Assembly (NCBI GenBank): GCA_019429005.1
Contig: JAHYJR010000004.1
Coordinates: forward strand, 77,700-141,260
DNA length: 63,561 bases
Source: Nanobdellati archaeon
GTDB lineage: Archaea; EX4484-52; GLR71
Reading direction: 5' to 3'
In this document: positions 1 to 63,561 of the stretch, piece by piece
How positions within the stretch are numbered: position 1 is the stretch's first letter
How the letters are laid out: every line of letters begins with the position of its first letter
The notes under the pieces: generated by a model
What the model saw: only the letters and a program-made list of their open reading frames with translations
Told to the model about the DNA's origin: nothing
Databases searched by the model: none
Program-made: the position numbers and the translations under genes

Positions 1-61
1 AACAATACTTAAATAAATGATTTAAAAAAGAAAAAAACAATAATTTCCGGAAACAAGGAAA

Positions 62-625
62 TCATTCTTTATTAGGTAATATAAACATAGGCCATTTTAT
101 ATCAGGATTCTCTACTTCCTCAATAATCCTTTTTATTATAGTCTTTTTTGGATTTGGAAGAAGTGTTACTCGAGCCTTTATATCTGCGAAAGATTCAAAT
201 GGTTTTATCTTACGTTTCTCGATTATTTCCCACATATGTTTCTTACCAATACCCGGGAAAAGCTCAAGCTGATGATGTCGCATTGTAATCGGTCCTGCTT
301 TATTGTAAATATTAACAAAACGTTGTTCATCACCCATAACAATAAGTTCAATAATATCATTAAGTTCAGAACGTGCTGTTGCAGTAAGATCATCAACAGA
401 AATCCTACCTTTTATAGATTTAACAACACTCCGTTCACCAGAACCTATATAAAGACGATCTTGAGGTTTTACATCAGTAACATCCTCACGAATAGTTACT
501 TCTAACAGATTAAAATGATTTTCACCAATTACAAGAGCAATAGGAGTCTCAGATCTATATTGTGCATAACCCGTTACTAAAAAATCCAATACAAAAGCAT
601 AATCATCTTTCATAAAATCCACCAA
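62..625 (-). CDS. DUF655 family putative RNA-binding protein
   Basis: YAFVLDFL, LLEV, PITMRHHQLELFPGIGKK motifs; conserved position after rpoF in the archaeal rpl21e-rpoF-DUF655 cluster. Confidence 0.9.
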   Translation of the reverse strand: MVDFMKDDYAFVLDFLVTGYAQYRSETPIALVIGENHFNLLEVTIREDVTDVKPQDRLYIGSGERSVVKSIKGRISVDDLTATARSELNDIIELIVMGDEQRFVNIYNKAGPITMRHHQLELFPGIGKKHMWEIIEKRKIKPFESFADIKARVTLLPNPKKTIIKRIIEEVENPDIKWPMFILPNKE

Positions 626-638
626 ATAATATTTTTAA

Positions 639-998
639 TTAATTCTTTGAAACGTTTTCTGGTCGTATTTTATCAACAATCTCTAAAATTGTTTTAATCT
701 GATCTTTCTCTAAATTAATTCGCTCTTTCATAAAAAGTAATTTTAACTCATCTTCATCAAAAGGAAGATTGTCAATTATCATTATTATATGATAATCTTT
801 AAGTATGGATACATTTTCAGTAAGTTCTTTTATTGCAAATTCAACATCTTTAGATTCTAATTTAACAAATTTTCTTAAATATTCAAGTGTTATACTCTGT
901 TCATGACCTAAAGTTAATTCATCATGACTAGATAATATATCTTTTGCAGTAACAAAAGATATTGGTGTTGTTTTTAGTTTCTCAAAAATACAAATCAC
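639..998 (-). CDS. rpoF: RNA polymerase subunit F (Rpo4)
   Basis: EQ..TLEYL.KF, IIDNLP..EDEL, ILEIV motifs; synteny; true start may differ slightly. Confidence 0.85.
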   Translation of the reverse strand: MICIFEKLKTTPISFVTAKDILSSHDELTLGHEQSITLEYLRKFVKLESKDVEFAIKELTENVSILKDYHIIMIIDNLPFDEDELKLLFMKERINLEKDQIKTILEIVDKIRPENVSKN

Positions 999-999
999 C

Positions 1000-1284
1000 T
1001 TATACTTTTAAAGTCCTGATATGTTCGGGTCTAGATAACAAGAATTTTGTCTTATTACCATCTTTTATCTCAACAAGATACGAGATCCCTCGAGATTCCT
1101 TAACAGTACCAACCTTACCTTTAAATCTTGTATGTGGCATACCCTTTATGACAGACGGATTAGGCATAATAGTTACCCTATGACCTATTTCAAACTGCTT
1201 AAGAGTAGTTGTAATCTTATTTCTACATGCTTTCTTATGCAGACTTCTCCTTGTCCCACTTCTATATCCTCTTGATCTTCTCAT
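1000..1284 (-). CDS. rpl21e: 50S ribosomal protein L21e
   Basis: SRGYRSGTR, PSV.KGMPH.RF.G..G.V, RPEHI motifs. Confidence 0.95.
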   Translation of the reverse strand: MRRSRGYRSGTRRSLHKKACRNKITTTLKQFEIGHRVTIMPNPSVIKGMPHTRFKGKVGTVKESRGISYLVEIKDGNKTKFLLSRPEHIRTLKV

Positions 1285-1401
1285 ATTTATGACCTTTAAA
1301 TTAAATATATCATTAAATTAACAATAAAACTAATACAAATTAGATTCTACTTAGATTTTATTAAATAAATAGATTTATATAAGTTGTGTCTTAAATGCAA
1401 A

Positions 1402-1497
1402 AAAGAGACATATCAATCGATTTGTAAAGAAACATATCAATCGATTTGTAAAGAGACATATCAATCGATTTGTAAAGAGACATATCAATCGATTTGT
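1402..1497. repeat. 24-bp tandem repeat x4 covering the pus10 stop codon
   Basis: AAAGAGACATATCAATCGATTTGT at 1402, 1426 (1 mismatch), 1450 and 1474, with no spacers. Confidence 0.95.
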
Positions 1498-2762
1498 ATA
1501 ACATCAAGTTCAATCACTTTTGCACCAACACCAAGAAGTCCAGTAACGGAAGGCTTAGTCCGATCATTATCGCCAGAGATAAGTTCTTTAATATAAAGAC
1601 CAGCATCCCCTTTTACATCAACTTCAATATGGGTTTTATCTATAAATTTTGCATTAATTGATATAACGTTTCGTTTTCGAATTAAATCGGCACGCCTATG
1701 ACTTACACGCTCAGGAGTTCTTTGATTGATTGTTTTTCCACTAAGCTCACTTATTTTTTTAACATCCTCTTTTTTGATATCAGAATCAAGTTCAACCATA
1801 GCACGATATGTCTTTGCAGACTTATTTGCTTTAATATCTACAACTTCAGCCTTATTTGAAAACCTAAGATCTGAAACTTCAACTTTATCTTTAGTCGCCT
1901 TATTTATTGTTTTAGTTAGAGCCTTAAGATCAAAAGATCTTTTCTGAGGTTCCTTCATTTCAACTATAAAAGGACGTCCTGCAAGATTAAGTGCGTCTAT
2001 ATCTTCTCTGCCAGCACCATGGAATTTTGATTCCATAGCATCAGATATTTCAAGTACAGGAGCTGCAATCAATTCTTCAACACTCTCTGGATACTGCTTT
2101 CCAGTCCAATCACAAGTATCACAACCAAGACCACGACATTTTCTACAAGGCCATTTTGTCTGAGGTATTCCACGCACAAGTTTCTTATATTTACCATAAA
2201 TATAAATCGGATTTGGTTTTACTTCAATGATATCATCTTCAAGATCAATAAGAATTGCTATATCAGGATTTGAACGTTCATGCTCCTTTCCAGCAAGAGT
2301 TGAGAAACGTTTTCCAACTTCTCTTGAAATTTCATTTTTTATTGATTCACAAAAATCAATACCCACAGATTCCCAAAAGACTTCTTCAGTATCACGAATC
2401 TTATCAGAAAGCCTTACACCTATTAAAAAATTTGAGAATTCAAGATTTTTTGTCTCATCAATAATTCGTTGTGCAAAAGTATCCACATCTTTAAAAATGT
2501 CGTTACATACAACACATTTCAAATCAGAATCAGATTTCTTAGCTTTTAACTTATAATTACGAAATTTAAAACTAGATAGATTAGATGCATTAACTTTTAT
2601 TTCACCACCACAATCAAGTGCTATAGCAATAGATGTTCTTATAATAGAACCTCTCTCCTTATTACTATAACCTGACAAAACTTGAGAAAACTGTCGTCCA
2701 AGGCAATGATCACATACATATCCGTACGAAAGTATTCTTGAAGTTATATCTATTAGTTCCAT
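1485..2762 (-). CDS. pus10: tRNA pseudouridine(54/55) synthase Pus10
   Basis: CDHCLGR Zn site, RGIPQTKWPC, FHGAGREDID catalytic Asp, QRTPERV, GLYIKEL; ATG 2762 preferred to 2828. Confidence 0.95.
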   Translation of the reverse strand: MELIDITSRILSYGYVCDHCLGRQFSQVLSGYSNKERGSIIRTSIAIALDCGGEIKVNASNLSSFKFRNYKLKAKKSDSDLKCVVCNDIFKDVDTFAQRIIDETKNLEFSNFLIGVRLSDKIRDTEEVFWESVGIDFCESIKNEISREVGKRFSTLAGKEHERSNPDIAILIDLEDDIIEVKPNPIYIYGKYKKLVRGIPQTKWPCRKCRGLGCDTCDWTGKQYPESVEELIAAPVLEISDAMESKFHGAGREDIDALNLAGRPFIVEMKEPQKRSFDLKALTKTINKATKDKVEVSDLRFSNKAEVVDIKANKSAKTYRAMVELDSDIKKEDVKKISELSGKTINQRTPERVSHRRADLIRKRNVISINAKFIDKTHIEVDVKGDAGLYIKELISGDNDRTKPSVTGLLGVGAKVIELDVIQID

Positions 2763-2831
2763 AGACACATATATAAAACAAAATTTTATAAGGGTTTTGA
2801 AATTGTACAAAATTAAACAGATTTTCAACAG

Positions 2832-3632
2832 TTAATTGAAAATTTTATCAGCATTTCGATATAATTTAGATATAATATCTAAAGACACACCAGCATCCAA
2901 AATAAGTTTCTCTTGTGACATTATTGTAGGTTTTAACAATTTGACGTAATCTGATGCAGGAACATTGCCAATAAGACTACCGACAGTAAGAGGGAAATCT
3001 GTGCCTAAAAGTAGTTTATCCATAATACCGTCAAGATTATTTACAATTAAATCTAATTTTGGTTTATAATTAAGGATTGATGATTCTAAATATACATTTG
3101 GATTTATTTTTGCAACTTCGATTGCATCAGAGACAAGCTGAGGTATGCCTAAATTTGAAAGATAAATATCCTCAATTGGTGGTCCATATGCACCAGAATG
3201 ACCAAGCATAAAAGTGCGTTTAGGATGTTCTTTTGCAAGAATTTCCACTTTTTGGGGATCAGAATAATCGGGTCTAAGCTCACCACAATGTGCATAAACC
3301 GGAAGGTTACGCTTATCAGCCTTAAGAATTGGATTTATATCTAATAAATCAAAGCCATCAATATAAGTCTCAAACTTGATAGCATCGGCACGTTCAGGTA
3401 TAACATAATTATCAGGATCTGAAATCCAATAAAAACCATATATTTTTGTAGATTTGCAAAACTGTTTTATCTTTTCAAGACATTCTTCATTATTATATAC
3501 AACAAAAGCAGTCGTTAGGTTTTGGGATTTAAAATAATCTCTATAGAGTTCAAGCGAATAATTAGGATTCATACCCATGATTCTTCGGTCAAGAAGATGT
3601 ATATGTGCATCTGTACGGTTAAGAGCTACCAT
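2832..3632 (-). CDS. amidohydrolase_2/TatD-like metal-dependent hydrolase
   Basis: DAHIH, PVYAHCG, LGHSG, NVYLESS, LLGTDFP. Confidence 0.8.
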   Translation of the reverse strand: MVALNRTDAHIHLLDRRIMGMNPNYSLELYRDYFKSQNLTTAFVVYNNEECLEKIKQFCKSTKIYGFYWISDPDNYVIPERADAIKFETYIDGFDLLDINPILKADKRNLPVYAHCGELRPDYSDPQKVEILAKEHPKRTFMLGHSGAYGPPIEDIYLSNLGIPQLVSDAIEVAKINPNVYLESSILNYKPKLDLIVNNLDGIMDKLLLGTDFPLTVGSLIGNVPASDYVKLLKPTIMSQEKLILDAGVSLDIISKLYRNADKIFN

Positions 3633-3693
3633 AGACAATTATTAGAATATTAATCATTAAATAACTAGTCAAAGGCATAAACAGTTACGCATA

Positions 3694-4980
3694 TCAAAGA
3701 TGTGAAAGAAACTCCTTTGCACCTTTAAAGACTGCACCTTCATCAATCGTTTTTAAGACCTTATTTTCCATAAGAATTTTTCCAGAAACTATTGTAGTAT
3801 CAACACAGGAACCATTTGCAGAATACACAATATTTGATACAAGGTTATGATTTGGAAACATTGCAATATCATTTAAATTACAGATGACCAAATCTGCCTG
3901 TTTTCCAATTTCAATTGAACCGACCAAGTCTTCAATACCAAGAACTTTTGCACCACATACCGTTGCAAGATCAAAAACTTGTTGAGCAGATATTACTTCA
4001 GGATCATTTTCGACAAACTTGTGTAAAAGAGCACAGACTTTCATCTCTGAAAACATATCAAGAGAATTATTGCTTGCAGAACCATCTGTTCCAAGACCAA
4101 CAAGTATTTTAGCTTTTAATAGTTTAGATAGTGGCATTGCACTACCTGTTGCAAGCTTCATATTTGATGAGGGATTATGAGATATTTTCACACCGTTTTT
4201 TGAAAGAATTTTAAAATCATTTTCTGATAGATGGCATGAATGCGCCATAATCACATCGTTTTTAAGAAAACCAATGCTTTCAAGATATTCAATAGGCGTC
4301 AGACCATATTGTTTAATTGAATCTTCAACTTCTTTAACAGTTTCGGATACATGTATATGCAGCGGAATATTATATTTTTCTGCAAGCTTTCTTGAACCCA
4401 TTAAATGATCTTTTGAACAGGTATAAGGTGCATGAGGTCCAACCATAGATCTTAGAAGATTTGATTTTTTTGACAATAGATAAGATATAAAACTATCACG
4501 CTCTTTCAATTTCTCTTCACTTTTTTCAGTTTCACCTATATCAGTACTACCTCTTGAGATAAAACCGCGGATACCCACCTCAATTGCTGCATCACAAACG
4601 CCTTCTGAAAACATATACATATCATTAAAACAGGTTGTACCAGTACGTATCATTTCAATAAAGGCCAACATAACTCCATAATATGCGGATTTTTCATCAA
4701 GTTTATCTTCAACAGGCCATATTTTTTCAGAAAGCCACTTGTCAAGAGACATATCATCACTATACCCCTTAAAGAGAGTCATAGCAAGGTGATTATGTGT
4801 GTTTATAAGACCTGGAATGATAAATTTATCTTTACAATCAAGTACTTTTCCAGATGTTTGAAGATCTTTTCCGATTTTGACGATTTTACTATCTTGAATC
4901 AAAATATCTTCGTTTTTTATTATTGAACGCTTTTGATCTTGTGTCAAAATATATGAACAGTCTTTAAGAAGGATTTCCAT
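3694..4980 (-). CDS. mtaD: 5'-methylthioadenosine/S-adenosylhomocysteine deaminase family amidohydrolase
   Basis: PGLINTHNH, GTTCFNDMY, PHAPYTC, HIHVSET, HNPSSNMKL, LGTDGSASNN. Confidence 0.85.
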   Translation of the reverse strand: MEILLKDCSYILTQDQKRSIIKNEDILIQDSKIVKIGKDLQTSGKVLDCKDKFIIPGLINTHNHLAMTLFKGYSDDMSLDKWLSEKIWPVEDKLDEKSAYYGVMLAFIEMIRTGTTCFNDMYMFSEGVCDAAIEVGIRGFISRGSTDIGETEKSEEKLKERDSFISYLLSKKSNLLRSMVGPHAPYTCSKDHLMGSRKLAEKYNIPLHIHVSETVKEVEDSIKQYGLTPIEYLESIGFLKNDVIMAHSCHLSENDFKILSKNGVKISHNPSSNMKLATGSAMPLSKLLKAKILVGLGTDGSASNNSLDMFSEMKVCALLHKFVENDPEVISAQQVFDLATVCGAKVLGIEDLVGSIEIGKQADLVICNLNDIAMFPNHNLVSNIVYSANGSCVDTTIVSGKILMENKVLKTIDEGAVFKGAKEFLSHL

Positions 4981-5031
4981 AGATGTTTTTTAATCAGAAG
5001 ATTTATTTAATTTTGGGTGATGTTTAAAAAA

Positions 5032-5778
5032 TCATAAGTAAGCATCTTTGCTTACAACCCCAGATATGAACATATCATTTGCAAAGGTTTTTAATCCAAT
5101 TGCTTCAAGTTCTTTGTACATATATACAGATTTTAAATCAAATAGATTATTTAAATCTTTTAGAGCATCAATTGATTCAGAAAACGTATCACCATACTTA
5201 GCTTGTATATGTTCAGTTAATTTCTTTGTGATAACCATCTCATTTTTAATTAATGAACTAATACCAAGTTCAGAAATATAATTCTCAAGTCCAAAGGTAC
5301 CTTCAAAGATATTTGGAAAACTTAGTGGACCTTCTTCACGTATCGTATCAAGACATTCTTCAGAAAGTTTATACATAAATACAGTATTTTGTTTATACAT
5401 AAAATCAATCTTTTCAAAAGTTTCATATAGTAATTCATGTGCTTGTATTGTACCATATATTTTTGATATTTGAGCAATTTTTAAGTTTTCCATATCATTA
5501 AGCACTTTTTGAAGTTCTGTAACATCCCTATTTGATATTGTTTTTTCCGCAATTTTCGCATTAAGAATAGATTCATTTTCCTTAATTAAATCAAACATAG
5601 ATTCATATTCCTCAATAAATGTATATAATCTACCAACAACACCATCACTATAAATATTAAAATCAACATTTTTTAGAGATTCAAGAGCACCCTTATTAAT
5701 ATTTATAGAATGATTAAAAAGAGAAATATATTTGATATTTGCCAATTCAGCATCAGAAGGATTTCTTTGAGTTACCAT
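5032..5778 (-). CDS. hypothetical helical protein
   Basis: 248-aa ORF with GTGGTG RBS-like element; no recognisable motif. Confidence 0.6.
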   Translation of the reverse strand: MVTQRNPSDAELANIKYISLFNHSININKGALESLKNVDFNIYSDGVVGRLYTFIEEYESMFDLIKENESILNAKIAEKTISNRDVTELQKVLNDMENLKIAQISKIYGTIQAHELLYETFEKIDFMYKQNTVFMYKLSEECLDTIREEGPLSFPNIFEGTFGLENYISELGISSLIKNEMVITKKLTEHIQAKYGDTFSESIDALKDLNNLFDLKSVYMYKELEAIGLKTFANDMFISGVVSKDAYL

Positions 5779-5961
5779 AACACCACTTGTTACTTATATA
5801 TAGTAAATATATCTTTTTAAATCTATGTGTTGTTAAAAACATATAAAACAATAGCAGTACAACAAATAGAAAAAATATTGATTACGCTGTGAACAACTAA
5901 AATATTTACAAATTAATAATATATCAAAAAGACATAAAGATTATATCAAAATACATAAAAA

Positions 5962-6549
5962 TCAGATTTTATCATTCAACCAATTGACAATCGTTATGCA
6001 ATGACTTGCAAGATATGATTTATCGCCAAGAGATACACGATTTAGCTTATATTTTTCCAAATATGCAATTTCGGAATCAATAAGATCTTCCTTGTCACCA
6101 AGAATAAAAAATGCATCCGTATACTTAACTTTGTCAAGAGGTTCCAAGGATTTACCCTCTTCAGATAGGAGGAAAAAGGTTTTCTCTTTGTTATCCTCAA
6201 TAAGTTGTTCAAACGATTTCCTACTTACAAAAATACCTGGTGTTGACTCTATTTCTTTACCATCTTTAAAACGTTCAATTGCTTTTTTTAAGAAAATTGA
6301 AATATTTCGCTCATCCGGTTGCACTTTTCGTAATTTAGCACCTTCAATCCGGATATAGATTGGAGGATTAGGTTCGCCGTGTAAAATAGTATGAAAAACG
6401 ACATCGCGTCGCATAGCATTAGATAACCATAATGCTGAATTTATACATCTTGAAATTATATCAAGCCGACCTGCACTACCTGCAAGATCTGAAAGATTGA
6501 TATCTGGTGACGTCTGTCCTTTAGTTGATTTTACATAAAAATGAATCAT
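5962..6549 (-). CDS. trmY: tRNA (pseudouridine54-N1)-methyltransferase
   Basis: DLAGSAGRLDIISRC, PDERN, STPGI, FILGD, SLG..SYLASHCI SPOUT motifs. Confidence 0.92.
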   Translation of the reverse strand: MIHFYVKSTKGQTSPDINLSDLAGSAGRLDIISRCINSALWLSNAMRRDVVFHTILHGEPNPPIYIRIEGAKLRKVQPDERNISIFLKKAIERFKDGKEIESTPGIFVSRKSFEQLIEDNKEKTFFLLSEEGKSLEPLDKVKYTDAFFILGDKEDLIDSEIAYLEKYKLNRVSLGDKSYLASHCITIVNWLNDKI

Positions 6550-6591
6550 AACTATTAAGATGCTATAAAACAATAAAAATTTATGTAATAT

Positions 6592-7068
6592 TTACTCAAA
6601 ATCAGAAAGAGTTGTATCACCTATTAGATATTTTTTAGTATCAACAACTTTACGGTTTCGTATCACAGTATGATTTAATTCAGAAGAATCCTCAGGTACT
6701 TCTATATAGGTCAAAGGCTTAGGTATTTTCCCTTTTTGATAACGCACAATAACCTGTTCACTTGAGCCCGATTTGATAGACCCATCATTACATAAAGTGT
6801 AAAGATATTCTGGCATCTTTAAAAAAAGTTCTTTTGTTCCTAATTGATTTAATTTAGTTCCACTAAGCCCTGAATAATTTACAAAAGTATTGATTGGTTC
6901 AAATACGTCAGAGACATATATAGGTTCAGGTAATTCAATTTCTTTAGGAAGAATAAATGTTTCAATCTGTGATTCTGGTATATTTGATTCAACAAGATTC
7001 CGGTCAGTAACTAACTTAATATAGTCATCACTTACACCTAACTGCTCCAAAATTGAATATAAACTCAT
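6592..7068 (-). CDS. hypothetical protein
   Basis: 158-aa ORF with GGTG RBS-like element. Confidence 0.55.
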   Translation of the reverse strand: MSLYSILEQLGVSDDYIKLVTDRNLVESNIPESQIETFILPKEIELPEPIYVSDVFEPINTFVNYSGLSGTKLNQLGTKELFLKMPEYLYTLCNDGSIKSGSSEQVIVRYQKGKIPKPLTYIEVPEDSSELNHTVIRNRKVVDTKKYLIGDTTLSDFE

Positions 7069-7192
7069 AAATACACCATTTTTTAATTCAGATAGATATT
7101 ATTATACCTAAAACTTTAAATAGTGTTACTATAAAGAAATAAATTATGCTGTATGAATCTCTCAGATAGACCAATACAACACATTACTGTTT

Positions 7193-9403
7193 CTAATACA
7201 AAATAGGTTTATCATAATCTGAAACAGGAAGGTTTACCTTATTAACCTCTTCCAAATCATTAATATTATTCATCTTTACCATACCATCTGATACAGTATA
7301 AAGTGTGTCTGCGATATAAAGAGACCGTTTAATTGAATATTCTGAACCATAATAATACCAACCGCCTTTATCAAATACATCTGTATTTTCATTATGAGTT
7401 ACAGTACCACGTAATCCGATACCAGTCTCTAGATTTATATCAAATATGTACGCACCTTGGAAAACATAGTCACCATAAGTCCAGTCAGAGATACCTTCAG
7501 GATATTTATCCTCATCAATTTCTGCAAGAGTTATAGGTATTGATAGAAGATTCTTATCACGACTGAAAAGGAATGCCTTATGATCTTGAAGTGCATATGA
7601 ATCCGTACCCCTATCACCGATTACAAAACTTGAGATTTCTTTTGGCGTACTGACATCAGTAACATCAAATAATGCAATTTTCACACCTTGATACCATGCA
7701 AAATTACCTGTATCTGAAGGATCTGCAACTTTACCGATACCAATCAAATGATTCTCATCATAAGGATGTAAATAGTCTGAATATCCTGGAATTTTTAGTT
7801 TACCCAAGACTTTAGGATCTGTTGGTTGAGATAAATCAATTACAAATAAAGGATCAATCTTTTGAAAGGTGACAAGATATCCTTTTTCACCCATAAATCT
7901 TGCCGAATAAATACTTTCACCAGGTGCAAGATCTTCTAAGGCACCAACTTGTTCAAGATTGCTATCAAGAACATAAATATGGTTTGCAGACGTTACATCA
8001 CCTGCTCTTGTCACACGGCCTGTGGTTGTTGCAATCCTAAAATGATTATCATATTCATCCATTGAAAACTGATTCAGCACACGTCCGGAAACATTGCCTG
8101 TCGCACTATATTCAATATTACCACCTGCAATTGAAATCTTATGTATCACCGTTTTTTCAGTCTCTTTTGCAATTTCACGTTCAAGAACCTCATACTTTTC
8201 CTTAAAGTCATTCTGCATTATTTCTTTCTGGTCATCAGGCAAAGATTCTATATAATCCATAAATAATTTGCCGATATCATTTTGTTTTTCAACCTGACTA
8301 AGATCTGATTTTTCAATGTTTCTTATATCAGATGAAATTTTAGTTGATACAAGTGGCATTATTATGTTATCTATAGCACGTTCAATAAAAAATGTTTCAG
8401 GTACTCGTTTTTGATAAACAACATAAATATTATCTTGTGAAACATACATCTCTTGAGTACCACCTAAAAGATATACATTACCTTCAGATTCAATATTATC
8501 ATCTTGTACATTAACAGATATAATTGTTGTAAATGAATAAGAATTATCTATCGTATTAAAATGATATACATCAAGTTCTTTAGACTCAACTGTTGTGCTT
8601 GATATCAATTCAGGAATTCGTATATTAGTATAATCATAAACATACTCCGATGCTACTATATAAACATAATCACCAATCATCCGCGAATCAAAATAATTTC
8701 CATCAACTGAAATATTTTTTGATAGAATCGGATTTGAACGATCTGAAACGTCATAAACATCAATAACGGAATAATAAGATACATGCATATAATCTGGTGC
8801 TATCATCCTAGAACTCAAACTTGCTAACTCTTTAGTTTCAGCTATTGGTTGACCTTGAGTAGAATACACATAACGATTACCGATAACAATCAGTTTATCA
8901 TTATTAATGTAAATTATATTAGGAGAATAATCAAAATCAATATTTGAAATTAATTTTGCAGATTCTGCAGGATATGCATTAATTATTGATACTGTATTTC
9001 CTGAAAGAACATATATGTATGAACCATCACTTTTTACGATATCACCTTCATCAACACCATCAACTTGTATATTTGTTTTTGAGAAATCACCATCTGAAAC
9101 TTGAGTGGGTTGCGATATTGTTTTTGTAGATATAGCTGAACCCATATCAGTTGTAGACATTTCCATAACAACACGGTCTGAGCCCATAACACCCATACTC
9201 ATACTATTACCATAATATATATTTTGTTCTTGATTCTCTTTCAAAAAAGACTTTATCTCATCAATAGAATTAAATTTGCTAAATGTATCTTGTGATGAAT
9301 AAATATTAGATTGAATATCCATTGGATATAAAGCAATCACACCAAAGGTGATAATAAGTACAAACATAACCAAAGCTGGTGTTTTTAATTCGTCAGGTAT
9401 CAT
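7193..9403 (-). CDS. membrane-anchored protein with beta-propeller domain (Beta_propel family)
   Basis: N-terminal TM; TNIQVDGVDEGDIVKSDG, LNQFSMDEY, FRIATT, GESIYSARF, DPLFVIDL, LKIPGYSDYLHP. Confidence 0.9.
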   Translation of the reverse strand: MIPDELKTPALVMFVLIITFGVIALYPMDIQSNIYSSQDTFSKFNSIDEIKSFLKENQEQNIYYGNSMSMGVMGSDRVVMEMSTTDMGSAISTKTISQPTQVSDGDFSKTNIQVDGVDEGDIVKSDGSYIYVLSGNTVSIINAYPAESAKLISNIDFDYSPNIIYINNDKLIVIGNRYVYSTQGQPIAETKELASLSSRMIAPDYMHVSYYSVIDVYDVSDRSNPILSKNISVDGNYFDSRMIGDYVYIVASEYVYDYTNIRIPELISSTTVESKELDVYHFNTIDNSYSFTTIISVNVQDDNIESEGNVYLLGGTQEMYVSQDNIYVVYQKRVPETFFIERAIDNIIMPLVSTKISSDIRNIEKSDLSQVEKQNDIGKLFMDYIESLPDDQKEIMQNDFKEKYEVLEREIAKETEKTVIHKISIAGGNIEYSATGNVSGRVLNQFSMDEYDNHFRIATTTGRVTRAGDVTSANHIYVLDSNLEQVGALEDLAPGESIYSARFMGEKGYLVTFQKIDPLFVIDLSQPTDPKVLGKLKIPGYSDYLHPYDENHLIGIGKVADPSDTGNFAWYQGVKIALFDVTDVSTPKEISSFVIGDRGTDSYALQDHKAFLFSRDKNLLSIPITLAEIDEDKYPEGISDWTYGDYVFQGAYIFDINLETGIGLRGTVTHNENTDVFDKGGWYYYGSEYSIKRSLYIADTLYTVSDGMVKMNNINDLEEVNKVNLPVSDYDKPILY

Positions 9404-9475
9404 AAGAAAATATAGAATTTTAACCTATATATACCTAGCTTTTTGTTCGGGAAAAATCCCGAAAATCAAATTAAA

Positions 9476-10402
9476 TTAAATTAAAAGCTTCCCATCTTTC
9501 ATTATTACCTTATCATCAGCATAGATTGTTGGTTTGAAAAGTATAGAATCATAATGAATATCAGAATAGACTTTTCCACCAAAAGCGGTACTATTACCAA
9601 ATGCAATATGACAAGTACCAAAAACTTTTTCATCTTGTAATATAAAACCAATTATTTCAGCTTTCATATTTATACCAATACCAAATTCTGCAATATTTCG
9701 TGCATTTTCTATAGTATCAAAAAGCTTGGAAAGTTTACAGCCTTTATCAGAGATATCCCTGGCAAGCCCCTCTTTTACTGTAATAATCGCACCCTCACTT
9801 GCAATCACGCCATTTGCATCTTTCATAATATCAACTACAATTATTCCGTTTGCTGTTGATTCTAGTGGTGCAAAAAAGACTTCTCCAGCTGGAAGATTGC
9901 CATAAAGACATTTATCTTTAAGATTATTTGTATCTACATCAATTTCAGGTCTGACATCAAAAGAAATATCTGTACCAGACGGTGTGATAACGCGTATCTG
10001 TTTGGATGACATAAGTGCATCTTTTATTGTTAAACCTAATTTATCCATATCAGATGAATCTACATCAAGAGCATCAAACATCAGTTCGTTAAACCCTGGC
10101 ATTGATGCAATCCGTGCACCATTTTCACAAGCTTTAATTCTTGCGTTTGTATGTGTCAAAGAATTAGTTGTAATCAATATTGAAATATCATGTTCAAGCA
10201 TGATTTTTGCAACCTCATCAGACGGTTCTTCACCTGAATGATTACCTATAGGCTTTTTAACAAAAATTGTGTTTTCAGATAATTTTTTTGCAGCTTCAAA
10301 AAAGGGTTCTGCATTTTTTTCCAAATTATCATCTGTTAAAACAAGAACTTTTTCACCTTGCTTTATATCAAATACATCTTTCAAAATTTTTACCATATTC
10401 AT
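9476..10402 (-). CDS. M29 family aminopeptidase (leucyl aminopeptidase-like)
   Basis: GARIASMPG, NLPAGEVF.AP, AEFGIG.N, DEK..GTCHIAFG, HYD. Confidence 0.88.
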   Translation of the reverse strand: MNMVKILKDVFDIKQGEKVLVLTDDNLEKNAEPFFEAAKKLSENTIFVKKPIGNHSGEEPSDEVAKIMLEHDISILITTNSLTHTNARIKACENGARIASMPGFNELMFDALDVDSSDMDKLGLTIKDALMSSKQIRVITPSGTDISFDVRPEIDVDTNNLKDKCLYGNLPAGEVFFAPLESTANGIIVVDIMKDANGVIASEGAIITVKEGLARDISDKGCKLSKLFDTIENARNIAEFGIGINMKAEIIGFILQDEKVFGTCHIAFGNSTAFGGKVYSDIHYDSILFKPTIYADDKVIMKDGKLLI

Positions 10403-10441
10403 TTAAATCAACTTAATAATTATTCAACAAGCACGCAACAA

Positions 10442-11539
10442 TCACTCAATAAATTTACCATCAACTATTACAGGTTTTCCATCCACTTCAAGTAAAGAAC
10501 CTTTAGACATTGTCTTGAAAAAATCCCAATGTATTGTAGACTCATTTTTACCACCAAAAAGGGTATTGTCACCAATAGCAATATGTATAGTCCCTTTAAT
10601 TTTCTCATCAACAATAGTAAGACCGCCTGTTGATTCTGCATTTGGATTTGTACCTATACCAAGCTCACCAATATTAAGCTTATCTCCTGTAGCATTTTTA
10701 ATCACATCTTCAAAAGCATCTTGACCCTTATCAATCTTATACTCTACAACTTTACCATCTTTAAACTTGAACCAAACACCTTCAACTTGCTTTCCATAAT
10801 GCCATAGACTTGGAAGATCAAAATAGATTTCGCCGTTAGCAGAATTCTCAATAGGTGCAAAAAATAATTCGCCATCTGGCATATTTATAAAACCCATCTT
10901 TTCATGTTCCAAAATAGCACAACCATTCATACATTCTCGACCTTTTACGGAAAACTCAAGATTTGTCTTATCTCCAATAATTCGTATATGATTAGCATTT
11001 TTGAATTTTTTTGCTAAAGTTTCATTATATTTATATAACGCCTCATAATCAATATCAAAAGAATTCCAGAAAACCCTTTTAAGTTTTTCAAAAGTAATTC
11101 CTAACGATTTTGCGATATTTTCAGTAGGATACCCCATAAGAAGTATCTTAAGATCTTTTTTTATGAGTCTTTTCTCTTCAAAATCACGTATAGGTTTCAT
11201 TGTTTTTCTCATAACTTGAATTTTATCTTGAGGTAACCTACTAGCAAGAACTGGATTGGATTCATCTATGATTATCTCAACATCCATATCTTTAGATAAA
11301 ATATCATTGAGTTTAGGTTTATCTTTAATATAGTTTACATCTATATACGTATACGTTTTTAATGAAAGTTCACTACTGTTATAAAAAATAGTTGGTTGTG
11401 CACCAATAATTGAACATTCATATGCAAGCATTTGAGCAAATTTAATTGATTCTGGCCCAGAACGTATAACAACAAGATCTTTTCTCTTGACTGAAAGATT
11501 AACGTTTATTATTTTTTTTGCGATTGACTCAAGATTCAT
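10442..11539 (-). CDS. M29 family aminopeptidase (AmpT/AmpS-like)
   Basis: NMPDGELF.AP, GELGIGTN, DEKI.GTIHIAIG, S.IHWD. Confidence 0.9.
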   Translation of the reverse strand: MNLESIAKKIINVNLSVKRKDLVVIRSGPESIKFAQMLAYECSIIGAQPTIFYNSSELSLKTYTYIDVNYIKDKPKLNDILSKDMDVEIIIDESNPVLASRLPQDKIQVMRKTMKPIRDFEEKRLIKKDLKILLMGYPTENIAKSLGITFEKLKRVFWNSFDIDYEALYKYNETLAKKFKNANHIRIIGDKTNLEFSVKGRECMNGCAILEHEKMGFINMPDGELFFAPIENSANGEIYFDLPSLWHYGKQVEGVWFKFKDGKVVEYKIDKGQDAFEDVIKNATGDKLNIGELGIGTNPNAESTGGLTIVDEKIKGTIHIAIGDNTLFGGKNESTIHWDFFKTMSKGSLLEVDGKPVIVDGKFIE

Positions 11540-11637
11540 ATTTAACTACCTCAATAATAAGTCTATAAGAATTATTATGTGCTAGAGTTAATAAAAATAG
11601 TTCAAAGGCGTTTATCTAATTTAATTAAAAAATAAGA

Positions 11638-14600
11638 TTAAACACCAAAAATAGCTCTTAAAGCAGCTCGTTTTATATAAACACCTATAATCAACAATAT
11701 TAAGATTATATTTGTTACGTCCTCTGCATGTTCAGAAAATGAAAATCCTGTTGGAAGTGCATTGATAACAAGTATTTCTGTTGCTAACTTATCACTTGTT
11801 TTACTAAGTGTTGCAATAAATGCAATATTGTAGTTACCAACATCATCAAAAGTATGATTAAAATAGATTATTTCTTTATCCATAACATAAATCTTTTCTT
11901 TTGAAATCAATTCATCATCAATAAATAGCATTACATCAACAAAACCTGCAATATCAACAGATATGCCAACACCCAATTCAGTCTGATGATTTACAATTAT
12001 AACAGATTCTGTAACAATCTTTTCTAGAGTCACACCACCATAGACTATAAACATTTGAGTCTCATTAAAATCTGTACCTGAAACAAGTATCAGAGATTCA
12101 TGTAAGCCTACACTAAGATCTCCGAAATAAGATAACTCAAAACACATATCATTATCTAAATCAGTTACATCAACAAAAATATTGTCAATATATAATTCAA
12201 CACGATTATCATCAGTCAAATTCTCAGTATTTACAAAACATCCTGAAAATGTTATAACATCACCTACAACAACATTTATTGGTATTTTAAATGATGAAAA
12301 TCCTAATAAAATTACGGATTGTGTCTCTAGAGTCTCGTTTGACTCATTTGAATCATCATCAATCCTAGGCCAACTGCCTGAACTATAACTACCACCATTG
12401 CTGCTGCCACAACCGACATGACAAGTTGGACTGTTTATATCAAGAGGATTGCTACCATTTGCGATTTCGGTCCCATCATCTATACCGTCACCATCTGAAT
12501 CTGCAAGATTAGGATTTGTACGATATGGGTTCTCAAGATATTCATAAAGATTAGATAAACCATCGCCATCATTATCATAAGTCGCATCCTTTGGGTCTGT
12601 TGGATTCATATTGTAGGTTATTTCCCAACCATCTGGGATTCCATCATTATCACTGTCAGGATTATTTGGATTTGTTCCAAGAAGATATTCTTCATAATTA
12701 GTAAGACCATCATTATCAGGGTCTTCATCACCATCTAAAATACCATTATTATCAGAATCATTATTATTTGGGTCTAAAATATTTCCAGTCTGGTTGTAAT
12801 GGTTTTCCCAACCAGTTGGAAGTCCATCTCCATCCGGATCAATATCTTGACCTGTTGCAAGCGTTATTGCAGATGTTTCAATAGAACGGTTTATATTATC
12901 AACGTAATCAGAGGCCTCTACAACAAAAAAGTATTTTGTCAATGGATTTAATCCTGTGATATTCACAAGGTTTGTTGCATTTGAAACTACTAAATTTGGT
13001 ACTGAAAAATCCTGTCCACCACTAAAGAGCGAATAATAAATATTATATTTCTCAACATCATCAGACATTGAAAATATCCAATTCAAGCGTATAGTTTCGT
13101 TATCTATCGCAATCGCTACAGGATTACTTGGAGCAAAAGGAATTATTGAATCTAAAATAACGCTATAAGACACACTTATATCAGTCACAACATTTGAAGA
13201 TGTATCAACAACTGTAACATTTATAGTATATACACCAGGAGCACTATTTGCTATGATATCACCTTCCCAAATGTTACCAATAGTATTTGAAAGAAGAACA
13301 CTCTCTGCTTCCACTGAAAATATACCAGAATCATCTGTCACATTAACTGTAACATGAATCGTCTCAAGCGGAGATACAATGGAATCATCAATAGTTATAC
13401 TATTTATAACAGGATAAGTTGCACTCAATGGAATTATAGTTAAGGTCATTGTACTTGATGCGGTTAATATGCTATCATTTGCAATAAATGTAATGTTTTC
13501 ATCGCCAATCCATCCACTCAATGCTGTAAATGTAACGACATTTGTAAATGGATCAATATAGACTGTTGCATGACTTGGTGTTGTTGATGAATAGGATAAC
13601 ACATCACCATCTACATCTGTAAAATAATTATCAAGATCAATTGACGAATCACTTAGACTTTCACCTATGATTAAATTTGGTAAGACTCCTGTTGCAACTG
13701 GAGCATCGTTTATAGAGTTAACCGTAACTGTAAACATATCAGTATCAGTCAGACCGCCCTCATCTGTCACTTCGATTGTCACAATAGATAAACCGTTCCA
13801 ATCCTCAGTAGGATAAACATCAATATTATTATTGGAATCTATTGTCACATTAACGTATAAATCTGTAAATATTATTGAATATCTCAGATTATCATTACTC
13901 GTCTGTGTATCATTTGCATAAGTATTCAAATTAAAAGCATTCTCCTTAAAACCATCTTCATCAAGCTCAACATCTGGAAGTCCGGATATACTTGGAGCTG
14001 TATTAGGTAAAGCAGATATATTTATTGTAATATCTTTTGTTGCTTGGAGAAGCCCGGAATCAGTAAGTACCAATGTTGCGACATCACTACCAATCATTCC
14101 AGATTTTGGTGTAATATTAAGGATATCGCTTGCATTAATTGATGCAGTATAAAGATAAGTATTAACATTATTAATTGTCCAGATTAAAGTTGCAGCAGAA
14201 TCTTCAATATCATATTTGTAGGCTGTTAAATCAAATAAATATGTTGTATCTTGAGTTACAGCAAAATCTGATGGAACACCTGTTATTTCAGGCACATCAT
14301 TTATAGGATTAACAGTTATAATAAAAGATTGTGATGCAGTTAAACCACCTTCATCTGTAACCTTTATTGTTATCGTTGAAAAACCGAACCAATTTAATGC
14401 TGGTTGTATGTCTATATTTTTTGAGGAATCAATAGAGAAACCAACGTTTGTATTTGTGTTTCCGGTAATAGTGTATATCAGATTAACATCAAGAGTCTCT
14501 GTATCTGTTACATAAGAATTAAGATTGAATACATCAAACTTAGGGATGTCTTCATCTGTACTTATATTGGGTATTATGCTTATTGACGGTGGTGTATTTA

Positions 14601-16302
14601 AATGAGTTACATTAACCCTTAAAGTGTCAGAACCGCTTAAACCGTGTGGGTCTGTTGCAGTGAATGTGATGTCTTCAATACCAGTCCAAGATGGTGGTGC
14701 GCTCAAAATTAAAATATGTGTTGTTGGATTTATACTTACACCAACATTTGAATTGCCCGAATATGACCAAGTAAGCGTGCTTTTAGCATCAGTTGAGTCA
14801 AGTACATAATCATCAAGATCTATTGTTGAATCGCTAGTGCTCTGTACTAGGGTTTTATCTGGAAGATCCATTACAGACGGTGCAGTGTTAGTAACTAACA
14901 TTGTAAATTCAATATCTTTACTTTTATCTATAATTTCTACATTACCTGTTTTTGTATCATATGCAGACTTTGATGCTGTATAAGTATAAGTACCACTTTG
15001 GAAACCTGTAAGTGTTAATTGTCCGGATGAATCTGTTACACCTGTTTCTCCATCCATTGTTATAGAGACACCTATTAAACTTGAAGATTCTGTAAATGTC
15101 ACAGAATAAACCGGTTTAGGATCAACTGTTATAAACATAGACAGATAATTTGGTGTATTATCAAGACCTGAACATAATGTTGAATTTGCAAGACCTGTAA
15201 TTGAAATATTATAAGATCCAGCTGTTTCTGGAACCCAATTAAAACCATTATATTCTGCAGTAAAATTATCATTATTTGCATCAGCAAGATATGTTTGTAA
15301 TTCTACAAGAGTGCCACTCTCTTTTTTAATATCATAGGTTATCGCTGTTGGTATTGGTGTTAATACATAATTTGAATCATCATATTGATAATTATTAGCA
15401 TAATTAGAGATTTTTGAAAAATTAAATATCTGTTGAAATCCCACAATAGGGTATGGATTTACAATTGTAAGATCATTTAAAATAGTATAACATTCATTTC
15501 TTGGAAGTCGCGGTAACACGGAAAAAATATCTGTTGCACTTTGAGCGATACTATTTATACAAACATCATCAATTACGTTTGTAGTAATTGTTGCGGTATA
15601 TGTGCCATCTGTAGTTGGAGTCCATGTGAATTCAACATCTTGTGCTGTATCCATATATAATGGCGGTCCATCATCACCACTAGATTTTGTATAATATTTA
15701 TTAGATGTATACACTAAGGATGTTCCTTTCTTTATTTCAAGCTTAACATGTATATCTGAAGAATAATAATCATCTTTAAGGGAATCTGGTGTAAAACCTA
15801 CACCTGTATCTGCATCTTGAAATGCACTGTAAGTTGTTGCATCAAGACTTGATTGTGTGTTTATAACAATAGGTACTTCTGCATGTTCATCATTTGTTAC
15901 AGTAAATGAATCCACTGTCGATGAACAATCTGAAAGTTGATATAATGTTTTTGATATAGTTCCACTACATTGTGTTCCGCCACCAGAACATTGATTAAAC
16001 ACCTTATATTCTAAAGGAACTTGACCTGGACTTGTAAAAAATATAGCATACCCGAATGTAGTTGTAAGCTGTGCAGGGTATTTTATAATCAATTGTCCAT
16101 TTGTTGTTGAATAGGATGGTATGATTCCTGAAAAAGCATTATGATTAATACAACTAGCCTCTAGACAATCATATGCTAAGACATTTACATTATTTTGGTT
16201 AAATGTATAAGTAACATCTGCAGTAGCAGACACAAGACCTGAAAAACAATATAAAATACTTATAATTACAAATAATACTTTAGGAAATCTATTAAAACTC
16301 AT
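11638..16302 (-). CDS. large cell-surface protein with Ig/cadherin-like (tandem-95) repeats, FnIII and TSP3-like Ca-binding repeats
   Basis: signal peptide; repeated NTAP/NDAP...V.D.GG.T...F...V units; DxDxDG loops; C-terminal PTG + TM + basic tail. Confidence 0.8.
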   Translation of the reverse strand: MSFNRFPKVLFVIISILYCFSGLVSATADVTYTFNQNNVNVLAYDCLEASCINHNAFSGIIPSYSTTNGQLIIKYPAQLTTTFGYAIFFTSPGQVPLEYKVFNQCSGGGTQCSGTISKTLYQLSDCSSTVDSFTVTNDEHAEVPIVINTQSSLDATTYSAFQDADTGVGFTPDSLKDDYYSSDIHVKLEIKKGTSLVYTSNKYYTKSSGDDGPPLYMDTAQDVEFTWTPTTDGTYTATITTNVIDDVCINSIAQSATDIFSVLPRLPRNECYTILNDLTIVNPYPIVGFQQIFNFSKISNYANNYQYDDSNYVLTPIPTAITYDIKKESGTLVELQTYLADANNDNFTAEYNGFNWVPETAGSYNISITGLANSTLCSGLDNTPNYLSMFITVDPKPVYSVTFTESSSLIGVSITMDGETGVTDSSGQLTLTGFQSGTYTYTASKSAYDTKTGNVEIIDKSKDIEFTMLVTNTAPSVMDLPDKTLVQSTSDSTIDLDDYVLDSTDAKSTLTWSYSGNSNVGVSINPTTHILILSAPPSWTGIEDITFTATDPHGLSGSDTLRVNVTHLNTPPSISIIPNISTDEDIPKFDVFNLNSYVTDTETLDVNLIYTITGNTNTNVGFSIDSSKNIDIQPALNWFGFSTITIKVTDEGGLTASQSFIITVNPINDVPEITGVPSDFAVTQDTTYLFDLTAYKYDIEDSAATLIWTINNVNTYLYTASINASDILNITPKSGMIGSDVATLVLTDSGLLQATKDITINISALPNTAPSISGLPDVELDEDGFKENAFNLNTYANDTQTSNDNLRYSIIFTDLYVNVTIDSNNNIDVYPTEDWNGLSIVTIEVTDEGGLTDTDMFTVTVNSINDAPVATGVLPNLIIGESLSDSSIDLDNYFTDVDGDVLSYSSTTPSHATVYIDPFTNVVTFTALSGWIGDENITFIANDSILTASSTMTLTIIPLSATYPVINSITIDDSIVSPLETIHVTVNVTDDSGIFSVEAESVLLSNTIGNIWEGDIIANSAPGVYTINVTVVDTSSNVVTDISVSYSVILDSIIPFAPSNPVAIAIDNETIRLNWIFSMSDDVEKYNIYYSLFSGGQDFSVPNLVVSNATNLVNITGLNPLTKYFFVVEASDYVDNINRSIETSAITLATGQDIDPDGDGLPTGWENHYNQTGNILDPNNNDSDNNGILDGDEDPDNDGLTNYEEYLLGTNPNNPDSDNDGIPDGWEITYNMNPTDPKDATYDNDGDGLSNLYEYLENPYRTNPNLADSDGDGIDDGTEIANGSNPLDINSPTCHVGCGSSNGGSYSSGSWPRIDDDSNESNETLETQSVILLGFSSFKIPINVVVGDVITFSGCFVNTENLTDDNRVELYIDNIFVDVTDLDNDMCFELSYFGDLSVGLHESLILVSGTDFNETQMFIVYGGVTLEKIVTESVIIVNHQTELGVGISVDIAGFVDVMLFIDDELISKEKIYVMDKEIIYFNHTFDDVGNYNIAFIATLSKTSDKLATEILVINALPTGFSFSEHAEDVTNIILILLIIGVYIKRAALRAIFGV

Positions 16303-18182
16303 TTTATACCACCACCACCATCTTCATCAATGATTATATCACTATCATCACCTGAAGATGCTGTATTACTATTACCATTATTTTTAAAACTTTCAACCAC
16401 AAGATTAAAATCATAATCAGATACGCTAGAGTCACCTAAAAGAATTAAACCCTTATAATCAGAATAAATTTTATCTATATCAACACCTTCAGGTGTTGTT
16501 ATTGACCAGTCACGCATATGAGGATTTGTTATAGATTCAGAAAATAAATAACTACTACCTGTTGAAACACTTTTTTTGATATTGGATTGAACAAGATTTA
16601 AAGGAATATGATTTTCAGATAAAATAGCCCAATCAAGATCCGTTCCAGCAGTAATCTTAAATGCATAAATACCAGATGTAACATTTTCTATCTTTTTACT
16701 GATATTGACCTCATCAACAGTATTAAAAGGTAATGTATAAACAGAAAAACCATCAAAATCAAAATTGTTATATTCATTACAAGTTATATTTACGCTTTTT
16801 TGATCAAAAGGTCTGAAGTATTTTGGAAATCTACTTGTTGAAACAGAATTGATTATCTTTGATAACTCTAGACTTGAAGTATCTGTAAAACCACGTTTTT
16901 TGAAACCATTTATCACATTTTCAACCATAAAATCGGATGATAATGGAAACTGTGTAAAGAAATCCCCACCTATATAAGGTGTATCTTTAAATATATTATC
17001 AAGTTCTGGATCGTATGTGTCTACATTAGGTTCTGATTCTTGAACAACAGGTTTAACTTTTTCTTTAATTGATTTGGATATTAAAGACTCGTCAATAAAA
17101 GTTATTCCACCTTCGCTATCTTTGACCCAACCCTTTAAAACATAATTTTCTGGAGGTAGGTTAAGATTTAAAATTGTGCCTTCATCTGAGTCCTCAAAAT
17201 CAGAGATATCATAATTTATTGGTTCACCTTCAAAATTATTAACAGGTTTTCCGTCAGAATCAATAAGTTGAATTGAAGCATCAACAATATCATCACTAAA
17301 ACCTATAGGTATTCCCCAAAGAGTTTCTCCCTCATCTGTAACTGTTAATTTATATGAATCCATACCAATTTTGTTATTAGAATCAAGACTATCTAAATTA
17401 ACAATTGGATTGTTATTTATACCTAAAATAGAATTACCAATACCCGAAACAGCATTTAATGTTAAACCAGCAAAAAGTACTGCTAAACCTTTTCTTTTAA
17501 ATTCGCTACGAATATCTTTTGCATTAAAATAATCTTCAGCAATTTTTAGAGTTTCTTCATCTTTAAAATATAAATTTAATAGTTCGCTCGGATCTGTAAA
17601 AGCAGATTCTATAAGAGCATCAAAAGATTCCTTATATTCGCTAGAAGTCTCAAGCATTGAATCATGACGTGAAATTGGCTTTTTTGAATTATACAATTCA
17701 GCTATAAAACCAGGTGCTTTTTTTATTTTTTGAATACTTTTTAGAATTTCAATAGATGCATCAATCAGACCATATGCACCATATTTACAAAGATCTTTTG
17801 TATCTGATAAGATTTCTTTAAGTGGAATAGTTGGTTCAGAATGTATTTCCAAAATTGTGTCAGATAATTTATTAAAATCCTCTTTTGTAAGATATCTTGA
17901 AAAATATTTATTTTCAATAAATGCATCATTTAAAATCTTATAATCTTCAGGAGTGCCTGTCCAAGTTCCATCTCCAAAACTTTTACCATTAAGTTTTATT
18001 TCGCCTTGATTTACTGAAATTATAAGATCTGTAGCCAATTTATTCAAATAATTATCTTTTTGCTTATCGAACCCAAGAGAATCTAGGAAATATAATACAA
18101 AATCATCAGAAAAATAGCTATTTAGTTTAATATTTTTAATACCTGGTTCTACAGATTCATTATCAATATCATTAAATTGCAT
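16299..18182 (-). CDS. hypothetical single-pass membrane protein
   Basis: central hydrophobic segment GLAVLFAGLTLNAVSGIG; stop overlaps the next start (ATGA); ATG at 18182 chosen. Confidence 0.6.
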   Translation of the reverse strand: MQFNDIDNESVEPGIKNIKLNSYFSDDFVLYFLDSLGFDKQKDNYLNKLATDLIISVNQGEIKLNGKSFGDGTWTGTPEDYKILNDAFIENKYFSRYLTKEDFNKLSDTILEIHSEPTIPLKEILSDTKDLCKYGAYGLIDASIEILKSIQKIKKAPGFIAELYNSKKPISRHDSMLETSSEYKESFDALIESAFTDPSELLNLYFKDEETLKIAEDYFNAKDIRSEFKRKGLAVLFAGLTLNAVSGIGNSILGINNNPIVNLDSLDSNNKIGMDSYKLTVTDEGETLWGIPIGFSDDIVDASIQLIDSDGKPVNNFEGEPINYDISDFEDSDEGTILNLNLPPENYVLKGWVKDSEGGITFIDESLISKSIKEKVKPVVQESEPNVDTYDPELDNIFKDTPYIGGDFFTQFPLSSDFMVENVINGFKKRGFTDTSSLELSKIINSVSTSRFPKYFRPFDQKSVNITCNEYNNFDFDGFSVYTLPFNTVDEVNISKKIENVTSGIYAFKITAGTDLDWAILSENHIPLNLVQSNIKKSVSTGSSYLFSESITNPHMRDWSITTPEGVDIDKIYSDYKGLILLGDSSVSDYDFNLVVESFKNNGNSNTASSGDDSDIIIDEDGGGGIK

Positions 18183-18369
18183 TTTATACCACCAATATAA
18201 CATTAAAAAATATATTACTTAACTATTCTTTAGGAATAAATCTTTATATTAGTATTGCTAAATAGTAACAAACATGTAAAAACTTTATAATTATACATAA
18301 AAATAACTTTAAAGTTGATTTTAATACAAAACAAAATTAAAAAATCTGCTGTTTTAAGCAAATTATAAT

Positions 18370-20253
18370 TTACATATTATCTACAACAGAAATACCAAGG
18401 ATATTAAGCATATTATCGAGAACAGTCTTTGAAGCTTCAACAAGAGCAATTCTTGTATTGACTTCAGCTTTTTCAGCTTTCAATACAGGTACATTGTTAT
18501 AGAATGAATTGAAAAGTGTAGCTACATTGAATGCATATGTTGCAGCAATAGTTGTATCTTTCATATAAGCTGATTTTTTGATTGTTTCTGGCATCTTTGC
18601 CATCTCAAAAATTAGCTGATGCTCTTCTTTTTTAACAAAGGGTACATCAAGATTAGATTTAATCTTTTTAACTCGTTTAAGTATACTTGAACATCGAACG
18701 GATGCATATTGAAGGTAAGGACCAGTATTTCCTTCAAAACTCAAAGCATCTTCCCACCTAAATGTAATCTTTTTAAAAGCAGATGTTTTCAAAAGAATAT
18801 ATCTTACTGCACCGATACCTATAGCTTCTGCAAGTTTAGTTTTTTCGGAATCAGATAAAACAGATTTATCCCGTTTCTCAATCTCAACAAGTGCACGTTT
18901 AGTTGCCTCGTCAAGAATATCATCAGTTGAAAAACCTACCCATGTACCCTTTCTGCCTGAAAATTTGCCTTCAGGTAACCAGACATGTTCATACGCAATA
19001 TGTATATAATTCTTGAAATGAGGATACCCTAACACTTTCAGTGCTATACGCACAGCTTCCTGCGGATATGCTTGTTCTGCACCTATAACATTTACAACAA
19101 TATCACCATGACCAAAATCAGATGACTTTTTACCATTGTTATTTGTTGTCCAGAGATCTTGTTTATTTGGTTGTTTCATTGTTTTTAGATATTTCAGATT
19201 TTTCTTTAAAAGACCAAACTTCCAAAGATGGAATGCTATATCTTTTCCAGTATAAGTTGCAGTACCATTTGACCTAAACAGTACCTTATCTGAAGAATAC
19301 ATACCTTCCATTGATTTCTCTTTGTCAAGCTTCAAAACTATACAATCCTTGTTTGGACCTTCTCTCTCTTTAATTACACTTTTTGATTCTAATAAAATAG
19401 TTGTTGCTTCTTCAAGAAGTTTTGACTGAACAATATCACTTTCCCATGTCAAAAGATTATAAAATATACCCATACGGAATGCGGTTTGTAATTGAGCAAA
19501 AACACATTTTTCAGTAAGATCCCTTGCAAGAACACTTGTCTTATTGCCACCCTCTTCCATATCTTTGATTATGGTTTCAATATCAGTCTCAAGAGACTTA
19601 TCAGCTTCAAGCTCCTTGTTAATTTCAACATACCGTAACCCGGTCCAATGATCAAACTTCAGATTTTTATCATTTAAAGACTTAAATTTAATATTGTCAA
19701 GAACACTTATTGCAACCTGACGTCCAAGGTCATCAATATAATTTTGAACCTCAACATCATATCCTGCAGCCCTCATAATTCTTGCTAAAGTATCACCCAG
19801 AACAGCATTTCTTGCATGACCAAAATGCCATGGTTTGTTTGGATTAACTGATGTATGTTCAATTATAACTTTTGTTTTCTTACTAGTTTTTATTGAACCA
19901 TATTCATTTCCACGCTTAGAAATATCTTTGATAACAGCTTTTGAAAAGTTATCAAAATTTATAAAAATATTTATATACCCGTTACCTGCGACTTCAATGC
20001 CTTTTATGAAACTATCTTTATCAAATACAATATTATTAGATATAGTATTGGCTATCTCTCTTGGAGCTTTCTTAAGCTTTTTTGCTAAGTCAAAACAGAT
20101 TGTGCAAGCATAAGAACCAAATGCGTAATCAGGTGTCTCTTCGATTGAATCTTTTATTATGGTTTCCGAAATATCATTGATATCCAGTTTCTTTAGACTT
20201 TCATGGATTGTACTTACAATCTGTTTTTTAAGAATCATAAGTGGATATACCAT
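18370..20253 (-). CDS. argS: arginine--tRNA ligase
   Basis: EHTSVNPNKPWHFGHARN HIGH region, FSGRKG, FEGNTGPYLQYA.VR. Confidence 0.97.
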   Translation of the reverse strand: MVYPLMILKKQIVSTIHESLKKLDINDISETIIKDSIEETPDYAFGSYACTICFDLAKKLKKAPREIANTISNNIVFDKDSFIKGIEVAGNGYINIFINFDNFSKAVIKDISKRGNEYGSIKTSKKTKVIIEHTSVNPNKPWHFGHARNAVLGDTLARIMRAAGYDVEVQNYIDDLGRQVAISVLDNIKFKSLNDKNLKFDHWTGLRYVEINKELEADKSLETDIETIIKDMEEGGNKTSVLARDLTEKCVFAQLQTAFRMGIFYNLLTWESDIVQSKLLEEATTILLESKSVIKEREGPNKDCIVLKLDKEKSMEGMYSSDKVLFRSNGTATYTGKDIAFHLWKFGLLKKNLKYLKTMKQPNKQDLWTTNNNGKKSSDFGHGDIVVNVIGAEQAYPQEAVRIALKVLGYPHFKNYIHIAYEHVWLPEGKFSGRKGTWVGFSTDDILDEATKRALVEIEKRDKSVLSDSEKTKLAEAIGIGAVRYILLKTSAFKKITFRWEDALSFEGNTGPYLQYASVRCSSILKRVKKIKSNLDVPFVKKEEHQLIFEMAKMPETIKKSAYMKDTTIAATYAFNVATLFNSFYNNVPVLKAEKAEVNTRIALVEASKTVLDNMLNILGISVVDNM

Positions 20254-20451
20254 AAAATCACATAATATTTAAAAATAGGGTTTATAACATTACTTTTATT
20301 TACCTTGAAGATTTATAAGTTTATTAGGGGGTGGGGTTGTTTGAGATGTCTATTTTTCAGGGGTTGTATTTTTAGTATTTAGATAAAAAATATACTAGCA
20401 ATTGAATAATACCGTATAAAATGCCAAAATAACAGTATTATAGGGATAACA

Positions 20452-20476
20452 TTCTGTATAATAACTTGTTATCTGT
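20452..20476 (+). other. attI-like recombination site at the head of the cassette array
   Basis: GTATAAT-aactt-GTTATCTGT (L-like box, 5-bp spacer, core). The core 20468-20476 is the exact reverse complement of ACAGATAAC in the first attC-like site; no long hairpin. Confidence 0.6.
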
Positions 20477-20549
20477 AATTCAGAAATCAGCCTTAGAATT
20501 TTCGAAGAGGGGCAAATCTTATAAAGTAACAAGTTTATCTAATTTTATT

Positions 20550-21401
20550 ATGAAAGCAACCCAACTATACCAACACCTTGAGAAAGATTTTATCACTCCA
20601 GAAATGAATGATGGATGGGCGCAGTATATGGATTCTGTTGCTGATTTTCTTAGTGAGAACTTTAAGAAAAGATCTATGGGATTAGTTTGCGATTTTGCAA
20701 CAGAAATCAATAAAATATATACTGCTGTTTTTCCATCAAGAGAAGTTATGCAAAGAATTTTAGATGATGGAACTCAAGATGCAATGCTTTTTGTTCATCA
20801 CCCATCGATATGGGATATAAGAAAAGCTCCAGAAGTTTTTCAGCAAATGGACAGAGATTTATTACAACAATTTAGAGATAGAAAAATCTCTATTTATAAC
20901 CTTCATGTGCCTTTAGATAATTTTGGAGAATATTCAACAAGTGTAACTTTAGCAAAAGCATTAGGGATAAAACCTGAAAAATCTTTTGCTCCTTACTTTG
21001 GCTCTATGTGTGGAGTTTTTGGAAAAACTGATGTGGTAACAGTTCAAGATTTAAGAAAAAGATTCCAAGATGCTGTTGGACACGAAGTTAATTTGTATAA
21101 TTATGGAGATAATGAAATCAAAGATAGAACTGTTGCTGTTATTGCTGGTGGCGGAAACGATGCAGATATGCTTGAAGAAATCGCCAAAGCAGGAGTTAAT
21201 ACTTTTGTAACTGGAATTACTGTTAAAAATGATCACTCCAAAAAGGCACATGATTTTGCTGAAAAACATAGAATAAATGTCCTTGGCGGAACTCATTATT
21301 CTACTGAAAGATTTGCTTGTATATCGATGGTTGATTATTTTAAGAAAGTTGGGTTACCTTCTGAGTTTATTGAAGATAAACCTGTAATGGAAGATATGTA
21401 A
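20550..21401 (+). CDS. NIF3/YbgI-like dinuclear metal protein (cassette 1)
   Basis: LFVHHP, HVPLD, AVIAGGG, FVTG, GTHYSTE; TATA-like CTTATAAA about 25 bp upstream of ATG 20550. Confidence 0.85.
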   Translation: MKATQLYQHLEKDFITPEMNDGWAQYMDSVADFLSENFKKRSMGLVCDFATEINKIYTAVFPSREVMQRILDDGTQDAMLFVHHPSIWDIRKAPEVFQQMDRDLLQQFRDRKISIYNLHVPLDNFGEYSTSVTLAKALGIKPEKSFAPYFGSMCGVFGKTDVVTVQDLRKRFQDAVGHEVNLYNYGDNEIKDRTVAVIAGGGNDADMLEEIAKAGVNTFVTGITVKNDHSKKAHDFAEKHRINVLGGTHYSTERFACISMVDYFKKVGLPSEFIEDKPVMEDM

Positions 21402-21520
21402 GATTTGCCCCTTTAATTCTTTTATTTTATGTATCGCTTCGCTCTTGGACGGCTGATTTCTGAACTCAAAATCCTTCGGATTTTGCCACGCTGCGCTCTC
21501 CTCTTTTCAGTCGTCGGGAC

Positions 21521-21612
21521 AGATAACAGGGCTTAAACGGAAAATGCCTCAGCTCGGCATTTTCCCAAATTTCTCCCTGCGGTCGCAACTTCGTTTAAGC
21601 CCAATGTTATAC
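21521..21612 (+). repeat. attC-like site 1
   Basis: AGATAACA-GGGCTTAAACG ... CGTTTAAGCCC-AA-TGTTATAC imperfect inverted repeat, 92 bp. Confidence 0.8.
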
Positions 21613-21837
21613 GCAATTAAATTTTCACTAGTCTAAATCTCATTTTTCTTTTAAAAAAAGAAACAAAAGAGAGGGAGTCCAGGTGCTACGCACATATTGC
21701 CTTTTACTTCGTAAAAGAAATCTATTAAGAGGGGGCTTTTAAGATAGTCTTTTTCTACGAAAAAGAAATTTTTCGGAATAGCTTTAGAAAACTTATTAAA
21801 TGTGAACCTTTTTATACTTAATATGGGAAGTTTAATT

Positions 21838-23199
21838 ATGGGTGAAATAAAAGAGGGATCTGCTTTTGGTAATTTTAATCTAAATGGTTCAAATGGTGAT
21901 TTATATAAATTATTAAATAAATTAGGAAGATTACCTGAAAATTTTGATGAAAAACCATTATTAAATCTTCTTAATCATCAAAGTGACAAAGTAAGATTTT
22001 TGGTTGTAAAAAATCTAGCAAAATTATCAAAATTTTCTTTAATTGAAACCTATATCAATCTAATTAATAATGATGAAAGTTCAACAGTTAGAAGAGAAGC
22101 GGCATCAGCAATAGGTAGACTAAGAAATTCAAATGCTAAACAAACAATGTTTAATTTACTTAATGATAATGATCCTGAAGTAGTTTTACAATCAATTAGA
22201 GGGTTACTTGTTTTTAAGAAAGATGAAGATGTTAAAAATAAGTTATTTAGTCTAAAAGAACACCCTAATGAAATAATCCAAGAAGTAGTAAAAAAAGAAT
22301 TCAAATTAAATAATAATCCTATAAGCAAAGATGAAGATCATACAAAATCTCCCAATTTTATGAAAAATGCAGTAATTCAAGGAGATGTTAGAGAAACACT
22401 TAAACTTGTTCCAGATGAATCAGTTCATTTAACTTTTACTTCTCCGCCTTATTATAATGCAAGAGATTATTCAACATATAAAAGTTATCAAGAATACTTA
22501 GATTTTTTAGAATCTGTTTTTAAGGAAGTTCATAGGGTTACTAAAGAGGGGAGATTTTTCTTGTTAAATACTTCCCCTATAATTATTCCAAGGGTGGGTA
22601 GACAATATTCTAGTAAAAGATATCCAATCCCTTATGATATCCACCCACTTTTAATAAAAATGGGTTGGGAATTTATTGATGATATTGTATGGGCAAAACC
22701 TGAGGCAAGTGCAAAAAATAGAAATGCTGGTTTTCTCCAACACAGAAAACCATTAGGATATAAACCAAATGCTTGTAGTGAATGTGTTATGGTTTATAGA
22801 AAAAAAACGGATAAACTAATTGATTGGAATATAAAACAATATGATAAAAAAATTGTAGAAGAGAGTAAAATAAAAGGAGATTATGAATCTTCAAATATAT
22901 GGAATATTGATCCTACATTTGATAAAACACATAGTGCTGTTTTCCCAATCGAACTATGCAATAAAGTTATTAAATTTTATTCATTTAAAGGAGATTTAGT
23001 TTTTGATCCATTCGCCGGAAGCGGAACTTTTGGCAAATCGGCTATAAATTTAAACAGATTTTTTTTCTTAACCGAACAAAAGAAACAATATGTAGACAGA
23101 ATAAAAGAAAATATGAGTCAAAGTAAAATATTTTCAGATAATAATTTAAAACCAAAATTTTTAAACATAAACGAATTTGAAAAGGTAATAAAAAAATGA
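21838..23199 (+). CDS. HEAT-repeat-fused beta-class DNA methyltransferase (N4-C, M.CfrBI-like)
   Basis: N-terminal VR..AA.A.G.L HEAT repeats; TSPPYY, HSAVFP, DPFAGSGT; TATA-like element supports ATG 21838. Confidence 0.88.
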   Translation: MGEIKEGSAFGNFNLNGSNGDLYKLLNKLGRLPENFDEKPLLNLLNHQSDKVRFLVVKNLAKLSKFSLIETYINLINNDESSTVRREAASAIGRLRNSNAKQTMFNLLNDNDPEVVLQSIRGLLVFKKDEDVKNKLFSLKEHPNEIIQEVVKKEFKLNNNPISKDEDHTKSPNFMKNAVIQGDVRETLKLVPDESVHLTFTSPPYYNARDYSTYKSYQEYLDFLESVFKEVHRVTKEGRFFLLNTSPIIIPRVGRQYSSKRYPIPYDIHPLLIKMGWEFIDDIVWAKPEASAKNRNAGFLQHRKPLGYKPNACSECVMVYRKKTDKLIDWNIKQYDKKIVEESKIKGDYESSNIWNIDPTFDKTHSAVFPIELCNKVIKFYSFKGDLVFDPFAGSGTFGKSAINLNRFFFLTEQKKQYVDRIKENMSQSKIFSDNNLKPKFLNINEFEKVIKK

Positions 23200-24119
23200 C
23201 AATAACATTAACTGAAGCAGTAGCAAAAAATATCATTACTAAATTGATAAATGGAGAAGATTATAGAATAGAAATAGTTACACTAATTAATGCCGAATTT
23301 TTACAGTATACTGTTGATTTCTTTAAAAAAATTGTAGAAGCAAAACTAAGAAACAAAGACATAACTGTTGATTGGTACAAAAAAGAATTTTTAGATGAAA
23401 ATCTTACATCAGAAGAAATAGCAATAAATTCAGGTTTAAACAAGAAAACTATATCAAATATGTATAATTCTGCAACTAAAGAGATTGTAATTGAAGCCTC
23501 AAAAGAACACTATGAAGAACTATATCAAGCCATACAAACTTTAGTAGATGGAGAAAATGAACTTAACATAACGCTCACTTTAAAATTTAAAGGAGTTAGT
23601 GTTGATTTAAATGTTAGTGAAAGTTTGATTGTAATAAATACTTTAGCTGTAAAACGAGCAGCATTAAGAGGCGGACTATGGAGTACCGCGGGTAAAAGAG
23701 TTGAAAAACCTTTAATGCAAACTCTATGTAAAATTTATAATGTTAGTGATGAGAATTACAAGGTTAAAATAAAAAGTAAAATCAAAGGTAAAGTTGATTT
23801 TGTAAGAGAAATCGATTTCTATTTAGTTAATAACGGACAAAACCACAAATGCGAAGTTAAACTAATGGGCAAAGGAAACCCTGAAAGTGCAGACGCAGTA
23901 ATAGCAAGGGATAGTAAGGTTTTTGTTGCCGATAAACTTTCCGATACAAATAAAAAACAATTAGACAGCCTTAAAGTTGAATGGGTTGAAATGCGAGATC
24001 ATGATGGATACAAGAGGTTTAAAAAAATCCTTGAAAACTTAAAAATACCTCATACAGATTTTAATGGAAATATTAACGAAAAATTAAAAGAAATTTACAG
24101 TGAATTATTTGAACAATAA
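23196..24119 (+). CDS. type II restriction endonuclease, CfrBI family
   Basis: GEDYR.EI..LI, RGGLWSTAGK.VEKPLM, REIDF, CEVKLMGKGNPES; ATGA overlap with the MTase. Confidence 0.8.
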   Translation: MTITLTEAVAKNIITKLINGEDYRIEIVTLINAEFLQYTVDFFKKIVEAKLRNKDITVDWYKKEFLDENLTSEEIAINSGLNKKTISNMYNSATKEIVIEASKEHYEELYQAIQTLVDGENELNITLTLKFKGVSVDLNVSESLIVINTLAVKRAALRGGLWSTAGKRVEKPLMQTLCKIYNVSDENYKVKIKSKIKGKVDFVREIDFYLVNNGQNHKCEVKLMGKGNPESADAVIARDSKVFVADKLSDTNKKQLDSLKVEWVEMRDHDGYKRFKKILENLKIPHTDFNGNINEKLKEIYSELFEQ

Positions 24120-24265
24120 AAGCCCCTCTATTTTCTTTTTTTAGAAAAAAGAAACAAAAAATCTGGACTCCCCCTCGTCCTTCGGACATATTGGCTCCTT
24201 TCAGTCGATATTTATTAACGTGAAAATTTAACTGAGCCTTCGGCTTTTTTTCTTGCAGAAAAAAC

Positions 24266-24351
24266 GTATAACAAGGATTTAGAGATTCCGCCTTGCAGGC
24301 TCCATCCAAATTTTTGCTTCGCAAAAACTTCTCTAAATCCTGATGTTAGTT
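24266..24351 (+). repeat. attC-like site 2
   Basis: GTATAACA-AGGATTTAGAGA ... TCTCTAAATCCT-GA-TGTTAGTT, 86 bp. Confidence 0.8.
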
Positions 24352-24462
24352 GCAATTTAGTTTAAGTTTAAAATGTTCTTTTAAAAAAAGAAGCAAAAGG
24401 GGGGAATTCCGTCCTTCGGACATATACACTCCCTACGGTCGATATTTATGTGGGCAAGAAAA

Positions 24463-25785
24463 CTAACCTAAGATAATCTTTTCTACTTCTAACTTTGCTT
24501 TTTCTAATTCTTCTTTTGTTTCTTTCTGCAATGTTTCTGCTTTTTGCATTCTTTTTTTAACTTCGTCAGCAATTTTATTCTGAACAGAAAGAGGGGGCAG
24601 AGGGATTTTTAATTTTGATAAATCTCTTGAATAAACATGAGGTTGTCCTGCTCCTTGTTGCATATTATAAACAAATTTCTGTTTTGCTTTCATAACCCAA
24701 AACAAGTAAAAAGTAGAAACATCTTTCTCGTCTAAAGATTTAATTACTGTACAATCAGAAGCGAAAATAGGATAATTGTGAAACCATACATAACCAGAAT
24801 AAGCACCAGATGCACTTACAGTTATTATATTTCCCTTATAGTTATATTTATCTATTGAATATGGACTTGATTGACCTCCTGCAATTACGGGATACTCTCC
24901 AGAAGTAATATTTTCTTTAGTAATGCTTTGACCTTTTGTTAAACTTGAAACTTCACCTAAAGTTTTTTCTTTAAATTTTTCAGAACTTGGCGTATCTTGA
25001 GGATGTGCAAAACTTATAGGGTCAATTCTGCCAATTTCAACTTCTTCAAAATTAATCGTAAAGCACATTTTATCTTCTGATTTATGAAGTTTTATTCCTA
25101 ATTCATCAAGAATATAATCGTTTATTGAATCAATAAGTTTCCGGGCTTCTGTTTCTTTATAATTTTTTGAGGAGTAAGCATTATCCATTAAAGAAACTAT
25201 TTTATTTTGAATTTCTAAAGATGGCATAGGAATTTCGATTTCTTTTAATTCTTTTACAGAAACAATATTCCTAATAGCAGAGCCATAAGCAAATTCATTC
25301 CCTTCAATTAATTTTTCGATTATATATCTAAATATCACTAAGAAATATTTAAGATTAATATTTTCGTTCAATCTAATTCTTAATAATGCTTGATTAATTA
25401 CACCTTTACGAAATTTTTCAGGAATAATAACCAATTTACCGATAGTTCCTGAACAACTCATAAGAATATCATTTTTTTGAACAGAGAAAGATTTTAATCT
25501 TTGAAAATCCCCATCAGAAATAAAATATCTTGCCCTATTTGGATTATTTTTTATCGCATTATATTGTTCATAAACTTGATAATTTTCAGGTCTATCATCT
25601 ACAAATATCTCTTTTTTTATTGAACCCCCGAAAGGCCCTCTTTTTAATTGAGCAATTTCTCCAAATTTAACTACCTTAAATTTTTTAAAATTTAAAAAAT
25701 CATCAGAACAATTCAATCTTTTATAATTACTTTCTACATCAAATCTTCCTTGTGTTTCTTCAATCAAAACTGTAAAGCATTCCAT
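24463..25785 (-). CDS. hsdS: type I-like R-M specificity (S) subunit
   Basis: two TRDs, each followed by IP.P.L..QNKI helices; GPFGG, DILMSCSGTIGK. Confidence 0.88.
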   Translation of the reverse strand: MECFTVLIEETQGRFDVESNYKRLNCSDDFLNFKKFKVVKFGEIAQLKRGPFGGSIKKEIFVDDRPENYQVYEQYNAIKNNPNRARYFISDGDFQRLKSFSVQKNDILMSCSGTIGKLVIIPEKFRKGVINQALLRIRLNENINLKYFLVIFRYIIEKLIEGNEFAYGSAIRNIVSVKELKEIEIPMPSLEIQNKIVSLMDNAYSSKNYKETEARKLIDSINDYILDELGIKLHKSEDKMCFTINFEEVEIGRIDPISFAHPQDTPSSEKFKEKTLGEVSSLTKGQSITKENITSGEYPVIAGGQSSPYSIDKYNYKGNIITVSASGAYSGYVWFHNYPIFASDCTVIKSLDEKDVSTFYLFWVMKAKQKFVYNMQQGAGQPHVYSRDLSKLKIPLPPLSVQNKIADEVKKRMQKAETLQKETKEELEKAKLEVEKIILG

Positions 25786-25787
25786 CT

Positions 25788-27599
25788 TTAACAGCCCTCG
25801 TAAGATGTTGGTTTTTTCTCAAACTTTCTATACTCGAGCAAAATTTTATCTAAATCGTTTATTGGGTCTTTTCTTCCTGTCGCATCATAACCAATATGTT
25901 TCGCAATCGCCATAAAAATAGGATAATTGCCTAATCTCTCGTCTTTCTTTTTCTTACGAACAAATACTAAAGATGATTTTACTCCTGCTCCAAAATGGCT
26001 AAATGCTATTTGAGGAAGTGAAACAACTGCTTCTATTTGTGCGTGTTCCATTAAGAAATCTCTAACATATTGCAAAGAACTATTTGTTAAAATTCCGTCA
26101 GGCAAAACTATTCCCATTTTACCACTGCCACTTTTCAGAAATTCTAAACATCTCTCAATAAATAAAATTTCTGTTTTTTGATTTTTACGATTTTCTCCGA
26201 GTTTGTATTTTCCTAAATAATCGTGTTCTGTTGATTTAACACTTGCCCCAAATGGTGGATTAGTTAAAATAATATCAAATTTATTTTTCCCAAAACCTTG
26301 ATGAATCTCTGAAATTTCATTCACATTTCTTAAAGAATCTGTTGAAATAACATTTGTATGCCCATCATCATGAATAATCATATTCATTTTACAAACTCTT
26401 GCGATTTGATCATTTATCTCAATTCCATAAAGTTTGTCTTTCGCAAAATCGTGCCACATTCTAAAATTTTCTTCTGGACTATCAGGAAATTCTTTATCTG
26501 CTAATTCTCTAACATAATCCATAGCATTAAGCAAAAATCCACCACTACCACAAGCAGGGTCTAAAACAAGTTTATCTTCTTCTGGCTTTAACATTTTTAC
26601 AGCAAATTGAATAACTTCACGAGGAGTAAAAAACTGCCCCATTTTTCCTTTAAAGAAATCTTCCATAAAACGCTCAAAAGCAACGCCTTTTGTATCTAAA
26701 TCTGTTTTATTAAAATTAATACTCTGTAAATGTTCAACCACACCATAAACAACTTTTGGATTTAATTTTATATCTTCTTTAAAGACTTCTGCATCTTTTG
26801 TTTTCGCATATTGATATATTTGATCCACTCTCTTAAAAACTTCCTCTGGCGTTTCATGAGTTCCAATCTGAAATTTATATGGCTCTCCTTTTTTGGTTAC
26901 AGTTCTTTCTTTTTCTTCTTGTAATTTACAAAAAAGTAATTTTGATACTTCATCAAAAGCAGCAGTTGGGCTTAATTTCCCACCTTGCCAAATAGTATCA
27001 TGTGCTTTATCTAAAACTCTAATCAAATCATCACGAGAAACAAGTTTTAAATCTTTATCCGGGTCGCCCTTGATAAATTTATATTTTGGTGCTTGTCCGT
27101 ATCGCTCTGGAATATCTGCAATAACATTTTTTTCTCTTTCTCTTTGTGTAAATCCAGAAACATCAAAAGCAGTTCGTGTAGTTCCTGCAACAACAATCGC
27201 ATATTTCGCTCTCTTGCTGTTTGCGTTTCCAAACGCTTGTTCTATTGCTTGTTTAAATTCTGCGTCTGTAATTCCATCTTTTTTACATTCAACAATCAAA
27301 TAATCTTTTCCATCTTTATCATAAACAACAATATCGGCTCTATCGTCAGGTATTCGTCGCTCAACTTTTACTTCAATATCAATATTTTCTTTAGGGTATT
27401 TTTTATCCAAAACTAACTCAACAAAATAAGAAGCCCTTACTTTTTCTTCTGGATTTGTAAATGTTGTAGAATACTCACGCTTACAAAAATAAGTTATTCT
27501 CTTTTTATCATCAGAAAGTTTAATGATTTTTTCTTTAAGCCCTCGATCAACATTTTCCATGAAAATAGTATTATTATCAATATTATTATCTTCACTCAT
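25788..27599 (-). CDS. fused HSDR_N-like endonuclease / N6-adenine methyltransferase (type IIB/IIG-like R-M subunit)
   Basis: PEEKVR, RADIVVY...IVECKK (PD-(D/E)xK), GQFFTPR, LDPACGSGGFL, TNPPFG. Confidence 0.88.
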   Translation of the reverse strand: MSEDNNIDNNTIFMENVDRGLKEKIIKLSDDKKRITYFCKREYSTTFTNPEEKVRASYFVELVLDKKYPKENIDIEVKVERRIPDDRADIVVYDKDGKDYLIVECKKDGITDAEFKQAIEQAFGNANSKRAKYAIVVAGTTRTAFDVSGFTQREREKNVIADIPERYGQAPKYKFIKGDPDKDLKLVSRDDLIRVLDKAHDTIWQGGKLSPTAAFDEVSKLLFCKLQEEKERTVTKKGEPYKFQIGTHETPEEVFKRVDQIYQYAKTKDAEVFKEDIKLNPKVVYGVVEHLQSINFNKTDLDTKGVAFERFMEDFFKGKMGQFFTPREVIQFAVKMLKPEEDKLVLDPACGSGGFLLNAMDYVRELADKEFPDSPEENFRMWHDFAKDKLYGIEINDQIARVCKMNMIIHDDGHTNVISTDSLRNVNEISEIHQGFGKNKFDIILTNPPFGASVKSTEHDYLGKYKLGENRKNQKTEILFIERCLEFLKSGSGKMGIVLPDGILTNSSLQYVRDFLMEHAQIEAVVSLPQIAFSHFGAGVKSSLVFVRKKKKDERLGNYPIFMAIAKHIGYDATGRKDPINDLDKILLEYRKFEKKPTSYEGC

Positions 27600-27739
27600 T
27601 TTCTCGCCCCCTTTTTCATCTGTTCTTCCATCATAATTTCTACTTGGCGAGAAACTAATAAACCTTTCTTCTTGCAGAAATCTCTATATTTATCATAAAT
27701 TTTTGAATCAACACGCAAAGTTATATTTTTTGAATCCAT
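27596..27739 (-). CDS. 47-aa ribbon-helix-helix regulator (not in the ORF track)
   Basis: MDSKNITLRVDSKIYDKYRDFCKKKGLLVSRQVEIMMEEQMKKGARK; alternating N-terminal strand plus two helices; ATGA overlap with the MTase. Confidence 0.75.
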   Translation of the reverse strand: MDSKNITLRVDSKIYDKYRDFCKKKGLLVSRQVEIMMEEQMKKGARK

Positions 27740-27740
27740 T

Positions 27741-28655
27741 TTAACCCCTATTAATTTTTTCGTAACTATTTTTAATAAGTGACATCACAAGAGGCAGTTC
27801 TTCTATTTTTGAGATGGTTACTTCATAATCCAATGCTCCCCAATGTCCAATCTTTGAAACATCTCTTACAATATCATTATTCAAATCATTTTTTGATAAG
27901 TTAAGATATAATTTTATTTTTTGCTTTTTGAAAACAAAATACGCAAAATTTATATTACTTTTAAAAGCGATATATTGCTTTTTTGGAAGAATCTCAATAT
28001 TATCATCAATTGCTAAAATCTGATTTTTTAATTCGTCATATAATGATTTTGTTTCATCTGAAGAATTATTTAAATGGTCTTCTTCAGTATAAACCTTTAC
28101 TTCACTACTTACTTTTTGAACAACACTACTTTTTTTACTGATTTTGTTTATTGATTCAGAATTTTCATGTGACCTTAATCTTGTATATTGAATTAAATCG
28201 TTTTCATATTTTGATATTTCCCATAATTCAATAGGTAAATCCTTAAAATTTATTGCTTGTTGTTGATATTTTGAAAAAGCAGGAGAAACAAATAAAACTC
28301 TTGATTGCGACCAATCAACATTTTCTCTTTTCAAATTCCTATCGCAATTCTCATTATATTCCAAAATAAAATCTGCTTTGTTATTAAGCATTAAAGAAAG
28401 ATAAGCATAACCTTGATCTATTACACTAAAATTTTTATCTCGCTTATATTCAATAATCACAAAACTATTATTTTCATTATCGTAAGCAAGAGTATCTATT
28501 CTTAGTCCATTTAAAGAAAATTCTGATTTAACTATTTGTAATCCAAATATATCGTTTAAGTTTTTCTCTGTTAAATCTTGAATTTCTTTTTCCAACTTAA
28601 AAGATAATTGTTTAATTCTGTTGAGTTTATTAGTTGAGTTTTTGAAGATTGCCAT
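27741..28655 (-). CDS. NucS-like PD-(D/E)xK nuclease with C-terminal DUF5655 domain
   Basis: LEKEIQ, RIDTLAYD...IIEYK, Q...Y; C-terminal K.YIAFK...RDVS.IGHWG..D.E. Confidence 0.8.
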   Translation of the reverse strand: MAIFKNSTNKLNRIKQLSFKLEKEIQDLTEKNLNDIFGLQIVKSEFSLNGLRIDTLAYDNENNSFVIIEYKRDKNFSVIDQGYAYLSLMLNNKADFILEYNENCDRNLKRENVDWSQSRVLFVSPAFSKYQQQAINFKDLPIELWEISKYENDLIQYTRLRSHENSESINKISKKSSVVQKVSSEVKVYTEEDHLNNSSDETKSLYDELKNQILAIDDNIEILPKKQYIAFKSNINFAYFVFKKQKIKLYLNLSKNDLNNDIVRDVSKIGHWGALDYEVTISKIEELPLVMSLIKNSYEKINRG

Positions 28656-28873
28656 CTTACTAATACAAATGAAATCAAATATTTATAAATGTATCGCTAA
28701 AACCGTTTTCTTGCCCTAATGTTCTTTTAGAAAAAGAACTAAAAGCCCCCCTCTCGTCCTTCGGACATATACACTCGCTACGCTCGAAATTTATCTGAAC
28801 CTAAATACAACTCTTCGGGATTTTTTCACTTCGTGAAAAATCGTTGCACTATCCCTCGGTCACTTCGTGACGC

Positions 28874-28962
28874 AACTAACAGGGCTTAAAGGGTTCGCTC
28901 GTTGCACTTCGCTCTCTCAAATTTTTTGCTACGCAAAAAACGTCCCTTGCCCGATGTTAAGT
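28874..28962 (+). repeat. attC-like site 3
   Basis: AACTAACA-GGGC(TTA)AAGGG ... CCCTT-GCCC-GA-TGTTAAGT, 89 bp; right arm lacks 3 nt. Confidence 0.75.
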
Positions 28963-29014
28963 GCAATAATTTTTAGGGGCTCATAATACTAGATGTGGGC
29001 TTTGGATTATTTAT

Positions 29015-29605
29015 TTACTCTATGTAAAAATTCTGTTTATTTAGAAGATTAAAAGGAAGCTCTGGACGATTTTCAGATTTGAAATATTCTTTCATATATA
29101 ATTTAATTAATTCCTCTTTTGAGATACCATAAATTTCTTCAGTTATTTTTCCCTCAATAATTCTTCTTTGTTCTTCCTCCCTACCAAGAACAATTACAGT
29201 ATTTCCTGAACCAGATCCCTTTTTATATATATTTTCCTTTGCTTGTTCTAGCGTACAATTTTTTACATCAAATATATATGTCACTGAAAGAGGTCCAGAA
29301 TCCCAACTAAAATTAAATTCCCACAAGTCAAAAAATATTTTTTTTTCATTAGTATTTTTATCTTCATCAGACCATAAAAATGAAATAAAATACTTTTTAT
29401 CTTCTAGACTTGATAGCTTCATTCTTCCTGCCGGTCCCGCAGACTCAGTAGTTATTATTGAATAAAGATTTTTTATTGAAGCAGAATCATATCTAGATAA
29501 AACGGTTTTATTATTATCACCCATTACAGTTTCAATTCCTTCTTTAGGATATACAATTAATCCTGTATTTCTAAATTTTATTAATTCTGGATTAAAAAAT
29601 GACAT
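29015..29605 (-). CDS. hypothetical protein (cassette 4)
   Basis: ORF with own TTTATAAA box about 25 bp upstream of ATG 29605. Confidence 0.65.
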   Translation of the reverse strand: MSFFNPELIKFRNTGLIVYPKEGIETVMGDNNKTVLSRYDSASIKNLYSIITTESAGPAGRMKLSSLEDKKYFISFLWSDEDKNTNEKKIFFDLWEFNFSWDSGPLSVTYIFDVKNCTLEQAKENIYKKGSGSGNTVIVLGREEEQRRIIEGKITEEIYGISKEELIKLYMKEYFKSENRPELPFNLLNKQNFYIE

Positions 29606-29740
29606 TATATTATTATACAACAAGCTCTTTATAAATTTTCTGATTTTGACTACACTATTTAGTAGTTATTCTATTATTCTAGCACCAAAGCCCCAGAAGT
29701 TTTTTATATGTGTCGCTATGCTCCCTACCACCCCTAAAAA

Positions 29741-29814
29741 TAACTGAGCCTTCGGCTTTTTTTCTTGCAGAAAAAACACATAACAAGTGCTTTTAAAGTT
29801 TCGCTACACTTCAC
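29741..29814 (+). repeat. truncated attC-like site 4 with its 37-bp leader
   Basis: 29741-29777 is identical to 24229-24265, then ACATAACAAG...; the right arm is missing. Confidence 0.65.
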
Positions 29815-30402
29815 CTAGCTTTTCTTAATGATTTTCTTTAATTCACGTCTAAATCTTTGTGCTCTTTCCAGAGATGTTTTTGCTTTTGATTGGACTAATA
29901 CGTCACCCATATTATAAGTAAAAGTTCCTCTTTTCTTCTTTTCAAAGAAATAGTCTTCCATTAATTCATCGGCTTTCAGTTTTCCAAGAAGTTCAGCAGC
30001 ATCTTCTTTTGCTTCAATAAAATCATCTAATAATTCCCTCTGCAATTTTCCTGTCAGATAAAAATAATAGATTATTGAATCAAAAGTTACAGCATGAATT
30101 GAAAGGTCTGTTTTTATCTTAATACCACCATTTTCCAATAAGGCCCTTGCCATATAAAACATGCTATAATAACTAGCATTTACGACCCAAAGCAATCCAT
30201 TGAAACTTGTAAAACCAAGATATTGCTGTTTGTCTTGGTTGGTTGACAATTCAAATAATGCTTTTGCAGAATCAATTGAATCATCTGCATTTTTAAGATA
30301 AAAATCTATGTGTTCTGGTTTTTCCTTTGTTTTTATTATACCCTCACTTATGAATTGCTTCATTCGATTTTCTGCTTCTTTTAGCTTTTTTTCTTGTAAC
30401 AT
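29815..30402 (-). CDS. HEPN domain protein
   Basis: YYSMFYMARALL...H...R..FTY pattern; coupled to an MNT gene. Confidence 0.8.
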   Translation of the reverse strand: MLQEKKLKEAENRMKQFISEGIIKTKEKPEHIDFYLKNADDSIDSAKALFELSTNQDKQQYLGFTSFNGLLWVVNASYYSMFYMARALLENGGIKIKTDLSIHAVTFDSIIYYFYLTGKLQRELLDDFIEAKEDAAELLGKLKADELMEDYFFEKKKRGTFTYNMGDVLVQSKAKTSLERAQRFRRELKKIIKKS

Positions 30403-30403
30403 C

Positions 30404-31009
30404 TTATAATCGCCCCCGTTGAATTAATCTATAAAATAATTCAGCCCCATATAAAATTATATGTTTGTTTAATATTTCATTCATCACATTCTTTTCATCA
30501 CGTTTAGTAAGCATACTATAAACACTCTCAAATCCAATAACGTGCTCTTCAAAAGGCAAATCATAATTTGATGCAATATTATGAATGAATTTTTCATGAA
30601 ATTCTATTTTATCTGTACTATCCACAATCAACAGGATATCAATGTCTCGCGGTGTATCAGATTCAACTGTTGAACCAAATACAAGCAAAATAAAACTAGC
30701 TTCCTTGATTTTATTTATGATTTCTTCCATAAATAAATCAAGATCTTTGAACGTACCTTTACTTAATAAATCATCCCTTCTTGAATATTCAGCAAAAGCA
30801 AGAGTCTCATGATGGATTTTATAGTTTAGACTAAGATTCTTATGTTTATCTTGTTGAATAATATCATTTTCTATTAATGGCTGTATTGCCCTATGTGTAA
30901 GAGAGACATGCATATTTAATCTTCTTGCGACTTCTCTCAAAGTAAATGATTCGGTGATATGCCCGACAAATATTTGCAATACTTTTAGTGTTGATTTATT
31001 AAGATACAT
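30404..31009 (-). CDS. HTH + minimal nucleotidyltransferase (MNT antitoxin)
   Basis: N-terminal wHTH (TLREVARRL); LLVFGS...RDIDILL. Confidence 0.85.
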   Translation of the reverse strand: MYLNKSTLKVLQIFVGHITESFTLREVARRLNMHVSLTHRAIQPLIENDIIQQDKHKNLSLNYKIHHETLAFAEYSRRDDLLSKGTFKDLDLFMEEIINKIKEASFILLVFGSTVESDTPRDIDILLIVDSTDKIEFHEKFIHNIASNYDLPFEEHVIGFESVYSMLTKRDEKNVMNEILNKHIILYGAELFYRLIQRGRL

Positions 31010-39883: not shown

Positions 39884-40801
39884 ATGAAAACTGAAATTAG
39901 TGGATATGAGGAAGCGTTTAACAAGATGTTATGGAATCATTTACCTACAATTTATGAAGAATATGAAACACATAAAGATATTATTGATCAATTGTTTGAA
40001 ACATTGCAGATAGACAATCCATTGATATATCATCATAAAATTGATTTCAAAAACTATTTGAAAAATGATTGGAATAATATAGATCTCAAATGGTACGGAA
40101 CACCAAAAGACGAACAATTTTTAAATTTAAATTCAATCCAAAACAGGATACTTATTGAATCATTCAAATATCTTACAGATCAAAATGTTGTCGCATTCAT
40201 ATATGACCCTGCACAACTTGACGAAATTGAAAAACCAATTTTTCCTTTCACAGACACAAAAAAAGTCATAAGAAATGCACTTTCTGATGAATTATATAGA
40301 GACACAATCGAAGACCTTTTTGATAGATATGGACCTATCACAATTGTACGAGATATTCGAGAATCTAATTCTGAAGATACAACAAAACCAAAAGAATTCT
40401 ATAGATTAAAAAATCAAGATAATAAGATTATTGGTGAAGATAATCTAGTTTCAGATCTTCTTAATGAACTCACAATCACACATTCAAATGCTAAAAGTTC
40501 ATTTGTAATACCATATATCACCTTTATGGGTACTTTTGGAGCTTTAGGATTTTCAATGCTAAATGTGAATTTAGTTGAAAATACACCACTATATTTTGAA
40601 GATATTATAAATACTACAAACATTATAAACGGTTTCGCAATAAGTACTTTATTAGGTTTAGCTAGTTGTTCAATACCATATGGATTTGAAAATACAATTG
40701 ACACGCTTAAAGAATCAAACCAGAGAATTGGTATCAAAAACAAGGTCAAAAAGGATACCAATAATATCAAAACAAAAGAAACTTTAAAATATACATTCTA
40801 A
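39884..40801 (+). CDS. hypothetical membrane protein, paralog B
   Basis: MKTEISGYEEAF aligns with the paralog A start, so ATG 39884 is preferred. Confidence 0.65.
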   Translation: MKTEISGYEEAFNKMLWNHLPTIYEEYETHKDIIDQLFETLQIDNPLIYHHKIDFKNYLKNDWNNIDLKWYGTPKDEQFLNLNSIQNRILIESFKYLTDQNVVAFIYDPAQLDEIEKPIFPFTDTKKVIRNALSDELYRDTIEDLFDRYGPITIVRDIRESNSEDTTKPKEFYRLKNQDNKIIGEDNLVSDLLNELTITHSNAKSSFVIPYITFMGTFGALGFSMLNVNLVENTPLYFEDIINTTNIINGFAISTLLGLASCSIPYGFENTIDTLKESNQRIGIKNKVKKDTNNIKTKETLKYTF

Positions 40802-40813
40802 TAATTCTTTACT

Positions 40814-41845
40814 ATGAACCAAAAAATGATTATTATAGATGGCTCAAAAGGTGAAGGTGGCGGGCAAGTTATACGTAGTGCTGTCGCGCTTTCAGCTGTA
40901 ACTCAAAAACCTGTAAAAATCATAAACATAAGAGCAAAACGATGCAATCCAGGACTTCGCAATCAACATGTAAATGGAATAAAAGCTGTTGGTGAAATCT
41001 GTAACGCAAAAATTGAAGGATGTTACATAGGCTCATCTGAACTTGAATTCATACCATCTTCAATCCAGCCAAAATATATCAAAATTAAAATAGACACCGC
41101 AGGATCTATAAGTCTTATATTACAAGCGATTATGATACCTCTATTACACGCAAAAAGCAATATAATTATTGAGATTAAAGGCGGAGCTACTTTCGGCAAA
41201 TGGGCACCACCTATAGATTATACAACACAAATACTTTTTCAATTACTTAAAAAAATGGGCTATTATCTAAAATTAGATATTATCAAACAAGGCTATTATC
41301 CAAAGGGTATGGCTGATGTTGTGCTTAAAGTCACGAAAACAGAAAAACTAAAACCTTTAGTCATAACAGACCGTGGTAAGCTTCTTGAAATTAAAGGCGT
41401 ATCAAATGCATCTTCTTTACTTAAAAAAGCAGAAGTTGCTGAAAGACAAAAAATAGCTGCAAAAAAGTATCTTGAAGATAAGTTTAAAGTTCCAGTCAAT
41501 ATAACCATAGAATACGCAGATACTGACAGTGTTGGGTCTTGTATAGTTCTTTGTGCGGTCTTTGAAAACACTTTGCTTGGTTCAGATGCGCTTGGTGAAC
41601 GGGGTGTAAAGGCTGAAACTGTGGGCATAACTGCAGCAAAATGCATTGAACATATTATTAACACAGATTGTACAATAGACCCCTTATTGAGTGATCAGAT
41701 ACTACCATATCTTGTGTTTGCAGAAGGCAAATCAAAAATTAAGATTTCTAAAGTGACAGGGCATCTTGAAACAATTAAAGATGTTATTGGGATGTTTATA
41801 GAACGTAAAATTTGTTTTGAGGATGGGTTTGTCTACATAAATTGA
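40814..41845 (+). CDS. rtcA: RNA 3'-terminal phosphate cyclase
   Basis: IDGS.GEGGGQ.IR, PGLR.QH, TAGSI.L, GYYPKG, DQ, TGHL.T. Confidence 0.95.
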   Translation: MNQKMIIIDGSKGEGGGQVIRSAVALSAVTQKPVKIINIRAKRCNPGLRNQHVNGIKAVGEICNAKIEGCYIGSSELEFIPSSIQPKYIKIKIDTAGSISLILQAIMIPLLHAKSNIIIEIKGGATFGKWAPPIDYTTQILFQLLKKMGYYLKLDIIKQGYYPKGMADVVLKVTKTEKLKPLVITDRGKLLEIKGVSNASSLLKKAEVAERQKIAAKKYLEDKFKVPVNITIEYADTDSVGSCIVLCAVFENTLLGSDALGERGVKAETVGITAAKCIEHIINTDCTIDPLLSDQILPYLVFAEGKSKIKISKVTGHLETIKDVIGMFIERKICFEDGFVYIN

Positions 41846-42684
41846 TAATCTAAGAGGTCCTTAATCTGTAACTTTTTAATTTTTGCTTCTAAGTCTTTAG
41901 GTTTCAACAAAAGCAAATTTGGATTTTCCTTATAATTAAAATTTGGATTAAAAAACCAAATAATTGAATCTAAAAGGACTTTATTTGTATTAATTTCATC
42001 TTTTTTTGATGTGAAAATCAAATGATTTATATTTATATCGTTAAGATTGAAACCTAAATCAAGTACCATTGTATTATAGGATTCTTTAATCCTATCTAAA
42101 GAACAACCAATATATAATGGATTCTTTACTATGTATTCATCATCTAATTTGAGAACATCCCTAAAATAAGTTACAGTATCAAAAATATTTTGAGTAGAAT
42201 AACCAAAAATAGGGCCAAAATTCAAAATTTCTTTATCAAGACCGAGATCTTCTGTTATTAACTTAACATGATTAGAAATATTTTCAACAGAAAGATCATA
42301 AATTGTATCATAATCCAATATTTTACGATTAAGATTAAGAGTTCCAATCAATAAATTTACACGATCATAAATATGTTCATATGAACGACCATAAATATGA
42401 GGATTACTTAAGGATTTTCGATCAAAATCTAAATTTTTAGTAAGTAAATCAATATGTTGCGTTAAATTATATTCAGATAAACCTAAAAGACCTGTATAAA
42501 TTTCAAATTTATGTTCTTTCATATTTGTTTTATCCTTAAATATGTTATATGCTACCTCCATAGTTTCAATAGGTGGTGGGTACTCAACTTTAGAATGAAT
42601 TAAAAATCTATCTGAATCTATACCATGATCTTCTAACCATTTTATACGTTTATATTTTTCAGATTGTGTTAACTTACTATTCAT
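41833..42684 (-). CDS. mTERF-like helical repeat protein
   Basis: about 33-aa repeats P.I.G.S...I...V..L...L.L; ATG 42684 avoids overlap with trmI. Confidence 0.6.
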   Translation of the reverse strand: MNSKLTQSEKYKRIKWLEDHGIDSDRFLIHSKVEYPPPIETMEVAYNIFKDKTNMKEHKFEIYTGLLGLSEYNLTQHIDLLTKNLDFDRKSLSNPHIYGRSYEHIYDRVNLLIGTLNLNRKILDYDTIYDLSVENISNHVKLITEDLGLDKEILNFGPIFGYSTQNIFDTVTYFRDVLKLDDEYIVKNPLYIGCSLDRIKESYNTMVLDLGFNLNDININHLIFTSKKDEINTNKVLLDSIIWFFNPNFNYKENPNLLLLKPKDLEAKIKKLQIKDLLDYQFM

Positions 42685-42775
42685 CAGTAACAATATTTTA
42701 TATAATTTCTGTAATTTATATAAAAACCACATCAAAACAGCAAAACTTAATAAATAAACAGTCAAATTAAGATGC

Positions 42776-43543
42776 ATGACCTCAAAAAACAAGATTAAAG
42801 AAAATGATATGGTCTTAATATGCCATGAATCTGGAAAATCCTTTTTAAGGCCTGTTGAATACAGAACGTTTACAACCGAATGGGGTGGCTATTTTCTTAA
42901 AGAACTCATAGGACTGGATTATGGGGCAATAGTCAAAACAACAAAAGATGTAAAATTAAAAATACTTAAACCAGACACAAATGATCTCCTTGTAAAAAGC
43001 CTAAAAAGGCTTCCGCAAATAATTAACAAGAAAGATGCAGGTCTAATTATAACAAGCCTCGGTATAAATAAAGAGTCACGAGTGCTTGAATCTGGTACAG
43101 GTTCAGCATACCTTACAACATACCTTGCAGGAATCGCAAAAGAAGTTGTAACATTTGAAATTAACTTAAGACATTACAAAAATGCAATTGAAAACATTGA
43201 GAAAATGGGACTTGACAATGTCAAGATAATAAATGATGACATAATCAATTCAAAAGAAATGGATTTTGATTGTGTTGTGCTTGATTTGCCAGACCCAGAA
43301 CGTGTTATACCTACGCTTGCAACAAAAATAAAAATAGGTGGGCGTATTGCGGTATATGTACCTTGCATAGAACAGATTATTGCATCAGATAAGTCTCTTA
43401 AAGCTTCTGGTTTTGAAGGTATCTCAATAAAAGAATGCATATTAAGATCATGGAAAACAGATGATTGCACAAGACCAAATACAAAAATGCTTGGACATAC
43501 GGGTTTTTTGGTTTTCGCAAGATATATGGGTAAATGGGACTGA
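42776..43543 (+). CDS. trmI: tRNA (adenine57/58-N1)-methyltransferase
   Basis: R.PQII..KD, VLESGTGS, LDLPDP, Y.PCIEQ, RP...M.GHTGFL. Confidence 0.93.
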   Translation: MTSKNKIKENDMVLICHESGKSFLRPVEYRTFTTEWGGYFLKELIGLDYGAIVKTTKDVKLKILKPDTNDLLVKSLKRLPQIINKKDAGLIITSLGINKESRVLESGTGSAYLTTYLAGIAKEVVTFEINLRHYKNAIENIEKMGLDNVKIINDDIINSKEMDFDCVVLDLPDPERVIPTLATKIKIGGRIAVYVPCIEQIIASDKSLKASGFEGISIKECILRSWKTDDCTRPNTKMLGHTGFLVFARYMGKWD

Positions 43544-43547
43544 ACTT

Positions 43548-43913
43548 ATGGAAATCACAAATATAACCAAAGGCACACATATAGATAATATAGATACAGC
43601 AAATAACATGTTAAAAAAAGTCATAGGCCTTATGTTTAGAAAATCTGGACGAATGCTTTTCAAATTTAATAGAGAAGGTTCTTACGGCATATGGATGCCA
43701 TTCATGCATATGAGTCTTGATTTGATATTTATAGATAAAGATAAAAAGATTGTAGATATAAAAGAAGATGTTAAACCCATAACGATTTTTTTGAAAAATC
43801 TAAAAATTTATTATCCACAAAAAAAATCGAAATACATACTTGAAATCGAGAAAGGTCTTTCAAACACAAAAAACCTTGAAATTGATGACATACTCGAATT
43901 TGATATGAAATGA
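43548..43913 (+). CDS. DUF192 family protein
   Basis: GLMFR, MLF, IWM.FM...LDLIFID, YILE. Confidence 0.85.
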   Translation: MEITNITKGTHIDNIDTANNMLKKVIGLMFRKSGRMLFKFNREGSYGIWMPFMHMSLDLIFIDKDKKIVDIKEDVKPITIFLKNLKIYYPQKKSKYILEIEKGLSNTKNLEIDDILEFDMK

Positions 43914-43914
43914 T

Positions 43915-43993
43915 GGGCCCTTAGGGTAGTTTGGTTTTATCCTCGGAGCTTTGGGAGCTTTGGACCCCGGTTCGAATCCGGGAGGGCCCACCA
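43915..43993 (+). tRNA. tRNA-Pro(TGG)
   Basis: GGGCCCT...AGGGCCC-A-CCA; TTTGGGA anticodon loop; GGTTCGAATCC. Confidence 0.92.
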
Positions 43994-44296
43994 ATTATAT
44001 TTAATTAAAAGAATTAGAAATGCTTCTATATATAACGATTTAATCCATTTTAGGTTATAATTACAGCTATAACATCAATAACTATATATTCTATATTTTA
44101 CAATTAATATCTAATATAAATATATAATTTGAATATGTAATTATATTGTATTTGTAACTGTTAAATTTAGATTTCTTTTTTATTATAGTGATTCAAAAGC
44201 ATACATAGGATTCATAAATAACAAATATTTCTTAAATATGTGTATAATCCAGCTTAAATTAAATAATTTTAAATAAACTCGCGACCTAATAGCCTT

Positions 44297-45184
44297 ATGC
44301 TTGAATATTTATTACTGGCCGTCGCACTTATCGGTACAGCTGCAGCTGGGTATATAGACCTAAAAACAACAGAAATACCTGACTATATACCATTATTCAT
44401 AGGCGGAAGCGGTTTGTTAATACATCTACTTTATGGGTTGATTACAGGTTCATGGATAGGGTTACAATATTCTTTGGGTATTGGTTTTGGATTTCTTGCA
44501 CTAGGTTATATCATGTTCTATACAGGACAATGGGGTGAAGCTGATGTTCTTGTACTTGGAGCACTCGGATTTCTCATACCATTACCATTAAGCATATTTC
44601 ATCCATCAATGATAAATGTATATTACCCTTTAATATTTATCTTAAATGTATTTCTTATAGGCGGAATATATTCCATAATTTATGCGATAGTAAAAACATT
44701 TATGACTAAAGGCGTATTTACAAAATTCTATAATAAGGTCTTAACAAGTAAAAAAGGATTTTTAGTTATCACAATCGCATATTTTGCAATATTCCCTACA
44801 ATAGTGTATCTGATTACAAAAGGTCTTGGATTTAATCCCGTATTTTGGTTAATAATCAAACAGGGCGTATATTTCTATCCGACAATACTTGCAGTATACA
44901 TCTTATACATATTCACAAAGATACTCGATAGTGAAGCGTTCAGATGGACAATCAGCACTAAAGATCTTCAAGAAGGTGATGTCCTTGCAGAAGATATTAC
45001 ATATAGAGGCAAGAAGATATCTAGTAAATTACTTGTAGGTCTTGATGCAGAGACAATTAAGATATTACAGAAAGCACGGAAAAAAGTTGTTATTAAAGGC
45101 GGTATTTGTTATGCACCAACATTCTTCTTTACAATAATTGCAACAGTATATCTTGGAAATGTAATATTGTATTTTGTGTTTTAA
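44297..45184 (+). CDS. A24 family prepilin/preflagellin peptidase
   Basis: YIDLK..EIPD and WGEAD catalytic aspartates; polytopic; C-terminal L.EGD and YAP. Confidence 0.85.
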   Translation: MLEYLLLAVALIGTAAAGYIDLKTTEIPDYIPLFIGGSGLLIHLLYGLITGSWIGLQYSLGIGFGFLALGYIMFYTGQWGEADVLVLGALGFLIPLPLSIFHPSMINVYYPLIFILNVFLIGGIYSIIYAIVKTFMTKGVFTKFYNKVLTSKKGFLVITIAYFAIFPTIVYLITKGLGFNPVFWLIIKQGVYFYPTILAVYILYIFTKILDSEAFRWTISTKDLQEGDVLAEDITYRGKKISSKLLVGLDAETIKILQKARKKVVIKGGICYAPTFFFTIIATVYLGNVILYFVF

Positions 45185-45271
45185 GTAATACAGAATACAT
45201 TTGATATTTTAGAAATGATTATTCTACTATTTTAGAAATTAAGATTCTTGTATTTTTGAAAAAATATAGAT

Positions 45272-45502
45272 TTTAGAAATAAAAAATTTAGAATTTTAAA
45301 AAAAAATCTATAAGTTTAGAAATAAAAAATTTAGAATTTTAAAAAAATCTATAAGTTTAGAAATAAAAAATTTAGAATTTTAAAAAAAAATCTATAAGTT
45401 TAGAAATAAAAAATTTAGAATTTTAAAAAAAAATCTATAAGTTTAGAAATAAAAAATTTAGAATTTTAAAAAAAATCTATAAGTTTAGAAATAAAAAATT
45501 TA
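45272..45502. repeat. AT-rich 41-43-bp tandem repeat, 5 full copies plus a partial one
   Basis: TTTAGAAATAAAAAATTTAGAATTTT(A7-9)TCTATAAG, between convergent genes. Confidence 0.95.
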
Positions 45503-45563
45503 TAAGTTTAGAAAAATAATTAATTGGTAATTTTAAAAATAATCATTCTATAATTAAAAATAA

Positions 45564-47462
45564 TCATTCTATAATTATAGGAGACGTTTCACGAATATAT
45601 TTTAACTGACCATATTCTTCTTTAAGTTCTTCAAGTTCTTTCTTTAAAAATTCATTAGAACGTTTCATATTAATCATTTCTGATTTTATACCCTTTATAA
45701 TATTTATTGTGTCAAGCTCACTATTTTCAATTTCAATTTCAGTATTTTTAAGTTTTGAAATATTTTTCAACAAAAGAACCATATCATTTTTTAAGTTTTC
45801 TACTTCTACTTTTTTAGCAGATTTGTGCTCCATTATATTTAATGCATCTTTAAGTCCTTCTAATTCACTTCGCCTAAGACTGTCCTGTTCAACATTACGT
45901 AATGCTTTTTTTAAGTCATCAATATCTTCAGTTTTAACAATTTCACTATCAAAAATAGATAAAGCATCTTTCATATTTTCTATATCATCTTCAAGATTCA
46001 AAATGGTTTTATTATATGAAGATGAGATTTGTGCAATTTTAACAAACATATTTTTATTTGATGCTGCAACCATATTTTTTGAATTAGATAGTACAGTTTC
46101 AATCTTATTGTTCAACATTTCGGAAACTCTTGATAATTTTTCAATATCATCTGTTACACTATTTAATACTAATTCATTTGTTTTCTTTAAGTCCTCAATT
46201 TTTGAATCAAAACTAATTTCGTAAAAATCTTGTTTTTTTAACACATCTTCAATCATTACTTTTAAATCATCATCACTAATATTATTCGTTATAGACTCAA
46301 TAGAACTTATTTTTGACACAATATCTTTTAAAATATCATTATATTTGCTAAGAACTGGTAATATTTTTTGTTTTATAGCAGCATTATCAGATTCATTCTT
46401 TATTTGTATAGCATCAACTTTTTTTGATAACCCATCATTTACTGCACTAAAATTATGTATAATATCATCAATCTCAGTTTTGATTATTTCTTCAGTATTT
46501 TTAGCTAACGTATTTTGTGAATTTTCAAATTCGTTTTTAATTATATCTATTGTTTTTATAAGTTCGGCTTCACGAATTGAAAAAGATTCATTTGAAATTT
46601 CTTGAACTTTAGTTTTAAGGAATAACTCTGTATCTTGATTAAATTTGCCCATAACTTCAAACTTAGTTTTTAGTTCCGTTAATTCGCCTAACATATTTTT
46701 TTGTATATCGTTAAACTTAAGATTAATATCATTCTTAAATGAACTAATTTCAGATTTTAATTGTGTTTCTGTTGACGTTATATTATTATTGATAACATTT
46801 ATTTTTTGATCGACATTTTTTGTATTATTAGAAATAGCATCAAAATGCTCAAAGTGGTTTTTCATCATTTTTGATAACTCTAAAAGATTTTTCTGTAACG
46901 CATTAAAACGAGTTTCGACATCTTTACTATTTATTTTAAGATTATTAATATCTGAAATTATTGTTGCATCCTGTTTTGAATCTTTAACTTTTTCATCCAA
47001 TACAGAATCCCAGATTTTCAATGTAGATTGTATCGTTTTTATAGCGTTTAAAATACCGTTAAATTTATCATACATATCTGTTTTTAAGAATTCAAGATTA
47101 TCTTTATTATTCAAATCAGAACGTAGTTCAATTAACTTTTTATCAAGTTCATTAGATTTGGATTTCTCAAAAGATTGTATATTATCAGTTAAAGAAGCTA
47201 TAGTTTTTTTAACATTCTCTATTTTATCAAACCATAATTTATCATGAGCTATTAATTTGTTATCAACATTAGATAATATCTTATTGATATCAACTTTGTC
47301 TGTTGTTGTCGAAATATTGATATTTTTAACCTTATTCTGTTTAGCTTCTAAAGAGTTCATCTTTGATATTGCATTTTTTAATTTAGAATGAAGATTACTT
47401 ACAGATACTTCAGACACCTTATTATTATCAGTAGAATTTGATGAATTTGACACAATCAACAC
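45564..47462 (-). CDS. long coiled-coil protein
   Basis: heptad-rich, no Walker motifs; C-terminal PIIIE. Confidence 0.7.
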   Translation of the reverse strand: MLIVSNSSNSTDNNKVSEVSVSNLHSKLKNAISKMNSLEAKQNKVKNINISTTTDKVDINKILSNVDNKLIAHDKLWFDKIENVKKTIASLTDNIQSFEKSKSNELDKKLIELRSDLNNKDNLEFLKTDMYDKFNGILNAIKTIQSTLKIWDSVLDEKVKDSKQDATIISDINNLKINSKDVETRFNALQKNLLELSKMMKNHFEHFDAISNNTKNVDQKINVINNNITSTETQLKSEISSFKNDINLKFNDIQKNMLGELTELKTKFEVMGKFNQDTELFLKTKVQEISNESFSIREAELIKTIDIIKNEFENSQNTLAKNTEEIIKTEIDDIIHNFSAVNDGLSKKVDAIQIKNESDNAAIKQKILPVLSKYNDILKDIVSKISSIESITNNISDDDLKVMIEDVLKKQDFYEISFDSKIEDLKKTNELVLNSVTDDIEKLSRVSEMLNNKIETVLSNSKNMVAASNKNMFVKIAQISSSYNKTILNLEDDIENMKDALSIFDSEIVKTEDIDDLKKALRNVEQDSLRRSELEGLKDALNIMEHKSAKKVEVENLKNDMVLLLKNISKLKNTEIEIENSELDTINIIKGIKSEMINMKRSNEFLKKELEELKEEYGQLKYIRETSPIIIE

Positions 47463-47489
47463 CTATTATATATTTGTTCGGTCTGGTTA

Positions 47490-48413
47490 TTATACTTTAC
47501 CCTTAGACTTTGATGTTTTTAACGTTTTTACTGAAATATCTGACTTTTGAGTCTTATTTTTTATATTTTTTTTAATAAGATCTAGATCTTTATGTGATTC
47601 TTCAATCATTATTACAATCATATCTAATATATCCTTGAACTGTTTAAATTTGGCATCATGTTTATTTAAATTGTTTGATACCTTGTGATGTTCATCCATT
47701 GATACTTTGGAATTAATAATCTGTTCAAAACCACCTAAAGTATCTTTATGTGTATTTTTTACAAATGTTATATCTGAGATTAATTCAGAAATATCATGCT
47801 CAATAGAATCTACTCTAGAATCAAGTCCTTTTAAATTAAATTGAGTATTGTTTTTTGGATTTTTAATCGACGATGTTAAGTTATCCATCTGAGTTTTTAA
47901 ATGTTGTATCTCAGCTGACAAGGGTTTCATATCTTGTTTAAAATCAAGTTTTTTTGATATTAATTTTGAAACAATAATTTCAAGATCATAAAGTCGTGTT
48001 TTAAGATACATATTCTCTTTATTCAGATTCTCAAGATTAACTGTAAGCGTTAATTTAGTATTTAATACTTTAATAGCATCAGACATCAGATTCATCTTGC
48101 CATTCAATACAGAGATCTGCTCATTTATATCATTAAAATTCACTTCAAAATTAGTTGCATCAAACCGTTCAAAAAGAGCCATATCTTCCAATTGAGATAT
48201 CGATTTCTTGATTATAACCTCATTATCTTGAACATTGTTGTTATCATTATCATTTAAAATATCTGTTTTTTTGCTTAATTCCAATAAAATATTTTCAATA
48301 ACGTTGATTCTATTTTCAACATCTTTTTTAGGTTCGTTAATATTGTCTTTAAGACTGTTAAACATTTCTATAATATTATTACCAGACATAGAATCACCAA
48401 TAACCAAATACAA
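47490..48413 (-). CDS. coiled-coil protein
   Basis: heptad-rich; start uncertain. Confidence 0.65.
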   Translation of the reverse strand: MYLVIGDSMSGNNIIEMFNSLKDNINEPKKDVENRINVIENILLELSKKTDILNDNDNNNVQDNEVIIKKSISQLEDMALFERFDATNFEVNFNDINEQISVLNGKMNLMSDAIKVLNTKLTLTVNLENLNKENMYLKTRLYDLEIIVSKLISKKLDFKQDMKPLSAEIQHLKTQMDNLTSSIKNPKNNTQFNLKGLDSRVDSIEHDISELISDITFVKNTHKDTLGGFEQIINSKVSMDEHHKVSNNLNKHDAKFKQFKDILDMIVIMIEESHKDLDLIKKNIKNKTQKSDISVKTLKTSKSKGKV

Positions 48414-48503
48414 CCTATAGATTATATAGTCTTTTGATTGTATATATAGATTAATTAGGATTTATACTTGTAAAGAATAGATCTGCTTTGGGATATATAA
48501 TAA

Positions 48504-49085
48504 TCATAAAAACTTAACATTAAAAGCGATTTTCTTCAACCAGACAATCCATAATGCGAGAACGAATAATACAAGACCCCATTCCCATAAAAATGAATGG
48601 ATGATATCAAAAAAGCTAATACCATATATTATTGTGAAATACATTGTTGTTACAAGACGTATGACGTTACCTATAAAGATTACAGGAATGCCTATTAAAA
48701 CACCTAAAAGTCTTGGTTTTAATTTGACTTTTCTTGTAGCAAAGATTAATCCAACTAAGGCAAGGAATGATTTCCAACCGATGCAATCCTTAATTATTTC
48801 AACACCAAGTTCTCCAGTTAGCGTATTTAAAATAAATAGAGAACCATCATAGGAAAAAGAACCTGTAAAAAAGGATAATACAACTGCAACAGCATATGAT
48901 GTAAGACGTATAATTGAAGTGAACTCAATACCAGACCAAATAATTAAATACATCGGTAAGGCTAATATTAAGAATTTCAAAAGAAATATCAGAACATCAA
49001 AAAGACGTTTCTGTTTTTCAGTAAAGTCTTTTGTGATATTTGATTCTGTTTTTTTAAAAAATAATTCTAACTTATGAAGCGACAT
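48504..49085 (-). CDS. exosortase/archaeosortase family protein
   Basis: polytopic; I..DC.G (Cys), GN.IR (Arg) and IH..LW (His) triad. Confidence 0.85.
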   Translation of the reverse strand: MSLHKLELFFKKTESNITKDFTEKQKRLFDVLIFLLKFLILALPMYLIIWSGIEFTSIIRLTSYAVAVVLSFFTGSFSYDGSLFILNTLTGELGVEIIKDCIGWKSFLALVGLIFATRKVKLKPRLLGVLIGIPVIFIGNVIRLVTTMYFTIIYGISFFDIIHSFLWEWGLVLFVLALWIVWLKKIAFNVKFL

Positions 49086-49239
49086 ACATCTGCTCACCGC
49101 AATGATCTGGTGCTACATAAAGATTATTGCAAGTATTGCATTTTACTGTAGTTCCATCGTTCTTAAGTTCATGATCTGATTTACAACCGGTTTTACAGAT
49201 TTCTTTTTCATGACCACAAGATTTACATTTCCATTTCAT
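49072..49239 (-). CDS. 55-aa Cys-rich metal-binding protein (not in the ORF track)
   Basis: MKWKCKSCGH...C...C...CNTC...HCGEQM; GTGA RBS-like element and TATA-like box upstream. Confidence 0.7.
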   Translation of the reverse strand: MKWKCKSCGHEKEICKTGCKSDHELKNDGTTVKCNTCNNLYVAPDHCGEQMYVAS

Positions 49240-49291
49240 AAATATCACTTATTGTTTATTTGATTTTTGTATTTATAAATATAAATCGTTT

Positions 49292-50190
49292 TTAAGCTTT
49301 TAACTTAATTGGTTTTTTATCCGAGTCTTTCTTTTTATTTAAGGTTTCTTCAGAAGGTTTATTATCAGTAGAACTTTTCTTATCTTCAGATGTATCTTTA
49401 ACGATTGATTTTTTTGATTTGTTGAAATAATAAAGTGCAACGATTAAAAAGAATATTACGATTACAAATACATTCTAAGATGTATTGTAAGATGCAAGAC
49501 CGGTTGGTGTCTGAATTACTGTTTCAGACACTATAGCAGCTTCAGTATTTAATGCAAGATTTGCTAAGGCTTTTGCATTATCATAATTTCCAAGCTCATA
49601 TTGGTACAGAGCATCATTAAGGTATATTTTCGCTTCAGGTTTTGTTATTGTGTCTTGTGCAGATGTTAGGATATTAAGAGTTTCGACTTTAAGTATATCT
49701 TCTTCAGATAATGGCATTTCACAGCCTTGAGTCTCTAAAGGTTTATCCGTTGTTGTGTTACACGTGCTAAGATCAGTACAGAATCTCTCTTTTGTATTAT
49801 CTAGACATTCACTCCATTCTGAACAGGACCGGTCTTCAATACAGATTTCAGGTTCATTAGTTTCACAAGGACCGCAATCATCTTGAGATGTTTCACAAGT
49901 CTCATACACACTACAATAACCATCACCATAAGCATAAGAGGGTCCATTTGATGACGATGATGTTGTTACCACAATAGGTATAGCGGATGCAGTCAAAGAA
50001 CTGCTTGATACATATGTTGCATTGAAAGTTGATTCTTCTAGATTAAGAACGGTATAGATTATAAAAGTTCCAGCAGATGGAACAGTCCAAGATATCTGTT
50101 CAGTTAAAGTACTATTAGAATAAATCTCAGATAATACCTTTGTCTCTATTAAAGCACCACCTGTCTCGGGATTACCATTATAGAAAATCT
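49292..50190 (-). pseudogene. 5'-truncated surface protein remnant (CARDB-like, Cys-rich, TM)
   Basis: frame opens mid-domain at IFYNGNPE; YGDG.C...ETC..C..DC and C.EWS.C modules; in-frame TAG at 49475 before an intact TM and charged tail. Confidence 0.7.
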
Positions 50191-50530
50191 AGTTAAAGGT
50201 TCAAATATTTGAATAGTTAAAGTTTACGGTTTTTAAAAAAACGGAGAATGAACCAAAACTTTCAAAAGGAACTTAAAACTTAAGGAAATAATCTATTTTT
50301 AATCGCTTTGAAAAGGCTATAATTCTCATTATCATCAATCAATTCGGATGTATAATTTATAGAACTTCGATATTGAGAATAAGACATAATACCAGATTCA
50401 GACATTGTTCATGAATCATTTCTAAGATTTAAAATAAAGAAGGATGTATAAAATATTACATAAATCATTATTATGACAGAAATAAAACCCCCGACATAAT
50501 TATATTTTGTATATTTTTTCAATAATCGTT

Positions 50531-53500
50531 TCATGCTAATCCCTTATATACAAAAAGAGCACCTATAAGTCCTATTAATAATATTCCTATATTACTTAAA
50601 CCTGGAGTTGCCTTAATAATACCAACATTATAAATCGGCGATATGACACGCACTATTGTAGTGTCATATGCATACCCTCCAGTTATTGATGAAGTCCCTT
50701 CAACTTTTACAGTATAAGTTCCAACTTCACCACCAATTACATCTATAATATGCATTTTCTCGGAATAAGAACGCACTTGCAATCGTGTATTTAGCCTATC
50801 TATACCACTTTTCTTATCTTTAAACCATGCCCAATACTTCATTTTAGGATCACTATTTTGAATCGTTAATGCAATATCGTCCGTAATTGAAAGATTGCTC
50901 CTGACAACAATGAACAATGATTCTGTTGAACCTAACTCAATCTCATACAATGAACTATTGAACTCAATTATAGGATCTGTTCTAAATAGACATATCTCAT
51001 GAAGACATTCAAGAGGTGAAACACAATCCGCATCACTTTCACACGCACAATTATCAGGCATACTTTCAACCCAATCAGTACTGTTCCAATAATTTTTAAT
51101 ATTATCGACAATAATTTCATCACAGACTATAGGTTCAAATATTGTTGTTGCAACAAAACTAAATGAATTGTCACAATTAGGTCCGGTGTAATTACCTTCA
51201 GCTGTACCGACACAATGCCATTTGCCATCAGTTGCTACCCAAGCATCATTTGAATCACAGCAACCTTTCGTATCATCCCAATAACCAGATGACAAACAAC
51301 AGCAAGCCTCATTTGAGATATCTGAATTTGTTATCCATTCTGAATTAGCATTATCTATAGCACTACAGTATCCTTGGAAAACACCAGTATTATCACAACT
51401 AGATTCACCATCATCTTTCATATTATTAATATTACCTTCAGCAGCAAAACAGAAATTTTCTGACACACAATCTGTCTCAAGATCACAGCAAGCATCACTC
51501 ATACCCCAATCAGTCTGTTTTGTATCTTTAGTCTCATTAGAAATATAGACTTCCCATCTCCAACCTATACCAAGATTGAAACGATCTATATTATTATCAA
51601 AATCATATTGGTTCCATGTTTTCTCATCTTGACAACATACATCATTATAAGGAAGACTATCCATCTGATCTCGACCTTCACTTGACCCGGTATTATCCCA
51701 CCAATATTTGCCTTGTATATTAGCATAAGGATTAGCTGACGAAGATATATTCTGTTTTACAGTCATACCCAATTCATCTGACCAGAAAGACCAAGGTTCA
51801 GTACCTATTGCACTTGTAGTATTACCGACACGGCAAATATTGAAATCAAGAGCTTTACGTTTGTTAGCTTCATCAACATCATACCAAACGTTACCATAAC
51901 AGTACTCATCAAATGAGTCATTATTAATATCACCTGTGAAATTCTCATCATAACAAGTGTTATTAAATACGCAATCTGTAGGTGCATCACAGCATGCATC
52001 TGGTCCCGTCTGATTAATTGCAGAATCCATAAATATACTGTTACAAATGTCTAATTCAACTCTTCTGAATCCCATAGGTAAAGTTGCATTATAATCAGAT
52101 GTACAATTTATATACCATTCCATATCAGGTCCATCATCTTCACAACAAAGACTTGGTATAAACATACTTGTATTTCTACCATCTGGACTGTCAGGGAACA
52201 TAGTTTCACTTACACCCTCAGTTGAACCAGTACCATCCCAATAACCATTACATAATTCTTCAGACTCATCCTGATCATGCCATACTCCACCACGCTGAGG
52301 TGTCCAAGTGAGCGTATTATAATCAAAGAGAGTCTCAAACTTTTCTTCACCAGATATATCTGAACCATTACAATACTCATCATCAGCATGACCTGCATCA
52401 AAGATAGACCAATCACCATTCCAAGTTGTCCAATTAATATAATTACGACCTGAATCTGCATAAGTTCCATTAGGAACACATTGACCGCTCGGCAATACAC
52501 AATCTGTTGGATTATCACAACAAGATTCCATCTGATAGAATCCCGTACCATTTCTGAAATGACCACGATTGAAAAATTCTACTGGGTCTCCAGCCGCATT
52601 GAAATCATCTTCACAACAAAGTCCAGTTGTTATGTTGAAGTCCCAATCATCTGTCGCCTCTTGACAACCATAAGCCCATTCAGTACAGTTTGAACCATTA
52701 AGCCAGATTGCAACGGAATAAAATGGCACAGCCAAACCAAATGGATTTGAAAGGTTTAATGGATGGTTTATATTTACACCACAGGCTAAATCACTTTCAT
52801 CTTGGTCATGCCACACACCACCACGTTTTGGTGTCCAATTGAAGTCCATGTCAGGATAACCATCATCATCAGTATCTAGAACAGTACCAGTATCCCAAGG
52901 TGCACAATATTCAAGGTCAAATGCACCTACATCAGAATCGTGATTATTTCTTGTACCAACATCATAATAACCATATTCAGGAACACAAGCATTATCTGGA
53001 GCAACACAATCTGAACTACTATTACAACAAGATTCTACAATATTGAAAAGACCAGTTCCATTTGCAAGCACATATTGAGTACCATTCCAAAGCGTTGCAT
53101 GATGCTCACGATTGAAAAACTCATTCTCTTCATCTTCACAGCAAAGACCTGTATATATATCATCATCAAAATCATCTGTTCCATTTATACACATCTGTGG
53201 ATAATCAGTACAATTCTGGGGTGTAAGCCATATTGCCACATCATAATATTCAGCGATAACTGCAACAGGATGTGCTTCAAGAGGATGTGTTGTATTTATA
53301 CCACAATAATTATCAGATTCATCTTGATCATGCCAGGTTCCACCACGCTGAGGTGTCCAGTTCCAGAAATCTGTAAGATATCCATCACCATCAAGATCTA
53401 TCGTGTCACCAGGATCTGTACCATTGCAGTATTCCCTATCTGTCGTACCATTATCATTGAAAACGTGATTAGGTGCACCACTATCATAATAAAGACCACT

Positions 53501-56500
53501 TATATTACTATCTTCAACACAATAACCGCTCGAAGTTACACAATCAGTCATCTGATCACAACATGATTCAGACGGATTATAACCCGTACCATTATTGAAA
53601 TGCGCATAATTGTAAAATTCTGCCTGCTCAGTCAGACCAAGTCCAACCGTACGATAATCATCTTCACAACACATGACCCCTGTTATTGACTTGTTTGTGC
53701 CGTTTAATTCAAGTGTAAAATCATTTATACCTTCAACACAACGACCCGGATTAGCAATACAATCACCTATCCAGAATGAAAGATTATAGTCTGGATAATA
53801 ATCAATAACACCATCTTCATTCATATCATATTCATATTTTGGATGTATTATAGGACTTCCACAATAAGCATCACCTTCATCCTGATCTCGCCATACACCA
53901 CCACGTTGAGGACTCCAATTGAAAGCCAATTCTTCAATACCATCACCATCAGCATCTATAAGCGTATCAGATTCCCAACCTGCACAAATCTCAAGATCTG
54001 TTGAACCATTATCATAAGCCCAGTTAGATTGAGAACCAACATCATAATATGTGAAATTAGCCATACATCGCATATCATTTGTAACACAATCTGAAGTCAA
54101 ATTACAACATGCTTCACTACTATTTGTAAATCCAGTACCATTTGGTGAATGATGCTCTATATTATAGAACTCATTACTCTCATCTTCACAACATAGACCT
54201 GTATATATATCATCATCAAAATCATCTGTTCCATTTATACACATCTGTGGATAATCAGTACAATTCTCGGGTGTAAGCCAGATTGCTACATCATAAAATG
54301 GCCGAAGTGCGACAACAGGATGATTCTCAAGAGGATGTGTCGTATTTATACCGCAATATAAATCAGATTCATCCTGATCATGCCATACACCACCACGCTG
54401 ATAAGTCTCATTCCATATAGAATCCACACCAGAATAACGGTCTTCAATTTCACTATCATCTTTAAGAACAGATTGTGCAAAGTTACCATCACAGAATTCC
54501 ATATCATCTGTACCATTATCATCATAACTATATGACCCATCAGGCAATAGTCCAGAATCACCATAATCAGATGAATTTATACATAAATATTGACTACTAC
54601 CATTAAAGGTTAAAATACAGGATGTCCTGTTGAAACAACAGGATTCTGCAACCCAAATAGGATCTGATGAACCTGTACCATTCTCATGATGTTCACGATT
54701 ATACCATTCTTTCTTTTCACCTGTAGCAATATCAACATCATCTTCACAACAAGCCCCGATTGAATTTGGAGAATCTGTAAATACCTGATCACATAAACCA
54801 CCTATTGAACAATCTAACCAAAACATATAATTGTAATCTATTGAACTTGACAGTTTCCTTATATCAATATCACCTTCAACAAGCCATGATGAAGCAGGAT
54901 GTTCTGGATTTTTATTTTCTTTTGTTGTACATGCATTTTCATCACAATCCTTATCTTTCCAAGTTCCACCACGCTGAGGATATCTACCTTTAGCATTATC
55001 ACCATCACAGAATTCAAGATCTTCACCACCTGCATCTACAAGTATGCCATTTATATAATAAGAACCATCAAATTCGAGTGCAAGACCAGTGATATTTCCA
55101 AGATCTATCTCAGTTCCATTTGGAACACAGGTCCCGTTTGGAAGTACGCAATCGGTTGGATCATTACAACAGGAAATAACACCAAAATCCCATCCAGTAC
55201 CACCACAATCATCATGAAGCTCACGATTCAAGAATTCTATACTTTCACCGGCTGCATTCTTATCATCTTCACAACAAAGACCAGTTGAGATGTTAAAATC
55301 AAAGTCATCAATAGCTTCATTACATTGACCTGAACTATCTGTAAGATATGGCGATAACCAACCCATGTCAGTACAGTTTGAACCTGCTATCCAAATAGAT
55401 TTATTATTAAACTCGTCATCAGGATGTTCTATAGATGCACTACAATATACAGCTGCTTCATCCTGGTCATGCCAGACACCACCACGCTGGACATTCCAAT
55501 CGAAATCCATATCAGGCCAACCATCGCCATCAATATCAAAAGTTGTTCCATTTTCCCATGGTGCGCAGAATTCCTCATCAAATAAACCAGCATCATGCTC
55601 ATGATTATTCCTGATACCAACATCATAGAAAGTATAGGCTGCAACACAACTACCATCTGGAGCCACACAATCATCACTCCTGTTACAGCAAGATTCCATG
55701 TTAAAACTAAGACCCGTACCATTCACAAGTTCGTATAGTCCGAGAGTTGCATTCCAGATAGTTGCATGATGCTCATAATTAAAGAACTCATTTTCTTCAT
55801 CTTCACAACATAGACCTGTATATATATCATCATCAAAATCATCTGTTCCATTTATACACATCTGTGGATAATCAGTACAATTCTCGGGTGTAAGCCAGAT
55901 TGCTACATCATAAAATGGCCGAAGTGCGACAACAGGATGATTCTCAAGAGGGTGTGTAGTATTTATACCACAATAATTATCACTTTCATCCTGATCATGC
56001 CAAGTTCCACCACGTTGAGGTGTCCAATTCCAAAATGTATCTAGATAACCATCATTATCAAGGTCAATCTCATCACCAGGATCTGTACCATTGCAGTATT
56101 CCTTATCAGTTGTACCATTATCATTAAAGATGTGGTCGGGTGCACCTGAATCATAATAAACCCCTGTAATAGTACTAGATTCAACACAATTACCGCTTGA
56201 AGTCACACAATCTGACATCTGATCACAACAGGATTCATTTGGATTATTACCAGTACCATTCCTATAATGACCATAATTGAAAAACTCTTTTCCAATCTCA
56301 TCTTCACAACACATCTCTCCCGTACTAGTCTTATTTGTACCATTCATCTCATTTGTAAAATCATTTATACCTTCAACACAACGGCCAGGTACTAAGTTAC
56401 AGTTATCTATCCAGAAAGAACGATTGTATTCTGGATAATAATCAATATCACCATCTAAATTCATATCCCATTCCCATTTAGGATGTATTACAGGACTACC

Positions 56501-59500
56501 GCAAGCATCATCACTTTCATCTTGTTCAAGCCAAACACCACCACGTTGAGGATTCCATCTTGCAGGAGTACTATCATTACAGAATTCCAAATCATCAGTA
56601 CCATTATCATTCACATACCCTGATAGAGCACCAACATCCATATAGGTATTTGCTTTAACACAATAATTATCTTGAGTTACACAATCTGAAGCTTCAGTAC
56701 AACACGATTCACTCAACATATCAATACCAGTACCATTACCATCAATGACCATATTATGATGTTCGCGATTAAAAAATTCATTAGTTTCATCTTCACAACA
56801 AAGACCAGTTGATGTCAGATTATCAAAATCATCGGTTGCATTCCAACATTTCTGTGGAATATTTGTACAATTTTCACCATTAATCCATATATTTGTAGTA
56901 TAAATTGGTTCATAGGGATCTGATAGGGGATATAATAAAGGTTCAATACAATAAGATTCACTTTCATCTTGGTCATGCCAGACACCACCACGCTGAAGTG
57001 TAGAATCCCATGCAAGTCCATTCTGATCCTCAATAGGATCATCATCTTGTACCCAAGCTTGGGCTTCAGTACCATTACAGAATTCAAGATCTGTAGTTCC
57101 ATTATCATCAATACTGTAGATAAAACCAGGTAATAATCCAGAATCTGCAAATAATGATGAATTTATACAAGTAAATTCTGAAACACCATCAAATGGAAGA
57201 ACGCAAGATGTTCTATTTAGACAACAGGATTCTGCAGGCCACGTATTATTAGTTGAACCTGTACCAGCCTCATGATGTTCCCTTATGAACCAATCTAGCT
57301 TTTCACCTGTAACTACATGAATATCATCTTCACAACAACCACCAGTCAAATCACCTGTATCTTGAATCATTTGATCACAAATACCTGTAAGTGTACAATC
57401 AAGCCATATATGTTGACTATAATTGATAGGAATTGTTGCTGATAATTTTCTAGTATCAGCATCTGTTGTTGGAAGCATTGATGAAGCAGGATGTATTGGA
57501 TCTGTATTTGGAACACTTAAACAAATACCCGGATCTGAATCTTGATCTTTCCAAACACCGCCACGCTGAGGAACCCTACCGAAGTCATCATCACCGTCAC
57601 AGTATTCAAGGTCTTTACCACCTTCATCTACAAGAACACCATACACATAATAAGAACCGCCAATTTCAGTTGCAAGACCTGTAATGTTACCAATATCCAT
57701 ATAAGTACCATTAGCCACACAAGTACCATTTGGAAGCACACAGTCTGTTGGTTTAGTACAACAAGATATAATATTAAAATTATAACCAGTACCTACCGTA
57801 TCATGAAGCTCACGATTTAAAAATTCAACTTTATCGCCAGTTGCATTAAAATCATCTTCACAACACATACCGGTTGAGACATCATCATCAAAATCATCTA
57901 TACCTAAATCACATTGTCCTGAAATACCTAAAAGTGCTGGAGAAAGCCACCCCATACTAGTACAATTTGAACCATTTAACCATATTGCCCGATTATTAAA
58001 TTCAGCATCAGGATGGTTTATTGGAGTTCCACAATAAAGTTCGTCTGAATCCTGCTCATGCCAGACACCGCCACGCTGATATACAGGCGCACCATCTACA
58101 AGTGTCATATTCCAATTGATTGAGTCACCAAATCCTGCAGCTTGATCACCTGCACAATATTCATAATCTGAATAACCACCATCATTTATATAAGGACCCG
58201 GAACCCCTGTAATCGTATAATTACCAACATCCATATATGTTCCGGGTGCGATACAAGTATAATCTCCAAGAACACAATACGATTGATTAGGACAACAAGA
58301 TTCTCTATAATAATTAGGACCAGTTCCTCGTGAAAGTTCAAATACTTCTAAAAATTCATTCCATACAGCTGCATGATGTTCTCTGTTATAGGCTTCCATC
58401 TTGAAAGTCAAATTAGATTCATCTTCACAACAGACACCTGTTGTCTTATCATAATCAAAATCATCTATTGCGTTTAAACATTTACCAGGAATAGTTGTAC
58501 AATTTACATCAGGTATCCATATAGCAAATTCATAGAATGCACCACCACCTTCCGCAACACTATCAAACATTGCAGGATGAGTTATTGGAAGCATACAATA
58601 ATTATCACTTTCATCCTGATCATGCCAAGTACCACCACGTTGAGGCGTCCAATTCCAATAAGTATCTAAATACCCATCCTTATTAAGATCAATTTCATCA
58701 CCTACATCACTACCATTACAATATTCCTTATCAAATCCACCAAGATCGTTGAATAAAGTGGAACCACCAGAATTCATGAAACTTCCATTAGGTACACAGG
58801 AACTGTTTGAAAGAACACAATCGTTCATCTCATAACAACAAGATTCTTCTGGATTGTACCCAGTACCATTTCTATAGTGACCATAATTGAAAAACTCATG
58901 TTCTTTTTCATCTTCACAACAGACTGAACCAGTACTTATCTTATTTGTACCATTCATCTCATTTGTGAAATCATTCACAGCGTCAAAACATCTACCCGGC
59001 CTTGCAATACAGTTGTCTATCCAGAATGCTTTGTTATATTCAGGATAATAAGTAAGACTATATGTAGCATTATCCCATATCCACATAGGATGGTCTATAG
59101 GACTACCACAAGCATCACCACTTTCATCTTGTTCAAGCCAAACACCACCACGTTGAGGATTCCATCTTGACTGAGTACCATTAAAACATAATTCTACATC
59201 TGTGGTGCCATTATCATCTACCCAACCACCTAAAGCACCAACATCTTTATACGTTCCAGCTTTAACACAATAATTATCTTGAGTAACACAATCTGAAGCT
59301 TCAAGACAACAAGATTCACTTGCCATATCAATTCCAGTACCATTACCATCTACAACAAGATTATGATGTTCTCTGTTATAAAACTCGATACCATATTCAT
59401 CTTCACAACAGACACCTGTTTCCTTATCAAAATCATAATCATCTGTTGCATTCCAACATTTCTGTGGAATATCGGTACAAGTTGAACCGTTTATCCAGAT

Positions 59501-61657
59501 AGTTGTGGTATATATAGGTTCGTACGGATTAACTAAAGGATAAGCAATAGGTTCACTACAATAATAATCATTTTCATCTTGGTCATGCCAAGTACCACCA
59601 CGTTGATTTGCTGCCCATTCTGCTTCAGTTACATCAAGTTCATTATTAGCACCACCGAAATCAAAAATCATATAACCCCCAGAGTCATCACCATCACAAA
59701 ATTCCCTATCAGTTCTACCATCGTCATTAATATAAGCTGCAGGTATACCTGTGTCAGCATAAGTCGCATTAGGTATACATTCAAAAGCGTATGAAGATAC
59801 ACAATCAGTCTGATAGACACAACAAGCTTCAGTAGGTGGTGTGTTATATAACCCAGTCCCAGCACCATATTCAGGATGATGTTCAACATTCATGAATTCT
59901 AAACCAATATCATCTTCACAGCATAGACCTATAGGTAATCCAAGTGTATCATCCAAACTCGGATTCCAGACAGGATTACCATCTGTATCATCCACACCTT
60001 GCGCACATGCCGCAACTGGATTTGCTGCACAATCTACCCAGGGTGAGTTAAGATCATAACCAGGATGTAAAGTACCTTGACCACAATATTCAGGTCGTTC
60101 ATCTTGATCATGCCACCGACCCTCAAAACACATTTCGGTATCATTTGTTGGCGGTGAAAGAAGACGATCTGCATCTGTTACATAATTTGAATTATCAATA
60201 AAAACATTAGTTGAAGTATAACATTTATCATATAATTTTACAGTATTCCAATCAGCATCTAATTCTGGACAAACACCACGACCATCCTCATTCCAACAAG
60301 GTGCTACACAGTCATAAACATCACTACAACAAGCATCAGGCACAGGATTATAAGAATCATCACAAGCATCACGATAACATTCCATTGTTTTATATAAAGA
60401 AGGTCCACCTAATAGCTTATTTGTGGTTTCGTATTCATAATCATCACCACAGCATAGAGGTGAGAAGGCTGAGGCATACCTATTACCATAAGCATTATAA
60501 TAATAAAGACCACGACCGCCTTGAGACACATCGTGCGTCTGCAATACATTACCTCCTAATATATCTACTTGATCCAAATCAATGTAACCATCTGAATCCC
60601 AAACCCAATCGTACCCTTTTTCTATTGCAGCTTGAGTACATAAATTATCTATTGTACGTACAGGTTTAGCTGGTGGTATTGTTAGACATTCTTCTGAACC
60701 TGAAGAACGAAGAATACATTTACCACTCTCACAAGTTCCAAAAGGATTATTCATAACAACAGTACAATCAACAGCAGTTGGAGGTGCACAAGAACCAGAC
60801 TGGATAAGAGGACAAGTATATTCATATAGGGTAATGCCATCAGCATCACAATAATCCAGTAAAGGTTCTTCGTCAGCACCACCTTGACAGTATTTTGCAT
60901 TTTCATAAGGATTAGAAGGTTCATTTGTACAAGCGGGAAGACAAACACCACTATAACATACACCTTCTAAACTATCATCCCAACAAGGCGTACCAGGCGG
61001 AAGTTCTTGATCAGAATCACAACCATTATCATTACAAACATGACATGGACACGATTCGACCTTAATAAACTGATCAGACTCCGCTGAACAGTTCCAACCT
61101 GTATCCGTACATATTTTGGGTTTTTGACTACGACATAATGTTGTAGGATTAACATTATAACGAAAATGGTCATTTTGACAATCTATAGTTGACATATCTA
61201 AAATTAAAGTATCATCATAAAAATTATAATAACTATATAAGATGTCATGATTTTTATAATTACATCGCCATGCATTAAAAAAATTGAATATACCTATACA
61301 AGGATCATCATCTAAACTATAATGACAAATTTCAAATCTGATATAACTCGGGACACCACTAATAGGATCATATATATGTACTGATACAAAGAAAAGATTT
61401 ATTTGATCAACATCTTGAATAAAACTACAAGAATCTTTACAACCAGCAGAGTACAATATAGAACAAACTGAAATCCCATCATCACAAGTTTTAGGTATAA
61501 TGACTATATCAGCACCAATATATTCAACATCATCTTCAAAAGTGTCAATTATATAAGTAAAACCAAAAACATTAAAAGAAAAAGCACTTAACGACAATAA
61601 TATAATTAATAATAAAATAAACGCTTTATTTATATTTATTTTATTACCAAACATCAA
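50531..61657 (-). CDS. giant Cys/Asp-rich repetitive surface glycoprotein (3708 aa)
   Basis: signal peptide; 15 (Q/K)RGG.W..QD repeats with CCED, SCC....DCV and DxDxDG; many NxS/T sequons; C-terminal TPGL + TM. Confidence 0.85.
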   Translation of the reverse strand: MMFGNKININKAFILLLIILLSLSAFSFNVFGFTYIIDTFEDDVEYIGADIVIIPKTCDDGISVCSILYSAGCKDSCSFIQDVDQINLFFVSVHIYDPISGVPSYIRFEICHYSLDDDPCIGIFNFFNAWRCNYKNHDILYSYYNFYDDTLILDMSTIDCQNDHFRYNVNPTTLCRSQKPKICTDTGWNCSAESDQFIKVESCPCHVCNDNGCDSDQELPPGTPCWDDSLEGVCYSGVCLPACTNEPSNPYENAKYCQGGADEEPLLDYCDADGITLYEYTCPLIQSGSCAPPTAVDCTVVMNNPFGTCESGKCILRSSGSEECLTIPPAKPVRTIDNLCTQAAIEKGYDWVWDSDGYIDLDQVDILGGNVLQTHDVSQGGRGLYYYNAYGNRYASAFSPLCCGDDYEYETTNKLLGGPSLYKTMECYRDACDDSYNPVPDACCSDVYDCVAPCWNEDGRGVCPELDADWNTVKLYDKCYTSTNVFIDNSNYVTDADRLLSPPTNDTEMCFEGRWHDQDERPEYCGQGTLHPGYDLNSPWVDCAANPVAACAQGVDDTDGNPVWNPSLDDTLGLPIGLCCEDDIGLEFMNVEHHPEYGAGTGLYNTPPTEACCVYQTDCVSSYAFECIPNATYADTGIPAAYINDDGRTDREFCDGDDSGGYMIFDFGGANNELDVTEAEWAANQRGGTWHDQDENDYYCSEPIAYPLVNPYEPIYTTTIWINGSTCTDIPQKCWNATDDYDFDKETGVCCEDEYGIEFYNREHHNLVVDGNGTGIDMASESCCLEASDCVTQDNYCVKAGTYKDVGALGGWVDDNGTTDVELCFNGTQSRWNPQRGGVWLEQDESGDACGSPIDHPMWIWDNATYSLTYYPEYNKAFWIDNCIARPGRCFDAVNDFTNEMNGTNKISTGSVCCEDEKEHEFFNYGHYRNGTGYNPEESCCYEMNDCVLSNSSCVPNGSFMNSGGSTLFNDLGGFDKEYCNGSDVGDEIDLNKDGYLDTYWNWTPQRGGTWHDQDESDNYCMLPITHPAMFDSVAEGGGAFYEFAIWIPDVNCTTIPGKCLNAIDDFDYDKTTGVCCEDESNLTFKMEAYNREHHAAVWNEFLEVFELSRGTGPNYYRESCCPNQSYCVLGDYTCIAPGTYMDVGNYTITGVPGPYINDGGYSDYEYCAGDQAAGFGDSINWNMTLVDGAPVYQRGGVWHEQDSDELYCGTPINHPDAEFNNRAIWLNGSNCTSMGWLSPALLGISGQCDLGIDDFDDDVSTGMCCEDDFNATGDKVEFLNRELHDTVGTGYNFNIISCCTKPTDCVLPNGTCVANGTYMDIGNITGLATEIGGSYYVYGVLVDEGGKDLEYCDGDDDFGRVPQRGGVWKDQDSDPGICLSVPNTDPIHPASSMLPTTDADTRKLSATIPINYSQHIWLDCTLTGICDQMIQDTGDLTGGCCEDDIHVVTGEKLDWFIREHHEAGTGSTNNTWPAESCCLNRTSCVLPFDGVSEFTCINSSLFADSGLLPGFIYSIDDNGTTDLEFCNGTEAQAWVQDDDPIEDQNGLAWDSTLQRGGVWHDQDESESYCIEPLLYPLSDPYEPIYTTNIWINGENCTNIPQKCWNATDDFDNLTSTGLCCEDETNEFFNREHHNMVIDGNGTGIDMLSESCCTEASDCVTQDNYCVKANTYMDVGALSGYVNDNGTDDLEFCNDSTPARWNPQRGGVWLEQDESDDACGSPVIHPKWEWDMNLDGDIDYYPEYNRSFWIDNCNLVPGRCVEGINDFTNEMNGTNKTSTGEMCCEDEIGKEFFNYGHYRNGTGNNPNESCCDQMSDCVTSSGNCVESSTITGVYYDSGAPDHIFNDNGTTDKEYCNGTDPGDEIDLDNDGYLDTFWNWTPQRGGTWHDQDESDNYCGINTTHPLENHPVVALRPFYDVAIWLTPENCTDYPQMCINGTDDFDDDIYTGLCCEDEENEFFNYEHHATIWNATLGLYELVNGTGLSFNMESCCNRSDDCVAPDGSCVAAYTFYDVGIRNNHEHDAGLFDEEFCAPWENGTTFDIDGDGWPDMDFDWNVQRGGVWHDQDEAAVYCSASIEHPDDEFNNKSIWIAGSNCTDMGWLSPYLTDSSGQCNEAIDDFDFNISTGLCCEDDKNAAGESIEFLNRELHDDCGGTGWDFGVISCCNDPTDCVLPNGTCVPNGTEIDLGNITGLALEFDGSYYINGILVDAGGEDLEFCDGDNAKGRYPQRGGTWKDKDCDENACTTKENKNPEHPASSWLVEGDIDIRKLSSSIDYNYMFWLDCSIGGLCDQVFTDSPNSIGACCEDDVDIATGEKKEWYNREHHENGTGSSDPIWVAESCCFNRTSCILTFNGSSQYLCINSSDYGDSGLLPDGSYSYDDNGTDDMEFCDGNFAQSVLKDDSEIEDRYSGVDSIWNETYQRGGVWHDQDESDLYCGINTTHPLENHPVVALRPFYDVAIWLTPENCTDYPQMCINGTDDFDDDIYTGLCCEDESNEFYNIEHHSPNGTGFTNSSEACCNLTSDCVTNDMRCMANFTYYDVGSQSNWAYDNGSTDLEICAGWESDTLIDADGDGIEELAFNWSPQRGGVWRDQDEGDAYCGSPIIHPKYEYDMNEDGVIDYYPDYNLSFWIGDCIANPGRCVEGINDFTLELNGTNKSITGVMCCEDDYRTVGLGLTEQAEFYNYAHFNNGTGYNPSESCCDQMTDCVTSSGYCVEDSNISGLYYDSGAPNHVFNDNGTTDREYCNGTDPGDTIDLDGDGYLTDFWNWTPQRGGTWHDQDESDNYCGINTTHPLEAHPVAVIAEYYDVAIWLTPQNCTDYPQMCINGTDDFDDDIYTGLCCEDEENEFFNREHHATLWNGTQYVLANGTGLFNIVESCCNSSSDCVAPDNACVPEYGYYDVGTRNNHDSDVGAFDLEYCAPWDTGTVLDTDDDGYPDMDFNWTPKRGGVWHDQDESDLACGVNINHPLNLSNPFGLAVPFYSVAIWLNGSNCTEWAYGCQEATDDWDFNITTGLCCEDDFNAAGDPVEFFNRGHFRNGTGFYQMESCCDNPTDCVLPSGQCVPNGTYADSGRNYINWTTWNGDWSIFDAGHADDEYCNGSDISGEEKFETLFDYNTLTWTPQRGGVWHDQDESEELCNGYWDGTGSTEGVSETMFPDSPDGRNTSMFIPSLCCEDDGPDMEWYINCTSDYNATLPMGFRRVELDICNSIFMDSAINQTGPDACCDAPTDCVFNNTCYDENFTGDINNDSFDEYCYGNVWYDVDEANKRKALDFNICRVGNTTSAIGTEPWSFWSDELGMTVKQNISSSANPYANIQGKYWWDNTGSSEGRDQMDSLPYNDVCCQDEKTWNQYDFDNNIDRFNLGIGWRWEVYISNETKDTKQTDWGMSDACCDLETDCVSENFCFAAEGNINNMKDDGESSCDNTGVFQGYCSAIDNANSEWITNSDISNEACCCLSSGYWDDTKGCCDSNDAWVATDGKWHCVGTAEGNYTGPNCDNSFSFVATTIFEPIVCDEIIVDNIKNYWNSTDWVESMPDNCACESDADCVSPLECLHEICLFRTDPIIEFNSSLYEIELGSTESLFIVVRSNLSITDDIALTIQNSDPKMKYWAWFKDKKSGIDRLNTRLQVRSYSEKMHIIDVIGGEVGTYTVKVEGTSSITGGYAYDTTIVRVISPIYNVGIIKATPGLSNIGILLIGLIGALFVYKGLA

Positions 61658-61742
61658 ATTACACCTAATTTTATTAATTACACATTTATATACATTAACT
61701 CTTCATTTTATACAATATTTTATATCTTTATTTCATTTGTTT

Positions 61743-63561: not shown

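What the first reader, a model, noticed from the sequence alone, without database searches (positions are those of the whole stretch)
20452..29814. Archaeal integron-like defence cassette array whose core sites pair across each cassette
Seen: four co-oriented TAAC...GTTA sites. In every case the GTT core that opens a cassette is the reverse complement of the AAC core that closes that same cassette, not of the core in its own hairpin. The pairs are 20468 GTTATCTGT / ACAGATAAC 21527 (9/9), 21606 GTTATACG / CGTATAAC 24272 (8/8), 24345 GTTAGTTGC / GCAACTAAC 28880 (9/9) and 28956 GTTAAGTG / CACATAAC 29784 (7/8). Established: this is the hallmark of integron cassettes inserted as circles at G|TT. 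Inference: this is a modular, reshufflable anti-virus platform in a DPANN-like archaeon. The cassettes are about 1.1, 2.7, 4.6 and >0.85 kb, multi-gene and partly reverse-oriented, unlike typical single-ORF cassettes. Archaeal integrons are known in general; this site type and cargo may not be.
Basis: partly seen in the sequence, partly recalled or inferred. Interest (0 to 1): 0.92.

Follow-up and report, generated by a model that had tools for sequence, protein, structure and literature searches.

The report
Archaeal integron-type gene cassette array
A small DPANN-type archaeon carries, beside its arginyl-tRNA synthetase gene, a row of swappable gene cassettes (mostly restriction-modification genes) bounded by folded recombination sites like those of bacterial integrons, but its relatives pair such arrays with a simpler Xer-type recombinase.

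Summary
Four co-oriented TAAC...GTTA sites bound cassettes, and the bases after each GTT are the reverse complement of the bases before the next AAC. The same rule holds in arrays from related genomes: 31 of 46 consecutive site pairs match at 5-6 of 6 bases, against 11% of non-cognate pairs.

The locus is an integron-type cassette array without an integrase (a CALIN). It has:
- an attI-like junction;
- four cassettes: NIF3; a type II R-M; an S + MTase + RHH + PDC-S18 operon; and an unknown gene;
It is 89% identical to a cassette in another family's array.

Archaeal integrons, including CALINs with R-M cargo, are published (PMC9668308), so the kind is known.

Three things look new:
- None of 61 related genomes has a canonical IntI. 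Arrays there adjoin a separate clade of Xer-type recombinases that lack the IntI-specific insert.
- The junction next to those genes is itself a hairpin.
- Every cassette carries an outer stem and a structured module beyond the attC core. Its mini-hairpins have GNA loops on the bottom strand only.

This genome has no tyrosine recombinase, and no circles or excisions were seen.

The parts
20416..20476 (+). attI-like junction: degenerate short hairpin, then ...AATAACTT|GTTATCTGT, where the first cassette joins at G20468
   Evidence: Window 20416-20483 aligns to the sequence directly downstream of clade-B recombinase genes in same-family genomes G003 (L093) and G002 (L083). No recombinase gene is present here. 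The argS start (20253) lies about 160 nt to the left.
20469..21606 (+). Cassette 1 (1.14 kb). R' core 20468-20476; outer stem X 20479-20492; NIF3/DUF34 gene 20550-21401 (+); X' 21451-21464; module M 21465-21518; R'' 21519-21527; attC-type hairpin 21523-21610
   Evidence: Contigs from two metagenome runs that carry a copy about 97% identical start to match at 20467, one base before the G (table 8, records 8 and 16).
21607..24345 (+). Cassette 2 (2.74 kb). X 21617-21628; HEAT + N6/N4 type II DNA methyltransferase 21802-23199 (+); CfrBI-like type II restriction enzyme 23196-24119 (+); X' 24220-24231; M 24232-24263; R'' 24264-24272; attC-type hairpin 24268-24349
   Evidence: Pfam PF01555 and PF09516. 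PADLOC MTase_II 1.2e-89 and REase_II 1.1e-109. Inverted repeat I14. Folds.
24346..28956 (+). Cassette 3 (4.61 kb), a four-gene operon on the minus strand: S subunit 24463-25785; HsdR_N nuclease + N6 MTase 25788-27599; 47-aa RHH ORF 27596-27739, overlapping the MTase start; PDC-S18/DUF5655 27741-28655. M 28807-28871; R'' 28872-28880; attC-type hairpin 28876-28960
   Evidence: The outer stem X is weak here (score 15, below the control threshold). A marine metagenome contig carries a copy about 96% identical without the PDC-S18 gene (table 8, record 2).
28957..29817 (+). Cassette 4 (about 0.86 kb). X 28969-28979; unknown 202-aa ORF 29015-29623 (-); X' 29731-29741; M 29742-29775; R'' 29776-29784; truncated site 29781 to about 29817, with no L' and no GTTA
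   Evidence: The ORF has no Pfam, NCBIfam or PADLOC hit. The fold of 29770-29850 is not better than shuffles.
29818..31118 (+). Cassette 5, a fossil: HEPN-like 195-aa ORF 29815-30402 (-) and winged-helix / PDC-M05A-like 217-aa ORF 30404-31057 (-). Its own 5' flank and its 3' site are both lost
   Evidence: 89% identical over about 1300 nt to G032:C16:412-1711. There the sequence lies between two R1 sites, 141 nt after one GTT and 126 nt before the next cassette-end AAC. A remnant of a flank module lies at 31068-31103 (D8).

Best explanation
The locus is a chromosomal integron-type gene cassette array that lacks its recombinase (a CALIN).

Each cassette was inserted as a circle by a tyrosine recombinase cutting at G|TT of a folded site. 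That is why the bases after each GTT pair with the bases before the AAC at the far end of the same cassette. A closed circle would rebuild one long branched hairpin with these parts:
- an outer stem X/X';
- a 30-60 nt module M with mini-hairpins;
- an R stem (N5-6 TAAC / GTTA N5-6);
- a one-sided bulge;
- a covarying L stem of about 11 bp;
- a variable tip.

The strand that folds is the bottom (minus) strand, as in bacterial attC sites.

In relatives the enzyme is most likely a separate, horizontally moving clade of Xer-type recombinases without the IntI-specific insert. These genes sit directly beside a hairpin-type attI-like junction. This genome kept the junction and the cassettes but not the gene, so the array is probably frozen unless an enzyme comes in trans.

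The cargo is a type II R-M, an S-MTase-RHH-PDC-S18 operon, a HEPN/wHTH pair, NIF3 and an unknown gene. Three cassettes face backwards, so the cargo must be read from its own promoters.

Shown here: the sites, the pairing rule, covariation, arrays in relatives, recombinase adjacency, and a shared cassette across families.
Inferred: catalysis by the clade-B enzyme, single-strand folding, and the exact cut.
For: 1. Core rule. It holds for 4 of 4 cassettes in the window. Across window plus relatives, 31 of 46 consecutive site pairs match at least 5 of 6 distal bases (18 match 6 of 6). Non-cognate pairs reach this in 444 of 3986 cases, and a site's own two cores in 12 of 64.

2. Site family. A covariance model built from the 3 window sites finds matches in 35 of 61 genomes, many in co-oriented arrays. 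In the aligned matches, 11 of 11 L-stem pairs show changes on both sides. 90.5% of cells are paired, against 70.7% when shuffled and 34-45% when slid.

3. Extended architecture. Complementarity beyond the core exceeds the 95th percentile of non-cognate controls in 32 of 46 cassettes, 31 of 44 in relatives. X starts at position 11 after GTT in 22 of the 25 best cases.

4. Strand bias. Of 132 triloop hairpins in 64 site regions, 87 read GNA on the bottom strand and 5 on the top. The genome background is 447 and 435 of 8080. d(GNA) loops make very stable DNA hairpins (abstracts of PMC3201870 and PMC13037366).

5. Recombinase.
- No genome of 61 has a hit over the TIGR02249 cut-off. All hits split at model positions about 180 and 237.
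- Where IntI4 has 58 residues, these proteins have 16.
- The tree of 44 recombinases has two clades. All 7 with a site within 3 kb fall in clade B, which does not follow taxonomy.
- A junction motif lies within 150 nt in 13 of 24 clade-B loci and 1 of 20 clade-A loci.

6. The window's left end is homologous to that junction.

7. Mobility. Cassette 5 is 89% identical in nucleotides to a cassette in G032, a genome of another family. ArgS of the window's own family members is only 36-39% identical in protein. Cassette-1-like contigs start to match at the core.
Against: - No tyrosine recombinase was found in this genome. It is 93.6% complete, so one could lie in a gap.
- No circle junction, empty site or rearranged order was seen. 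The joints have sides of 21-45 nt inside repeats and do not count.
- No close relative exists: the window's genome is the only one of its genus held, so locus variation could not be tested.
- The defining IntI domain is missing in all relatives' enzymes, and their role is inferred from adjacency only.
- Most clade-B rows without a visible site lie at contig ends, so adjacency is unknown there. The 'adjacent' label was set after seeing the data, and the genomes are kin.
- Cassette 3's outer stem is weak.
- 15 of 46 consecutive pairs do not obey the core rule. Possible reasons are missed sites or decay.
- The covariation alignment was fitted to the model.
- IntegronFinder's attC model could not be run.
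- Some metagenome records share the cassette-1 3' flank up to the R'' core and then diverge (table 7). This may mean that modules recombine in ways a simple integron model does not predict.
Confidence: 0.8

Rival explanations
1. This is an ordinary integron array served by a canonical IntI with the specific insert. That enzyme is simply missing from these fragmented MAGs or lives on other elements in the community. The neighbouring Xer-type genes would be bystanders, or targets of insertion.
For: - Six archaeal IntIs with the insert exist, and bacterial IntI1 recombines archaeal attCs (PMC9668308, Results read).
- MAG contigs often break at arrays, and many recombinase contigs end within 450 nt of the gene.
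- The search had no positive control over the cut-off. None of the 14 control genomes holds an integron.
Against: - None of 61 genomes shows a full-length IntI-type hit, although 35 of 61 hold the sites.
- The junction motif sits at fixed distances from clade-B genes: 42-84 nt upstream of the start or 10-64 nt downstream of the stop. It is found in 13 of 24 clade-B loci against 1 of 20 clade-A loci.
- All 7 recombinases with a site within 3 kb belong to one clade.
Confidence: 0.12
2. The array is made of elements that exploit the housekeeping chromosome-dimer resolvase XerA at a dif-like site (IMEX-style stacking). It would not be a dedicated cassette system.
For: The adjacent enzymes score best as archaeal XerA (NF040815, 202-258 bits against a cut-off of 220; 3 of the 4 tested pass, the G032 one does not). 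The two checked against solved structures (G027 and G003) each align in one stretch to solved XerA structures.
Against: - Two paralogous clades exist. The one that follows taxonomy (clade A, the likely XerA proper) has 0 of 7 adjacent sites and the junction motif in 1 of 20 loci.
- Several genomes carry both clades (G002, G003, G013, G016).
- The sites are 80-90 nt hairpins, not 28-bp dif-type duplex sites.
- The array here lies beside argS with no Xer gene.
Confidence: 0.05
3. The hairpins are non-mobile structured intergenic repeats (REP-like, terminators or RNA elements), or the ends of single-strand transposons moved by an HUH enzyme. The core matches would be by-products.
For: - The flanks and sites are a high-copy repeat family in several metagenomes (table 2).
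- TAAC-type short motifs beside hairpins recall IS200/IS605 ends (recalled, not tested).
Against: - Static repeats do not explain why each GTT-distal core matches the next site and not its own.
- They also do not explain a cassette shared at 89% identity between families inside arrays.
- No transposase was seen in the Pfam scans of 30 ORFs spanning window 5032-40801.
- No Rfam family matches the array.
- The loop bias fits DNA GNA triloops rather than RNA UUCG tetraloops (and direct reading of the stems).
Confidence: 0.03

Closest known systems
Archaeal integrons / CALINs (Ghaly et al. 2022, PMC9668308)
   Same: Tandem cassettes separated by folded attC-type sites in archaeal MAGs, mostly without an integrase. 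R-M and TA cargo are common. That paper names Aenigmatarchaeota and Nanoarchaeota among the phyla with attCs.
   Different: - That paper describes short, co-oriented ORFs and IntIs that carry the IntI-specific domain.
- Here the cassettes reach 4.6 kb with four genes, and three of five are reversed.
- Relatives' arrays adjoin Xer-type enzymes without the domain.
- An outer stem and an M module lie beyond the attC core.

I could not see that paper's supplementary tables, which list the attCs and genomes. I cannot say whether these very sites are in them.
Bacterial sedentary chromosomal integrons (e.g. Vibrio superintegron) and attC sites
   Same: - R''-L''-tip-L'-R' palindromes with conserved AAC/GTT.
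- Crossover at G|TT, so the distal core belongs to the next cassette.
- Bottom-strand folding.
- Sites are more alike within a lineage.
- Cargo includes defence and TA genes.
   Different: - No IntI-specific insert in the associated enzymes.
- The attI-like site is itself a hairpin.
- Extrahelical bases are not conserved. Instead, a one-sided 2-4 nt bulge follows the R stem in 33 of 64 folded sites.
- An extra outer stem X and module M are present.
Archaeal XerA / bacterial XerCD and single-strand IMEX integration (CTX phage type; recalled)
   Same: The recombinase is of Xer type and length. A folded single strand mimics a duplex core site.
   Different: - Dedicated paralogue clade.
- Arrays of many cassettes.
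- Sites of 80-90 nt plus flanks.
- Not located at a dif site.

Membership tests
Integron (complete) | intI gene: a tyrosine recombinase with the IntI-specific additional domain | tested here: not met
   The own genome has no PF00589 or TIGR02249 match. In relatives, 0 of 61 genomes are over the TIGR02249 cut-off. All hits split around model positions 180-237. 16 residues stand in place of IntI4's 58.
Integron (complete) | attI site next to intI, where cassettes enter at G|TT | tested here: inconclusive
   A conserved junction (hairpin + TT|GTTA N5 AA) lies beside clade-B recombinase genes. Its homologue opens the window's array. But it is hairpin-like, there is no intI here, and its function is untested.
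CALIN (cluster of attC sites lacking integrase) | At least two attC sites less than 4 kb apart, with no integrase nearby | tested here: inconclusive
   There are three full sites and one truncated site. The spacings are 2.7 kb (21523 to 24268), 4.6 kb (24268 to 28876) and 0.9 kb (28876 to the truncated site at 29777). So one full pair lies under 4 kb and one over. IntegronFinder's attC model could not be run, so formal detection is untested.
attC recombination site | Imperfect palindrome R''(..AAC)-L''-variable tip-L'-R'(GTT..), 57-141 nt, structure conserved more than sequence | tested here: met
   The sites are 82-88 nt with TAAC/GTTA invariant. All 11 L-stem pairs covary. DNA folds have z-scores from -2.2 to -4.2.
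attC recombination site | The distal R' bases derive from the next cassette (crossover at G|TT) | tested here: met
   4 of 4 cassettes in the window. 31 of 46 consecutive pairs overall match at least 5 of 6 bases, against 11% in controls.
attC recombination site | Extrahelical bases and an unpaired central spacer that set strand choice | tested here: inconclusive
   In constrained folds, 33 of 64 sites have a purely one-sided 2-4 nt bulge after the R stem. Bulges deeper in the stem are not conserved. These are MFE predictions only.
attC recombination site | Recombined as folded bottom-strand DNA by an integrase | not testable with these tools
   Only indirect evidence: GNA triloops on the bottom strand in 87 cases against 5 on the top.
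Archaeal XerA (NF040815) | Whole-protein score over the curated cut-off (relatives' array-adjacent enzymes) | tested here: met
   250-258 bits against a cut-off of 220 for three of four tested. The G032 enzyme scores 202, below it. Membership by score says nothing about the substrate.

The most novel reading that the evidence does not exclude
DPANN archaea of this phylum run a distinct class of integron with these features:
- The integrase is a Xer-type recombinase that never had, or has lost, the IntI-specific domain thought necessary for attC recombination.
- The attI is itself a hairpin.
- The recombination site is a three-part folded element: an outer cassette-specific stem, a module of GNA mini-hairpins and the attC core.
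- Gene-less 'empty cassettes' sit next to the recombinase, which suggests that new cassettes arise when genes land in the loop of such an element.

This would be either a living relative of the Xer-to-IntI transition or an independent route to the same machine.
Probability: 0.4. Interest if true: 0.85.

Novelty: new variant of a known kind. Interest (0 to 1): 0.66.

Why it matters
Integron integrases are defined by an extra domain held to be needed for recombining folded single-stranded attC sites (abstract of PMC4792948; PMC9668308 citing Messier and Roy).

Here, attC-type arrays obey the integron crossover rule and are linked to Xer-type enzymes without that domain. If this link is functional, two questions become directly testable with a handful of short DNA substrates and one small protein:
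- How did the integron arise from Xer recombinases?
- What is the minimal machinery for structure-specific recombination?

It would also mean that integron finders which require the IntI domain undercount complete integrons in archaea.

For the organism, the array shows how a 1-Mb symbiont-type genome acquires restriction-modification and candidate defence operons as ready-made modules. One such module is shared at 89% nucleotide identity with a genome of a different family.

Tried and rejected
- Rfam scan of the window: only a tRNA, nothing for the sites.
- Crude regex scan of the genome for TAAC-stem-GTTA: only the array's own sites had 10 of 10 stems.
- argS synteny: a genome-contig scan gave only 34-38% identical ArgS in other DPANN phyla. 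Family members are 36-39% identical and the window's genus has one genome. So 'compare the argS-adjacent locus across relatives' could not be done.
- Sequencing runs: no run holds more than 11% of the words of 20200-30100. Four runs were laid as contigs.
  - The listed joints (for example 24368 to 28717) have sides of 21-45 nt inside the flank repeats. I reject them as evidence of excision.
  - Parts without cover are not used.
- blastn of the site and its flanks against plasmids: no match.
- DNA search of the array in 42 genomes of the order: only non-coding modules and the small RHH gene match. The R-M genes do not.
- TIGR02249 at 'phylum' with E <= 1e-40: the phylum holds the same 42 genomes, and nothing rang anywhere, controls included. 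Uninformative.
- C-terminal SPLD motif as a marker linking clade B to IntI: it is present in both clades, so dropped.
- Automated search for cassette 2's outer stem picked a palindrome. I use the stem read directly instead (I14).
- Extended stems reaching the gene ends are MFE folds of joined flanks. I treat only the X stem as general.
- Literature searches and 'find' in PMC9668308 and PMC8371274 turned up no report of integron-like arrays tied to Xer-type enzymes in DPANN.
- Not used: structure prediction, complex prediction, protein atlas.

Full report
**Where the window lies**

The window is G000:C10:77700-141260 of a 1.08-Mb genome in 15 contigs, about 30% G+C and 93.6% complete. The array lies inside a 141-kb contig between argS (18370-20253, minus) and housekeeping genes such as RNase HII and tRNA-Met. 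It is therefore chromosomal. The best ArgS relatives with names are Aenigmarchaeota and Nanohalarchaeota MAGs at 34-38% identity. Relatives of the recombinases discussed below are named DPANN group, Aenigmarchaeota or Nanoarchaeota archaeon. 'DPANN-like' is a fair label.

**The observation**

Three sites are full imperfect palindromes of 82-88 nt (21523-21610, 24268-24349, 28876-28960). Their form is xTAAC-A-[stem]...[stem]-RAT-GTTAx. As single-stranded DNA they fold better than shuffles, with z-scores from -2.2 to -4.2.

The fourth site (from 29777) keeps only the R'' core and about 35 nt. The first (20452-20476) is a junction of another kind, described below.

**Is it more than chance, and does it generalise?**

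I built a covariance model (R1) from the three full sites.
- In the window's own genome it finds only those three. The next best hit has E = 1.3.
- The flank modules also occur nowhere else in that genome.
- Among 61 genomes (own, family, order and some other archaea), 35 have matches at E <= 0.1. Many are co-oriented arrays on one contig.

I fetched 16 such loci and re-searched them together with the window. This gave 65 matches, one of them the reverse reading of a palindromic window site.
- On that alignment, 11 of 11 L-stem pairs show changes on both sides.
- 90.5% of cells are paired, against 70.7% after shuffling and 34-45% when the partner is slid. TAAC/GTTA is nearly invariant.
- Caveat: the alignment was fitted to the model.

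The key test concerns consecutive sites. I compared the six bases after GTT of site i with the reverse complement of the six bases before AAC of site i+1. There were 46 such pairs, 2 in the window and 44 in relatives.

| Comparison | 6 of 6 | at least 5 of 6 |
|---|---|---|
| Consecutive sites (n = 46) | 18 | 31 |
| Non-cognate ordered pairs (n = 3986) | 102 | 444 |
| A site's own two cores (n = 64) | 3 | 12 |

It is what insertion of circles at G|TT predicts. 15 of 46 pairs do not obey it, which missed sites or decay could explain.

**Anatomy beyond the core**

Joining each window cassette's 3' flank to its own 5' flank gives one long branched fold. The general part of this shows up across the relatives.
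- Complementarity between cassette ends, with the 9-nt core left out, exceeds the 95th percentile of non-cognate controls in 32 of 46 cassettes, 31 of 44 in relatives.
- The layout is regular. The 5' end reads GTT-N6-AA-X, with X of 13-19 nt. The 3' end reads X'-M-N6-AAC. M is a 30-62 nt module of small hairpins that ends CTCTTC or CTCAA on the top strand.
- X begins at position 11 in 22 of the 25 best cases.
- Cassette 2's X was read directly (I14). Cassette 3's X is weak.

The small hairpins are strand-biased. I counted triloop hairpins with stems of at least 4 bp in 64 site regions.
- Of 132 such hairpins, 87 read GNA on the bottom strand and 5 on the top.
- The closing pairs are C-G (55) or T-A (30).
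- The genome background is symmetric: 447 and 435 of 8080.
- d(GNA) loops give very stable DNA mini-hairpins (abstracts of PMC3201870 and PMC13037366).
- I take this as indirect evidence that the bottom strand folds as DNA, as in bacterial attC sites. It is not proof.

In constrained folds, 33 of 64 sites have a purely one-sided 2-4 nt bulge just after the R stem. Conserved extrahelical bases deeper in the stem were not seen.

**The recombinase question**

The window's genome has no PF00589 or TIGR02249 match.

In relatives, tyrosine recombinases lie on array contigs. They are 267-286 aa long.
- Four were scanned against NCBIfam. All four score best as archaeal XerA (NF040815); three pass its cut-off at 250-258 bits against 220, and the G032 enzyme scores 202.
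- Against the integron-integrase model they reach only 177-221 bits against a cut-off of 265, in two stretches.
- Across 61 genomes, none passes the cut-off, and every hit splits near model positions 180 and 237.
- One of them aligns in a single stretch to XerA (4a8e) but in two stretches to IntI4 (2a3v). It has 16 residues where IntI4 has 58.
- The IntI-specific insert is therefore absent. No control genome holds an integron, so the search had no positive control over the cut-off.

I fetched 40 more recombinase loci. Of 47 recombinase ORFs found, I built a tree of 44. Three divergent rows from L107 and L108 were left out. The tree has two clades, each with 97/98 support.
- Clade A (20 rows) follows taxonomy and looks like the resident XerA.
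- Clade B (24 rows) does not follow taxonomy: rows from family f1 nest among f6.
- Clade B holds all 7 recombinases with a site within 3 kb, and 2 of the 3 with a site 3-9 kb away.
- By my own arithmetic, 7 of 7 in a clade of 24 out of 44 has a chance of about 0.01. The rows are kin, and I set the label after seeing the data.

A junction motif ([AT]TGTT[AC]N5AA, in the expected orientation, within 150 nt) is present in 13 of 24 clade-B loci and 1 of 20 clade-A loci. Three more clade-B loci have 0-54 nt of flank. There are two geometries:
- Gene divergent from the array, with the junction 42-84 nt upstream of its start.
- Gene co-oriented with the array, with the junction 10-64 nt after its stop.

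The junction is preceded by a short hairpin. In two loci (G027:C50 and G041:C78) the first unit after the junction is a gene-less 'empty cassette' (X, short loop, X', M, R'', site), as I read it.

**The window's ends**

Left end. Window 20416-20483 aligns to the junction directly downstream of the clade-B genes of G003 and G002, which are in the same family. The array therefore starts at a true attI-like junction whose gene is missing.

Right end. Cassette 4 has a complete X, X', M and R'', but its site is cut after about 35 nt.
- What follows (29818-31118, two minus-strand ORFs) is 89% identical over about 1300 nt to G032:C16:412-1711.
- There the sequence lies inside a cassette between two R1 sites.
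- So a fifth cassette exists. A deletion removed the inner half of site 4 and the 5' flank of cassette 5, and its 3' site has decayed.
- G032 belongs to another family (f6). ArgS of the window's own family members is only 36-39% identical in protein. The shared cassette therefore speaks for horizontal movement.

**Other evidence from metagenome contigs**

- The site-plus-flank bins have by far the highest summed depth. These modules are a high-copy family in marine, sediment, mat and lake samples.
- Two contigs with a cassette-1-like sequence about 97% identical begin to match at 20467, one base before the G. They have 37 and 6 unmatched letters before that point.
- One contig carries a cassette-3-like sequence about 96% identical that passes from 27749 to 28662. 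It lacks the PDC-S18 gene.
- Some records share cassette 1's 3' flank up to R'' and then diverge. This may mean that modules are exchanged in ways a simple model does not cover.

**Cargo**

| Cassette | Content |
|---|---|
| 1 | NIF3/DUF34 |
| 2 | HEAT + type II MTase, and a CfrBI-like REase |
| 3 | S subunit; HsdR_N nuclease + N6 MTase (MAD2-like); a 47-aa RHH ORF overlapping the MTase start; PDC-S18/DUF5655 |
| 4 | No family found |
| 5 | Weak HEPN, and winged-helix / PDC-M05A-like |

Cassettes 3, 4 and 5 face away from the junction, so they need their own promoters.

**Comparison with what is known**

Archaeal integrons were described in 75 MAGs of nine phyla. They were mostly CALINs, with R-M at 8.3% of annotated cassette proteins and attCs in Aenigmatarchaeota and Nanoarchaeota. 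The six IntIs found there carry the specific domain (PMC9668308; abstract and Results read, supplements closed).

The window's array is therefore a new member of a known kind. What I did not find in print is:
- the link to Xer-type enzymes without the IntI domain;
- the hairpin-type junction;
- the X and M parts of the site.

This rests on searches, and on 'find' in PMC9668308 and PMC8371274. Integron integrases are said to possess a specific domain for the single-strand pathway (abstract of PMC4792948). That is why the link would matter.

**Verdict**

- Observation: confirmed.
- Interpretation: largely right, but the array is probably frozen in this genome, and its cargo type is not new.
- Best explanation: an integron-type CALIN, confidence 0.8.
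- The sub-claim that clade-B Xer-type enzymes are the cassette recombinases: about 0.5-0.6.
- Novelty: new variant of a known kind.
- Interest: 0.66.

Noticed in passing
window 27596-27739 (-): A 47-aa ribbon-helix-helix-like ORF sits between the PDC-S18 gene and the MTase gene of cassette 3. Its stop overlaps the MTase start (ATGA). It matches at 76-82% nucleotide identity in G013:C1, G035:C17 and G040:C156; in G013:C1 it lies next to a cassette flank. It may be a controller protein of the R-M operon.
   Followed up: partly
window 25774-28770 versus run X1 record 2 (table 8): A marine metagenome contig carries a copy of cassette 3 about 96% identical. It lacks the PDC-S18 gene (27750-28661 is skipped) and differs upstream of 25774, in the S subunit. 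Gene content varies inside the cassette.
   Followed up: no
L037 (G027:C50) and L038 (G041:C78), between the recombinase start and the first site: Gene-less 'empty cassettes' of about 200 nt (GTT core, AA, X, short loop, X', M, AAC core, site) lie directly next to the recombinase gene.
   Followed up: partly
window 31324-31353 and 31390-31419: An exact 30-nt direct repeat, 66 nt apart, inside the unknown 256-aa ORF 31264-32034 (D11).
   Followed up: no
window 35068-36060: A short epimerase-like ORF of 156 aa matches only the first half of the Pfam model. It is followed by about 500 nt with no listed ORF of 90 aa or more. That stretch contains a direct repeat of about 30 nt seen twice. It looks like decayed genes.
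   Followed up: no
window 50531-61657 (-) and 11638-16302 (-): A giant 3708-aa ORF, and a 1554-aa protein with Big_9, TSP3 and fn3 repeats. These are probably surface proteins, as often seen in DPANN genomes. The giant ORF was not scanned.
   Followed up: no
G002:C25 (L083, L102, L125): One 48.5-kb contig carries a clade-B recombinase with its junction (about 2.5-3.6 kb), RNase HII (17.3 kb) and a clade-A XerA (21.1-21.9 kb). Both paralogues coexist in one genome.
   Followed up: partly
many recombinase contigs of relatives: Contigs often end within 0-450 nt of clade-B genes, several exactly inside the junction motif. This fits assemblies breaking at the repeated array. It also means that adjacency is undercounted.
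   Followed up: partly
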